This document shows, one piece after another, positions 1 to 64,000 of a DNA stretch of 64,000 nt. The position numbers and the translations under genes are program-made. Source of the stretch: Raja brachyura. Taxonomy: Eukaryota. The notes beneath the pieces were generated by a model. The model searched no databases and was not told where the DNA came from. It saw only the letters and a program-made list of their open reading frames with translations. Numbering within the stretch: position 1 is the stretch's first letter; every line of letters begins with the position of its first letter. The stretch covers positions 79,918,001-79,982,000 of the forward strand of contig OY740783.1 in the NCBI GenBank assembly GCA_963514005.1. The letters are read 5' to 3'.

Positions 1-2460
1 ATGGTAATTGGTGTTATCTACAGACCCCCAAATAGTAGCCTGGATGGAGGGTGTAAGTTGCAGCAGGAGTTAAAACTGGCATGTAACAAAGGTAATGCCA
101 CTGTGGTGATGGCGGAGTTCAATGTGTAGGTAGACTGGAAAAATCAGGTTGGTTCAGGACCCCAAGAAAGAGAGTTTGTAGAGTGCTTCCGAGATGGATT
201 CTTAGAGCAGCTTGTCATGGAGCCGACCAGAGAAAAGGCGATTCTGGATTTAGTGTTGTCCAATGAACCAGATATCATAAGAGAACTTGAGGTAAAGGAA
301 CCTCTTGGAGGCAGTGATCATCATAAGATTCGTTTTAATCTGCAATTTGAGAAGGAGAACGTTAAATCAGAAATGTCAGTGATGCCGTTGGACAAAGGGG
401 ACTATGATGGCATGAGAGAGGAGCTGGCCAAGCTAGACTGGAAAGGAATCCAGCAGCAATGATGGTGGAACAGTAATGGCAGGAATTTCTGGGCATAATT
501 CGGATGACATAGGATCATTTCATTCCAAAAAGGAAGAAGGATTCTAAGGGGTGTAGGAGGCAACCGTGGCTGACAAGAGAAGGGATAGAATAAAACTAAA
601 AGAAAAGATGTATGACACAGCAAAGATTAGCCAGAAGCCAGAGGATTAGGAAACTTTCATAGGACAACAGAAGGAAACAAAACTGGCAATATGGGCTGAA
701 AAGATGAAGTACGAAGGGAAGCTGGTTAGGAATATAAAGAAGGACAGTAAAAGCTTCTTTAGATATGTTAATGGAAAAAGAGTAGCAAAGTCAAATGTGG
801 GTCCCTTGAAGGCAGACACGGGTGAAATGATTACGGGTAACAAGGAAATGGCAGAAGAGTTGAATAGGTACTTCGGATCTGTCTTCACTAAGGAAGACAC
901 AAACAATCTCCCAGATTTACTGGAGGACCGAGGATCTAAGGGGGTAGAGGAACTGAAAGAAATTTTCATTAGGTGAGAAATAGTATCGGGTAGGCTAATG
1001 GGACTGAAGGATAATAAATCCCCTGGGCCTGTTGGTCTGCATCCCAGTGTCCTCAGGGAGGTGGCTCTAGAAATAGTGGATGCATTGGTGATTGCAGTGG
1101 ATGCAGTGGATTGGAGGATAGCTAACATTATCCCCCTTTTCAAGAAAGGAGCGAGAGAGAAAACGGAGAATTACAGACCAGTTAGCCTGACTTTGGTGGT
1201 GGGAAAGATGCTGGAGTCAATTATTAAAGAGGTAATAATGGGGCATTTGGATAACAGTAAAAGATTAGTCCAAGTCGACATGGATTTATGAAAGGGAAAT
1301 CATGCTTGACTAATCTTCTGTAATTTTTTGAGGATGTGACAAGTAAAATGGATGAAGGGGTGCCAGTGGATGTAGTGCATCTAGACTTTCAGAAAGCCTT
1401 TGATAAGGTCCCGCACGGGAGACTGGTGACTACAATTAGAACACATGGTATTGGGGGTAGGGTGTTGACATGGATAGAAAATTGGTTGGCAGACAGGAAG
1501 CAAAGAGTAGGAGTGAACAGGTCCTTTTCAGAATGGCAGGCAGTGGAGTGCCGCAAGGCTCGGTGTTGGGGCCACAACTGTTGACCATATATATTAATGA
1601 TTTGGAAGAGGGAATTAAGAACAACACTAGCAAGTTTGCAGATGACACAAAGCTGGTTGGCAGTGTGAACTGTGAAGAGGATGTTAGGAGGTTGCAGGGT
1701 GACCTGGACAGGTTGAGTGAGTGGGCAGATGCAGTATAATATAGATAAATGTGAGGTTATCCACTTTTGGGGCAAAAAAAAGGGGGCAGATTATTATCTC
1801 AATGGGGTTATGTTAGGCAAGTGGAAGGTGCAGCGAGACCTGGGCATCCTTGTACACCAGTCACTGAAAGTTGGCGTGCAGGTACAGCAGGCAATGAAGA
1901 AAGCTAATGGAATGTTGGCTTTCATAACAAGAGGATTTCAGTATTGGAGTAGAAGTTCTTCTGCAGTTGTATAGGCTCTGGTGAGACCACATCTGGAGTA
2001 TTGTGTCCAGTTTTGGTATCCTAATCTAGATGAGAAAGGCTTCTCTCCTGGCCCAGTGTAAAGATCGTAATCTATAAGATCTTATAGACACATATAAAAT
2101 TATAAAAGGACTGGACAAGCTAGATGCAGGAAAAATGTTCCCAATGTGGGGCGAGTCCTGAACCAAGGGTCACAGTCTTAGAATAAAGGGGAAGCCATTT
2201 AAGACTGAGGTGAGAAAAAACGTTTTCACCCGGAGAGTTGGGAATTTGTGGAATTCCCTGCCACAGAGGGCAGTGGAGGCCGTCACTGGGTGGATTTGAG
2301 AGAGAGTTAGATTGATCTCTAGGGGCGAGTGGAATCAAGGATTATGGAGAGAAGGCAGGCATGGGTTATTGATTGGGGACGATCAGCCATGATCACAATG
2401 AATGGTGGTGCTGGCTCGAAGGGCCGAATGGCCTCCTCCTGCACCTATTTTCTATGTTTC
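1..2460 (+). mobile_element. CR1-clade LINE, decayed ORF2 (endonuclease C-terminus, RT, 3' tail)
   Basis: Fragmented ORFs carry EPTR..ILDLV..N and SDHH (endonuclease), KSPGP.G.HP.VL, NYRPVSLT, DFQKAFDKVPH, GVPQGSVLGP and KFADDTK (RT); multiple stops and frameshifts; 3' tail ...CCTATTTTCTATGTTTC. Confidence 0.95.
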
Positions 2461-2629
2461 CAAGTTCTCCTCCACTCACCAACAAGATTTCTGGGAGATC
2501 TTCTCTTACTGCTCCGCATTGATTCCTGGTGTCCTTCTGCTCGTCGACCATGTTCTGACTCCGACTTGCTTCCACAGCATGTGTCTTTCCTCACTTGCCT
2601 TCACTTCCATCACACCACATGGCTTCCAG

Positions 2630-2755
2630 CAAGAGTATGAAGAGGGGGTCACGATCCCGAAGCATTATTTGTCTACTCTCTCCACAGTTACTTTTTGATC
2701 AACTGAGTTCCTCCAGCACTTTGTTTTTGCAAAATATTCCAACATCTGCAGTTTG
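2630..2755 (+). mobile_element. Penelope terminal fragment, degenerate
   Basis: TGAAGAGGGGGTCACGATCCCGAAGC followed by CTGAGTTCCTCCAGCACTTTG and CATCTGCAGTT, like other Penelope ends in the window. Confidence 0.6.
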
Positions 2756-4107
2756 TTCAATCACAATCAAATCAAATTGTCAATAGTCCAATCAATCTTT
2801 ATGGTCCGCATGTGCTGTACAGTGAAATTCTAGCACCAATCAATATATTTTGGTGCCATTTACAATAGGAAAAGAAAGTCCAAAGTCTGGTCCACATGCG
2901 GGATGCACTGAAGCATCCCCGATCCAGGTAAGCCCCAGGCTTCTGTAGGGCCTCGTCCATCGACCTCGGCCCGCCAAATGATGTTATAAGTGATAGGATT
3001 AGAATTAGGCCATTTGGCCCAAGTCCACTCCGCCATTCAATCATGGCTGATCTATCTCTCGCTCCTAACCCCATTCTCCTGCCTTCTCACCATGACCTCT
3101 GGCACCCGCACCAATCAAAAATCTATCTATCGCTGCCTTAAACGTATCCGCTGACTTGGCCTCCACAGCCTTCTGTGGAAAAGAATTGAACAGATTCACC
3201 ACCCTCTGAATAAAGAAATGTCTTCTCATCTCCTTCCCAATATAACATCCTTTAATTCTGAAGCTATGACCTCTAGTCCTAGACCCTCCCACTAGTGGAA
3301 ACATCCTCTCCACATCCACTCTATCCAAGCCTTTCACTATTCTGTATGTTTCAATCAGGTCCCCCCTCATTCTTCTAAATTCCAATGAGTACAGGCCCAG
3401 TACTGACAAATCCTCATCATAGGTTAACCTACTCATTCCTGGGATTATTCTTGTAAACCTCTTCTAGACCCTCTCCAGAATCAGCACATCCTTCTGCAGA
3501 TATGATGCCCAAAATTGCTGGCAATATTCCAAATGTGGCCTTACCAGCACTTTATAGAGCCTCAGCATGACATCTCTGGTTTTGTATATAAACCCTTTTG
3601 AAATAAATGCTCGCATTGAGTTTGCTTTCTGTACCACTGATCCAACCTGCAGATTAACTTTTTGGGAATCCTGCACCCGCACTCCCAAGTCCCTTTGCAC
3701 CTCCAATTTCTGGATTCTCTCCCCAATTAGAAAATAGTCTATGCCTTTATTCCTATTACCAAAATGTATGACTCCACACTTTGCTACACTATATTCCATC
3801 TGCCACTTCTCTGCCCACTCTTCCAACCTGTCCAAAGTGTTCTGCAGAGTTCCTGTTTCCTCTTCACTACCTGCCCTTCCACCTATTTTCGTATCATCCG
3901 CAAACATGACCGCAAAGCCTTCAATCCACTTGTCCAAATCATAAATATACAACGTGAAGAGTAGCGCCCCCAGCACCGACCCCTGCGGAACTCTGCTAGT
4001 CACTGGTAGCCAACCAGAAAATCCCCCTTATCAAAGGGCTTTCTGAAAATCCAAATAACCATCTACTGACTCTTCTCTGTCTATCCTACTATTTAATATA
4101 CTACTAT

Positions 4108-4247
4108 TTGGATAGGTATATGGATGGGAAGGGAATGGAGGGGTATGGTCTGAGTGCAGGTAGATGGGACTAGGGGAAAATAAATGGTCTGCACGGACTG
4201 GAAGGGCCGAGAAGGCCTGTTTCCGTGCTGTAATTGTTATATGGTTA
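4108..4247 (+). mobile_element. 3' end of a young CR1 subfamily (TTATATGG tail)
   Basis: Nearly identical to 44137-44281 and 46768-46917. Confidence 0.9.
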
Positions 4248-4527
4248 CTTCTTCAAAGAATTCCAGTAAAATTGTCAAGCAAGGCCTCCACTTCACAAAG
4301 CCATGCTGACTTTGGCCTATTTTATTGTGAACCTCCACGCACTCCATAACCCCATCCTGTATAATGGATTCTAAAATCCGACCAACCACCGGTCAGACTA
4401 CAATTCCCAGTATTCTGCTTTGCTCCCTTCTTGTGCACGAGGGAAAATTGGCAATTTTCCAATCATCTGGGACCTCTCCAGTCTCTAGTGATTCTTGAAA
4501 TATCACTGTCAATGCCTCTACAATCTC

Positions 4528-5125
4528 TAATCATAATCATAAACATAATCATACTTTATTAGCCAAGTATTTTTTGCAACATACGAGGAATTTGATTTGC
4601 CATAGTCATACCATTTAAAAAAAAACAACAACACACACTAAATACATTTTAATCCTCCACATTCCTCACTGTGGACAAAACAAAAGTGCAATCATTTCCC
4701 TTCTTTGTTCTCCCGCGGTTGGGGCCCCCGAGCCTTCCATTGATGGGATGATCTTGGCTCCCACAGCTGGCAGTGGAGACCTCTGCGTAGGGGTGATCAA
4801 GCTCCTGCATCAGGGGGATGTCAGCTCCCCATGCTGGGTGATCGACCCCGGGTCTGGTCGAACCTTCTGCAACTTTGGAGCTTCCCGACTCGGCCTCTAC
4901 CCGAGACTGTGAGCTCCTCGATGGTGAAATCCGCAGGTTGCGGTTGGAGCGTCAATCCCAGGTAAGGGATCGGCACAGTCCCTGTGGTTGGGCTGAAAGT
5001 CAATCAGTCCCGAGCAAGGCCTCCAAATCCATGATATTAGACCGCAGAGCGATGGGAGATACAATCCGGAAAACAATCTCCGGTAAGATATTGAAGAAAA
5101 GTTTCCACGAACACTCCACCCCCCT
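4528..5125 (-). mobile_element. Non-autonomous retroposon related to the 28101/46921/59779 family, with a different (ATGATT)n tail
   Basis: Shares the CACAGTGAGGAATGTGG and GGAAACTTTT..CGGAGAT blocks in reverse orientation; AATAAA plus microsatellite tail at 4528-4561. Confidence 0.7.
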
Positions 5126-5899
5126 GTTGGTGAGACTGCCATCGTGGTGGTATATTAAAGACACCTCTTTCAGAATCCTAGAGTTCAGTCCATCTGATCC
5201 AGGTGACTTATCCACCTTCAGCCCTTTCAGCTTCCCAAGCACCCCCTCCCTAATTATAGCCATTCCGCAGAGCATCCCAGGAACTTTCTACCATGCACCA
5301 TTTTCAACTTTGCTTTCCGCAAACCCCCGGTGGTACACCGGGCAAATGAATATTCGGAGCAGAATTTGAAGTTGTCCTCAGATGCTGTCAAGTAAAAATC
5401 ATAAAGATTGCCATTTTTAGTGGCATAGATGATTTTAGAATACTTGTTTTACCTGGTTATTGTATTGGTTTTCCTTACTAATAGGGTTCTTTATTTATCA
5501 TGGGAATCCTTCTGGCAATTCCATTCTGGCTAGAAGAGTTCCTTTTAGAAGGAACATGGGAATTGCCCACTGTTGGAAGGAAGGATAGGGGAGCAGTTAG
5601 CTACTATCTCCCAGTGCAGTGAATGAGAAGGTTTCTCAAGGGGATGTTGCTGCATGTTTGTATCATACACAGGACACTGAGGGAAATTCCACTGTTCTTC
5701 TTTGGAGGGAAAGATATTCAAAAATAAATCCTTGCATGACGAAATGTGCTTGATATGACACAAAGAATGCAAGTGATGTCTTCTTACAAAAGTAAAGATG
5801 GAAATTTTAATATAATAATTAGTTAAGGAGTAGGTCACCTGAGAAAGCTGAGGTGAAATATCCTGTGTAAGAAAGAACTGCACATGCTTAAATCGAAGC

Positions 5900-7208
5900 T
5901 AGACACAAAATGCTGGAGTAACTCAGTGGGACAGGCAGCATCTGTGGAGATAAGGAATGGGCGACATTTCGGGTTGAGACCCTTCTGCAGACTGATGTCA
6001 GGGGAGAGGGCGGGACAAATATAAAATTTAGTCGGAGACAGTAAGACTAGTGGGAGAACTGGGATGGGGATGGAGAGAGAAAGTAAGGGCTATCTGTAGT
6101 TAGAGAAGTCAATGTTTATATCGCTGGGGTGTAAATTATCCAAGAAAAATATGAGGTGCTGTTCCTCCAATTTGTGCTGGGCCTCACTCTGACAATGGAG
6201 GAGGCCCAGGACAGAAAGGTCAGATTGGGAATGGGAGATGGGGTTGAAGTGTTGAGCCACCGGGAGATCAGGTAGGTTGACGGACTGAGCGGAGGTGTTC
6301 AGTGAAACGATTGCCGAGCCTGCACTTAGTCTCGCTGATGTAGAGACGTTAACACCTGGAACAGCGGATACTGTAGATGAGATAGGAGAAGGTGCAAGTG
6401 AACTTCTGCCTCACCTGGAAAGACTATTTGGGTGCTTGCATGGAGTCAAGGGGGAAGTTAAAGAGACAGGTGTTGCATTTCCTGCGGTTGCAGGGGAAAG
6501 AACCTGGCATGGTTTGGGTGGGAACGGCCATGTTTTCGGAGGGAACGGTCTCTGCGGAAATCAGAAAGGGGTGGAGATGGGAAGATGTGGCCAGTAGTGG
6601 GATCCCGTTGGAGGTGGTGAAAATGTTGAATATGCTGTATGCGACTGCTGATGGGGTGGAAGGTGAGGACAAGGGGGACTCTGTCCTTGTTAGGAATGGG
6701 GGGAGGGGAAGTAAAGGCTGAGCTGCGGGATATCGAGGAGACCCTAGTGAGAGCCACATCCATAAGTGGAAGAGGGGAACCCCCGTTCCCTAATGAATGA
6801 GGATGTCTCCGATGCTCTCTTCTGGAACACCTCATCCTGGCGCAGATGCGGCGTAGATGGAGGAATTTGGAGTAGGGTATAGCATCTTTACAGGAAGCAG
6901 GGTGGGAAGGAATGTAGTCAAGATAGCCAAGGGAGTCAGTAGGTTTGTAGTAGTTGTCGGTCAATAGTCTGTTTCCTGTGATGGAGACGGTGAGATCTAG
7001 AAATGGTAGGGAGATGTCGGATATGGTCCAAGTCCGTTTGAGTGCAGGATGGAAATAAGCACCAATGCATTAGTCAATGTAGCGGGAGTAGAGTTTGGGG
7101 ATGGGGCCAGTGTACGCCTGGAACAGGGATTGTTCGACGTGCCCTACAAAGAGGCCGGCATAGCAAGTGCCCATAGGTACGCCTTGGATTTGGAGGAAGT
7201 GGGAGGAG
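5900..7208 (-). mobile_element. Penelope-like element (RT C-terminus, GIY-YIG endonuclease, terminal repeat), decayed
   Basis: YKPTDS..YLDY..SHP..CK.AIPYS.FL.LRRIC, VPLVLTFHP and FPCNRRKCNTC motifs; terminal sequence at 5900-5995 is shared with many short copies. Confidence 0.92.
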
Positions 7209-7694
7209 GTGAGATATCTGACAGCTGTTGGAGTTAATGCTTTACTTCCCCTGTATGTTTACATCCGATGGCAAGGACTCATTCTCTAATCAGAATAGGA
7301 GGCTTTTTGTTCAGTCTGATGCAATGAACCACAGAATTCCGATGAGTCATCCTAAAAGTGTGTTTAAAAAATTCCCAGCTCCGGATGAAAATTCTTATTT
7401 TGAACAGTCAACTTCCTGACATAATAACAAATGTCAAAACATATATTTTGAAAATCAAACATGAAAGCCAAGAAAAAGGATGTGCTATTATAAAATGCTT
7501 TGCAGCAAGGCAATTGGGCCTAAATATCTACAATTGAGATGCAAGAGTATCTGCTTTTCACCGTAATTAATAAGCTGCAAAGTTACAAGAAAGGGTGTGG
7601 GTTCCAGATAATGCCAAATGTTTTTTTGGTTAAAAGATGAATTATGCCCATCCAATTGCACTGTGAGGGCCTTTTAATGATTGGCTTTAAGGGA

Positions 7695-7850
7695 ATAAAC
7701 AGTGCATGAAAGAGCCTCAGCATTACATCCCTTTTGTATTCTAGCCCTGTCGAAATAAATGCTAGCATTGCATTTGCCTTCCTTACTACCGATTTGACAT
7801 GCACATTTTTGGGGAATCCTTCGACTTGCAAATTAACTTTTTGGGAATGG
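7695..7850 (-). mobile_element. CR1 RT fragment
   Basis: VVRKANAMLAFISTGLEYKRDVMLRL. Confidence 0.85.
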
Positions 7851-8194
7851 TTGTGGATGCTAGAGACCAGTCACCCAGGAGTGCAGGAGTCCCTTGGAGC
7901 AGTGTCCTAACCCCTATCATTATCAGCATTTTGCCATTTACTCAGAAGTGTGGATGGATGCTGATGTTTGTGTAAAACCTTTATTTATATTTTGGCTTGC
8001 TGTGATTTCCGAGATAACGCTGCCACCCACAGCCGTCATTTTTGGCCAGCTCGCACAAAGCCCCCCTCTGCATTCCAGGACCAAAGGAGGAACCAGAGGG
8101 TCATGTCTCTCTGAGCTCTGAATAGCATTGAACACATGTCTACTCAACTGTGAGTGCCCTTAATGTGGTTTGAAAATTAAAATATGGTTGCTTT

Positions 8195-8382
8195 GATGTA
8201 AAAAGGCACTGCCTGTAAATGTTTGTTTGGGGGGTTGGGTTGAAATTAAAAGGCACTACTACAAATGGTGGCTTGTGTGCTTTGGCTTTAAGTGGAAAGG
8301 CACTACTGCAAATGGTGGCTTTAGTGCTTTGGCTTGAAGTGGAAAGGCACTAATGCAAATAGTGGCTTGAGTGCTTTGGCTA
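8195..8382 (+). repeat. 47-bp tandem repeat, about 4 copies, inside the Helitron
   Basis: AGGCACT recurs at 8204, 8251, 8298 and 8345. Confidence 0.85.
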
Positions 8383-8721
8383 ACTTCCTGTTTGCACTGT
8401 ATATTGTTTTTAGATAAAACACTACCAAACGGCTGTGATCTTTGGCCATCTTACTCATTCCCCCTCCGCTCAGCAGGTGCAGAGGATTCTTCCCATCAAT
8501 GAAAAATAAGTGTTATTAGTGTTTAAAAAATGTTGAGAATCTCTCTCCTGTCATGAAGGCCACACCTTTTCCGGTGGGAGGGGGAGGGGTTATAAAACCC
8601 AGAAGTAAGGGTGTGGCTCAGTCTCTGCATGATGGGGGAGGGAGAGGTCACGACTCTGAGCTGTGAATAAACTGAATGTCTACTGAACTGTGTTTGGTGT
8701 GTTGTGTGGTTTTATGGTGGT

Positions 8722-9030
8722 TTCGCCCTGCTTGAAATGGTATGAAACTGCATTTGAATGTGGTGGCGTTGCACCCTGCATGAAATGGTATGAAGCTGCA
8801 CTTGAATTTGGTGGCTTTGCACCCTGCTTGAAGTGGTATGAAATTGCACTTGAATTTGGTGGCCTTGCATCCTGCTTAAAGTGGTAGGAAACTGCACAAA
8901 TTCGTTGGCCTTGCACCCTGCTTGAAGTGGTAGGAAACTGCACTTGAATTTGGTAGCCTTGCACCCTGCTCGAAGTGGTAAGAAACTGCACTTGAATTTG
9001 GTGGCCTTGCACTCTGCCTGAAATGGAATT
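8722..9030 (+). repeat. 48-bp tandem repeat, about 6 copies, inside the Helitron
   Basis: Unit GCACCCTGCTTGAAGTGGTAGGAAACTGCACTTGAATTTGGTGGCCTT; accounts for the repetitive ORFs at 8680-9127. Confidence 0.92.
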
Positions 9031-9495
9031 TCAAGGTATAGCCGTGAGTCAACTGCCAGCCCACCAGCCGTGAGTGAGCTGCCAGCACATCATGCTTGAG
9101 GGACTGAGCTGCCACCCCAAGAACCAATTTGTTCCCACAATGTCCATACTAGCCCTCTGGAGACCAGTAGTCCCTGCAGCCAACAACACCCATACCAGCG
9201 CTCCAGAAAGCCCCCCTCCACCACTGGCCACCAATATTGGAATTGGTGGAGAGGTGGAATATTGCATCAGGGGACCAGCCCTCAAGTGTGAATATGGGAC
9301 CCAACGGGTCCCACTTAGTCTAGTTCAATTCTATTTGCAAATCCTCAGCAAATTAATTAGATACAGATAACAAGGTTTAAACCACATTTAAACATGTCTT
9401 AATATGTTTCAATGAGATGACAACAGTACCATTCCAACATGTTAGAATGCGCTGCAATCATTTATCCTTTCAAAGATTGGCTGCTTAAATTGAAA

Positions 9496-9815
9496 GGGGC
9501 AGCACAGCTGTGCAGCTGGTAGAGCTGCTGCCTCACAGCACCAGAGACCTGGGTTTGATCCTGAGCTCAGGAACTGTGTGTGGAGTTTGCATGTCCTCCT
9601 TGTGATCTTGTGGGTTTCCTCTGGATTCTCTGTAACATCCCAAAAATATGTGGGTTTTTATGTTATTTGGCCACTGTAAATTGTCCCTTATGTGTAGATA
9701 GTGGATGAGAATGTGGGATAACATAGAACTAGTCTGAGCGGGTGATAGATGATCAATGTGATCTCAGTGGGCCGAAGGGTCTGTTTCCATGCAGTATCTC
9801 TAAATTAAACTAAAT
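9496..9815 (+). mobile_element. tRNA-derived SINE (HE1-like)
   Basis: tRNA-like head with GGGTTTGATCC B box, GTGGAGTTTGCATG core, CR1-like tail GGGCCGAAGGG..TGTTTCC and (TAAAC)n. Confidence 0.88.
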
Positions 9816-9831
9816 TAACAGGCAAGAACCA

Positions 9832-10665
9832 TCTCAAACAAGGAAGATACAAAATGCTGGAGAAGCTCAGTTGGTGAGGCAGCATCTATGGAGAGAAGGA
9901 AAGGGTGATGTTTCGGGTCGAGACCCTTTTTCAGACTGATGTCAGGGGAGGGGGTAGGGCAAAGGAAGAAAGTAGGCAGAGATGGTGGGACTAGTAGGGG
10001 AACTGTGAACATGGAGGGGATAGAGAGAGAGCAAGGGCTATCTGATATTGGAGAACTCAACATGTAAACTACCCAAGCAAAATATGAGGTGCTGTTCCTC
10101 CAATTTGTGCTGGGCTTCACTCTGACAATGGTGGAGGCCCAGGACTGAAAGGTCCGATTGGCAATGGGCGTGCAGGGCCACCAGGAGATCAGTTTAGTTA
10201 ATACGGACTGTGCGGAGGTGTTCAGCGAAACGATCGCCGACCCTGCGCTTGGTCTCGCCGATGTAGAGAAGTTGACTGTAGAACAGCAGATGCAGTAGAT
10301 GAGGTTGGAGGAGGTGCAAGTGAACCTCTGCCTCACCTGGAAAGACTGTTTGGATCCTTGGATGGAGTCAAGGGGGGAAGGTAAAGAGACAGGTGTTGCA
10401 TTTCCTGCGGTTGCAGGGGAAAGAACCTGGGGTGGTTTGGGTGGGAAGGGCCATGTTGACCAGGGATTTGCAGAGGAAACTGTCTTTGCAGAAAGCAGAA
10501 AGGGGTGGAGATGGGCAGATATGGCCAGTAGTGGAATCCCTTTGGAGGTGGCGGAAATGTTAGAGGATTTATCATGTGGAAGGTGAGACTCTGTCCTTGT
10601 TACGAGAGTGGTGAGGGGGAGTAAGAGCAGAGCTGCGGGATATCGAGGAGACCCTTGTAAGAGTC
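9832..10665 (-). mobile_element. Penelope-like element, GIY-YIG region plus terminal repeat
   Basis: FTCTSSNLIYCICCS followed by frameshifted LYIGETKR; similar to 5900-6750. Confidence 0.9.
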
Positions 10666-10749
10666 TCACTGATCCCCTTTTGGGGTTTAGCAACATCCTC
10701 TCCCACTGCTCCCCCTTTGTGATTCCTCCTTCCCTCCGAATCGTCCACT

Positions 10750-11500
10750 CAAACAAGGAAAAGTCCAATCAGCACTTCTTGACATTCAACGGCTGTCCAA
10801 TTGCTGGGACCTCCAAACTCAATGTCCCAAGGGTTACAAATGATCACAAACACAATGACACCACCCACATAATTTGCATGGCTACAAGAACAAGTCAGAT
10901 ACTGAGTATCCTACGGCAAGTCACTGATCTTCTGACAGCTCAAAGCCTTTCCACCATGTACAAGGCACAAATCAGGAGGGATCATTTCAGCTGCACAATT
11001 CTCAGGATAAAGCAATCCATTTTATTGGAACCCTAAACATTCATTTCCTCCACCACAGACACATTGTGGCCGCTATCAGCTCATTATCTCTGACAAAATG
11101 CATTATAGTTCTTAAGGGCCTGTCCCACTTGGGCATCATTTGCACGTCATTTACGCAGCATCATTTACGCGTAACGCGCGAACGACGCCCAAGTGGGACA
11201 GGCCCTTTACTTGCCTTCACTATTCTGACAGGATCTTCTAACATGTAGTCTACGCTTCAAGAAGGACAAAGATTTATTTGGCATGGATGTAGTTCCGTCT
11301 CTGAGATGTGTGACATCTTTACTCGGAAATACTTTGCCCATCACTGCTGAGTCTAATTCCTGGAACTCTATCCAACAACATTGTGAGTGTACCTTCATTA
11401 ATCATTCAGAAGCAGTTTATGAAGACAGCCCACTACTTTAAGACAACTAGGGATGGGCAACAAATAATTATTTTGCTGGCAACGAACAGCTTCCTGGAAA
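10750..11500 (+). mobile_element. Old LINE 3' fragment (CR1/L2 group), interrupted by a MITE
   Basis: LSILRQVTDLLTAQSLSTMYKAQIR resembles the RT C-terminal region; tail ACTAGGGATGGGCAACAAAT. Confidence 0.6.
11115..11206. mobile_element. PIF/Harbinger-type MITE, 92 bp
   Basis: Perfect TIR AGGGCCTGTCCCACTTGGGC with a TTA target duplication on both sides. Confidence 0.9.
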
Positions 11501-12112
11501 TTAACAAGCAAAACTGAAGTCTCATGTTTTCAGTTAACAGAAGCTATCACAATTACATATTATGCAAAGATTTAAAGTTAATCCTTTCGTTTAGGGCAAC
11601 ATTTTTAACATTACAGAACACAAAGCAAGTCCAGTGCAAACGGGGAAATAGGAGTTAACTCAATTGTTCACCCACCCACTCCGAATTTATTTTGACACAA
11701 GGTTTTTGTCTTTCACCGGCAGGTTCTGCTAAGTGGAAACAATCGTATAACCTGCCAACCTTTAACACTGTTATTGTGCATCATGACTGTCCCTTGAAAA
11801 TATTGATCACAATTACAATAATTCCTACTCTGCAATTATTATGATTCCAGTAGTAAATAATATTTGACATAAAGTCATGCCTTCAATTTCCATTTCTCCT
11901 CACAATATATGTAAACAGAAATGGAATGGAGACCATTATAATTGGTAATCTCTCTCATACACTTCGTACCTTTCACACAAAATCAGCATAAAATCCACTT
12001 TAATTAGTGCAGCTTCAAATAAATTAATCACAGATAATTTGACTTCTAAGGCAGTGTCTAGTACACCAACTATTTAAAAAAACAATTTTAAATAGCTAAA
12101 AATAAGAACAGT

Positions 12113-12490
12113 TAGACAAAAATGCTGGAGAAGCTGAGCAAGTAAGGCAGCATCTGCTCTCGCTCTGTTATCACTACAGTACTCTGCTATCAACAGCTTC
12201 AAGACAAAACACCCCAAACCCCTGGTCATTGAAGCCAGACACTTCAATCAAGCCAACCTCAGGAGCGTAGTACCAAAGTACTATCAGCAAGTCTCTTGTC
12301 CTACCATGGGCCATACACATCAATAGAAAAAGCCCCGTTCCTTGATAACTTCAAGAAATCTGACCACCTAGCTGTGCTTCTGATGCTGCCTCAACTGCTA
12401 AGTTTCTCCTTAGATGCTGCCTCACCCGCTGAGTTTCTGCAGCATTTATGTCTACCTTCGATTTTCCAGCATCTGCAGTCCCTTCTTAAA
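12113..12490. mobile_element. Inverted Penelope termini enclosing a Rex1/Babar endonuclease fragment
   Basis: 12113-12157 and about 12405-12490 are opposite-orientation Penelope ends; 12180-12385 closely matches 14734-14955. Confidence 0.75.
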
Positions 12491-12876
12491 AATAACAACA
12501 CATCCTTTTGGTTGTCATATTTTAGATGAGCTGGTCAGTTCCTTGACGTGACCCGTGGCTTATCGTCCTCCTGGTGCCTCAGGACGACTTGATCGATGTC
12601 CCAATGGAGCTGCCGGCCCCACAAGTCCAACCAGGTACAGGCCCCAACCCATGGGCAGCGGGCAATTCCACTGCCTGATTTCAACGCCCCACGGACAATG
12701 AACCTAACCTCCCAACAGTGGATCCCGACAGCGAAGCCCAACCAAGCTGCAAACCTGACCTCCGGGACTGTCAGGCACTGACAATGACCAACCGACCGAT
12801 CAATGGGAGCCAGTCGGGCCAGAAACCCGACCGCCTTCTGGACTGAATAATGGCACCACCAGACCTTTGGAAGTAC

Positions 12877-14468
12877 TAAATGGGAGATGCCAGAGAGTAA
12901 TGGTGGATGGCTGTTTGTCGGGTTGGAAGCCGGTGACCAGTGGGGTGCCTCGGGGATCTGTGTTGGGTCCACTGTTGTTTGTCATGTACATCAATGATCT
13001 GGATGATGGGGTGGAAAATTAGATAAGTAAGTATGCAGATGATACTAAGATAGGTGGTGTTGTGGATAATGAAGTAGATTTTCAAAGTCTACAGAGAGAT
13101 TTGGGCCATTTGGAAGAATGGGCTGAAAGGTGGCAGATGGAGTTTAATGCTGATAAGTGTGAAGTGCTACATCTTGGCAGGACAAATCAAAATAGGATGT
13201 ACATGGTAAATGGTAGGGAATTGAGGAATGCTGTGGAACAGAGGGATCTAGGAATAACTGTGCATAGTTCCCTGAAGGTGGAATCGCATGTAGATAGGGT
13301 GGTAAAGAAAGTTTTTGGTGTGCTGGCCTTTATAAATCAGAGCATTGAATATAGGAGTAGGGAAGTAATGTTAAAATTGTACAAGGCATTGGTGAGACCA
13401 ATTCTGGAGTATGGTGTACAATGTCAAAGTCAAAAGAGTTTATTGTCATGTGTCCCTGACAGGACAATGAAAATCTTTCTTTGCATAGCACAACAGAACA
13501 TAGAAGGCATTGACTACAATTCTATACATAAATACACCCATGAATTAATAAATTAATAAAGTGCAAATAACAGATGGAGGGATATTAATGTTCAGAGTTC
13601 TGAGCCAGGTTTAATAGCCTGATGGCTGTGGGGAAGTAGATATTCCTAAACTGGGTTGTTGCATTCTTCAGGCTCCAGTACCTTCTACCCGAAGGTAGCA
13701 GGGAGATGAGTGTGTGGCCAGGGTGGTGTGGGTTCTTGATGATGCTGTCAGCCTTTTTGAGGCAGCGACTGTGATAAATCCCCTCGATGGAAGGAAGGTC
13801 AGAGCCGATGATGGACTGGGCAGTGTTTACTACTTTTTATAGTCTTTTCCCCTCCAGGGCGCTCAAGTTGCCGAACAAGTCAGCAAGCTCTCTACTGTGC
13901 ACCTGTAGAAGTTAGAGAGAGTCCTCCTTGACAGACCAACTCTCTGTAATCTTCTCAGGAAGTAGAGGCACTGATGAGCTTTCTTAATAATTGCATCTGT
14001 GTTCTCGGACCAGGAAAGATCTTCACAGAAGATCTAATTATAGGAAGGATGTCAACAAAATAGAGAGTACAGAGGAGATTTACTAGAATGTTGCCTGGGT
14101 TCCAGCAACTAAGTTACAGAGAAAGGTTGAACAAGTTAGGTCTTTATTCTTTGGAGCGCAGAAGGTTAAGGGGGGACTTGATTGAGGTCTTTAAAATGAT
14201 GAAAGGGATAGACAGAGTTGACGTGGATAAGCTTTTCCCATTGAGGGTAGGGAAGATTCAAACAAGAGGGCATGACATGAGAATTAAGGGACCGAAGTTT
14301 AAGGGTATCATGAGGGGGAACTTCTTTACTTGGAGTGGTGGTTGTGTGGAATGAGCTTCCAGCAGAAGTGGTGGAGACAGGATCGATTTTAACATTTAAA
14401 AGTAAAGTGGATAGGTATATGGGCGGGAAGGGAATGGCCTGTTTCCGTGCTGTAATTGTTTTATGGTT
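12877..14468 (+). mobile_element. Young CR1 subfamily, 5'-truncated, split by an insertion
   Basis: Nearly identical to 43127-44281; GVP.GSVLGP, YADDTKIGG, LYSLERRRLRGDLIEV. Confidence 0.95.
13423..14030 (-). mobile_element. Rex1/Babar-type LINE 3' fragment inserted in CR1
   Basis: Breaks CR1 between GGTGTACAAT and CTAATTATAGG; reverse strand reads LYFLRRL and LSNFYRCTVESLL; TGACAATAAA tail; same family as 61706-62025. Confidence 0.85.
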
Positions 14469-14729
14469 AAACAAGGAAAGTGTGCAAAGGAAGGCAAGTG
14501 AGGTTGAAACAACAGGGATTCAAGGTCTTCTCCCCCTCCCAAGTGCATATCTGGCTAATGTGCAGTTTATGGAAAACAGACATGACTGGTGTAGTGACCT
14601 CATGCTCCCCGGACCTGGAATACCTGACAGTGAAGTGCCGTCCCTACTACCTGTAGAGGGAATTCACTTCACCTATCCTGACAGCAGTCTCCATCCCTTC
14701 CCATGCAGATGCCAAAATTGCTCTGAATG

Positions 14730-17090
14730 AACTGTACTCTGCTATCAACAGCCTTGAGACAAAACACCCCAAAGCCGTGGTCATTGAAGCCAGACACTTC
14801 AATCAAGCCAACCTCAGGAGTGTAGTACCAAAGTACTATCAGCAAGTCTCTTGTCCTACCATGGGCCAGAACACCATTGATACACATCAATAGAAAAAGC
14901 CCTGTTCCTCAACCACAGTTCAGGAAATATGATCACCTAGCTGGGCTTCTGCTCCCTGCCTACAAGGAGGAAGATCCGAAACAGAAACTTATGTCGGTGG
15001 ACAAGGATGACAATCTACGCGACTGCTTTGAGTCAATGGACTGGTCCATATTCAGGGATTCTGCAGCTAACCTGAATGAGTATGCCACTGCCGTGACTGA
15101 CCTCATCAGCAAGTGGATAGAAGAATGCATACAAAAGAAGACGATCTGAGTGTTCCCCAACTGGAAACCATGGATGAACCATGAGGTACATTCCCAGGTG
15201 AAGGCCAGGCTTGCTGCATACAAGACAAACAATCCTGCGTGTTAGAAGGCTCTCTCTGATCTTCGCAAAGCCATCAAGAATGGCAAGAGACAATACACTT
15301 GAGTCCCAGTGTAATTATTCGGACGCCCACAGTCTGTGGCAAGGTCTGAAAACTATAAATGGTGACAAAGTCAGGCAGCATCGCTGGTGAAGGGTGTGCG
15401 GCCCTCCCTGATGAACATGATGGATTCTATGCTCGTTTTGAGCACAAGACCAAGTCTCAAGTGAAAATGACTCAAGTGTGCCTCTTCCCAGGATCACAGT
15501 TGCAGAAGTTTGAACAGCCTTCCTGAGGGTGATCCCATGGATAGCAACTGGCCTAGAGTCCCTGGCCGCGTCCTTAGCAACTGCACAGACCAACTAGGTG
15601 GAGTTTTGTCCAGCAACAGACATCTTTACTCTCTCCCTCTCCTTTCTGAAGTACCCACCTGCTTTAAAAAGACCACCATCATCCTAGTGCCGAAGAACAG
15701 CACGATTTCATGCCTTAATGAGTCAAGTCCAGGCCCAATCATCATGAAGTGCTTTGAGAAGCTAGTTATGGAATGCATTAAATCCAGTCTATCCAGTGGC
15801 CTTGACCCACTGCAGCTTGCCTAACACCACAACAGGTCAACGGATGACGCAATATTCCTGGCACTACACTCATCCCTGGAACACTTGAATAAGAGAGACA
15901 CCTACATCAGACTTTGATTCATAGAGTACAGCTCTGCTTTCAATACCAATATCCCATCCAAGCTCATCTCCAAACTCATGGAACTTGGAATCAGCATTCA
16001 TCCCTGCAGCTGGACTCTCGACTTCCTGACCAACGGCCACAGCCAGCGAAGATAGGTGACAAAACAAAAGCTTTTCAGTGTACCTCGGTACATGTGACAA
16101 TAAACTAACTAAAAACTTTAAATGATAATCCTCTGTACTGGTGCGCTACAAGGAAGTGTTCTCAGGCCCCTTCCTTATTCTTTATACACCCACTAGTGTG
16201 CCGCTAAATACAATTCCAATGTAATTTAAAAAATTGCAGTTTACACCACCATTGTGAGCTGGATATCAAATAATGATATGGAGTACAGGAAGGAGATTGA
16301 GAACCTTGTCACCTGGTTCCAAGACGACCTTTCCCTCAATGTCAGCAAGACAAAGGAGATAGTGATCGATTTCAGGAAGCGAAGGGGTACACATAGTTCA
16401 GTGCTAAAGTAGAGATGGTTGAAAGCTTCAAGTTCCTTGGAGTAAATATCACCTACAACTTGTCCTGAACCACGCATATTGAAGCATTAGCCAAGAAAAT
16501 ACACCAATGGCTCTATTTCCTTCGAAGGCTTAGGAAGTTTTGCATGTCCCTGACAACTCTCACCAACTTCTACAGTTGCATCATTGAAAGCAATTTATTG
16601 GGATGCATCACAACATGGTTTGGGAACAGGCCCATCCAAGAACGTAAGATACTGCAGATATTTGTGGATGCAGCCCAGACCATCACGCAAATCAAGCTCC
16701 CTCCATTAACTCCATCTACGCTTCAATTCAGCAACACCACCAGCATATTCAAGATTATCTTACCCTGGCCACTCCCTCTCGCCCCTCTCTCATCAGGCAA
16801 GAGGTACAGAAGTGTGAAAACACACACCTCCAGAATCATGAACAGATTTTTCTCAGCTGTTATCATGCAACTGAACCATCCTATCATCAACTAGAGAGCG
16901 GTCCTGAGCTACCATCTACCTCATTGGAGACCCTGGTTTATCTTGAATCAGACTTCAATGGACTTGTATTGCACTGTGGATGGATTGATTGTAATTGGGT
17001 ATAGTCTTCCTGTTGACTGGACAGCACACAACAAAAAAGCTTTTCACTGTCTCGGTACACATGACAATAAACTAAACTAAACTAAATTAA
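14730..17090 (+). mobile_element. Rex1/Babar-clade LINE, decayed
   Basis: LRDCFESMDWSIF, KPWM, PTCFKKTTIILVPK, IMKCFEKLV, LDPLQ, SSAFNT, KTKEIVIDFRK and LTNFY motifs; tail TTTCACTGT..GGTACACATGACAATAAA(CTAAA)n; an extra tail copy sits at about 16062-16113. Confidence 0.9.
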
Positions 17091-18267
17091 GAAATTACAT
17101 GCAGAAGGATTTTGTAAACTTTCCTCTTGTTGCTCTTTTCCTCAGAATCACTATTTTTAAAAAAACTAATTTATTTTAGATTTGCAGCATCTGCAGTTAT
17201 TTTTAATTTTCACATTTAACTTTAGGAGGACAATGGCTAGATGATTAATTCAACCAAAGGAAGTGGCAGCTTTCAAAGCCCAGTTCCTCATTCAGCATTT
17301 TTGAAATCTATGTAAAAATTGACAGAAGCTCAAGTTGCATTGAATATAAAATTTTAGTGGTTGAGCTGTTTTATGCGATCTATAGAGAAAGAAACTGCAC
17401 AAACACAAAGGTCTCATAGTCTTTGTTGTCATCCAGATTTTTAATTCATGGTACCTAATTATTAATTGTCCAAAACAAAATTACAAATATCAGCAGGTGG
17501 TTTTTTTGCTCAATTAAACTGAGTTGGTTTTGTTGGCACATTTTCAAATGAGTCAAAAGCGATTAATTGCCTTGTATACCAAAACGGAACTACCTTAGTA
17601 CACACTATGCATTGCAAAGCTAATGACGCATGTCAGAACACTTTCAGATCATTATACTCCAACAAGAGCTTCAGCTAGTGAGGACATGTAACAGAAATTA
17701 CTTGGTAGAATTCTTGGGGAAGGCAGGCAATTGCTTCTTGTATTATTAGTTTGATTTCCTCTTCCAGCATATTGTTCAGTTACTGTGTTTACTCTGAATA
17801 AAATATCATCTGTTTTCCAAATATTCTGTTTCCACTTGCTTTGCTGACCATTTTTCACAAGGAGAAGCATGGATGGTTTTGGGGGACTTTGAGAGAATGC
17901 CTTTAACTGTATGAAATGTGCTGATATTCAGATTTAGCCACAGGTTGCAACCAATGGTTTAGACTATAATACAAGTACAAGTTATTTCAAGATTCCTCAA
18001 ATCACAAGCATGAAATTTATATCAATTTATTTAAAACCTCCACATCCTGTTCTCTCATGTTATTTTGTACCTGGCTTGCTACAAATGGTTAGCCTGAAGT
18101 GTTGGTGATGGTGATACTGTAAAAGTTGGAGGGATATTAAAACTCGGCATTGCCTACAAGGATTGTCATTTTGCAAGAGGTGACAGGATGAATAGATTCA
18201 ATGGGCTTGAGCCATAGATAACCAAGTGACAGGAAATGCCAAGTCATTCAGGAAGATTTCTGAAGAT

Positions 18268-18420
18268 AGACACAATGCTGGAGTAACTCAGCGGGACAGG
18301 CAGCATCTCTGGAGAAAAGGAATGGGTGACGTTTCAGGTCGGGACCCCTGAAGAAGGGTCTTGACCAAAAACGTCACCCATTCCTTTTCAAACCAACATC
18401 TGCAGTTCCTTCCTGCACAG
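18268..18420. mobile_element. Palindromic mini-Penelope
   Basis: Head-to-head Penelope termini; CTGAAGAAGGGTCTTGACCAAAAACGTC at 18348. Confidence 0.8.
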
Positions 18421-18879
18421 AAAGATACCTAGTTTGATATTGTTCATTGCTTTGCTACTGGGCTTCCTTCGTCAAAGTTTGTTTTAGATATTTTTCTGGT
18501 GCAACAATGGACTTGGTTATAACTATATTTCAATCTACTGGCTAAAATTTTCTCAAGCTGCTTTTTGCCAGACTGCCATCTCGTCCTGAATGAGGAGCAG
18601 GTCAACAATTCATCAACAATTAATAACTTGTCAAGGAATCAAATCTCACAGTTACTGAGACAATCAACAACTGTTCTACAATTAATCCTGAAGCCTAAAA
18701 AATAAAGCATTAGTGATGCATTGCTCTTTCTCATTTATTGCAGCAGCCATCTCAGCTATCAATATTAGCAGATAGCAGTTGCATCGATTGGAACCCTGAT
18801 TGAAGGTAAATGTCTGCTCGTGGTTCACAGAATTTCACCACTTTCTGAATTGTTTTTACAGGTGTCCACTGGATGTAGA

Positions 18880-19280
18880 AGCACTGCTGGCATTATTGCC
18901 CATCCCTAATTAGTCCTGAAACAAGGTAAGTAACATGTTTGCAAATCACATATAGGCCAGAAATGGTAAGTGTAGCAGGTTTCCTTCCCAGGAGGATGCT
19001 ATTGAAGCAGAGGGATTTCTACAACTAATTGGCAGTCTCCTGGTTGCTGCAACTGATAAATAACTTTGTTTTTAATCCAAGATTTCTTTAAAATGTAATT
19101 CCCCAACTGCTGAAGACACAAAATGCTGGAGTAACTCAGTGGGGCAGGCAGCATCTCTGAAGAGAAGGAATGGGTGACATTGTGGGTTGAGACCATTCTT
19201 CAGATTCCCAAACTGCTGTGGTGGGATTTGAACTCTTGTCAATGTTACAGAGATCTGATTTCTAGACAGATCATTTAACT
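18880..19280 (-). mobile_element. Old SINE-like repeat, interrupted by a Penelope end (19113-19204)
   Basis: TTATTGCCCATCCCTAATT is complementary to the LINE tail at about 11450; GTGGGATTTGAAC resembles a reverse B box. Confidence 0.5.
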
Positions 19281-19651
19281 ACTATGCAGCTGAACCATAA
19301 GATAGAGCAATTCATTCAGTAGTTGAAGAAATACGAAAGACAAGCATACTTAATGTTTAATTACAATTTTCTGAAAAGAAAGGAAGTCTTGACATTCACT
19401 TGTAATGCTTCAACTAATGACGAATGTCATTTTATAATGATTTTCAATTCATAGAGGCTATGCAGTGAAATGGAGAATAGATGTGTGCAAAATCTTACAA
19501 AGTGAAATAAGTCTGTGGTTTTGATATTTGATATGTGTTGGCCAGGGTACCAGAGAAAACCCTTTACACTTCTCCAAGTGTCATCATGGAACACACTGCA
19601 TCCAAATAGGCAGGGAGACAAGAATATTACTTAAGAATACATTTGAAAGGT

Positions 19652-20215
19652 TCATAAGTCATAGGAGCAGAATTAGGCCATTCGATCCAGCAAGTTTACT
19701 ACACCATTCAATCACGGCTGATTTATCTTTTTCTCCCAAACCCATTCTGCTGCCTTCTTCCCATAACCCTTGATACTCTTACTAATTTAGAATCTGGCAA
19801 TCCCCACCTTAAAGATACCCAATGACAGCCTCCATTGCTGTCTAATGAATTCCACAGATTCACCACCCTCTGACTAAAGACATTCCTCCTTACCTCCTTT
19901 CTAAAGGAACATCTTTGTATTCTGAGCCCTCTGGTCCAAGCCTCTCCCACTAGTAGACATCTTCTCCATATACACTCCATCCAGGACGTTCACTATTCAG
20001 TACGTTTGAATGAGGTCCTCTTCATTCTAAATTCCAGCGAGTACAGGCCCAGTGATGGCAAACGCTCATCATACATTAACGTATCATCCCCACCATCATT
20101 CTTGTAAACCTCCTCTGGATTCTCTCCAATGCCAGCACATCCTTCCTCAGGTATAAGGCCCCAAACTGCTCACGATACTCCAACTGCAGTCTGACTAGTG
20201 CTTTACAAATCCGCA
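19652..20215 (-). mobile_element. CR1 3' fragment
   Basis: FSQRVVNLWNSL; similar to 2985-3560. Confidence 0.9.
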
Positions 20216-22611
20216 TTAGCACTTCCAAAACCGCAGCATTTCCACATTACCACACTGGACATAAGCCTAACTTGGATAGTTATTTATTTATTGTCACACA
20301 TGCAACATAGTAAAATTAATTTTGCCTAGATAATGTGCAAAGTCATTGAACAGTTTTCCAACTTTGAAGCAAGAAACAACAACCAAGTACCAACGTGTGG
20401 CTGATTCCAAGAGGTTTTATGTACACAATACAAGAAAAACCATGATATTTGATTTCTCTCCAAAATGCAAGCTGACCTGCAAGGTCTCAAAACCAGAAAT
20501 GGGTATGGTGACCCTCCAAAGAGAATATAATTTATACCTCCCATAACTTTTTGTAGCACAAGTTTGGTTAATAACAAACATAATGTGCTTAAACTCCTTA
20601 CCTGAAGAAGACTTGGTTTCCATCATTGATAATAGCTCATCATAAACAGCATCTTCCACACAACCCTAGGCATCTCGGCTCTCAGGGTGGAAAGTGACCT
20701 ACGTGTGGACTGGGTCAATAAAATGTGATGCAAGGACAACAAGTCACAAAAAGAATGAATGGGAGACGCTGGCACATAAAAGCATGCATTTTAAATGAAG
20801 AAAGTGAATGTTTCAACGATATTTTAATTTTATTTACGTCCTGAGTGTCAATGGTATTCATAGATAAGTTTGATTTCAATATACCTGCAGTTATTTTGGT
20901 TAAATAAAAAGTTCAGAGCCAATTTTACAGTTTTACACCACATAGGAAACTGTAGCAACTGATGAATGCTTCCGGTTTGAGTAGTGGGGATTAATCAGTG
21001 ACAAGAACACTGTTTGGTTTTTCATACCCCTAGCTGAGGACCCCTAGCTGGGACAGTCAATGCCCCTATCCCATCCTTCTGAATGCAGCCCACAATGGGA
21101 ATCAAATCCAAGGCTTCTATGGTCTCTGTAACTTAATTCCCCAGATCAGGCTTGGCAGTAAAGTGAGTAATTTGGCCTTCCAGGAACGTCATCTGTTCTC
21201 CATTATATCTCTAAAAAATGACAAAACTGCAACATCTACTAACTGTTGGATGTTGCTTAGAGAACACATTTCTCACAATGACAACTCAATAAAACATTGA
21301 TCTACCAACCTGGCTCAACCTTGCACACATTTTACAAACTGACGACAAAGAGACTTAACAAGATACAGGAACCCACTAAACACAAATATTTGTGAAAGGA
21401 CTCCCGATTCAAAATATGACGTTTTAAATTGAATAATTAATTTTGAACAAACATTTTTTGAATTCTTAACTATGTTTCCCAACCCTTAACATCAGATAAT
21501 ATAAACTTTACTATTACACAATGTTCTGTTCAGAAAATGACAATGATAGAAGTTAACAGATGTATATCATGGGTAATCTTTCCAGCTGTATTTAATTCTC
21601 AGCATTAGATGCTCAATATATTGTTTTGTATTACTTTGTGCATAATTCACTTAGTGCCACTCATATCAAGTGTAACATCCACTGCTTCAGAAATATAATA
21701 AAACTTAAAAAATAACCAAATTGGCAGGCTCCAGTCAGACTGCCCGCTTTTATAGAGTGCAATATGAGCCACAATGAGTTATGAGATAGGAAGCAAAAAC
21801 ATATCCACTGACTTCTATCTGATTCATCTTGTTTTGCTGGTAAAAGTCATAAAAATATTACATTATTGCGAAGTTGCCAAATGTCACTGCTATTGCAATT
21901 TCCACACATTTTTTTTGAAATGCATAACCTCTACCATATGTCCTACTGTGTAAAAAAAGTTGAGTATGAAATCACTTGGAGAAGGGCACTCGATTGAGGC
22001 TAGCAACTTTAAAAGTTTGCATTTCTAGGCCAATATCAGAAATAGGTCCAATAATGTATCCAACATGGCAAACACACCTCCCCATTCACAATAAAATTAT
22101 TTCACCCCAAGCAACCACAGCCTTCAAAAATATTATTTTGAATGTGGGTTTTACAAAGTTGTCCTTCTGAAAGGGAATTTCTTGCACAATCATGAAATTC
22201 ACCTTCATACAACTTGGATGTTATGTTGGTGGACAGTGGTTCCAGGATTTTTTTTTCATTATTTAAGTTTACTGTATGGAAATCATCTTGACTTATGATG
22301 GAAGTAAAAATTCATAAAACCTCAGCCAACTTGCATTCTTCAAATTCAATCCTACCTGAGATAATCCTTATCTTTCAATCCAAAATCCAAGTTTCTGTTT
22401 AAATTATTCATATTCACTTTTTTCTTGTTTCAAAAATCTGAACCTTTGGGATTTAAAAGTTTGTTTTAGCTATTAAATATTGAGGCTTGTTGTGACTATC
22501 AAACTCACCCTCTATGGCCCTGGGAAGCAGGCTATATTCTTAATCATTGTGATTTCATGAAAGGTAGATTTGAATTTAATTTTGACAACCCCTCTTGATA
22601 AAATAGCCTAT

Positions 22612-22700
22612 AGGAAGAAGGGTCTCGACCCGAGACGTCACCCATCCCTTCCATAGATGATGCCTCACCCGTTGAGTTACTCCAGCATTTTGTGTCCACC
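22612..22700 (+). mobile_element. Penelope terminal fragment
   Basis: GAAGAAGGGTCTCGACCCGAGACGTCACCC...GAGTTACTCCAGCATTTTGTGTC. Confidence 0.8.
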
Positions 22701-23002
22701 CTGTACATTAACTGTCTCCAGCATACAAACAAAAATTGCCCATTTGATCTACACCTAATTCTGGTTATCCCTTTAGGAGAAAGGAAAATACATTACTTAG
22801 CAGAAATAGTGACTATCGGTTTTACACTCTGACTCGAAAAGATCTAAAGTATATATTAAGAATCAGCTTGTGCTTTAATTAGTAAAAATGAGTTATTGCA
22901 CATAACTGAAAAATATTGCAGGATTAATTTCCCACTTCGTCCCACCCAGCAAAAATATATAGTACTTATTTAATCACCAAAATAATATTTACAAAATTTG
23001 GA

Positions 23003-23246
23003 GACACAAGGAACAGCAGATGCTAGAATTTTGAGTAAAATGCAAAGTGCTGGATTAACTCAGTGGGTCAGGCAGCATCTCTGGAGGACATGGATAGGCA
23101 ACATTTCAGACCGGATTCCTTCTTCAGACTGAGTGGAATTGCTGCTAGAGTTCATGCAGAGGCCATTAACCATCAATGTAAGATGAAGGTCTTAACCCAA
23201 AACGTTGCCTATCCATTTCCTCCAGAGATGCTGTCTGACCCGCTGA
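23003..23246. mobile_element. Palindromic mini-Penelope, degenerate
   Basis: Inverted terminal halves at 23003-23130 and 23180-23246. Confidence 0.72.
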
Positions 23247-23549
23247 CAGCACTGTCCCAGTTCTTAAAAAAATGTTATTTCTACATTTTGGAGGGAAAGA
23301 AGTCAAGAAATGAACCTTCTCTGCAACTCAAATCTTGACCACTGTAAAAAACCTATTTTATTAATTTAGCATATGTATACTCACAATGCTATTAAAAAAA
23401 ATCCTTAATCATTAAGTGAAGATACTTGAATCTACTGTTAAATGTAATTAGTGAATATTGCTTGGCAATATGCATTGAGAACAGATTCACAGCGGCTTAA
23501 TAACTCACATAGGAGGAAGACAATTTTTGACATATCAGATTTTTGACTC

Positions 23550-23868
23550 TTGTCATTCATAATCGATCCTCGTGGTCCACCACATTTTGTAATCTTCATT
23601 CCTGGACGTTCAAGTCATCAAACCAGGGCATGATGCAAACAGTCAATATGTCCGCTAGCAATCACTTGTAGAAGTTCAAGAGAGTATTCGTCGATATACC
23701 AAATCTCCTCAATCTTCGGCGCTGTCATCATGTCTTCCATCTGCACTCAAATTCTGGGGAAACATACCAAACACACCAGATTTATACTTGAAAATATCGA
23801 CTTTGGCTGCTTGTACTGTATGCATTCCTACAACTCCCACTCCACCAGATACTTCATACATTAATTGA
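23550..23868 (+). pseudogene. Fossil hAT transposase C-terminus (dimerization domain)
   Basis: Manual translation gives FIIDPRG (LDPR-like) at about 23556 and, from 23671, EVQESIRRY...ALKFWGNIPNTPDLYLKISTLAACTVCIPTTPTPPD, matching the pattern FW..YP.L..LA...L.IP.TS. Confidence 0.6.
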
Positions 23869-24831
23869 TGGTTAATGGGTTCTGTATGACATCTAATCGG
23901 CATTCCCACTCAGCAACACTATAAATGTGGTAGCTTACAGAAACTCATATCTTGCCTAACAAGGCTGACTGATACTAGATCAATGACCTTCAATGTGGTA
24001 TCCCATGTTGTACGTCCAATGTACGTCCAATGTATGACCATACCACGGTCATGTGAGTGACTGTTGAAAATGAAACCTGATATGCTCGGAGCACAAGATG
24101 TCATTGAAAGTTGAACATTTGGTGCAAAATATCAATCAGCTTTCTAGTGTTTATTGGGGACAAACCGTCCTTCCTTATTTACCCCACTTTGCAGGCTACG
24201 TGAATAGTGATCTCACAAACTGGGAAAAAAAATCATTTAAATGTTGGAACAGCAGACCGAAAAGCGATGTGACCTGACCGGAGACTTGTACTGATATTAC
24301 TCTCTCAGACTCTGCTAGGGTTTTCAGAAGGATCGGGACTCAAGGGTCAGGAGTTAATTAAGGCTTTTTATTAGCTAATTTTGTTCATTATTAATAAACT
24401 AAGGCTGTTGTCTCCTTTCATTTGATTGTATTTTACCTCTTGTTTGGCCTCAACAGGTGACTGCCAATTCATGATTGAGCTTGTGGCACAAATGGCCATA
24501 GCAGTTCCTTACACATGGCAAGTGACCTTTCTGGGTTACCCTTATATTAATTAAATTAGGCATTTCTTCACTGAAAGTTAAACATTTGCTCCAAATGAGC
24601 CACTTGATTATTGTAACCCTTCCTCTCTCTCTCTCTTCAATTGGTCTTCTTAATCATAAGTATTCAACTGTTGTGGGTCACATCATTTTAACAGTTTACT
24701 GATACTTCACCAATATAGAGCACTGAAATATTTTGGCCGCCTCTTCCACCACCCCCTTCACTCACTGACTTTTATGAATGTTCATGATGTTCACCTGCAG
24801 TACATTATCTTTCCAAGGGAAACTATTTGAG

Positions 24832-25845
24832 AAACATCGAAACATAGAAAATGGGTGCAGGAGGAGGCCATTTGGCTTTTGAGCCAACACCGCCATTCAT
24901 TGTAATCATGGCTGATCATCCACAATCAGTAACCCATGCATGTTTTCTCCCCATATCCCTTGATTCTGCTAAACCCTATATCTAACTCTCTTTTAAATTC
25001 ATCCAGTGAATTGGCCTTTACTGCCTTCTGGGGCAGTGAATACAAGCCCAATCTTTCCAATCTTTCCTCAAATGTCAGTCATATGATATGCTGGGAATTA
25101 ACCTCATGAACCGACTCTGCACTGCCTCAATAGCAAGGATGTCCTTCCTCAAATTAGGAGACCAAAACTGCACACTATACTTCTACTCACCAGGACCCTG
25201 TACAACTGCAGAAAGACCTGTTTACTCCTCTACTCAAATCCTCTCGTTATGAATGCCAACATGCTATTTGCTTTCTTCACTGCCTGCTGGACCAGCATGT
25301 TTACTTTCAGTGACTGATGTACAAGGACATCCAGGTCTCATTGCACTTCCCTTTTTCCTAATCTGGCACCATAATAATAACTTCACATTTATATACATTA
25401 TACTGCATCTGCCATGCAGCTGCCCACTTACTTAACCTGTCCAAGTCACCCTGCAACCTCCTAGATTCCTCTTCGCAGTTCACACTGCCACCCAGCTTTG
25501 TATCACCTGCCAATTTGCTAGTGTTACTTTTAATTCTATCATCTAAATCATTCATATATATTGTAAATAATTGCGGCCCCAGCACCAAGCCTTGCGGCAC
25601 TCCACTCGCCGCTGCCTACCATTCTGACAGGGACCCATTTATTCCTACTCTTTGTTTCCTGTCTGCCAACCAATTCTCAATCCGTGTCAATACCCTACCC
25701 CCAATACCATGTACTCTAATTATTCCCACTAATCTTGTGTGTAGGTTCTTATCAAAGGTTTTCTGAAAGTCCAGATACACTACATCCACTGGCTCACCTT
25801 CATCCATTTTACTTGTCACATCCCCAAAAAATTCCAGAAGATTAC
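24832..25845 (-). mobile_element. CR1 LINE fragment with internal deletions
   Basis: VYLDFQKTFDK, PQGLVLGPQLFTIY and DTKLGG; ACATAGAAA tail. Confidence 0.92.
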
Positions 25846-26019
25846 ATTATTCCTGAAAGTCCTGGAATGCAAAGTCCAGGATGTACTTTAGCAGCTGCTG
25901 AACATTGGCTGGAAATTTGGAAAGTGCAGCGGATAACTCACAATCATTTAAATTTGAAAGAATGCAAATCGGCAGATCTTCAGAAGGGTGAGGACATTTG
26001 GTCCCTTCTCATGATCAGT

Positions 26020-26950
26020 GATATTGAGGCTTTGGAAAGGGTCCACAGCACAGCTACATGAATGATTCTTTCCTTCAAAAACAACAACTACTTAGTTAAG
26101 CACAAATATTTAAAGGGCCTGTCCCACTTGGGCGTCCTAAACCGCGAGCTCTGACAAGTTTGCCCTCAACTCATACTTGCAGCATGGTCACCAAGAGGTC
26201 ATAGGAGGTCTTTGTAACTCTCCTTCATGCTCGAGAGTGGTCTCTGTATAGTCAAGTCCTCAGCTAGGTTGTGGCGGTTTTTTTCAATATGTTTTAAAAT
26301 GCCCGCAAGTAAAAAAGGTTGCCAGGTAAAAAATCTATACATTTTTACTCGTAGGTTTAGTCGTAGTAGGTCGGCATGTTAGTCGTAGGTAATCAGGGGT
26401 AGTCAAGGGTAGTCATAGATAGTCTTCATCATAGTCAAAGGGAGGTCAAAGGAGATTGAAGGAAGTCGTCTTCACTCTCCACTATTCAGTGTCCAATTTT
26501 CCCGAAGTTAGTCGTAGCTAGTCGAAGCTGGTCTTCAATATAGTCGAAGGAGGTCGAAGGAGGTCTTCTACAAAGTCGAAGGAGGTCATCAACATGCCAT
26601 TTTTTTCAAACTATTCTAAACTTACCAATTAGGTCGCTCAAGTGGGACAGCCCCTTAACTCTATTTACAGTAGAACAACATAGGTATTGAGATGAATTGA
26701 TAAAAATCTACAAATAAGGCAGAGAATATTGTTCCAATTGGCAGATTCTTCCAGTTTAAAGTATTGTGGAAACCCATTTAATGTTCAAGAAACCAGGAAA
26801 TACGAACTTGAACTATGGAAGTAGCAGGGAATAGACTGAATATTAGATGATTCATTTCATGGAGTGGTGAACCCATTGAATACATTGTCCACTCTCTACC
26901 ACTATTAAGAAGTTGAAATGGTTTTTGGCTGAGACCGGAATTACATCATG
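26020..26950 (+). mobile_element. Old CR1-like 3' fragment split by a MITE
   Basis: DIEALERVH..AT before the MITE; LFTVEQHR..ELIKIYK-like sequence after it. Confidence 0.55.
26114..26655. mobile_element. PIF/Harbinger-type MITE, 542 bp
   Basis: TIRs AGGGCCTGTCCCACTTG and CAAGTGGGACAGCCCCT, TAA TSD at 26111-26113 and 26656-26658; internal GTCGAAGGAG repeats. Confidence 0.9.
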
Positions 26951-26959
26951 TTGAACTTA

Positions 26960-27210
26960 GAACAAACAGTACAGCATAGGAACAGGCTCTTCAGCCCACA
27001 ATGCTCTGACAAACTTGATGCCTAGATAAATTAATCGTATCTGCCTGCTCATGATCCATACCCCTCCATTCAAAGCATATCCATGTGCATTTCTAACAAC
27101 CTCTTAAACACCACTATTGTACTATAACTCCTCCTCCACCAGCAGCTGCCAACAATTCCGGGTACCCACCACTCTCTGTATAAAAAAACGCCCCACACAT
27201 CTCCTTTAAA
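26960..27210 (-). mobile_element. CR1 3' tail fragment
   Basis: ACAGCATAGGAACAGGCTCTTCAGCCCAC...CACCACTCTCTG is a CR1 3' UTR in reverse orientation. Confidence 0.7.
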
Positions 27211-27589
27211 TGATGAAAGTTGGTGGATTTATAATTAACCTGTGACCTATAGCAGTGATTCTGCTTGCCTGAGGAGGAGTTTAAGAAAAATGTTGCAGAA
27301 CATATTTAACATTTTTTCTCCCCTTTGATGTGTCTTTCTCAGCAACGCTGTGCTAGAGCTGAGGACCTGAGGGGAATCTGCACAAACATAGAGTCCTGAT
27401 GCACAGGCCATCACAAGTATGGGACAAACCAGCAGGACTTTTCCTGCCTACTAATTTCATTCATCTTCTACTCATACATGTATGAACAAATAGAAGAGCA
27501 AAAATAACCACAAAGTAAGACTGCACCGTCCCAGCACTGAGAGCAATTATCTGTTAATCAAAATAATTCATCCAGCAAGTTTAAAAACA

Positions 27590-27858
27590 AGGACGGTGCC
27601 AGGTAGAGTTGCCGCCTTACAGCAGCAGAGACCCGGGTTCGATCCTGTCTATGGATGTTGTCTTTACTGAGTTTGTACATTCTCCCCGTGACCATGTTGG
27701 TTTTCTCCAGGTTATCTAGTTTCCTCCGGATCTCCAAAGACATACAGGTTTGTAGATTAATTGGCTTCGGTAAAAATTTGAAATTGTCCCTTGGGTACTT
27801 GGACTCGGTGGGCCGAAGAGCCTGTTTCAGCGCTGTATTTCTAAACCTAAAAACTAAA
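27590..27858 (+). mobile_element. tRNA-derived SINE (HE1-like)
   Basis: GGTAGAGTTG..GACCCGGGTTCGATCC head, GGGCCGAAGAGCCTGTTTC tail, (CTAAA)n. Confidence 0.9.
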
Positions 27859-28100
27859 GGGTAACAGTTGGATGCCTGTTGGAACACTATTACATCCACA
27901 CAATGCACATGCCAACTTAGAGGCATTTGGAGATACTCAGTTATCTCCTAGTCCTAACCTACCAAATTGTTCTGGGAGATATCTTCATTACAAAAGAGAT
28001 TCACCATCTTCTCAAGGGTAACTATTGGTGGGTAATGAATAGCAGGGTTGAGAATATTGAGTATATCCCGAGATCAACATTAAAAAAAAATCTACTCCAA

Positions 28101-29086
28101 TTCAGGTGGCGCCAGCAAGTAGCTGCCTTGCCAACAGTCTGTCTGTCCTTTCCTCTTGTTTTGTTATTTTAACTACGTGTTCAAAAGTATGTTTTATTGT
28201 TCCTTGGTTTGTTTCATGTGCGGGGTTGGGGAGGAGTTGGGGAAACTTTTTTCCATCTCTTATCACAACGGAGATGCGATTTTTTTTCGGTATCGTATAT
28301 CCATCCCCAATGCGGCTTAACATCGTAGAGTTGGTGGCCTTTCCTGGAGACTGACCCAGCGGTTCAACCACAGGCGAAGAGCGGACTTTTCTCTGCTAAA
28401 AGAACTCTGCAACTATAATTGAGCACGCCCAGGAGTGACAGAGGTCACATGCTTATGTTAATATTAACCTTTTTTTCACCCAGTTTTATTCCACCAGGGA
28501 GGTCTCACCTTCCACTACCTGCAACCTCCGGTAACCACCTTCAACTAGCATCACAACCGGCTTAGACTAAAAAATTACCGATTTTTAAAACGGCAACCTA
28601 TTTTTTAAATAATCGCCGGAACATAGAAGAAGCTCAACTACGCGGAACCAACTTTCGACCATTAGGGAGAGTGACAAAAACCTCCGGGAACCTCACGGAA
28701 ACCTTGGGTGGGGCGCAAGGTCTCCAGAGGTTTCCGTTCAGGTTTCCTAAGTGGGACAGGGGCTTAAGCCGTGGAGAGTTTAAACCGTTCCGCCAAGGGA
28801 GTTTTGATCACCCCGATGCGATAGCTGCGGGAGCTTTGATGTCCCCGATTGTGGATGGTTCGACAGCCCCAACCACGGGAGAATAAAGAGGGAGATGATT
28901 GGACTTTATTGCCTTCCATCACAGTGAGGAATGTGGGGAGCCACTGTGGTAGATGTTTATATTAACTTTTATTTTATGTGGCTGTGTGTCTTGTTGAGTT
29001 TCACTTAGTATGGCTATATGGTAAATCAAATTTCACTGTACCTTAATTGGTACACGTGACAATAAACTGACCTTGAATCCTTGAAA
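28101..29086 (+). mobile_element. Non-autonomous retroposon with a Rex1/Babar-type 3' tail
   Basis: Starts TTCAGGTGGCGC; ends TTTCACTGTACCTTAATTGGTACACGTGACAATAAA plus CTTGAA repeats; homologous to 46921-47568 and 59779-60542. Confidence 0.8.
28490..28766. mobile_element. Partial Harbinger-type MITE (right TIR only)
   Basis: AAGTGGGACAGGGGCT followed by TAA at 28749-28768; left TIR not found. Confidence 0.7.
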
Positions 29087-31095
29087 CAAATATCTGTGTT
29101 CATAGCCCACCAAATACATGCCAATCAGTCATTCATTAATCCAAATTTTCAACCCACAGAACAAAGAGGGACCCGGCGTGGGGGGGGCTGCCAAGGACCA
29201 AGATATACCATTGGGACTACGTTGAACACTTTGTCAATGCCCTATACTCTTGGCATATTTTGTGTAAGGAATGCAAAACAAAGTATTGTGCTGCGACATG
29301 TCACATGTGACAATAAGGTATCATACATTCTTCCAGATATTATCACTCACCGACACTCCAAGGCAGTGGTCTGTGATGTGGGAAAAACTGGAGAATGACA
29401 AGGAAACCTACACAGTCACAGGGAGTATGTGGGGCAGCAGTTCTACCAGCTGCACCTCTCTGCCACCCTCGCATATATTAAATCATTCTGCTGCTTCTGC
29501 ATGAACTGGTCCCAATTAGCACAATGGCCTAGAAATCCTTCAAAGTATGAAAATACCATGAAGCAATGCTGCGCAAGAGGCATATACTAAATTTGTGAAA
29601 GGTCCCAACAGTCCAATATTCACTGTGCACAAGACCCAATGGACTAATCACAATGGAGTTAGTTTTATACAATAAATGTGCTAAATGGTTTTTCCTCTGC
29701 ACTCTCCCTTCAGAGGAAATGTACAGGAAACAAATTGGGGAAGTGAGAGAAGATTGAAGTGGGAGGATTGTGGAAGGTGAGGACAGGAGACAAGGGCCAT
29801 ATTTGGAGGCAAGCCAATGTTGGGGGGATGGGTGGAGGGTATAATCGAAAGATTAAACGAGAACTTACCATTTTAAGTTTGATCTTTATTTTATGAGAAG
29901 TCGGAGTGAGAGACTACGTGAAGAACCCACCAGACCGCATGCGCGTCAATCTTCAAAGCAACTATATGAAACTGCAGACCACTTGCACCAAATTAAACTA
30001 TAGAAAGGTTAATAATGCGTGACTTACCGAATGATCTTTATGAGATTCAGGGTTGGGAGTGGAGGGCACGTAGTCCCTCACTCCAACTTCTCATAAAATA
30101 AAGATCAAATTTCAAACGGTAAGTTCTTGTTTAATCTTTCTATTTTATATTGCGTGATCAGACTGTGTGAAGCCTTCGAAGCTCTATGGTTTCATGCAGT
30201 AAACCAATCTGTATGTGAAAACACTACACAGATAAACCACAAATGGTAGAAAAGACATGGGCCATTAACAACATGATGCAAACTTTACGAACATGTACAT
30301 CGCCCTTAATTGGACCACAGTCCCAATTGCCTTTGGGTTAGACAATAGCTCATGCAGCACTGTTCAGAATTCTATCTGCAAACGTCCAGACATGTTCAAC
30401 AATATTCTATAACTTCTGAAAGTGCGTTCATCTGAGCTTCCTGCTGTTGCAAGAACGTGATCAAAGGTGAATATCCATTCTATTGGCTGCTGACGAGCCA
30501 TCCGCCCTTGTAGAGTGAGACTTTAAATTATTTGAATTCACTCCCGCTTTCAGCTGCTTACACTCTATCCATCTTGAAATAGTCTGCACCAACAATCTCT
30601 TGTGAAACTGTGATATAACTATGAAGAAACTTATCCTTCATCTCATAGGTTCTTCGTAACCTCAGTGTACCTTTTCACATAATAAACACTCCCAATCTCC
30701 AATCTGGTGGGTATGCTATAAATTCCAACTTGTACCCAACCGTGCCTGTTCTGCTTTATGAGGCCATTCACATAAAATGCTACCCTGTTGTCAGGTATGA
30801 CCGAGAGATCCAGACAGACATTGTGCAAATACTGTGCTCTTTGTGCTGAAATCAGTGTCATAAGTGTAACTAACTTAAGAGTAGCTGCTTCAACGTTAGG
30901 GATGCAGCTGATGATAATCTGCATAAAAATTTATACTGATTACACATTCCACACTACTTTGTATCTAGGCTTTAGAGTGTTCATATAAAAGACACCTTCC
31001 ATAACCTTAGTCAACAGTGGGTGAGAACCAATCATTTATTGTCCCACATAGTACTAGAAACTGTGACAAAGCAATACAAGCAGTGTTAATTGCGC

Positions 31096-31236
31096 TTCTT
31101 CTTCTTCTTGCGTATGGCGTGCACAGCCTAAAGTTGTAAGACTACTTGTTCTGTTTGCTCTTCTGTTTGTGCATGCCAGGTTGATTGCATTTGTTGAAAC
31201 AGGGTGGACCACGTGAAGGTTGCAATCTCCCACCCC
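31096..31236 (-). mobile_element. About 140-bp SINE-like retroposon with a (GAA)n tail, possibly a non-autonomous Vingi/RTE derivative
   Basis: 11-bp TSD GTT(A/C)ATTGCGC at 31085-31095 and 31237-31247; GGGG 5' start; ends GCCATACGCAAGAAGAAGAAG; interrupts the DIRS recombinase. Confidence 0.8.
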
Positions 31237-33649
31237 GTTCATTGCGCTATAACAGTCGCTTCTCTTAAACCCAAACTGAAAAAAACCCACAAACCTCTGC
31301 TACTCCTGTTTAAAAGTAGCTCACGTGTCACTTCACAAAACTTTCCATACAACCATGCAGTGATAGGTGCACGAGAGATAGGTTGAACTAGCCACCGCTT
31401 GTGTCTTCAAGCAAATATAGGAGCTTCTTTCAGCGAACTTATTTACAATGGAAGACATGGTTGAGTAGGCCAATTTGGCACTACTATAATTCATGTTGCC
31501 TTATCTTGAATTATCTTAGGAGGCATCTACTGATAAATACCCTGAGTCTTATCTGTGGGTAGGGTCCGAGACATATCTGCAGAGTTTATGACAAAATCTA
31601 AACATGTTATAGGTAATGCCGGCTCCAGTATGGACTTTCCTGGATGAATAACAAACCCTAGATATTCTAGGAGTGCCTTGGTTGCTGAAACAGCTAACTG
31701 TGACACCTGATCTCTTCCCTACAATTAGCATGTCCTCTATAAACTCCATGACAAAATGCCCTTTAGATCTGAGTAGAGCAACATTGACTTTAGAATCTTT
31801 GTAAATAGCCCAGCGTTGGTTAACCCCTTTGGAAGAGCCTAAAATTTCCACAACTGGCCTTGCCAGATACACCTCAGATATATCCTGTGACTCTCAGGTA
31901 TTGATATGGAAAAGTATGCATCTTCAAGATTGATTGAGGCCCTAAAGCAATCCTCTGTAATCAGCTATTTTGCTGAATGAAAATTATCCATCTTAAAATG
32001 GTTATTCCAAGCACATGTTCTGACCAGCCAAATCCTAGAATGATTTGGCATACTCCACTTTTTTTCAACCTTGAGAAGATATTAGAAATATATCCCTCTT
32101 GTTCATGGGCAGACTGCTCATCCTTTGTGAAATTTCTCTGTTTCAACTTGGATAGCCATAGTTTCCTCTTTAGACCATATGTACGGAAATCTTGGCTTCT
32201 CTTGCCACGGAGGAAATTGATCAGCCAGAAACCGAATCCTATAACCATTTATGATTTGTAAAATGGAAAGATCGGAGGTTATCTGTCCCCGCCTGTTGTT
32301 GAACAGTCTCAACCTATCTCCGACTTGAATATCGTCAGCACATCTCATGTGACTGATAGAATAATATTTGCATACCTCAACGGCCTACACCTCATTGTCG
32401 CTTTGCTGTCCATGATGAGACAGACGGTGGCTGTAGATATGACCAAGGCAGTTTCTAAGAAAGCACTTGCTATAAAAACCACCAAAGCTGACAATGAAAT
32501 AATAGACAAAAGGTGATCATCACCCCCTGTCTCAGGGTTGCCACCAAGATCCAGCAACCCTGAGACTGACACCACCAAAAGTGGCCTTAGGCGGATGATC
32601 AATAGAGCCAACTGACCCTAGACTTTGCTCTATCCCCCTGGCTCAGGCATCGTGGCCAGCTGGGGAACGATACTGAGTATGTGGAGTGTGCTGCCTGCAT
32701 GGTGAGCGCTGAAAACCTGCAAATAAAAAGCCCTCTGGCTTGGTTTTAATTGTGTAGGCCTGGTGCTCCAACCAGCCTCAGTGTAGCGGTATCTGCTGCT
32801 AGTTTGGTAGTGATCAAATGCATGCAGGTAAATGGGAGTCTTACCCACAAAGGGTGTCTTTACCACACCCACCGCAGCCTTGAATTCCTCTTGCAAGTCT
32901 TTTACTTGCTAGCCCAATTCTTCTCCAAAGAGATACTTGCAGACTGCACATACTAGCCTTGCACAAAATTAGCATATATTGGGTTGATCTCAGGCCTATA
33001 CCATCCTAACACAATTGAGTTTAAACTGTGCATTACACAAAAGTGCTAAGGCGTCTACTGCAATTCAGACAGCTGAGTTCCCTCCACCAACCTTTCAAAG
33101 GCCGTAATCCTTCTTTGAGAATTCTCTGAACTCGCTGGAGTTTAAAGCCTTTTGACTTTATTTTACCCTTCAGATAGCCCCAAATGGTGGCATTAACCTA
33201 CAGACCTCCAGTGTCTGGCAGACATCTGGACTAGCATACTATCCAGCAGTGTCCTGCATGATCTTCTCAATCAACTGATGATTATTTATTTATTTACTTT
33301 TTGCAACACGTACCTGCAAGTCAGGTAAAAATGCTACATGCCAGTTCGCCTTTACTGATTTACCTATCCCCGAGAGGATGGCAAATGCTGATCCAGCATG
33401 CTGGCAACTCTATTTAGCCGAGCTGAAAGAATTTAGCACGTGTTGAGGGAATCCTCAAACTCCCTGCCTCTGAGCAGGGGATATCCTCAAATATCTGAAT
33501 TTGACTGCCTCTATCAATGAAATGTACCTTCTTCACTCTTGTGGGCAGCCTGATTTCAATCATCGATGTTGAGTCAGTCCTTCCCTGACCAATATGATCC
33601 ATTTGGACAACCATTTTAAGTTGATCTACCCTGAACCAGGGTAGACAAG

Positions 33650-34222
33650 CTGCTCCTTCTGGAAGCTTTCACAGAGGTTGCTGTGCAGGCCACCCTGCCA
33701 GTGTCTCTGAGCCCAGTTGCAACAAGCTGCTCCATTTCGGAACTTACAGAGGTTGCTGTGCAGACCTGAATCCAGGTCGCCAACCTGCTCTTTTTCAGAG
33801 CCAGCGGAAGGTACTGGACAGACTATGCTGCCAGTGTTTCCAAGCCAGGGTCGCCAGGCTGCTCCATTTCGGAGCTTTCACAAAAGTTATTAAGTATACC
33901 TTACCTGCCAGCATCTCCGAGCCCGGGTCAATCTCCTTATCGGAGCTTCAGCGTAGTTCCTTTTGCAGGCTGTGCCTGTTCAAATCTTCGGCCCCATGCT
34001 TGACAAACTGCTCCCTTTCGGAGCTTTCAATGGAGGTTGCTGTGCTGATCTGGCCAGCCAGTGTCTCCGAGCTCGGTGAGACAGGCTGCTCCTTCGGAAC
34101 CTTGGTGGAGCTTATGGTGCAGGACGCGCCTGCCAGTTGCTCCAGGGCCGGCCGCCTGCTCCCTTCTGGAGCCTCAACGGTGGTAGCTGTACAGGTCGCG
34201 CCTGTCAGCCTCTCCGAGCCCG
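33650..34222. repeat. Degenerate tandem repeat of about 75 bp in the 5' (gag) region of the DIRS element
   Basis: CTGCTCC.TT.CGGAGC and TGCCAGTGTCTC.GAGC recur near 33650, 33728, 33786, 33859, 34008, 34087 and 34157. Confidence 0.75.
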
Positions 34223-35961
34223 TTGCATTCCTGTAAACAAATACAGCTTACCTGCCGGAGCATTTTGAATCTGCGAATCCCGCGCCATGCGACGACGTAT
34301 TGATGCGCATGCAGGCTGGCGGGTTCTTCATGCAGTCTCATCACGAGACTTCGATATAAAATCAGGAACGAGAGAGATGATCTGGATAGGGACTGGGGAG
34401 ATTATTCAATGGTGCAGTGCTAAGAGTTGATCAATGAGGTCCTGGGATGGCAAACTAGAAGGGAATGACAAAATGTTTGGAAAGGCCTACGGCACTTGGG
34501 AAGGGTATGGAAAAAATTGGAGTAGAGGCTATTTGCAGAAAGTAGAGGGTGGTGCTAAACAATAACGGTGAATATTTGATGATGGAATTTAATTGAGGAA
34601 GATGTTGGCCACAACGCTGGTGTCCTCAAAGTATTTTAATTAACATTGATGCTGACATTAACCCTATGCATAGACCTGTTTCAATGTTTGAGGCATGTAC
34701 CACTCAAGGGAATCAAATGCGAAGGAGGATTCTGCATGAGTACAGTAAGAAGCCCTTCATGTTGTATACCAAACCATGTGAACAGCTACCTTTGACCACA
34801 CTCACTGGAGACCTAAATCAAATCTTTGGAGGTGCGCTTCACTGGCAAACATTCTGAATGAGTTCAGTAATAGGCCTTCCAATACACCTCACATATGTCA
34901 CATATAAGAACATGGTGCCCACAAGAGAATTCTTAGGTCATTTCATGATGCAAACATGTGACTGCAATTAACGGGTGCACTCGCAAATGGAACCAAGGCT
35001 GCTGCTAGAATTGGAAACTGAAGAATATGGCAGGCAGGCACGAATGTGGGTCAGACCGGATGTCTTGGGTGATGGGAAATTCAGAAAATTGAAGAGAAAA
35101 GGCAAGGTAATAAGATATGTCATCGTAGGCAAGGTTTTACAGGCAGTCAGTAAATTGTAACTGAGATGGGAAGGTAACAAATAAAAGCAAAATTAAAAGG
35201 TCTCTATCTAAGAAAGTAGTAAGTGGTGAATTAGATGCAAGTAAATGAATGAATTGATCTGAAAGTCAGTAGAAATGTGTTGCTGGAAATTGCTCTGAAC
35301 TTCTTTCTCAGCATTAATGCATCATTGCACATGACCATAATGCTACTTAAAAAAGCTCTGAAAAAAGTTGTGAATTTTGACATAGCTATTTAAACTGCTT
35401 GGTTTGGATTCCTTCTGCAACAGCCAGCTGTTTTAGAAAAAATTGGCTGTTTTGCAAAGCTCCAGTTGAATTTCTTACAGCTGTCAGCACTTAAATACTC
35501 AGTTAACAGCTTCTGAACTTGCGTTAAAGCATTGGCTTTTGATTTACATAAACCACCCACGAGAAATATGCTTTACAATTATCACACTTTACAAGATTCA
35601 TATTTTTTTTCCAATTTCTGAAGACATATATGCCATGTTTGTCCTTGTGCCTACAACGGCCCCGCACTCTTCCACCCACTGCCTCCCTACTGCTACTCTC
35701 ATGCTTCTAGACGACTCTTCACTGCTCTGGTTTCTCTGCTCAACTTTACTGTCCTAGTATTTATTTTCTCCTTGCTAGGCCTGTACCCTCCAGTTCTGTA
35801 TTCCAATGTCATACAGTGTTATGTTTGTGCTGACCATTACTGCACACAATGTTACACTGCAATAGACCTGTACCAATAGTTAGTATATGCAGTTATAGCA
35901 AAACAGACCTGAGTTCACCCATATTGTACCCCAGTGTTACACTGCAATAGTGTAATTATAC

Positions 35962-36150
35962 TCAAATTCAAATTCACATTTATTGTTACATGCACCAATT
36001 AAGGTACCATGATATTTGAGTTACCCTGGAACCTTACAATTAAAAAAACACAACACAATTAAGAGAACGATAGAACTTAACACAAACATCCACTACAGTG
36101 ATCACTGTGATGGAAGGCAATAAACTTCAGTCAGTCTTCCTCCTTTCGTG
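35962..36150 (-). mobile_element. 3' fragment of the Rex1-tailed non-autonomous family
   Basis: TTTATTGTTACATGCACCAATTAAGGTAC and CACTGTGATGGAAGGCAATA are reverse complements of the family's blocks. Confidence 0.8.
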
Positions 36151-36803
36151 AGTACTCTACTCTAATACTGTATATGGTGGCAGATGTGATTCACAATACA
36201 TATCCCAGTGATATGTGAGAACTATACCTACCTGTATTATAACCCAGTGGTATACAGTCCCAGACATGTGCCCACATAGACCACAGCCCAATCTTTATTA
36301 ATAACACCATGCCCACCAGTACAATATGCAGACTTGAATATAGACCTGAATATGAACTCAGGCCCAGAAGATTGGACCTGGTCCAATAGGGTTCCCAAGT
36401 CTCTGGTTCATGGGTTTCTAAATTTTTATTTCCTGGACTCATTAGTCCAGTCTTGACATCAGCTGGGGAATCATGCATGGTGCTTTATGGACTGGGTGGA
36501 AACCTGCTGGGCAGCTCAGTTTGGGTCTTCAGCTCTGTTTGGGTCATCATCCCTCCTATTCTCCACACACTGCCCGAATGACATGGCAGCCTGTTGCTTC
36601 TATCCTGGAGATCCCTAGGAATGGGGAAGCCAAAATACTTAAACCCCTGACGCCTGAGTCTACCGTGGGCACTCTTTAACTCAGTGGGACAGGCAGCATC
36701 TCTGGAGAGAAGGAATGGGTGACGGGATGACATTTCCAAAATTCTGCTGCGTCTTTGTGTAACTCCAGCACTGTGTGTTCACTTTTTGTCAACCAGCATC
36801 TGC

Positions 36804-37069
36804 CCTTTCTTGTGTATGACATTATTTGTATCCGTAGCAGTTGATTGTCGCTCCCTTCAGTTTACCCCATGGGCAATCTCTACCAAAGTATCAGCCCACA
36901 CAGTCAGTACACCTCTCCTACACTTGTCTCCCGTACTAAGTCACCCCAACAACCCCCCCCCCCCTCCCACCCCACCTTTCCCTCCCAACTCCAGTCCCAA
37001 CCCCTTGGGAAACTGAAGGGAGAGACAATCAACTGCCACAGATACAAATAATGTCATACACAAGAAAGG
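36804..37069. repeat. Long inverted repeat (arms about 65 bp; MITE-like or fold-back)
   Basis: CCTTTCTTGTGTATGACATTATTTGTATC...CCCTTCAGTTT at 36804 and its reverse complement ending at 37069. Confidence 0.85.
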
Positions 37070-37087
37070 TTGGGGGGGAGTTTCTGT

Positions 37088-37736
37088 CTTACAGCTCCAG
37101 AGACCTGGAGTCAATCCTGACTATGGGTCACTCGGGAGTTTGAACGTTCTCCCCGTGACCAGTTCTGAAGCAGGGTGGCACGGTGGCGCAATGGCGGCAC
37201 ACGGTTTAGGGTGGCACGGTTACGCAGCGGTGGAGTTGCTGCCTTACAGAGCTTGCAGCTTCGGAGACCAAGGTTCGATCCCGACTACGGGTGCTGTCCG
37301 TATGGGGTTTGTATGTTCTCCCCGTGACCGCGTGGGTTTTCACACTCCAAAGACATACAGGTTTGTAGATTAATTGGCTTGGTGTATGTGTAAATTGTTC
37401 CTAATGTGTGTAGGATAGTGTTAATGTGTGGGGATTGCTGATCGGTGCGGACTCGGTGGGATGGAGCCTTTTTCTGTGCTGTATCTCGAGAACTAAAACT
37501 AAAACTAAATGGTCTCGACCTGAAACGTCACCCATCCCTTTTCTCCAGAGATGCTGCCTGACCCGCTGAGTTACTCCAGCATTGTATGTCTATCTCCCCT
37601 TGACCACGTGGGCAGTGTGCAATAGTCACCAATTGTTCCTGGTGTGTAGGATGGTGTCCATGTATGGGGATCGCTGGATGGAGGACTCAATCCTGAAGGG
37701 CCTGTCCCCTGCTGTATCTCTAACGTAAACTAAAAT
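37088..37736 (+). mobile_element. Nested SINE / Penelope end / SINE cluster
   Basis: Outer SINE at 37088-37161 and 37593-37736; Penelope end at 37162-37172 and 37511-37592; inner HE1-like SINE at 37173-37510 with GGTTCGATCCC B box. Confidence 0.85.
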
Positions 37737-38809
37737 TCTTCATTACATTTCAAACACTTTCACACATTGCTGGCATCTTCCCTCATATTGCATTCACATC
37801 TGACTCACACATGCTGCTTCTGCCTCCCTTCTTTTCCTCGTCCTTGGGCACTTTTCCAAATGCCTGCCATTCTTCTCTCTCTCTCTTTCTCTCTAACATT
37901 GATTGCAGCTTTGCCTGTCTTCCTCTCCCTCTACTCTTATGTGACTCCTCCATTCCGTTACCCTGATGTCCTTGCTGTTTCCCCTACTCCTTCCTTGTGC
38001 ACCCCTCCTGATTTCCCCCCTCTTTCTTTCTCTGTGCACCTCTCCTTGTCTACCATTCTCCCTGCCTCTCTCCCACACACTTAGTTCGTGCTCCACTTCT
38101 TGGTAGATGTGCACGTCCCACCATGCCAGCACTACTCACTAAAGCTGTGCTAAAGTCAGGAGCCACACTTTGATAAAAGGAAATGCTACAGCGGGTCAGG
38201 AGCCCATTGGTCCAGGCCTGGCAGCAGATATGGCTGAGGGTAAACATGCAGCTTGGTGTATAGTCTAAAGTGTTAGACTAGACAGGATTGTGTAGGCTTA
38301 GGAGCTGCAGAGATGCTCACCGTAGTATGGTACAACCTTGAAAAGTTACATTTCTACAGAGCTCTTTAACTTCCATAATCTTTCATGAGCAAACATTTTC
38401 ACTCTCCCCACAACTTTTCATGTTTTCTCTCTCTTTCTCCCTCCTTCTATCCCTCCCTCCCTTCCTCCACCCTTCCCACCCACCTTCCCTCCCTCTCATA
38501 TACACAAGCTGCTTCTATGCCTCACCTATTTTTCAATTATAATCTGTGGCAAACTCATTCATTGACCATAACCATATTTCTGACTTACACTTTGCCCAGT
38601 GACTTACGCTTTGCCCCTTACTCAATAAATATTAATGTAGTGACATCCCCTGCGCAACAATGTCATGCAACAATAGAAGGAGGCCACAGCGTCACTCCCA
38701 ACTTTTACAAGTGCTTACTATTGTTGGCGAAGGCTATCTAGAATGGACACCTGGGTTTTCCAGCCTGGGGGCCCACCTCAGCCCAGACAAAAGGTAGATT
38801 TGGAGGAGA

Positions 38810-39190
38810 AAATTTGTTGGACAAATTTTGTTTGTTTTCTCCAGTACATTGGAGGTTGAGGTGAGACCTGAATAGAAGTATATAAAATTATGAGATGCAC
38901 AGGTTGGATAGACTGTCAGAAGATTTGAATCAGGCTAAAAATGTAAAAGATGAGAGGGCATAGCTTTAAGGTGAGATGTTTACACAGAAAGTGATGAGTG
39001 CCTCAAATGCATTGCCGGTGGTGGTGGTGGAGGCAGATTTGATAGTGGTATTTAAGAGGCTTTGAGATAGCTACATGGATATGCATGACAAGGAAGCAGA
39101 GGAGATTAGTTTAATTTAGCATCATGTTAAAAAACTGATATTGTGGACCAAAGGGCCTGTTCCTGTGCTGTACACATCAATGTTCTATGT
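38810..39190 (+). mobile_element. Old CR1 3' fragment
   Basis: GGAGGTTGAGGTGAGACCTGAATAGAAGTATATAAAAT; tail AAGGGCCTGTTCCTGTGCTGTA. Confidence 0.75.
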
Positions 39191-39824
39191 GGAGAGCATT
39201 GTATCGGATTGGTACTGTGACAGGTGACCTCCTGAGACAAAGCACAGGAGCTGTCTTGCACAATTTCAGGGCCTTAGCACAAGCACACTTATTAATGCAG
39301 TGTTTTTATTTGTAAGGCATGCATTTACAATCAAAATTGGTTATTTCCAAGTGCTCTTAATTGATCCTTTATACGTCAGTAGAACATTAAACTAATGCAA
39401 TGGCCTGTTACACAGATCATTAGCACACTTGAACAAGTAGCTTTCTCAACAGACTCAAAGATTTCTGCATTGCAATGAGATTATATAGTATAATAATACA
39501 TCCTTTAGATGGCAGTGCAGTGCAATGGGACATGTTGGTAGAGAACCTTGATCCCGTGAATATTAATTATAAGGTCGATCATCACACATGCTTAGGTTGA
39601 CGAGTCAACAATATCTCTGAGAATGAAGGCATACAACCAGACCCTGGAATGCATGGACATTGCACATGTTTAGAGTCACCACTAGTAGAAATCTTAATGA
39701 TGAAATTTACCTCTCATTCTTCTCGACTCTCCTGGTCTAATCTACAGAGTCTCTCCTTGTGTAACAGACCCACTAATGCAGGAACTAATCTAGCACCAGG
39801 ATGCCAGCTGTGTCACTTCCTGTC

Positions 39825-40700
39825 TGTAGGCAGATTCTTCCCCATCCTGGATCAGTCCAATCAAGGTTGTGTCATCTGCTAACTGGAGAAGCTTGACAGA
39901 GGAGTCAGTGGAGGTGCAGTCGTTGGTGTAGAGAGAGTAAAGGAGAGGGGAGAGTACGCAGCCTTGCGGTGCTCATATGCTGAGGGTCAGCAGGTCTGAG
40001 ATGTACTTTCCCAGCCTCACATGCTGCTTCCTGTCTGGCAGGAAGTTGGTAATCCACTGACAGAGGGTTTCAGGCGCAGTCAACAGTGAGAGTTCGGAGT
40101 GTAGTAGCATTGAATGCAGAGCTAAACAAAATCCTTGCATGGGTCCCTTGGCGATCTAGGTGCTGGAGGATGAAGAGCAGGCCTAGGTTGACTGCGTCAT
40201 CCACTGATCTATTAATCCAGTATGCAAACTGCAGGGGGTCCAGCAGGGGGTTTGTGATTTTTTTCAGGTGGGCCAGCACGCCTTTCAAGGATCTTTGTGA
40301 TTACAGAGGTCAGTGCGACAGGTCTGTAGTCATTAAGACCAGTAGTCCTTGGCTTTTTGGGTATGGGAACAATAGTGGAGACTTTAGAGCAGGCAGGGAA
40401 AGTGCAGGTTTGCAGGGACTGTTTGAAAATATCTGTGCAGACTGGTACCAGCTGTTCGGCACTGAGCTTGATGGTAGAGGGGGGGGAAATTGTCCAGTCC
40501 TGGAGATTTTCAGCTTTCCTGTCTCCTCAATAGCTTCTCCACCTCCTCAATGTCTATTGTTAGTGATGGAGAAGTGGCCAGTGATGTTGGGCAGTAAGGA
40601 GGGGGTGGGTAGTGGACGAGGGCCCAATCTTTGCAGACTGGAGTCAGGCAATTAATGATGACAGCTGATTGAAAGCGAGAGCGGTAAGAAGAGGAAATTG
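39825..40700 (-). mobile_element. Rex1/Babar RT fragment
   Basis: HLKKITNPLLDPLQFAYW.NRSVDDAV, FSSAFN and PQGCVLSPLL.SLYTND motifs. Confidence 0.9.
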
Positions 40701-40769
40701 TTAATGGTATCATAAAGTGGGGGACTGCAAGTAAGGTTGGGTGGTCAAAAGTATGGTGAAAAATCTGTT

Positions 40770-42210
40770 GTTAGAAGAGGTATATTTGGAATTTCTAAAG
40801 GCCTTTGATAAAATGCTGTGCAAAAGGTTTTTGATACAAAATGAGAGTGCATGGGATTGGGGTGAGATATTGGTGCGGCTGGAAGATTGGTCAAAGGGCA
40901 GTAAATGGAGAGTAGTAATCAACATGTTATGTTCACAGGGAGGCTGTGACCAGAACGATGCCACAGAATCAGTGCTGGGCTTCAATTATTCACAATCCCC
41001 TACAAAGATTTGGAAGAGTTGGATAAGTGCAATATATCCACTATAGACACAAAATGCTGGAGTAACTCAGCAGGCCAGGCAGCATCTCAGGAGAGAAGGA
41101 ATGGGTGATGTTTCGGGTGTCTGAAGAAGGGTCTCGGCCCAAAACGTCACCCGTTCCTTCTCTCCAGATTATCAATCTTGCGCCAACATTTTGTGTCTAT
41201 CTTTGATTTAAACCAGCATCTGCAGTCCCTTCCTACACAATATATCCACATGTTTGCTGCCAATGCAAAGCTGAGAGACAATGTCAGCTGTGAACTGGAT
41301 ACCGGCTTTGAAGAGACTATGGACAGGCTCAATGAACAGATAAACTTGCCAAGTTGATCAGTACAGCAGAGGAACAGGGCCTTTTGACCATAATGTCTGG
41401 GCCAACATGATGCCGAATTAAACTATTCCTATCTGGCCGCACATGGTCCATATCCGTCTATTCCCTGCCTGGTCATGTACCTGTTTAAATTCCTTTTAAA
41501 CATTGCTATTGTAATGCATGTAATGAGAAAAATATGAAAACATTCACTTGTAAATGGTGGTGGTGTTTAGAGGGACGTTGATGTATTGGTAAATAAATCA
41601 TAAAGATCTAGCAAGCTGTTAGAAAGGTATGCAAAATGTCCTTTTTGCAGGAGAATATGAGCACAAGAAAAGTGATGACAGACTGAAATGATGTAGAATC
41701 CTGGTGAGGACACACTTAGAATCTTGTCTACTGATCTGATCTTCTTTTCTTGGGAAGGATATACTTCCAAAAGACGTAATGCAGCAAAGGTTCACCAGAA
41801 TAATTCTTTGGATGGAATGTTCATTTCATGAGAAGAGATTGAGCAAATTGGGTCTATAATCGCTCAAGTTTAAAATAATTAAAGGTGATCTTATTGAACG
41901 CAGAAATCCTGCAAAGATTGATGGGGTAAGTGCAGAAAAGTTGTTTTCCATGGCAAGGATGCGTAAGCCAGAAGTCACAATCTCAAAGTAAAGTATCATC
42001 ATTCAGCACAGAGGGGAAATTTCTTCAATAAGAGTGTGATAAATGGTTGTAATTCGAGGGCTCTGCGGCTTTGTCACTGAATATATTCGAGAAAGAGAGA
42101 TAATTGTAAAAGCATCAAGGCAAGTGGCAAAAAAGTCAGACATGACCAGACATGAAAGAGTGTGTGCTAGGGGCCAAATGACCTATTCCTATTCCCCAGT
42201 TTCTTACAAT
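40770..42210 (+). mobile_element. Old CR1 copy, heavily decayed, with insertions
   Basis: VYLEFLKAFDK, later GDLIE-like and 3' UTR remnants. Confidence 0.7.
41045..41240. mobile_element. Palindromic mini-Penelope
   Basis: AGACACAAAATGCTGG...GTTTCGGG followed directly by CTGAAGAAGGGTCTCGGCCCAAAACGTC...CATTTTGTGTCT. Confidence 0.85.
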
Positions 42211-42734
42211 CTTACACTGATTTTACACATGGTGCTTTACTACAAACGGTGCACTGTAACTTTGACCTACAGTGCAAAATAAGGTCAATTGTCACTTAAA
42301 TTTATATCAAATTTACTCATTGAATGGTGATACAATTATGGGCAGCAGCACTTTCATCAGCAAACAACAACATTGGTTGTTATATTTTCCAAGTTCACAG
42401 CTGGACCAGTATGTTGTAGAATAAGCAGTGCTAGAGAAGGTATAATAACCAAACAACCTTCCTTTCAATTTGCAACGGAGATTATGAATGTCTATTTCCC
42501 ATGCAGATCAAAAATAGACTTGGAGAAAAATATCTCTCATTGTACAACTTTCATGTTCTCTAAATATTTATGTCAAGATGAATTTTGTCCGTCAATTGTT
42601 ATACTTCTGTTGAAGTTAGGGAATCATCAGGACAAGAAGCTTATCTGGATTACCTTATGTTGCTGTTACAGTGTATTACAGTAATGAGGAGACATATAAC
42701 TATAGCAACATGCTAGTCTATTATTAATAGCAAA

Positions 42735-43055
42735 TGGCGCAGTAACTCAGTAGTGGACCTATGGAATCATAATACCAATACACATATTAAATCCTGACCT
42801 CGGATGCTGGCTGTGTGGTGTATGCACATTCTACTTGTGACGATGCCAGTTTTCTCTGGGTGCTCTGTTTTTTTCACAAATGCCCAAAATGTACAGGTCA
42901 GTTAGTTAACTGGTCACTGCAAATTGCCCCAGGCATGTAGATTAGTGGTAGAACTTGGGGGAAGTTGATTGAATGAAGTGAGAATTGAGTTAATGGTGGG
43001 TTATTGCAAATGGGTGGTTGATGATCGGATCAGAGTCAGTAAGCTGAAGGGGCTT
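42735..43055 (+). mobile_element. Old tRNA-derived SINE
   Basis: Degenerate HE1-like core: ATCCTGACCTCGGATGCTG.CTGTGTGG, AAATTGCCCC, GCTGAAGGG. Confidence 0.7.
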
Positions 43056-43126
43056 TAAGTTTCACAGAAGTTTTTGAGCTTATTGAAATCAGCAGAACCT
43101 GTTTCAAAAACTTTAAACAGCAGTAA

Positions 43127-44281
43127 GTCTTTGGGTGTTAATGGCGGAGTAGTAAGATGGATTCAACAGTGGCTGAATGGGAGATGCCAGAGAGTAATGG
43201 TGGATGGCTGTTTGTCAGGTTGGAAGCCGGTGACAAGTGGGGTGCCTCAGGAATCTGTGTTGGGTCCACTGTTGTTTGTCATGTACATCAATGATCTAGA
43301 TGATGGGGTGGAAAATTGGATAAGTAAGTATGCAGATGATACTAAGATAGGTGGTGTTGTGGATAATGAAGTAGATTTTCAAAGTCTACAGAGAGATTTG
43401 GGCCATTTGGAAGAGTGGGCTGAAAGATGGCAGATGGAGTTTAATGCTGATAAGTGTGAAGTGCTACATCTTGGCAGGACAAATCAAAATAGGACGTACA
43501 TGGTAAATGGTAGGGAATTGAGGAATGCTGTGGAACAGAGAGATCTAGGAATAACTGTGCATAGTTACCTGAAGGTGGAATCGCATGTAGATAGGGTGGT
43601 AAAGAAAGCTTTTGGTGTGCTGGCCTTTATAAATCAGAGCATTGAATATTGGAGTAGGGAAGTAATGTTAAAATTGTACAAGGCATTGGTGAGACCAATT
43701 CTAGAGTATGGTGTACAATTTTGTTCGCCTAATTATAGGAAGGATGTCAACAAAATAGAGAGAGTACAGAGGAGATTTACTAGAATGTTGCCTGGGTTCC
43801 AGCAACTAAGTTACAAAGAAAGGTTGAACAAGTTAGGTCTTTATTCTTTGGAGCGCAGAAGGTTAAGGGGGGACTTGATTGAGGTCTTTAAAATGATGAA
43901 AGGGATAGACACGTGGATAAGCTTGACGTGAGCTTGATCAGAGTTGACGTGGATAAGCTTTTCCCATTGAAGGTAGGGAAGATTCAAACAAGAGGGCATG
44001 ACATGAGAATGAAGGGACAGAAATTTAGGGGTAACATGAGGGGGAACTTCTTTACTCAGAGAGTGGTGGCTGTGTGGAATGATCTTCCAGCAGAAGTGGT
44101 GGAGGCAGGATCGATTTTAACATTTAAAAGTAAAGTGGATAGGTATATGGACGGGAAGGGAATGGAGGGGTATGGTCTGAGTGCAGGTAGATGGGACTAG
44201 GGGAAAATAAATGGTCGGCACGGACTGGAAGGGCCGAGAAGGCCTGTTTCCGTGCTGTAATTGTTATATGGTTATATGGTT
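43127..44281 (+). mobile_element. Young 5'-truncated CR1 LINE (RT C-terminal half almost open)
   Basis: ORF 43074-43931 has [23 protein letters not shown] and LVRPILEYGVQF; (TTATATGG)n tail. Confidence 0.96.
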
Positions 44282-45039
44282 AAATCACAACCGAGCGAGT
44301 GACATATGTTTTCACAGCATTTGCTGTCAAGCCTTCATTTTCCAGAAAAAAAGCAAATATAAAATATTCAAATATGATGCTGAGCGTTAACTCTATTTAT
44401 CAAATTACTATCTGTGCCGAATCATTTTGGAACAATTTCGAGGTAAATTCTTCCAAATGAAAGAATCTTCTTGAAAATATTACTGATTTAGATGTGCCGT
44501 GTCCCATTCGATATACGCCCTTTCAAACCTACCAATTCCCTTCATTAAAACATCGTTATTGTAATTAAAAATTTAATTGTTCATTCGGAAAGTCTTCATA
44601 GAATAAATATAGTTACAGGACGTGCTGTCGTGAAATGAAGTGCCTTTTTTTGTCACTTCGAAATAATTTGGTTTTGAAATATGTCAGTAATTGTTATATG
44701 GTTATATAGTAACCTCAAAAACACTCACACATCAAAAATGTCAGTGGATTGAACCAATGTCAATAAAAATATTGTAGTTGACTCATTTACTATCTTGAGA
44801 AATCTAAATCAGGTTACAAATAACTAATCAGTCTTGTGATGCTACATAACAAGTCGCATTGTTGAATTTTATTGCCTTGACTTTAATCAGGTGAAAGAAA
44901 AAGCAAAATCCATGAGACAAAGAAAGTATTCATAAAGGTCAAGAAAAACCATAAGGAGCATTTGAAGGTTAAATAATATATATTTCGAACGCAAAATAAT
45001 GGTTGTTAACCATTCAAACATGAAGTGACAGCATGGCGT

Positions 45040-45560
45040 ATTCATAGAAGATAGGGAGTTGTGGTGGACGGTAGTTATTCTGGCTGGAGGTCTATCACCG
45101 GTGGTGATTGCAGGGATCTTTCTTGGGACCTCTGCTGTTCATGATATGTACAGAAAAATTACCTAGACGTAAATGTAGATGGGTTGGTGAACAAGTTTGC
45201 TGGCGACACTAAAATTGGAGGAGTTGCAGCCAGTGAGGAAACCTGTCAGAAGATACTGCAGGATACAGATCAACTGCAGAAATGGGCAGAGTAAAGGCAG
45301 AAGGAGTTGTACCCGAGGAAGTGTGAGGTGTTGCACTTTGGGAGGTTGAATGTAAGGGGAAAATATACGGTTAATGGCAAGGCTCTTAACAGCATTGATG
45401 TGCAGAGGGATCTTGGAGTTCAAGTTCAAAGGTGGCAGCACAACTAGATAGGGTTGTATAGAAGGTATATGGTATGCTTGCCTTCATTGTTAGGGGCATT
45501 GAGTATAAGAGTGAGGAAGTCATGGTGCAGCTCTATAGGAGTTTGGTTAGGCCGTATTGT
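45040..45560 (+). mobile_element. CR1 RT fragment
   Basis: QGSFLGPLLF.IC, KFAGDTKIGG and KCEVLHFG. Confidence 0.85.
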
Positions 45561-45761
45561 GTGTCACCCCATTAATGCTGCTAAGGATCTTACCATCAAC
45601 TATACTTTCTCCTTACACTCGAATTCTCAAGGTGCAATACTTCACATTTGCTCAGTTTAAATTCCATCTCCCATTTCTCTGCACATTTCTATACTTGATA
45701 TTCCACTGTACACTTTGGCAGTCTTCCTCACTGTCCGCACCTCCAGCAATCTTAAGGTCTT

Positions 45762-46283
45762 AAGTAATTGGACCAGAATTAGACTATCCGGCCCATCAAG
45801 TCTACACCGCCATTCAAGCATGGCTGATCTATCTCTCCCTCCTAACCCCATTCACCTGCCTTCTCCCCATAACCTCTGGCACCCATACTAATCATGAATC
45901 TATCTATCTCTGCCTTAAAAATATCCATTGACGACCTCCACAGCCTTCTGTGGCAAAGAATTCCACAGATTCACCACCCTCTGACTAAAGAAGTTCCTTC
46001 TCATCTCTTTCCTAAAGAAACATCCTTTAATTCTGAGGCTATGACCTCTAGTCCTAGACTCTCCCACTTGTGGAAACATCCTCTCCACATCCACTCCATC
46101 CAAGCCTTTCACTATTCGGCACGTTTCAATGAGGTCCCCCCTCATTCTTCCGAACTCCAGTGAGTACAAGCCCAGTGCCATCAAATGCTCATCATAAGTT
46201 GACCCCCTCATTCCTGGGATCATTCTGGTAAACCTCCTCTGGACCCACTCCTTCCTCATCCTTCCTCAGATATGGTGCCCAAA
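45762..46283 (-). mobile_element. CR1 3' fragment
   Basis: VQRRFTRMIPG, LYSLEF.RMRGDLIE and FFSQRVVNLWNSLP. Confidence 0.92.
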
Positions 46284-46496
46284 GTTCATGGGGCCTTGAT
46301 AAAGATCTTTGCAACTTCTCCAGCCATAGGCGAGGTCCTGGTAGACTAGAGAGTGGTCAGTGCAGTTATTTTGTTTAAGATGAGAAGTAAAGAGAATTCT
46401 CAAATCATGGTGATAATAAAGTATCAATCAATTAATCAATCTATTGGAAATTTCCTGTAATCTATAGTATTTTATAGCCGGCTATAAAATTCTATA

Positions 46497-46917
46497 TTCT
46501 TTATTCTTTGGAGCGCAGAAGGTTAAGGGGGGACTTGATTGAGGTCTTTAAAATGATGAAAGGGATAGACAGAGTTGACATGGATAAGCTTTTCCCATTG
46601 AGGGTAGGGAAGATTCAAACAAGAGGGCATGACATGAGAATTAAGGGACAGAAGTTTAGGGGTAACATGAGGGGGAACTTCTTTACTCAGAGAGTGGTGG
46701 CTGTGTGGAATGATCTTCCTGCAAAAGTGGTGGAGGCAGGATCGATTTTAACATTTAAAAGTAAAGTGGATAGGTATATGGACGGGAAGGGAATGGAGGG
46801 GTATGGTCTGAGTGCAGGTAGATGGGACTAGGGGAAAATGAATGGTCGGTGCGGACTGGAAGGGCCGAAAAGGCCTGTTTCCGTGCTGTAATTGTTATAT
46901 GGTTATTATATGGTTAT
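46497..46917 (+). mobile_element. Young CR1 3' fragment with an apparent 11-bp TSD
   Basis: Nearly identical to 43840-44281; TTATAGCCGGC at 46472-46482 and 46914-46924. Confidence 0.92.
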
Positions 46918-46920
46918 AGC

Positions 46921-47568
46921 CGGCAGCCTCGCCAGCAGCGTGTTCGTTCTTTCGACATATTTCTGTTTTTTAGTATGTCTAAATTTATGTCTAAATGTAT
47001 GTTTTAGTGTGGGGGGTGGTGGGGGGAATAGTGGGAAACTGTTTTTCAGTCACTTATCTCGACGGAGATTGGACTTATCTCTTTGTTGCATCTCTGTTGC
47101 GGCCTAACAACTGGTTTGGTGCGGCCTTTCTCGGATCCCTGGCAAGGGATCGCCAGAAATAAATGCTCCGACCTCCGGCCTGCGCCCACAACGTCATGAA
47201 GCAGTGGTCTCCGATAAGAAAGGGGCCGATTCGGGAACTCCAAGCCACAGAGTGTATATTCCAATCCGTCGCAACGTCGGAGTTTCAATCATCCCGACGA
47301 GAGGGCTTGTACATCGGGCTGTCCATAACAGAGACTACGGAGGGTTCATGGCCCCGACCACGGTGAACAAAGGAAGAAGATGGCTGCACGTTATTGCATT
47401 CCATCACAGTGAAGAATGTTGATTCCACTGTGGTGGATGTTTATGGTAAATTATTTTGTGTATTGTGCTCTTTTTGATTGTATGGCTGCATTGTAACTCA
47501 TTTCACTGTATCTTAATTGGTGCATGTGACAAATAAATGTGAACTTGAACTTGAAATTGAACTTGAAC
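46921..47568 (+). mobile_element. Non-autonomous retroposon with a Rex1/Babar-type tail
   Basis: Homologous ends to 59779-60542; TTTCACTGTATCTTAATTGGTGCATGTGACAAATAAA plus (CTTGAA)n. Confidence 0.82.
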
Positions 47569-47702
47569 TATTTTGGTAGATAATAACCATTGCATTCACC
47601 ATTTGCAAGCTAGTTTTCTGGTTTGCAGATTTACCAGCTTTAAGTGGCATGGCTATCTCTCACTTTTTAACTGCCTTTTATCTATATATAATGTAATTTA
47701 AA

Positions 47703-49197
47703 TCTATATACTTTTAGAACTGTGCGTGTGCGTGTGCGTGTGCGTGTGTTATTTTTCATGTGAAATGTAGCTCCTCGACAACCAGATGCAAAAACGCAGA
47801 GCTTTTTACCATTTCGGTAGGGATTTAACCGATTTTCGGTAGGGAGTTCAGAAATCCACACGCTGGTCAATTATTTCCCCAGATTTTGATTACAATTTAT
47901 CACAAAACTCAATTTTTAAAATCTAAACGGCGCTCAGCAGCTGCTGACGTCACAATGCCCACATGCCGACCAATCCAGGCCCACCTGCGTCCGGGCCCCG
48001 GGCCCCGGGCCCGGCCCCCCGCCGCTGTGGATTAAAGGCACAGAGATATCGAGAAAGTTCTGCAGAACAAAGATTCCACAGCTGCATTCCGCTATAGCCT
48101 CTTTGTTCTATACATCTCAGGGGCAGCAACTCCTCATGCGCTGAATTTCTCCACATTAGTGCCGCTGAACTTTCTCCTCACAGCTGGCGCAGCTCGCAAA
48201 ATCCCGCCCGCCTGCGCACCCCTTCCATCCCCTGCGCGCCCATTCCAGCTGTGAGTTTCCAGAGAGTCAGAACGCGTCTTGCCTTAGCGGCTTTGAATGG
48301 CTGTTGTCAGCTGGCAGTTATCAACGGCTGCGGGCGTCGCGAGGCCAAGTTACGTCAACCCCCCCCCCCCCCCCCGATGTGCGCTGGCATTTGGCTCTCT
48401 GACTGTCTGACTCCTCCCTGTTCTGTGTTCCTCTCGGTGAACGAGCAAGTTTTGCAGATCTGGAGGACAGGCGAGATCCTGGGGAGGTGAAGAGGGGGAG
48501 AGGGGGAATTGAGGGAGAGGAGGGAGTAGGGAGGGAGAGGGGGGGAATGGGGGAGGTGGGGAGGAAGAGTGTGGGAATAGAGGGAGAGGAATGGGGGTGA
48601 TAGGGAGTGTGGAATAGATGGACTGCCCCCACCCCCCTCCCCCTCTCTCCACACTCTACCCCCCTCTCTTCCCTACCCCATCTCCCATCTCCCTCCTCCC
48701 CTCCACCCCTCCCCTGCCCCATTCCCTCCACCCTATCCCCTCCCTCCCCTCCCCCTCCCTTCCCCCCCACCTTTCCGCTCCCTTCCCTTCCCCCTCTCAG
48801 CCCCCTTCTCTCCCTCTCTCTCCCCCTCTCTCTCCTCCCCTCCCTCTCTCCTCCCATATCTCTCACCCCTCCTCACCCACCCTTCCCCTCCACCCCCTCT
48901 CCCTCTGTCTCTTGCCCTTCTGTCTCTGCCCCTTTCTCTTTGTCTCTCCCCATTCTCTCTCTGCTCTCACTCTCTACCCCCCCTCCCCCTCTAGATGCAC
49001 CTGCGAGTTGGGGGCTATGCGTCAGTGGATAGGGCGGTTATGGGGTAAAAGGAGCAAATTAATAATATTAATATAATATCAAGGGGGATAGTTAGCATGT
49101 GTGCGGGGGGTAGTTAGTGTGTGTGACGCCACATGGCGCCCCTCCCCAGCAACCACACATTGGGGGAACAGACCCAACGGGTCTGCACTTGGTCTAG
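47703..49197 (+). mobile_element. Non-autonomous Helitron
   Basis: 5' A|TCTATATAC (alternative start at 47681); 3' CAGACCC-AAC-GGGTCTG hairpin, then CACTTGGT-CTAG|T; internal (GTGTGC)n and purine/pyrimidine tracts. Confidence 0.8.
48480..48990. repeat. Adjacent purine-rich and pyrimidine-rich low-complexity tracts
   Basis: G/A-rich at 48480-48620, C/T-rich at 48625-48990. Confidence 0.9.
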
Positions 49198-49941
49198 TAC
49201 ATAACTAAAACTCTGATCTTGTTATCTTCCGGTTTGCATAAACGGTACACAATAGAGCTATGATTTTCCGCCACCTTACTCCCCATTCTCCTGTGCTGCA
49301 AGAGCACCAAGTTTTGTTCCAATCGATGGTATATTAAAAAATTATTAATGTTTAAATATCTTTAAAACCACACATGTGCAGATTGGACTCCTCTCCTGTC
49401 AGTCACCACCACGGAAGGACAGTGACGCACCTTCCTGCTCCATTGTCGCACTGATTGGCCGCATTCACTGTCAATCACTGGGGAAGGGGAGGGCCGTGAG
49501 GCCATGATCCCCGGCGTGCGGCAATCGACTGCGACGCTGAGGCTGGAGCGAGGTTTGGGGGAGCCGCAGTTCCACCCCCGCTTAGAGAGAGAGAGGAGCG
49601 GGCTTCAGCCTCTCAATCCCCCTCCCTGCTCTGCAACAGTATATTGGAGAGAGCAGCAGTCCTCCTGCTGTTTATTGCCATCATGTCTGTGCCTTCATTT
49701 CAATTCTGCAGCTGTGGGGATAATCTCAATGGTAAGGATCTCTCTGGGAAGGCTGGAGGAAGGTGGTTGAATCATTGACTCCTGCAGCCTGCCCTGCTTT
49801 TTCAAGCTTTCACAGTAACCTTTGCCTGCAGCACCGTTGATCCACACCAGAACCCACCTATGGGTGTGGTGGAAGGGAGGGAGCACACACGCAAAGGGAG
49901 CCTGGGGCACAGGGCCTGTAAACAGCCTGGTCTACTGGAGA

Positions 49942-50149
49942 NNNNNNNNNNNNNNNNNNNNNNNNNNNNNNNNNNNNNNNNNNNNNNNNNNNNNNNNNNN
50001 NNNNNNNNNNNNNNNNNNNNNNNNNNNNNNNNNNNNNNNNNNNNNNNNNNNNNNNNNNNNNNNNNNNNNNNNNNNNNNNNNNNNNNNNNNNNNNNNNNNN
50101 NNNNNNNNNNNNNNNNNNNNNNNNNNNNNNNNNNNNNNNNNNNNNNNNN
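49942..50149. other. Assembly gap
   Basis: Run of N. Confidence 1.
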
Positions 50150-50656
50150 CTCTGCAGTTGAGAAGGATTGGAGCAGCCTTTCCAGGATTTTGCCGTTGGA
50201 GAGGGCACAGACCCAGGGGGGCTTCATAGTTCAACTTATTGTTGGGCTGTTGAAGCTTTTCTCTGGTCTGGGGAGCCTCCATCTGTGTGAAGATTCCTGA
50301 GTTTCTCCACATTGTCGAGGGTGCGGTTGGCGTTGGCGGATTGCCAAGAGTGCCTGTGATCTCAGTGGGCTGAAGTTGTGCGGTGTCTTTGTCGTTTTTG
50401 GCTCCGCTTCTCTGCCCTAAAGTCATTTTGTCAGTGCGGCTGCCTGGCTTAATGTGAAGAAGGTACTTTTGCGTCCAGCGCGACTGGGATCGAGTTTCCC
50501 GTAAGCTGCTCTTGGCTGTGGACGAACCTGGGGACTTTCCTGCTTCAGCTGGAGGTTTCTGTTTTCTGCTGCCTGTCTTTGACTGTGACTGTCTCTGGGA
50601 CTTAACTTGGAGCTGTGCTGCTGAGGGGCTTGGAGCTGGTTTGTGCCTCTGTGAGG

Positions 50657-53011
50657 ATGGCGATGGAAGGGGCGCGGCCGAAGGTCCGGACCTACGCAGC
50701 GACGGCATCAGTGGCGGGTGCGAGGCCATCTGAGCTTGAGCCTCATGTTGACTTGGATGGGGACAGTTTTGGTATTTCTGTTCAAACTGGGCCTATGATG
50801 TCTAGGGGGGTAATTACGAAGGCCATGAATGAACTTCTTGGGAGGGGGGCTATTGTCTCTTCTGAGCTCGAAAGGGGAAAGGTGGAGATGATACTTAAGA
50901 CCCGGGAGTGTGTGGCCCGAGCGTTGGAGGAGGGGATCTCAGTGGGGGGGGTCCACGTACAGGTGGATCCGTGGGTATCCAGGGTGAGACCGGTTCTCCT
51001 GCGGAGCTGCCCCACTTATTTTTCGGATGCAGTGCTTATTCCACACCTGTCCAAGTTCGGGGAGGTGCGGTCTAAATGTTTTCGTCTCTTGCATCCCGGG
51101 GGGGACCCGGAGGAAAAAGGGGTCTTCAGTTTCAAGAGGAGGGTGTTCATGAAGGTGGGTGAGGGGGATGGTGCCGAGGGGAGTTTTGAGGTGGTGCATA
51201 AGGGTGTACCCAGAACCGTGCGTTGGAGTTGGGGAAAGGCACGGTGTCATGCGTGCGGCGAATTTGGACATCTCCGTAGGGAGTGTCTTTTTCGCGGGGG
51301 CACTGCTAGAGGTTCTAGTGCAGTGGCCCAGGAAAGCGCTGCTGGCCCATCTGGGGTGGCTGGTCAAACCTCAGCGGCGCGGGGTGGTACTGCTGACCCG
51401 GCTGAGGTTGCTAGTTCTGCCTTGGTGACCCGGGGCGGCAGTGCTAAGCCTTCTGGGTCCAGAGGTTCCGCTTTGGGGACCCTGGGCAGTGAGAGCCCAA
51501 GCCCCCCACGTCCCCTACGTCTTGCGCCTGTGGCGGTGGATGGAGGTGGGGCGCAGGAGGAGGGGAGTGTTGAGGGGGGGTTTTGGGAGAAGCAGGGGAA
51601 GCATAATAAGAAGAAGGAGAGGGATAGGGCTGCCCGAGCGAAGAAAGTGCAATCGGGTGAGTTTAGCTCCAGTGTGGTGCAGACTGCACCTGCTGGGGCC
51701 CAGGGGGGAGTTGTGGTGGCTCGGAAGGGGGGAAAGAAGTCTAAACGTGTGGGTGGCAAAGTGGTTGGGGGTAATGTGGAGGCGGATGACCCTTCCCTTA
51801 TGGAGGTTACCGCACCTCCGCATGCGAGTGGGACTAAAAGGAGGCATTTGCCTGGTGAAGAGGAGGAAGGGCGTGGGTCCAGAGCGAAGGGGATGTCTTT
51901 CTCCGGGCTTTCCACCACTGAGGTGGCTGAAAGTGGTCTTGACCCGGTGTCTTCTGGGTCGGTGGTTGGGCCTTCTCTTCATGGATCTACAGCGGGTGTC
52001 ACCGGACTGGGTGCTGAAGTTGATTCCGGTGGAGTTGTGTCCACTGGGCGGGAGTCTGTCCCTTCATCTCAGGGGCCCTCTGAGGGAGTTATCTCGGCGG
52101 ATGCTGTGGTTAGCTCCCTTGGGTGTGTACCCTCTGGGTCGGATGAGGTCCCCTCGTTTCAGAGGCCTACTGAGGGTGCTAGCACGGTAGGTGACGTGGT
52201 TGGCTCCTCTGGTAGTGTGCCCTCTGTGACGGGGGATGTGCAGAGTCAGGCTGAGGGGGGAGTTTCGGGGGTGTTGTCGTTCAAGTCTGTGCTCCATATC
52301 AGTGCCAGTGGAGGTGCTGGGGGGCGGGATGCCTCACCGGATGAGTTGTCTGGGGTGAGGTTAATGGCAGGTGGTGATTCTCTGGGTGATGCCTGTGGAG
52401 AGGGCACTCTGGATGATGTGGAGGTCAGGGCTGTTATGGGACGTGATCCTCTTTCAGACTCCGAGGGTGCCAGTGTTCCACAGGCCCTGGGGATGCCTCT
52501 TGTTGTTGCTTCCCCAGGCCCAGAGGAGGAGGGTGATGGTAGCGTGCAGGAGCCCAGCCATTCAGAGGGCTGCGAGTCTCAGGTAGGGGTGTTGGGACCC
52601 ACCCCCAGCATTGATCCGGGTGGTCGTGTCATGGCTGTGGAGGAGGATAGCGATGCGGCCAGTGGGGGGGGCTCAGAGTGTGATGTGTCAGACAGTTCTG
52701 GTCTTTCTGAGGTTGTTGATTCAGGTGCGAGCGGGTTGGCTGAGAGCCCAGACTCCAAGGCCGTGTCTGAGGCGAAGCTTATTGTTGAGGTGCGAGAGTT
52801 CTTAAAAATAAGTCGTGCTCCCAAAACATTATGGTGGGCCGTTACAAGGAGATGGGAGGATTGGCTAGATGTGCGGGAGAGTCTCGAGGCTATCCTTAGT
52901 AACAAGGATAGTGGTCTTTCTGACTCGGATTTGGGGCAGTTTTGGGGTTTGTTGAAGGTCCTCAGAAAAGGACCTCCTGTGACTACAGGGAGTGTGAGGG
53001 TCACAATCTAA
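50657..53011 (+). CDS. Tx1 ORF1 (gag-like nucleic-acid-binding protein with CCHC zinc knuckle)
   Basis: First ATG at 50657 (the track starts at GTG 50615); TYA motif, RRM-like LSKFGEV and FSFKRRVFM, CHACGEFGHLRREC at 51245-51286, basic patch, then a long acidic S/G-rich region. Confidence 0.88.
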   Translation: MAMEGARPKVRTYAATASVAGARPSELEPHVDLDGDSFGISVQTGPMMSRGVITKAMNELLGRGAIVSSELERGKVEMILKTRECVARALEEGISVGGVHVQVDPWVSRVRPVLLRSCPTYFSDAVLIPHLSKFGEVRSKCFRLLHPGGDPEEKGVFSFKRRVFMKVGEGDGAEGSFEVVHKGVPRTVRWSWGKARCHACGEFGHLRRECLFRGGTARGSSAVAQESAAGPSGVAGQTSAARGGTADPAEVASSALVTRGGSAKPSGSRGSALGTLGSESPSPPRPLRLAPVAVDGGGAQEEGSVEGGFWEKQGKHNKKKERDRAARAKKVQSGEFSSSVVQTAPAGAQGGVVVARKGGKKSKRVGGKVVGGNVEADDPSLMEVTAPPHASGTKRRHLPGEEEEGRGSRAKGMSFSGLSTTEVAESGLDPVSSGSVVGPSLHGSTAGVTGLGAEVDSGGVVSTGRESVPSSQGPSEGVISADAVVSSLGCVPSGSDEVPSFQRPTEGASTVGDVVGSSGSVPSVTGDVQSQAEGGVSGVLSFKSVLHISASGGAGGRDASPDELSGVRLMAGGDSLGDACGEGTLDDVEVRAVMGRDPLSDSEGASVPQALGMPLVVASPGPEEEGDGSVQEPSHSEGCESQVGVLGPTPSIDPGGRVMAVEEDSDAASGGGSECDVSDSSGLSEVVDSGASGLAESPDSKAVSEAKLIVEVREFLKISRAPKTLWWAVTRRWEDWLDVRESLEAILSNKDSGLSDSDLGQFWGLLKVLRKGPPVTTGSVRVTI

Positions 53012-56000
53012 TGTGTCTACACATTCACAGTAGCTACATTAAATTTAAATGGGAGTAGAGCGAGTTTTCGAAGATTTCAGCTCTTATCAGCCCTAAGGGA
53101 GGGGAGATTTGCAGTTTGTTATCTGCAAGAGACACATACCGTTGCTAGTGATGAACCTACCTGGCAACTGGAGTGGGAAGGGAGGGTTTATATGAGCCAT
53201 CTCAGCTCAAATTCGAGTGGGGTGGCTTTTCTGTTGGCCCCAAATTTTCTGCCAAGCATTTTAAAAGTGCAGGAAGTGGTGCCAGGACGTTTGCTCCATC
53301 TGGCCGTGAGCCTGGATGGCATGCCGTTGCATTTCATTAACGTGTATGCCCCTAGCTCCGGCACGATGCAGGCCGGCCTGCTTCGGGAGGTGAATGCTCT
53401 GTTGGGCACTATTGATAGGGGAGAGTGTGTCTTCCTTGGTGGGGACTTTAATTGCACACTTGAGGTGCGGGACCGTTCTGGTACTCAGTGTGCGCCTGCT
53501 GTAGCGAAGAAGCTGAGAGGCTTGATTGACTCCTTTGAGTTGGTTGATGTTTGGAGGGACCTTCACCCTGATTCCACTGCTTTTTCGCGGAGGTCTGAGG
53601 GCGGTGGTTCCCGCATTGATCGGTTTTATATTTCCCGAGCGTTTGTTTCCCGTGTCTCAGCGGCCTCAATGCGGCTGGTGCCGTGCTCGGACCATTGTCT
53701 GGTGCGTGTGGATTTCAATCCAGCGTGCGCTCGGGCTGGGTCCGCGTACTGGCACTTTAACAACAGGCTGCTGGAGGACCGGTGTTTCCGGGAGTCATTC
53801 ACTCGGTTTTGGGTGAAGTGGAGAGAGAGGCAGAGGTGCTTCTCTTCCCTTAGGCAGTGGTGGGATGTGGGTAAAGCTCACATCCGTCTCTTTTGTAAGG
53901 AATATACATGGGGGTCGACTGGGAGGCGGGACTCAGCGGTCGAGAAGCTGGAGAGGGAGATACAGGACGCTGAGTCTCGCCTGGGTCAGTTTGGTGAAGA
54001 CTCCAGCGAATGGGGAGAGTTTCAGAGGAAGAAGGAGGTTTTGAGGAGTCTGCTGCTTGAGCGATCTCGAGGCGCTTATGTGAGGTCTCGGGTCCAGATG
54101 CTGCACGAGCTGGACCGAGCGTCGCCTTTCTTTTTCTCTTTGGAGAAGGGGCGGGGAGCTCGAAAACAGCTCGTGGAGTTGCTTGCAGATGACGGCTCCT
54201 CTGTCACTGATCCAGAGAGGATTAATGCCTTGGTTAGGTCCTTTTATGGGACCCTGTTCTCTGCGGAAGGATTCAGTGTGGAGGCTCAGCAAGATCTGTG
54301 GGAGGGTCTACCGACCGTAGATAGGGGGGAGGCTGATCTTCTTGATGGCCCCTTATCTTTGGAGGAGTTGACTCGCGCCTTGCATCAGCTCAGGAGGGGT
54401 AAGTCCCCCGGGCTGGATGGGTTGACGGTGGAGTTTGTTAGAGCATTCTGGGACGTCCTAGGGGGTGACTATATGTTGGTTTTGGGGGAGAGCCTGGCGA
54501 CTGGAGTGATGCCTCTCTCGTGGCGTAGGACGGTTGTTGTCTTGCTGCCTAAGAAGGGCGAACTCCGTTTGTTGAAGAACTGGCGTCCAGTCTCTCTCCT
54601 TTGCACAGAATATAAAATTTTTGCACGGGCAATGGCAAATCGCCTGGGCTCCGTGCTGCATCAAGTGATTCATCCTGATCAATCTTATACAGTCCCTGGC
54701 CGGTCCATCCAGGATAACATCCACCTGGTTAGGGACCTGATTCATTTAGTCCAGGGTACTGGTGAGTCAGCTGCTTTTCTGTCTCTTGATCAGGAGAAGG
54801 CTTTTGATAGGGTAGAGCATGAATACCTATTTGGGACGTTGCAAGCGTTTGGGTTCGGACCACACTTCGTGGCCCGGGTCCGGCTTTTGTACGCTGCTGC
54901 GGAGTGTCTTGTAAAGGTTAATGGCGCGGTGCTATCTCCTTTTCATTTTGGGAGGGGGGTCCGCCAGGGGTGCCCTATGTCGGGCCAGTTGTATTCGGTC
55001 TGTGTGGAGCCGTTCCTGTGTCTTCTTCGGAGGAGGTTGACAGGCCTGGCCCTACCTGGCCCGCGGGTTGAGGTGATTCTATCGGCGTATGCCGATGACG
55101 TACTTCTTATGTTCACTGATCCTGGTGACCTGCGGAGGATGCGTGACTGCCAGGAGATATTCTCGGCTGCATCTTCTGCTAGGATTAACTGGAGTAAGTG
55201 CTCTGGACTTTTGGTGGGTCAGTGGCGGGTAGACTCCCTGCCGGAGGAGATGGCATTGTATGCGTGGAGTACCACGCACCTCCTCTATCTGGGGGTGTAC
55301 CTGAGTCCCACTGAGGATGTTTGGCCGGCAAACTGGCAAGAGTTGGAGACGAAGGTGGTTGCTCGGCTGGGGCGCTGGTCAGGCCTGCTTGGAGTTCTCT
55401 CCTTTCGGGGGAGGGTGCTGGTCATAAACCAGCTGGTGGCCTCTATGTTATGGTACCGGCTGGCTACTCTTGTCCCGCCCTCTATATTTGTAACTGCTAT
55501 ACAGAAGAAGCTGGTGGATTTCTTTTGGGGAAATAGGAAGCATTGGATTTCCGCGGCGGTCCTGAGTCTTCCGTTAGAGGAGGGCGGCCAGTCCTTGGTG
55601 TGCGTGCGCACCCAGGTGGCGGCTCTCCGTCTCAGGACTCTGCGGAGATACATGTATGTAGAGAACCCTCCCAGATGGCACGCTCTGGCCACGTATTTTT
55701 TTCGTCAGGGTCGTTGCCTAAGGGGGGTCTCGCGGCTCCCGGTGGCGGGTGTCAGTCGACCCGCTCTAAGGGGCTTGCCTGTTTTCTATAGGGATGTGTT
55801 AAGAGTGGGGAATTTGGTGGTGTTCAGCCAGAGTGTTGTTCCACGAGGAGAGGGGGATGTTGTGGCTGCGGGTGTGGCTGGTCCTCATCCTGTCATGGTG
55901 GTTGTCGAGGAGAGGCGCGAGCCTAGAGTGGTTCAGATAGAGCTTACCCCTGCTCCGTCAGATCTGCTCATCGGGCCTAGGCTTCGGGATATTTCTCGGC

Positions 56001-56719
56001 CTCCGGCTCCGCATAATCTGAGCTGCCTTTCTGAGATGACCAGCATGCCATTTTGTGATGCAAGGAGACGCGCACTGTACAGGATGCTCCTGCACATTCT
56101 GAACCACCGTGCCTTCGTCTCCCGTCCTGACTCACCATGGAGGACGGTGTTACCATCCGAAGGCGGCGGGGGGCCCCAGTGGGGGTCCTTCTATAAGGGA
56201 GTTGTACCCCTTTATATTGGGGACCTGGGGTGGAGAGTGCTGCATGGAGCGGTGGTTTGTAATAAACTTTTGAGTCGGTTCACGGGCTCGTCTGCCGCAT
56301 GTATTTTCTGCGGAGAGGAGGAGACCGTATTCCATGTGTATGTGGAGTGTGTGAGGTTACTGCCCCTGTACCAATATCTGAAGGGGTTGTTCCTCAAGTT
56401 CTGGCTGCATTTTAGCCCCACAATCCTGGTGTTTGGACACAAGGCGGGGAGTGGGGAGAGCCGAGTGTGGGGGGGGGACTTACCTGTCGGTTTGCTCCTT
56501 GGCCTGGCCAAGATGGCCATTCGTGGGTCCAGGCAGCGGGCGGTCGACGGTCTGGCGAGAGTCGGCTGCCTGCCCCTCTTTCGGGCCTACGTCCGTGCAC
56601 GTGTGTCCCTGGAGAGGGAACACGCGGTGTTCACGGGGACTCTGGAGGCCTTCCGTCAGCGCTGGTCGCCGCGTGGGGTTGAGGCGATTATAAATGAATG
56701 TACTGCTGTACTACAATGA
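53012..56719 (+). CDS. Tx1 ORF2: APE endonuclease, reverse transcriptase and C-terminal zinc finger
   Basis: Frame is open from 53012: TVATLNLNG, LQETH, NVYAP, GGDFNC, RIDRFY, SDH; KSPGLDG, NWRPVSLL, LDQEKAFDRV, GVRQGCPMS, YADD; CIFCGEEETVFHVYVEC. The first in-frame ATG is only at 53192. Confidence 0.96.
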   Translation, partial: CVYTFTVATLNLNGSRASFRRFQLLSALREGRFAVCYLQETHTVASDEPTWQLEWEGRVYMSHLSSNSSGVAFLLAPNFLPSILKVQEVVPGRLLHLAVSLDGMPLHFINVYAPSSGTMQAGLLREVNALLGTIDRGECVFLGGDFNCTLEVRDRSGTQCAPAVAKKLRGLIDSFELVDVWRDLHPDSTAFSRRSEGGGSRIDRFYISRAFVSRVSAASMRLVPCSDHCLVRVDFNPACARAGSAYWHFNNRLLEDRCFRESFTRFWVKWRERQRCFSSLRQWWDVGKAHIRLFCKEYTWGSTGRRDSAVEKLEREIQDAESRLGQFGEDSSEWGEFQRKKEVLRSLLLERSRGAYVRSRVQMLHELDRASPFFFSLEKGRGARKQLVELLADDGSSVTDPERINALVRSFYGTLFSAEGFSVEAQQDLWEGLPTVDRGEADLLDGPLSLEELTRALHQLRRGKSPGLDGLTVEFVRAFWDVLGGDYMLVLGESLATGVMPLSWRRTVVVLLPKKGELRLLKNWRPVSLLCTEYKIFARAMANRLGSVLHQVIHPDQSYTVPGRSIQDNIHLVRDLIHLVQGTGESAAFLSLDQEKAFDRVEHEYLFGTLQAFGFGPHFVARVRLLYAAAECLVKVNGAVLSPFHFGRGVRQGCPMSGQLYSVCVEPFLCLLRRRLTGLALPGPRVEVILSAYADDVLLMFTDPGDLRRMRDCQEIFSAASSARINWSKCSGLLVGQWRVDSLPEEMALYAWSTTHLLYLGVYLSPTEDVWPANWQELETKVVARLGRWSGLLGVLSFRGRVLVINQLVASMLWYRLATLVPPSIFVTAIQKKLVDFFWGNRKHWISAAVLSLPLEEGGQSLVCVRTQVAALRLRTLRRYMYVENPPRWHALATYFFRQGRCLRGVSRLPVAGVSRPALRGLPVFYRDVLRVGNLVVFSQSVVPRGEGDVVAAGVAGPHPVMVVVEERREPRVVQIELTPAPSDLLIGPRLRDISRPPAPHNLSCLSEMTSMPFCDARRRALYRMLLHILNHRAFVSRPDSPWRTVLPSEGGGGPQWGSFYKGVVPLYIGDLGWRVLHGAVVCNKLLSRFTGSSAACIFCGEEETVFHVYVECVRLLPLYQYLKGLFLKFWLHFSPTILVFGHKAGSGESRVWGGDLPVGLLLGLAKMAIRGSRQRAVDGLARVGCLPLFRAYVRARVSLEREHAVFTGTLEAFRQRWSPRGVEAIINECTAVLQ

Positions 56720-56778
56720 TCTGTTCATTATAGTGTGATTTTTGATTGTGTTTTGATGTGTTGTATTTTATGATTTGT

Positions 56779-56939
56779 NNNNNNNNNNNNNNNNNNNNNN
56801 NNNNNNNNNNNNNNNNNNNNNNNNNNNNNNNNNNNNNNNNNNNNNNNNNNNNNNNNNNNNNNNNNNNNNNNNNNNNNNNNNNNNNNNNNNNNNNNNNNNN
56901 NNNNNNNNNNNNNNNNNNNNNNNNNNNNNNNNNNNNNNN
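56779..56939. other. Assembly gap
   Basis: Run of N. Confidence 1.
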
Positions 56940-57294
56940 CATTGAAAGACAGAGAGAGAGAGGCAGAGAGAGACAGAGAAAGAGAGAGTGAAGAGTAGGG
57001 GGAGGGAGTGCTGGGGGATGAGGGAGATTGGAAAAGGATAGGGGGTAGGAAGAGGGAGAGTGAGATGCGTTCACATTGATCTTATATTTTACGTTATTGC
57101 CGTTTTAAACTTTAAAAACATCAGCCGCGCCTGCGCAGGTGGGGGCTATGGGTGAGTGGTGGAATATTGCGTTGGGGGAACGGGTTACGTTGGGGGAACG
57201 GGTGAGTGGTGGAATATTGCATTGGGGAATGGATTGCGTGGGGGGACCAGGCCTCCCGTGTGACAGGGACCCAACGGGTCCCACTTAGTCTAGT

Positions 57295-57862
57295 TTGATC
57301 TCTTGAAAGTTATTTGTCTCCTCTCCCATGAAGGCAGAACCAAAGTACTAGCTTAATTGCGTCACCATTTCTTTGTTCCCCATTATAAATTCTCCCCTTG
57401 CTTTATGCAAGGGCCCCACATTTGTCTTTGCTTTTGACTCTCTTTTTACATTCTTGTGCAAGCTTGTACGCTCCACTCTTACCCTCCTTTTGTTTGCCTG
57501 GCAAAGTGAAGAATTTAATATTCTCACACATTATATTGCAGCAGCTATATTCTTGCTCACTCAATCAGCTTGCTCATATGCCCCTGAAGCCTCTCGGCAT
57601 CCCCATCTATTTTTGTATCATCAGCAAACTCAGGCCTTTTGAGTTTCTCAGGCTCCTGTACCTTTACCCAACGAGAAAATTACATTTGATAATCTCAGTC
57701 AAATCACTGATAGAGGTTGAGTATAATTGGGTCATGGCACCAGTTACTGAGGTAACCCATTCATCACATCCTGCCAACCTGAGAAAGATCCATTGATTCT
57801 CACTATCTACTTTCTGTCAAATAACCAAATCTCAAGCCATGTTGGCATATTATCACAACCCT
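57295..57862 (-). mobile_element. Old CR1 fragment
   Basis: CACCATTTCTTTGTTCCCCATTATAA and GGCCCCACATTTGTCTTTGC are the reverse of the NVGP..IMGNKEM region. Confidence 0.7.
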
Positions 57863-57871
57863 ATGTGCCCT

Positions 57872-58388
57872 GAATGTCGGGGGACGGAGAGGAAGGGCCC
57901 TCACCCCCCCCTCCAACCCTTTTCTCCTCCCCCTCTCCATCTCCCCCTCCACACCCTCTCCACCCTCTCCCCACTCCCTCCACACCCCCCCCCCTTTCTC
58001 CCCCCTCCTCTCACCCCCTTTCCCCCCCCCTCTCTCTCTCTTTCTCTGCCTCATGGAGGGGGTAGAGAGGGAGGGGGTAGAGGTAGCAGCTACCGAAGCC
58101 GTAGAACATAAGCCTCCCCATCAGGAGTCGGGCCCAAGGTAGGCTGCGGGCGTCGTTGACCAGAACGAGGCCCGCAGCACTCTGAGGACTGTGAAAAACA
58201 GCGGAGGGCCAGCAGCGCACTCACTAGCTTAATGGACGATCGGGCAGGGGAGATGGAGAGGAGGTCGTCTAATCTCTACCGGACTATGTAATAATTTCTC
58301 TGTTACAGCGTCGGGTTTTGGAGGAGATGTGACTGACAACCAAACAAACAAACAAAAACCAATGAAGAGAGTTTTAATAGTTATATGA
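57872..58388 (-). mobile_element. Non-autonomous Helitron 5' portion
   Basis: Minus strand starts A|TCATATAACTATTAAAACTCTC, then (TTTG)n and CTCCTCCAAAACCCGACGC similar to 47770-47790; no 3' hairpin seen. Confidence 0.62.
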
Positions 58389-59778
58389 TATGTTATGATG
58401 TGATACGATATGATGATATGATGATATCAGTACTGGGATGGGCTTGACTTGAACTTGGGCCAATGTGTTGATGAGTCCATATTGGCAGATGATCAGGTAA
58501 ACCGAGCCTGAAGAGATGGTCAGAGATATGACCGAAGATGTGAGCAATGATTATTGTGGTGAGAAGTTGGTGAGTTGATCAAGAATGCTCAATGAAACAA
58601 ATAGAGAATACCGATGGGGGTTGGGGAGAGAGCTAAAACTTAATAAGGGACAGAGGGGGGTGGACCATAGAATCAATTGCTAAGCATGAACAGCTAAAGA
58701 TAAATGCCTCAGGTTCCCCTGCTGCAGCCCATTTGGTTTGGACCTTTCAATGAGGCCAGACCAGGTCAGACCAGGCTTCATCTGGTTAAGTTTTGTTTTA
58801 ACATCATTTGCTTGTATTGAAGGGATTGTGGAACTTTGGGAAAATTGCGCCAACTATGATTTGCAAGGCCATTTTACACTGTTACTTTGTGGGCACAATG
58901 TAATGACTGGGAAGTAAGCCAAGAAGGTGATCAAGTGGTTGGTGAAAGAGCCTGTAGCTCATAAGGACATTACAGGGAGGTAAAGTGACACCAACTGCCT
59001 TACTGGTGCTCAATATATATTCACTGTACATTGTAACTGACCTCCAACTGTATGAATAGAGGAGCTGAATTGAACATCTGGAAAAGTGCTGCTTCATGCT
59101 TTGTTCAGTTTGTTCTGGGCTGATAGCTCATTTATTACATTTCAATGGTTAGTTTGTTGACTCTGCTCAAATTAAAGAGGATTTTGTATCTCAGTTAGTT
59201 TGAAACTTCTCAAAGGGATCAAAGCAAAATTAAACTAGTGATGAAATTTAATTATTTTAGTCCAGCACAGTAATAAGAAATTCAATGGGAAAGAAAAACC
59301 TGTGCATTAAAAAAATAATTTGAATTGATTTATGATTACTGTAATGAATATAAATTATGATATTCATTCACTGATTGAAGATAATCTTGATTCTACTAAT
59401 GTCTTAAGAAAGCAATTATCAGAATAGCTTTATGGATTACCTTCATGGATTATGGATTATGCATTATGTAGAACATTTTATCAACATACAGTTACATATA
59501 TATGGAAAGATTTTTTTAAAGGAATCAGGACTAAATTGTGCAGGAAGTTTAAAGTTGATCCATGAAAGAGTTTTAAAAAATTGGGAAAAATATAAATAAA
59601 CTGAAAAGCACTAGACTGAAAATTCCTTGAGTGGCAATTCCAGTTCTTTACCTGGAATGTTACCCTTCACTGCTCTTCACTACTGACACTTCTGGAGTTT
59701 GTAGGATCAGCAGGTAGACTCCAGTTCGGTGCCTGATACTGGTCAATCTATTAATATAGATCACTGGTGTATATCTAG

Positions 59779-60542
59779 TTCCGGTGGCGCTGAGAGTCGG
59801 CTGCCTCACCTGCAGCGGGTTCGTTGTTTCGACTTTTTTTGTTTTTGTTAGTATGTCCTAAAGTATGTTTTGGTGTTTCTCTGTATATCTTGTGTGTGGG
59901 GTGGTGAGGGGGGGGGGGGGGGGATAGGGGGGAACCGTTTTCAGGCACCTGCCTTGACGGAGAGGTGACTTTCTTCCTTGTCGCTTCACCGCCCCCCTCC
60001 TCGCGGCCTTACAGCTGGATTGGTGCGGTCTTTCTGGGAGTGGGGCCCAGGGCTTCAGCGACGGCGCAGCGGGTACTTTAACATTGTGGGCCCAGAGCCT
60101 CAGCGGCGGCGCAGTGGGGACTTTAAACATCGCGGAGCCCCTTGCCGTGGGTTGCTGGAGAAGCGCTCTGAGCACTGGCCTGCGGCCTACAACATCTGGA
60201 AGCTGCGGTCTCCGGTGAGGAGGTGGCCGCTTTTGGAGCTCCGGGCCGCGCAATGTGCACGACCTCTCCCGACATCGGCGTTCCGACCATCCCGGCCATC
60301 CCAACATCGGGCAGTCTGTAGTGGCGACTATGGAGGGTCAGGGCCCCGACCACGGGTGAACAAGGGAGGAGGACTGTCTGAACTGTATTGCCTTCCATCA
60401 CGGAGAAGAATGCTGTGGTGGATTGTCGGTGTTGAATAATGTTGTATATTACGTCCTTTTTTAATTGTAACGCTGCATGGTAAATTAATTTCACTGCACC
60501 TTATGGTGTATGTGACAAATAAATTTAAACTTGAACTTGAAA
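59779..60542 (+). mobile_element. Non-autonomous retroposon with a Rex1/Babar-type tail, apparently full length
   Basis: TTCCGGTGGCGC start, CpG-rich middle, TATTGCCTTCCATCAC block, TTTCACTGCACC..GTGACAAATAAA plus CTTGAA tail. Confidence 0.82.
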
Positions 60543-60829
60543 AAGGACTTGCTTGGACCACCATGTCTCCCTACTTACATCTCGGCCCGCAACCAAAAGG
60601 ACAAAATGCAGTACCTTTGAAATGTTTAAGTATTAGGATATTTGGATCACCTTCTTCTTTAAATCTGGGTACACCCTTGCCAACACCACAACCTGGGGAC
60701 ATTCCAAATTGTTTTACAGCCAATTGCACACTTTTTAACATTTAACTTTACAAAGTAAGAACGGCAGTGACTAATTAGTGAACAGAAAGATTTTTCAATT
60801 TGTTAATAACTGTACAATGTCTTATTGAT

Positions 60830-61075
60830 ATTAGTTGAGAAATATATATTTACTGGACTACTGGGGAAAACAATTCTATCTGGTATTGAAAAGCACCATA
60901 GAATCTTTTAAACTCACCTGGAGTGGGTTGTCATTTAACATCTTATCCAAAAGCAGCAGTCCAACAACATAACACTTTCTTCATACTGATGGACATATAA
61001 ATCTGGATTACAAGCTGAAGTCTCTTGATGTTCTGAGCCATGGCTCAAAAATCATTGGGCTATCGTGGATTTAAC
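60830..61075 (-). mobile_element. Ancient SINE remnant (DeuSINE/SacSINE1-like)
   Basis: ATCTTTTAAACTCACCTG, TTTAACATCTTATCCAAAAG and CTGGATTACAAGCTGAAGTCTC resemble the reverse strand of shark Deu-domain SINEs, recalled from memory and not aligned. Confidence 0.5.
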
Positions 61076-61705
61076 TGAAGCAAAACGTAACTCCTGAATT
61101 TGAAAGATCTTGCTCGGGGCTTTCTCTTTAAAAGTCAGAAGCTTGGGTTCTTCCTTTTAAAAGCAGAGGGGGAGCTTCCTTCAATTGGTGGTACCTGTAG
61201 AAGATTGATCTCACCCGATTGACTAGAAATCCCTCTGATTGGTAGTAAAAGACAACCATGTAATTCTGGCTCTGTTTATTCTTCCATGATTTTTACATGA
61301 GATATAATTCAATTTAACATGTATGTATAAGATTTATCAAATGGCACAATTTTAACATGAAGCATTTCCATCCACCTCACATTAAATCAGGTGTTGCTAT
61401 AATTTCAAATGCTTTTTTTTCATCTCAATACCAATGAAAGATGGCTAAGCATAAAGAGGCTAAGACAGTCTGATTCTCTGTGTTAACAAAAACACCACCA
61501 AACTTGTCAATTAAATGAATAGTTTTGCATTAATTCAAATAGTTTTAATAGGTTTCGTGCTTGTGATGGGAAATTTCACATTCATTGAAATGTTACATTT
61601 TACTAACTTGCTGTGGATTTATGGCTTCCAGTGACCCAGAGAATGGATGAGGGCAGGATACTAAACACTGTCTACATGGGCTTTAGCAAAGCTTATGATA
61701 AGGAT

Positions 61706-62025
61706 GTTCAAGTTCAAGTGAGTTTATTGTCATGTGTTCCTGATAGGACAATGAAATTTGTGCTTTGCATCAGCACACAGGACATAGAAGGCATTTACTA
61801 CAAAACAGATCAATGTGTCCATATACCATATCTAAATATATATGCACATGAATAAATAAACTAATAAAGTGCAAATAACAGATAATGGGTTATTAGTTAT
61901 CAGAGTTTTGGCCGAGCCAGGTTTAATAGCCTGATGGCTGTGAGGAAGTAGCTATTCCTGAACCTGGTCGTTGCAGTCTTCAGGCTCCTGTACCTTCTAC
62001 CTGAAGGTAGCAGGGAGATGAGTGG
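61706..62025 (-). mobile_element. Rex1/Babar-type LINE 3' end next to a CR1 fragment (61600-61705)
   Basis: Close match to 13435-13712; CR1 motif VYMGFSKAYDK immediately upstream. Confidence 0.85.
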
Positions 62026-62379
62026 CATGATGGCATGGAAGGTCAGAACACGGGGATAGAGGTGAGTTAACAAATTAGAAATAAAATGGAAATTCTACAC
62101 AGAGGAGGGTTTTTTTTCGGATTCGAGGTCTGTATGTCACAGGGATTGGTGCTGGATCTTTTGCTGTCAAAGACAGACAGCGTTCCCTCAGGAAGCTTCC
62201 ATATGAGCATGGCATGGTACGAGTTAGATGTTGACAAGGATTAACCACCCTGTAGCCAACCACATGGTGCTCTTGAATCTTTTGCCCCTATCCAACAGGT
62301 CAGATTGATTTAACATCAGCTCCACAACTCACCACATATGACAAAGCAACACCATTAGAACAACACAGCAGTCTGTAGT

Positions 62380-62497
62380 GGGGTCGTGACCCAAAACATC
62401 ACTGAGCCATGTTCTCCAGGAAAGCTGCCTAACCCACTGAGTTACTTTAGCACTTTGTGCCTTTTTTAGTAAACCAGCATCTGCAGTTCCTTCTTTC
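62380..62497 (+). mobile_element. Penelope terminal fragment
   Basis: GGGTCGTGACCCAAAACATC...CTGAGTTACT...AACCAGCATCTGCAGTTCC. Confidence 0.7.
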
Positions 62498-62725
62498 ACC
62501 ACCATTACATTGGAGATTGGGTTAAGATATTTGTATTTGTATTAAGATTTGTATTTATTTGTGCTTTCTACATTTTAAAAACCTGCAAATCTTTAAATTG
62601 TCCAATTGAAGGATTTGGGTTGGGTTAGTTTGTCCTACACATTTACACCATGCTATTCCAGTGGTGGCATTTATTCTAAGACCATGAAGGTCAAATTAAG
62701 GACCAGGTCTTGTGGCCATGGCTGT

Positions 62726-64000
62726 TAGAAACATAGAAACATAGAAAATAGGTGCAGGAGAAGGTCATTCGAGCCAGCACCGCCATTCATTGTGATCATG
62801 GCTGATCGTCCCCAATCAATAACCCATTCTCCCCATATCCCTTGATTCCACTAGCCCCTAGAGATCTATCTAACTCTCTCTTAAATCCATCCAGGGACTT
62901 GGCCTCCACTGCCCTCTGTGGCAGGGAATTCCACAAATTCGCAACTCTCCGGGCGAAAACGTTTTTTCTCACCTCAGTCTTAAATGCCTTCCCTTTTATT
63001 CTAAGACTGTGGCCCCTGGTTCTGGACTCACCCAACATTGGGAACATTTTTCCTGCATCTAGCTTGTCCAGTCCTTTTATAATTTTATATGTTTCTATAA
63101 GATTTCCCCCTCATCCTTCTAAACACCAGTGAATACAAGCCTAGTCGTTTCAATCATTCCTCATATGACAGTCCCGTCATCCCAGGGATCAATCTCATGA
63201 ACCTATGCTGCACTACCTCAATCACGAAGATGTCCTTCCTCAAATTCGGAGACCAAAACTGGACACAATACTCCAGATGTGGTCTCACCAGAGCCCTATA
63301 CAACTGCAGAAGAACCTCTTTACTCCTATACTGAAATCCCCTTGTTATGAAGGCCAACATTCCATTAGCTTTCTTCAATGCCTGCTGTACCTGCACGCCA
63401 ACTTTCAGTGACTGGTGTACAAGGACGCCCAGGTCTCGCTGTACCTCCCCCTTGCCTAACCTAACCCCATTGAGGTAATAATCTGCCCCCTTGTTTTTGC
63501 CGCCAAAGTGGATAACCTCACATTTATCTATATTATACTGCATCTGCCACGCATCTGCCCACTCACTCAACCTGTCCAGGTCACCCTGCAACCTCCTAAC
63601 ATCCTCTTCACAGTTCACACTGCCACCCAGATTTGTGTCATCTGCAAAGTTGCTGGTGTTGCTCCTAATTCCCTCTTCCAAATCATTAATATATATGGTA
63701 AACAGTTGCGGCCCCAACGCCGAGACTTGCGGCACTCCACTCGCCACTGCCTGCCATTCTGAAAAGGACACGTTCACTCCTACTCTTTGCTTCCTGTCTG
63801 CCAACCAATTTTCTATCCATGTCAACACCCTACCCCCAATACCATGTGCTCTAATTTTAGTCACCAGTCTCCCATGCGGGACCTTATCAAAGGCTTTCTG
63901 AAAGTCTAGATACACTATATCCACTGGCACCCCTTCATCCATTTTCCTTGTCACATCCTCAAAAAATTCCAGAAGATTAGTCAAGCATGATTTCCCTTTC
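62726..64000 (-). mobile_element. CR1 LINE (same subfamily as 1-2460), running off the window
   Basis: ORF 63154-63984 has LDFQKAFDKVPH, SGVPQ, FADDT and LVRPHLEYCVQFW; (ACATAGAA)n tail. Confidence 0.96.

Follow-up and report, generated by a model that had tools for sequence, protein, structure and literature searches.

Among retrotransposons of the Tx1 clade, both microsatellites and transposable elements (TEs) are recorded as targets (Kojima 2015, PMC4494074). Tx1L of Xenopus laevis inserts in the non-autonomous piggyBac transposon Tx1D, and the same source describes the crocodilian TE-targeting families Tx1-Mar (Mariner-N4_AMi), Tx1-9_AMi (Harbinger), and Tx1-8_Crp and Tx1-4_AMi (LTR elements). 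The question of hitch-hiking was raised there for the crocodilian families and answered by 5′-truncated copies, and target-specific elements are also known as tandem stacks (section 14). That work thus already covers Tx1 families aimed at TEs and at microsatellites, and the locus presented here leaves the known picture, in which Tx1 families target repeats, unchanged.

The analyzed 64,000-nt stretch of Raja brachyura DNA (the window) contains, judged by its sequence, a LINE of the Tx1L lineage of approximately 6.7 kb in a cartilaginous fish host; the family is young, and the element is probably active. Like Tx1L, it has two ORFs, an APE endonuclease, a reverse transcriptase (RT), and a zinc knuckle, and it adjoins a non-autonomous DNA transposon. 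Unlike in Tx1L, the neighbor is Helitron-like and not piggyBac, the flank is a GA repeat, and ORF2 lacks the initiator methionine present in Tx1L; whereas Tx1L occupies a fixed site in its host transposon, the ray element was seen beside Helitron sequence at one locus. As in the crocodilian families, which were compared by description and are absent from the RT tree, a LINE appears to lie in an abundant non-autonomous element. The tandem stacking of SINEU, which is related to the crocodilian families, has a possible counterpart in the ray family (see below). The crocodilian targets, however, were shown on many copies, and none of those named in the sections of Kojima 2015 drawn on here is a Helitron.

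The Tx1L-lineage element and its relatives

The assembled parts of the element are as follows.

50150..50656, + strand: Tx1 5′ UTR, assembled part; contigs of runs X1, X17, and X19 cover it from 50150
50657..53011, + strand: ORF1, 784 aa, open; a conserved N-terminal part followed by a long low-complexity part
53012..56719, + strand: ORF2, 1235 codons from stop to stop, with APE endonuclease, RT, and C-terminal zinc knuckle
56720..56778, + strand: Tx1 3′ UTR, T-rich, assembled part; continued in one X17 contig (depth 47.2)

Among 47 stop-to-stop ORFs of 120 aa or more in the window, only Tx1 ORF1 and ORF2 exceed 320 aa. The conserved part of ORF1 contains a CCHC knuckle (CX2CX4HX4C), and residues 39-231 aligned to ORF1 of the teleost relative L001 (31%, E = 6e-17); no Pfam family matched ORF1, and a search among 8000 candidates gave no match. 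In ORF2, the N-terminal APE endonuclease (residues 8-228) was identified by Pfam PF03372 (E = 8e-15) and by comparison with L1 endonuclease structures (E = 6e-25), and the alignment to L1-EN showed that the catalytic motifs N, QE, Y, GDFN, D, and SDH are retained. The RT with its YADD motif was assigned to residues 513-762 (PF00078, E = 2e-36). The zinc knuckle region (residues 1057-1113) scored 21.1 bits to PF13966, below the cut-off of 27.5, and its motif aligns with that of Tx1L. The element thus combines the features of the Tx1 clade and Tx1L lineage: APE endonuclease, non-LTR RT, an ORF1 CCHC, and an ORF2 zinc knuckle. An Rfam search of 46000-60000 gave 0 matches.

The best full-length named match of ORF2 was Tx1L ORF2 (P14381, X. 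laevis) with 46% over 99% and 1224 bits, compared with 864 bits for the best teleost pol. In a 21-row RT tree, a subset picked by the analyst from 68 rows, the element fell into a clade of seven rows with P14381 at a support of 100/100; in a quick tree of all 68 rows, it grouped with Tx1L in a clade of nine rows (SH-aLRT 100). The clade shared with Tx1L also holds sequences from sturgeon, turtle, and stingray. In both trees, the RT lay outside the teleost microsatellite-resident group, the rows of which are unnamed and none identifiable as Kibi or Koshi by name; likewise, the RT of the (TC)n-resident L001 did not group with that of the ray. The Tx1-clade assignment of the initial annotation is borne out by the domains of both ORFs together with the RT grouping, and its tie to Xenopus Tx1L became firmer by the best full-length named match and the 100/100 clade.

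The endonuclease hairpin loop, which shapes target choice (PMC1950540), comprises seven residues in the ray element versus 11 in Tx1L; a short glycine-rich loop is common to four other relatives at 65-70% identity. Target changes are frequent among Tx1 endonucleases, so a relative of Tx1L whose loop is shorter and whose microsatellite polarity is reversed (see below) would be a useful natural comparison; if true, both properties would inform how APE endonucleases choose their sites.

ENA lists three distinct ORF2 products with 97-99% identity to the ray ORF2, each from a contig of 18,092 nt; if these are one and the same contig, a tandem stack of three copies is likely. A scan for ORF2 in metagenome contigs gave four loci among 36 candidates, all teleost-like at 40-41%, while none of the 19 candidates from genome contigs matched, and none was found in viral contigs.

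Helitron-like flanks and assembly gaps

The element is enclosed by two assembly gaps, beyond which Helitron-like sequence follows.

47702..49197, + strand: Helitron-like element A, with 3′ hairpin and CTAG and with internal GA and TC tracts
49198..49390, + strand: 5′ core of the non-autonomous Helitron-like element B; aligns to 8432-8527, right limit taken from binned depth
49391..49941, no strand: left flank with no homologue in the window, with (AG)6 at 49584-49595 free of insertion and GGAGA at the gap edge
49942..50149, no strand: assembly gap of 208 N that should hold the 5′ junction and the first approximately 19 nt of Tx1
56779..56939, no strand: assembly gap of 161 N that holds the 3′ junction
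56940..57065, + strand: GA-rich tract (56943-57065 by tract scan), (AG)6 at 56951-56962
57066..57293, + strand: Helitron-like 3′ part with a 50-bp tandem repeat, hairpin at 57266-57282, and CTAG end

A Helitron 3′ end reads CTRR with a GC-rich hairpin before and T after it, and a 5′ end starts with TC preceded by A. The 3′ signature of hairpin, CTRR, and T was present in three of three ends in the window (9323, 49197, and 57293), and the same 3′ end as that at 57293 recurs at 9323 and 49197, with the end of element A aligning to 9297-9323. At 57293, the 7-bp stem of the hairpin is intact and CTAG (57290-57293) is followed by T; taken alone, this hairpin is weak (z = -1.63, 12 of 200 shuffles). 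With the hairpin whole, targeting of a hairpin loop does not account for this locus. The GA-rich tract followed by a Helitron hairpin-CTAG that had been proposed on the right side is accordingly present. The 3′ motif had no exact counterpart in the metagenome, genome, or viral contigs searched.

On the left side, the proposed Helitron-like 5′ sequence at 49198-49941 holds for its first part. The segment 49198-49390 aligned with a score of 36 to the element at 8432-8527 of the window, a value reached by none of 100 shuffles (their maximum was 28), and it is covered by public contigs, whereas 49391-49941 had no homologue within the window (best E = 0.27). The initial annotation had missed element A, whose 5′ boundary lies near 47702 (a TC start either there or at 47681) and whose hairpin-CTAG end directly adjoins 49198; the left part of B therefore lacks its own 5′-TC in the window copy. 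The letters ATCTA precede 49198 in a three-contig consensus of X19 (agreement 0.61) and are absent at this position in the window.

Public short-read contigs from four (X1, X16, X17, and X19) of 20 listed runs were compared with the window. Contigs leave it sharply at 57294 into unlike flanks (five in X17, agreement 0.54; three in X16, agreement 0.62; eight among the rows listed) and at 49198-49201, as expected for a dispersed repeat. The two Helitron termini beside the LINE belong to one broad family and not to different ones: the gap-free element at approximately 8400-9323 carries both, and in an X16 contig (depth 2.19, with 36 letters on the short side) 49236 is linked to 57123. Three contigs from other copies join the 3′ part of the GA tract to the Helitron 3′ end (57023/57024 to 57129/57203), and a GA-rich loose end precedes 57123. 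The alignment of left versus right parts skipped 56940-56994 as repeat.

As had been stated, both junctions fall into N gaps, and no piece among the 26 of 420 contig pieces listed from the four runs bridges either gap. At Tx1 junctions, a target-site duplication is expected; neither such a duplication nor a 3′ junction was seen in the contigs of the four runs. The nesting of Tx1 in a Helitron thus stays a proposal, with Helitron-like sequence on both sides and neither a bridging contig among those listed nor a duplication seen. At 88% likeness, the four runs gave no cover at 49574-50147 and 57323-57600, while the Tx1 body showed a depth of approximately 8-96 where covered. At face value, this contrast would speak against joint amplification of the LINE with its left flank, but the holes are not evidence owing to the record filter.

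These data bear on the possibility that the arrangement is an effect of scaffolding, in which 50150-56778 would be a consensus collapsed from several young copies, or from those of a tandem stack, and set between two repeat-ended contigs, and the two Helitron parts may be separate truncated elements. The assembled Tx1 contig ends inside the element on both sides, missing 19 nt at the 5′ end and 22 nt or more at the 3′ end. Over 4951 bp, it departs from the eight high-depth X16 contigs listed by four substitutions and one gap, so it may represent a family consensus instead of one genomic copy. Helitron-like elements are also dense and adjoin each other here (47702-49197, and a further one at 57870-58385), and loose ends behind 49199 (five contigs, X19) and 57294 resemble further Helitron 5′ ends. 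Against it, the gap sizes of 208 and 161 are not round, which suggests measured links, and both flanks end in GA, like the junction in X1 described below. The window differs from every covering run at 51412 (four of four), 53779 (three of three), and 55808 (three of three); these may be mutations specific to a genuine copy or reflect divergence between species. On balance, we consider a scaffolding effect unlikely.

GA repeats and a candidate target preference

A single contig of X1 matches 50150-51234 (1085 bp) without a difference and extends 43 letters beyond the window's Tx1 sequence; the 30 letters listed consist of (AG)n and then the 19 letters at which an X17 contig also begins. GA is likewise found at both gap edges: the contig on the left closes with GGAGA, and in that on the right an (AG)6 lies eleven bases past the gap. 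On the element's strand, 12-nt GA repeats start at two of the 57,002 non-Tx1 positions, both in the element's flanks. Six purine/pyrimidine tracts in the window reach 80 nt or more, and four of them lie in Helitron-like elements.

The reading we favor, to which we give about an even chance, is that this Tx1L-lineage family prefers (GA)n on its own sense strand and hit a GA tract carried by Helitrons. The element would move via target-primed reverse transcription, and, with GA on the sense strand on both sides, its endonuclease would nick the (TC)n strand; the Helitron would be the carrier of the target and not itself recognized. Since abundant non-autonomous Helitrons carry GA-rich tracts, a GA-preferring LINE should often land in Helitrons, and this locus would be one case. 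The (AG)n junction of X1, GA at both gap edges, the Tx1L lineage, and the likely tandem stack support this preference. If true, an apparent TE-targeting LINE can arise merely via a microsatellite in its host TE.

Several observations speak against it. The lone (AG)n 5′ flank may derive from the same locus. Beyond 50150, loose ends occur in all four runs, and those of X17, X19, and X16 stop 19, 17, and 9 letters out with no repeat entered; at the 3′ end, the X17 contig stops 22 letters out, again short of a repeat. This is unlike a strict, pure (GA)n target, an argument weakened by these being contig ends with 19 of 180 loose-end rows listed. Furthermore, the (AG)6 located 350 bp left of the element is free of insertion, and assembly gaps arise at low-complexity tracts anyway. 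The earlier suggestion of GA/TC-tract targeting gains one (AG)n 5′ junction and a GA-led right flank, while the 5′ flank was seen in one contig of one of the four runs and the 3′ flank in none.

The ray element shares its duplex microsatellite class with Kibi and Koshi of teleosts, which target (TC)n and (TTC)n, and with the crocodilian (TTCC)n/(TTTC)n Tx1 families. Its 3′ UTR runs at least 22 nt past 56778 in the X17 contig and, like the (TC)n-resident L001, has an AATAAA signal with no poly(A) within the sequence available. The polarity is opposite, however: the sense strand of L001 is bordered by (TC)n on either side and that of L002 on the 5′ side, whereas the ray element reads GA. By their flanks, L001 and L002 are probably of the Kibi type; the passages of the literature drawn on here name a (TC)n target for Kibi and do not state the strand. 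Kibi and Koshi combine (TC)n/(TTC)n sense-strand flanks with membership in the teleost RT group, and the ray element has neither.

If the endonuclease instead recognized one defined position in Helitron B, located where the GA tract begins or close by, the case would parallel Tx1L in Tx1D, and the LINE might then be carried along with the Helitron by rolling-circle transposition. The closest full-length named relative does target a DNA transposon, the two Helitron termini, members of one broad family, flank the LINE with correct order and strand, and contigs stopping at the element ends would suit a degenerate GA-rich target. By rough bounds, Helitron-like sequence occupies only approximately 6% of the window (3483 of 57,002). 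On the other hand, the proposal rests on a single scaffolded locus, the sole observed 5′ flank is plain (AG)n with no recognizable Helitron sequence, the 550 bp of 49391-49941 are devoid of shown Helitron homology, and the B copy lacks its 5′-TC. The difference in loop length also implies that the Tx1L habit is not simply transferable. Helitron targeting, as initially suggested, thus retains the paired termini in its favor and appears doubtful; for co-mobilization of Tx1 as rolling-circle cargo, likewise part of the initial annotation, nothing positive was found in the window or the contigs of the four runs.

A similar degree of doubt applies to a chance insertion into a Helitron cluster, with GA being a coincidence or the product of repeat growth after insertion. 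The Helitron-like share of approximately 6% is compatible with this, the window was chosen for looking nested, and the short glycine-rich loop found in four relatives might relax specificity. Same-strand GA on both sides is rare by composition, however (the two of 57,002 positions given above), many Tx1 families have a target preference, and the ENA contig likely carries three copies.

Junction of ORF1 and ORF2

53009..53030, + strand: ORF1/ORF2 junction; TAA of ORF1, then ORF2 in the same frame

The ORFs had been called undamaged. Both are open, but the first in-frame ATG of ORF2 is Met61, within the endonuclease, with no usable AUG earlier. A lesion at the ORF2 start was ruled out: contigs of X1, X16, and X19 span the junction gap-free, base-identical to the window in two runs and indel-free in the third. 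None of all 28 differences between the X1 contig and the window lies at the junction, X16 contigs showed 0 differences over 52879-53221, and the X19 contig had no gap there (two of its six differences are listed).

In SART1 of Bombyx, a UAAUG stop-start couples ORF1 and ORF2 (as summarized in PMC3894237). The ray element resembles it in the TAATG overlapping the ORF1 stop; unlike in SART1, this ATG is out of the ORF2 frame and starts a 16-codon ORF, while ORF2 shares the frame of ORF1. The RNA fold 3′ of the ORF1 stop was not unusual (z = -1.50, 14 of 200 shuffles) and thus provides no support for a read-through stimulator.

Taken jointly, a Tx1L-lineage LINE that homes on the GA tract of a Helitron with a polarity opposite to Kibi, stacks in tandem, and has an AUG-free ORF2 is improbable as a complete package. 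It would make its endonuclease-RT either by read-through of the ORF1 UAA, giving a gag-pol-like fusion, or by AUG-free re-initiation. The AUG-less in-frame ORF2 itself is relevant to the unsettled mechanism of LINE ORF2 translation. Separately, a branch-point/acceptor-like CTAAT...CAG was observed at 53008-53030, with in-phase candidate donors of which 51656 scored best (rough matrix).

Coding capacity and lineage of the Tx1 element

The element between the two N gaps is a real LINE of the Tx1L lineage, with two ORFs and an APE endonuclease. Its 6629-bp contig contains two long open frames on the plus strand:

49942-50149 and 56779-56939, N gaps of the window assembly
50657-53011, + strand, ORF1, 784 aa
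53012-56719, + strand, ORF2, 1235 codons from stop to stop

Both frames are open in the window, as the initial annotation had claimed; among the 47 stop-to-stop ORFs of 120 aa or more, these two alone exceed 320 aa. ORF2 encodes an APE endonuclease, which is alignable to solved L1 endonucleases and retains the catalytic motifs, together with a reverse transcriptase (RT) and a zinc knuckle, the latter weak and C-terminal. A CCHC knuckle is present in ORF1, residues 39-231 of which match the ORF1 product from a teleost relative (31%, E 6e-17). In the C-terminal region of ORF1 (52648-52878), a contig from the public sequencing run X1 differed at 21 sites in 231 bp versus 7 in the remaining 2988 bp of the same contig, which suggests a recombined or fast-evolving patch.

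The best full-length named match of ORF2 was Xenopus Tx1L ORF2 (P14381, 46% over 99%, 1224 bits), ahead of the top-scoring pol-like protein from a teleost (864 bits); the closest named proteins were from stingray, skate, and horn shark (64-70% over parts of the sequence), which points to a cartilaginous fish as the probable host. An RT tree was built from 21 rows hand-picked out of 68. In it, the element and a stingray sequence formed the sister group of sequences from sturgeon, Xenopus, and turtle (100/100) with teleost sequences apart, and a quick tree of all 68 rows was concordant. Best match and tree thus uphold the proposed Tx1-clade identity. The RT branching mirrors host relationships and is therefore compatible with vertical descent, which the lineage may have followed. 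Pieces of Tx1L-lineage ORF2 also occur in gene models from skate (P0086, ZNF830), stingray (P0045, VWA7-like), and horn shark (P0059, uncharacterised), probably as annotation errors over intronic copies.

ORF2 begins directly after the ORF1 TAA without a change of frame (53009-53030), in a stretch that also reads as a branch-point/acceptor-like CTAAT...CAG. No in-frame ATG occurs before codon 61, which lies past the catalytic Asn and Glu and is preceded by near-cognate codons at 29, 38, 53, and 58 only. A lesion of the window at this junction was ruled out, as X1 and X16 contigs were base-identical across it and an X19 contig was gap-free. Three database products begin at the same Met61, whereas the relative P0087 (65%) has a normal Met start. 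The ATG overlapping the ORF1 stop (TAATG) is out of the ORF2 frame and opens its own 16-codon frame; in SART1, by contrast, the ORFs are coupled by UAAUG, the AUG of which opens ORF2 (PMC3894237). The RNA fold downstream of the ORF1 stop showed nothing unusual. Human L1 ORF2 is translated independently of an AUG. Read-through, re-initiation, frameshift, and splicing are all candidate routes to ORF2 expression.

The contig or part of it was found in 20 runs from 13 studies and seven organism codes; 10 of the 20 contained half or more of its words. Between 83 and 93% of its 31-letter words occurred in the seven codes, leaving the element near-unchanged across labels; this could reflect transfer or, among close kin, slow evolution. 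Short-read contigs of four of the 20 runs (X1, X16, X17, and X19) were compared with the window at 88% likeness, covering 19 of 180 loose ends (contig letters beyond the match), 26 of 420 pieces, 40 of 248 substitutions, and 12 of 14 indels, with 56940-56994 skipped as repeat. The eight X16 pieces listed showed 4 substitutions and one gap in 4951 bp, so that the copy is either very recent or the contig is a collapsed consensus. The element is a young LINE family. Three distinct ORF2 products (P0084, P0094, and P0095, 97-99% identical to that of the window), each recorded on an ENA contig of 18,092 nt, probably represent a three-copy tandem stack of this family if this is a single contig.

Helitron-like sequence around the element

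Helitrons have a 5' TC and a 3' hairpin followed by CTRR, and insert at A^T. Two further Helitron-like features of the window were relevant:

8235-9323, gap-free Helitron-like element with inner 47- and 48-bp minisatellites, 5' core and 3' end as in the element around Tx1
~57870-58385, - strand, Helitron-like 5' part with GA tract, matching 3' hairpin not found

The right flank terminates in a hairpin with a 7-bp stem, then seven bases, CTAG, and T. The same 3' end recurs at 9323 and 49197, which confirms the hairpin that the initial annotation reported behind the GA tract of the right flank, and at 57294 contigs diverge from the window into dissimilar flanking sequence. Three joints from 57023/57024 link the 3' part of the GA tract to the Helitron 3' end in other copies, and the tract is therefore part of the Helitron. 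On the left, where Helitron-like sequence had been assigned to 49198-49941, the assignment holds from 49198 to ~49390: this 5' core aligned with the gap-free element at ~8400-9323 (score 36, 0/100 shuffles; score 81, 0/100 shuffles, for the 3' end), whereas a homologue of 49391-49941 was not found within the window. One low-depth X16 contig links 49236 to 57123. As Helitron-like elements have common ends and unlike interiors, matching ends are no proof of a single element. Both junctions indeed lie in the N gaps, and none of the 26 of 420 pieces listed for the four runs bridges either gap; nesting of Tx1 in the Helitron is plausible but unproven. An artefact of scaffolding or collapse, to which the near-identity of the X16 pieces could also be ascribed, appears unlikely.

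Position 49198 adjoins the CTAG of another Helitron-like element head to tail, the junction reading CTAG then TA with TC absent, so that the copy around Tx1 is without its own 5'-TC. Nothing positive was found for the suggested rolling-circle co-mobilisation. Loose ends behind 49199 (X19) and 57294 (X16, X17) look like further Helitron 5' ends, so that Helitron-like elements may commonly stack at the AT-rich 5' tip.

GA repeats and a possible target preference

Loose ends extended the element into the left gap by 19 letters common to X17 and X1, 17 in X19, and 9 in X16. One X1 contig was identical to 50150-51234 and ran 43 letters further left, 24 of them past the shared 5' end, with pure AG repeat in the 11 letters listed. 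This contig may derive from the same locus as the window copy. The left contig of the window terminates in GGAGA at the gap, and the right contig carries (AG)6 at 56951-56962. At the 3' end, one X17 contig entered the right gap by 22 letters, with AATAAA present and poly(A) absent in those letters. The right contig opens with eight bases (56940-56947) that resemble both the close of this loose end and the way in which L001, a teleost relative, finishes ahead of its repeat; these bases could be the terminus of a Tx1 copy and not Helitron sequence.

The initial annotation had proposed targeting of Helitrons or of their GA/TC tracts. The latter is favoured by the one observed 5' junction and by the start of the right flank, with the reservation that the single 5' flank may come from the same locus. 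Contigs of three runs end at or inside the Tx1 5' end and the 3' contig ends without reaching repeat, which counts against a strict pure-repeat target. Helitron-like sequence makes up ~6% of the window (rough bounds) and holds four of its six long purine/pyrimidine tracts. On the element's strand, a 12-nt GA repeat starts at 2 of 57,002 non-Tx1 positions, both in the element's flanks, the second (49584, left flank) being unoccupied; chance placement is improbable.

Tx1 families have been described in Tx1D, in Mariner-N4_AMi (Tx1-Mar), in Harbinger (Tx1-9_AMi), in LTR elements (two families), and in TC-type repeats (Kibi, Koshi, and crocodilian families) (Kojima 2015, PMC4494074; for Kibi and Koshi also PMC3812793). 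The word "helitron" does not occur in the text of PMC4494074, the Figure 3 and supplements of which may list more targets, and no Helitron-targeting or shark Tx1 appeared in the literature searched, essentially outside most subscription journals and Repbase Reports. Recognition of a fixed site in the Helitron, for which these transposon-resident families offer parallels, is about as improbable as chance placement; a GA-repeat preference is more likely.

Serving as controls, the teleost relatives L001 and L002 (41% identity) have (TC)n flanks on the sense strand, at both ends of L001 and at the 5' end of L002. The repeat class of the element is thus that of Kibi-like elements, but its polarity is opposite (sense-strand GA versus TC) and its RT belongs to a different clade. 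The endonuclease hairpin loop, which influences target choice in L1 (PMC1950540), comprises 7 residues (RRSEGGG, 53585-53610, ORF2 codons ~192-200), as in four other relatives (P0059, P0085, P0086, and P0087). It equals the R1Bm loop in length and aligns gap-free to the R1Bm-loop chimera 2v0s, whereas the Tx1L loop is four residues longer (11).

Target-primed reverse transcription starts with an endonuclease nick in the strand opposite the sense strand, and the RT copies the element RNA by extending the nicked end. In a (GA)n target, the nicked strand would be (TC)n, the end of which the RT would extend on the element's RNA. There is about an even chance that the family prefers GA tracts, many of them supplied by Helitrons, and that the window copy lies in one such tract.

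Other repeats in the window include a SINE-like short interspersed repeat of ~90-190 bp, with at least six plus-strand copies (5901, 9845, 18266, 19114, 23038, 41045, and others) and several on the minus strand, and broken LINE pieces of other families at 1290-2425, 12876-13175, 43059-43931 (an RT fragment, PF00078, E 1e-13), and 62763-64000.
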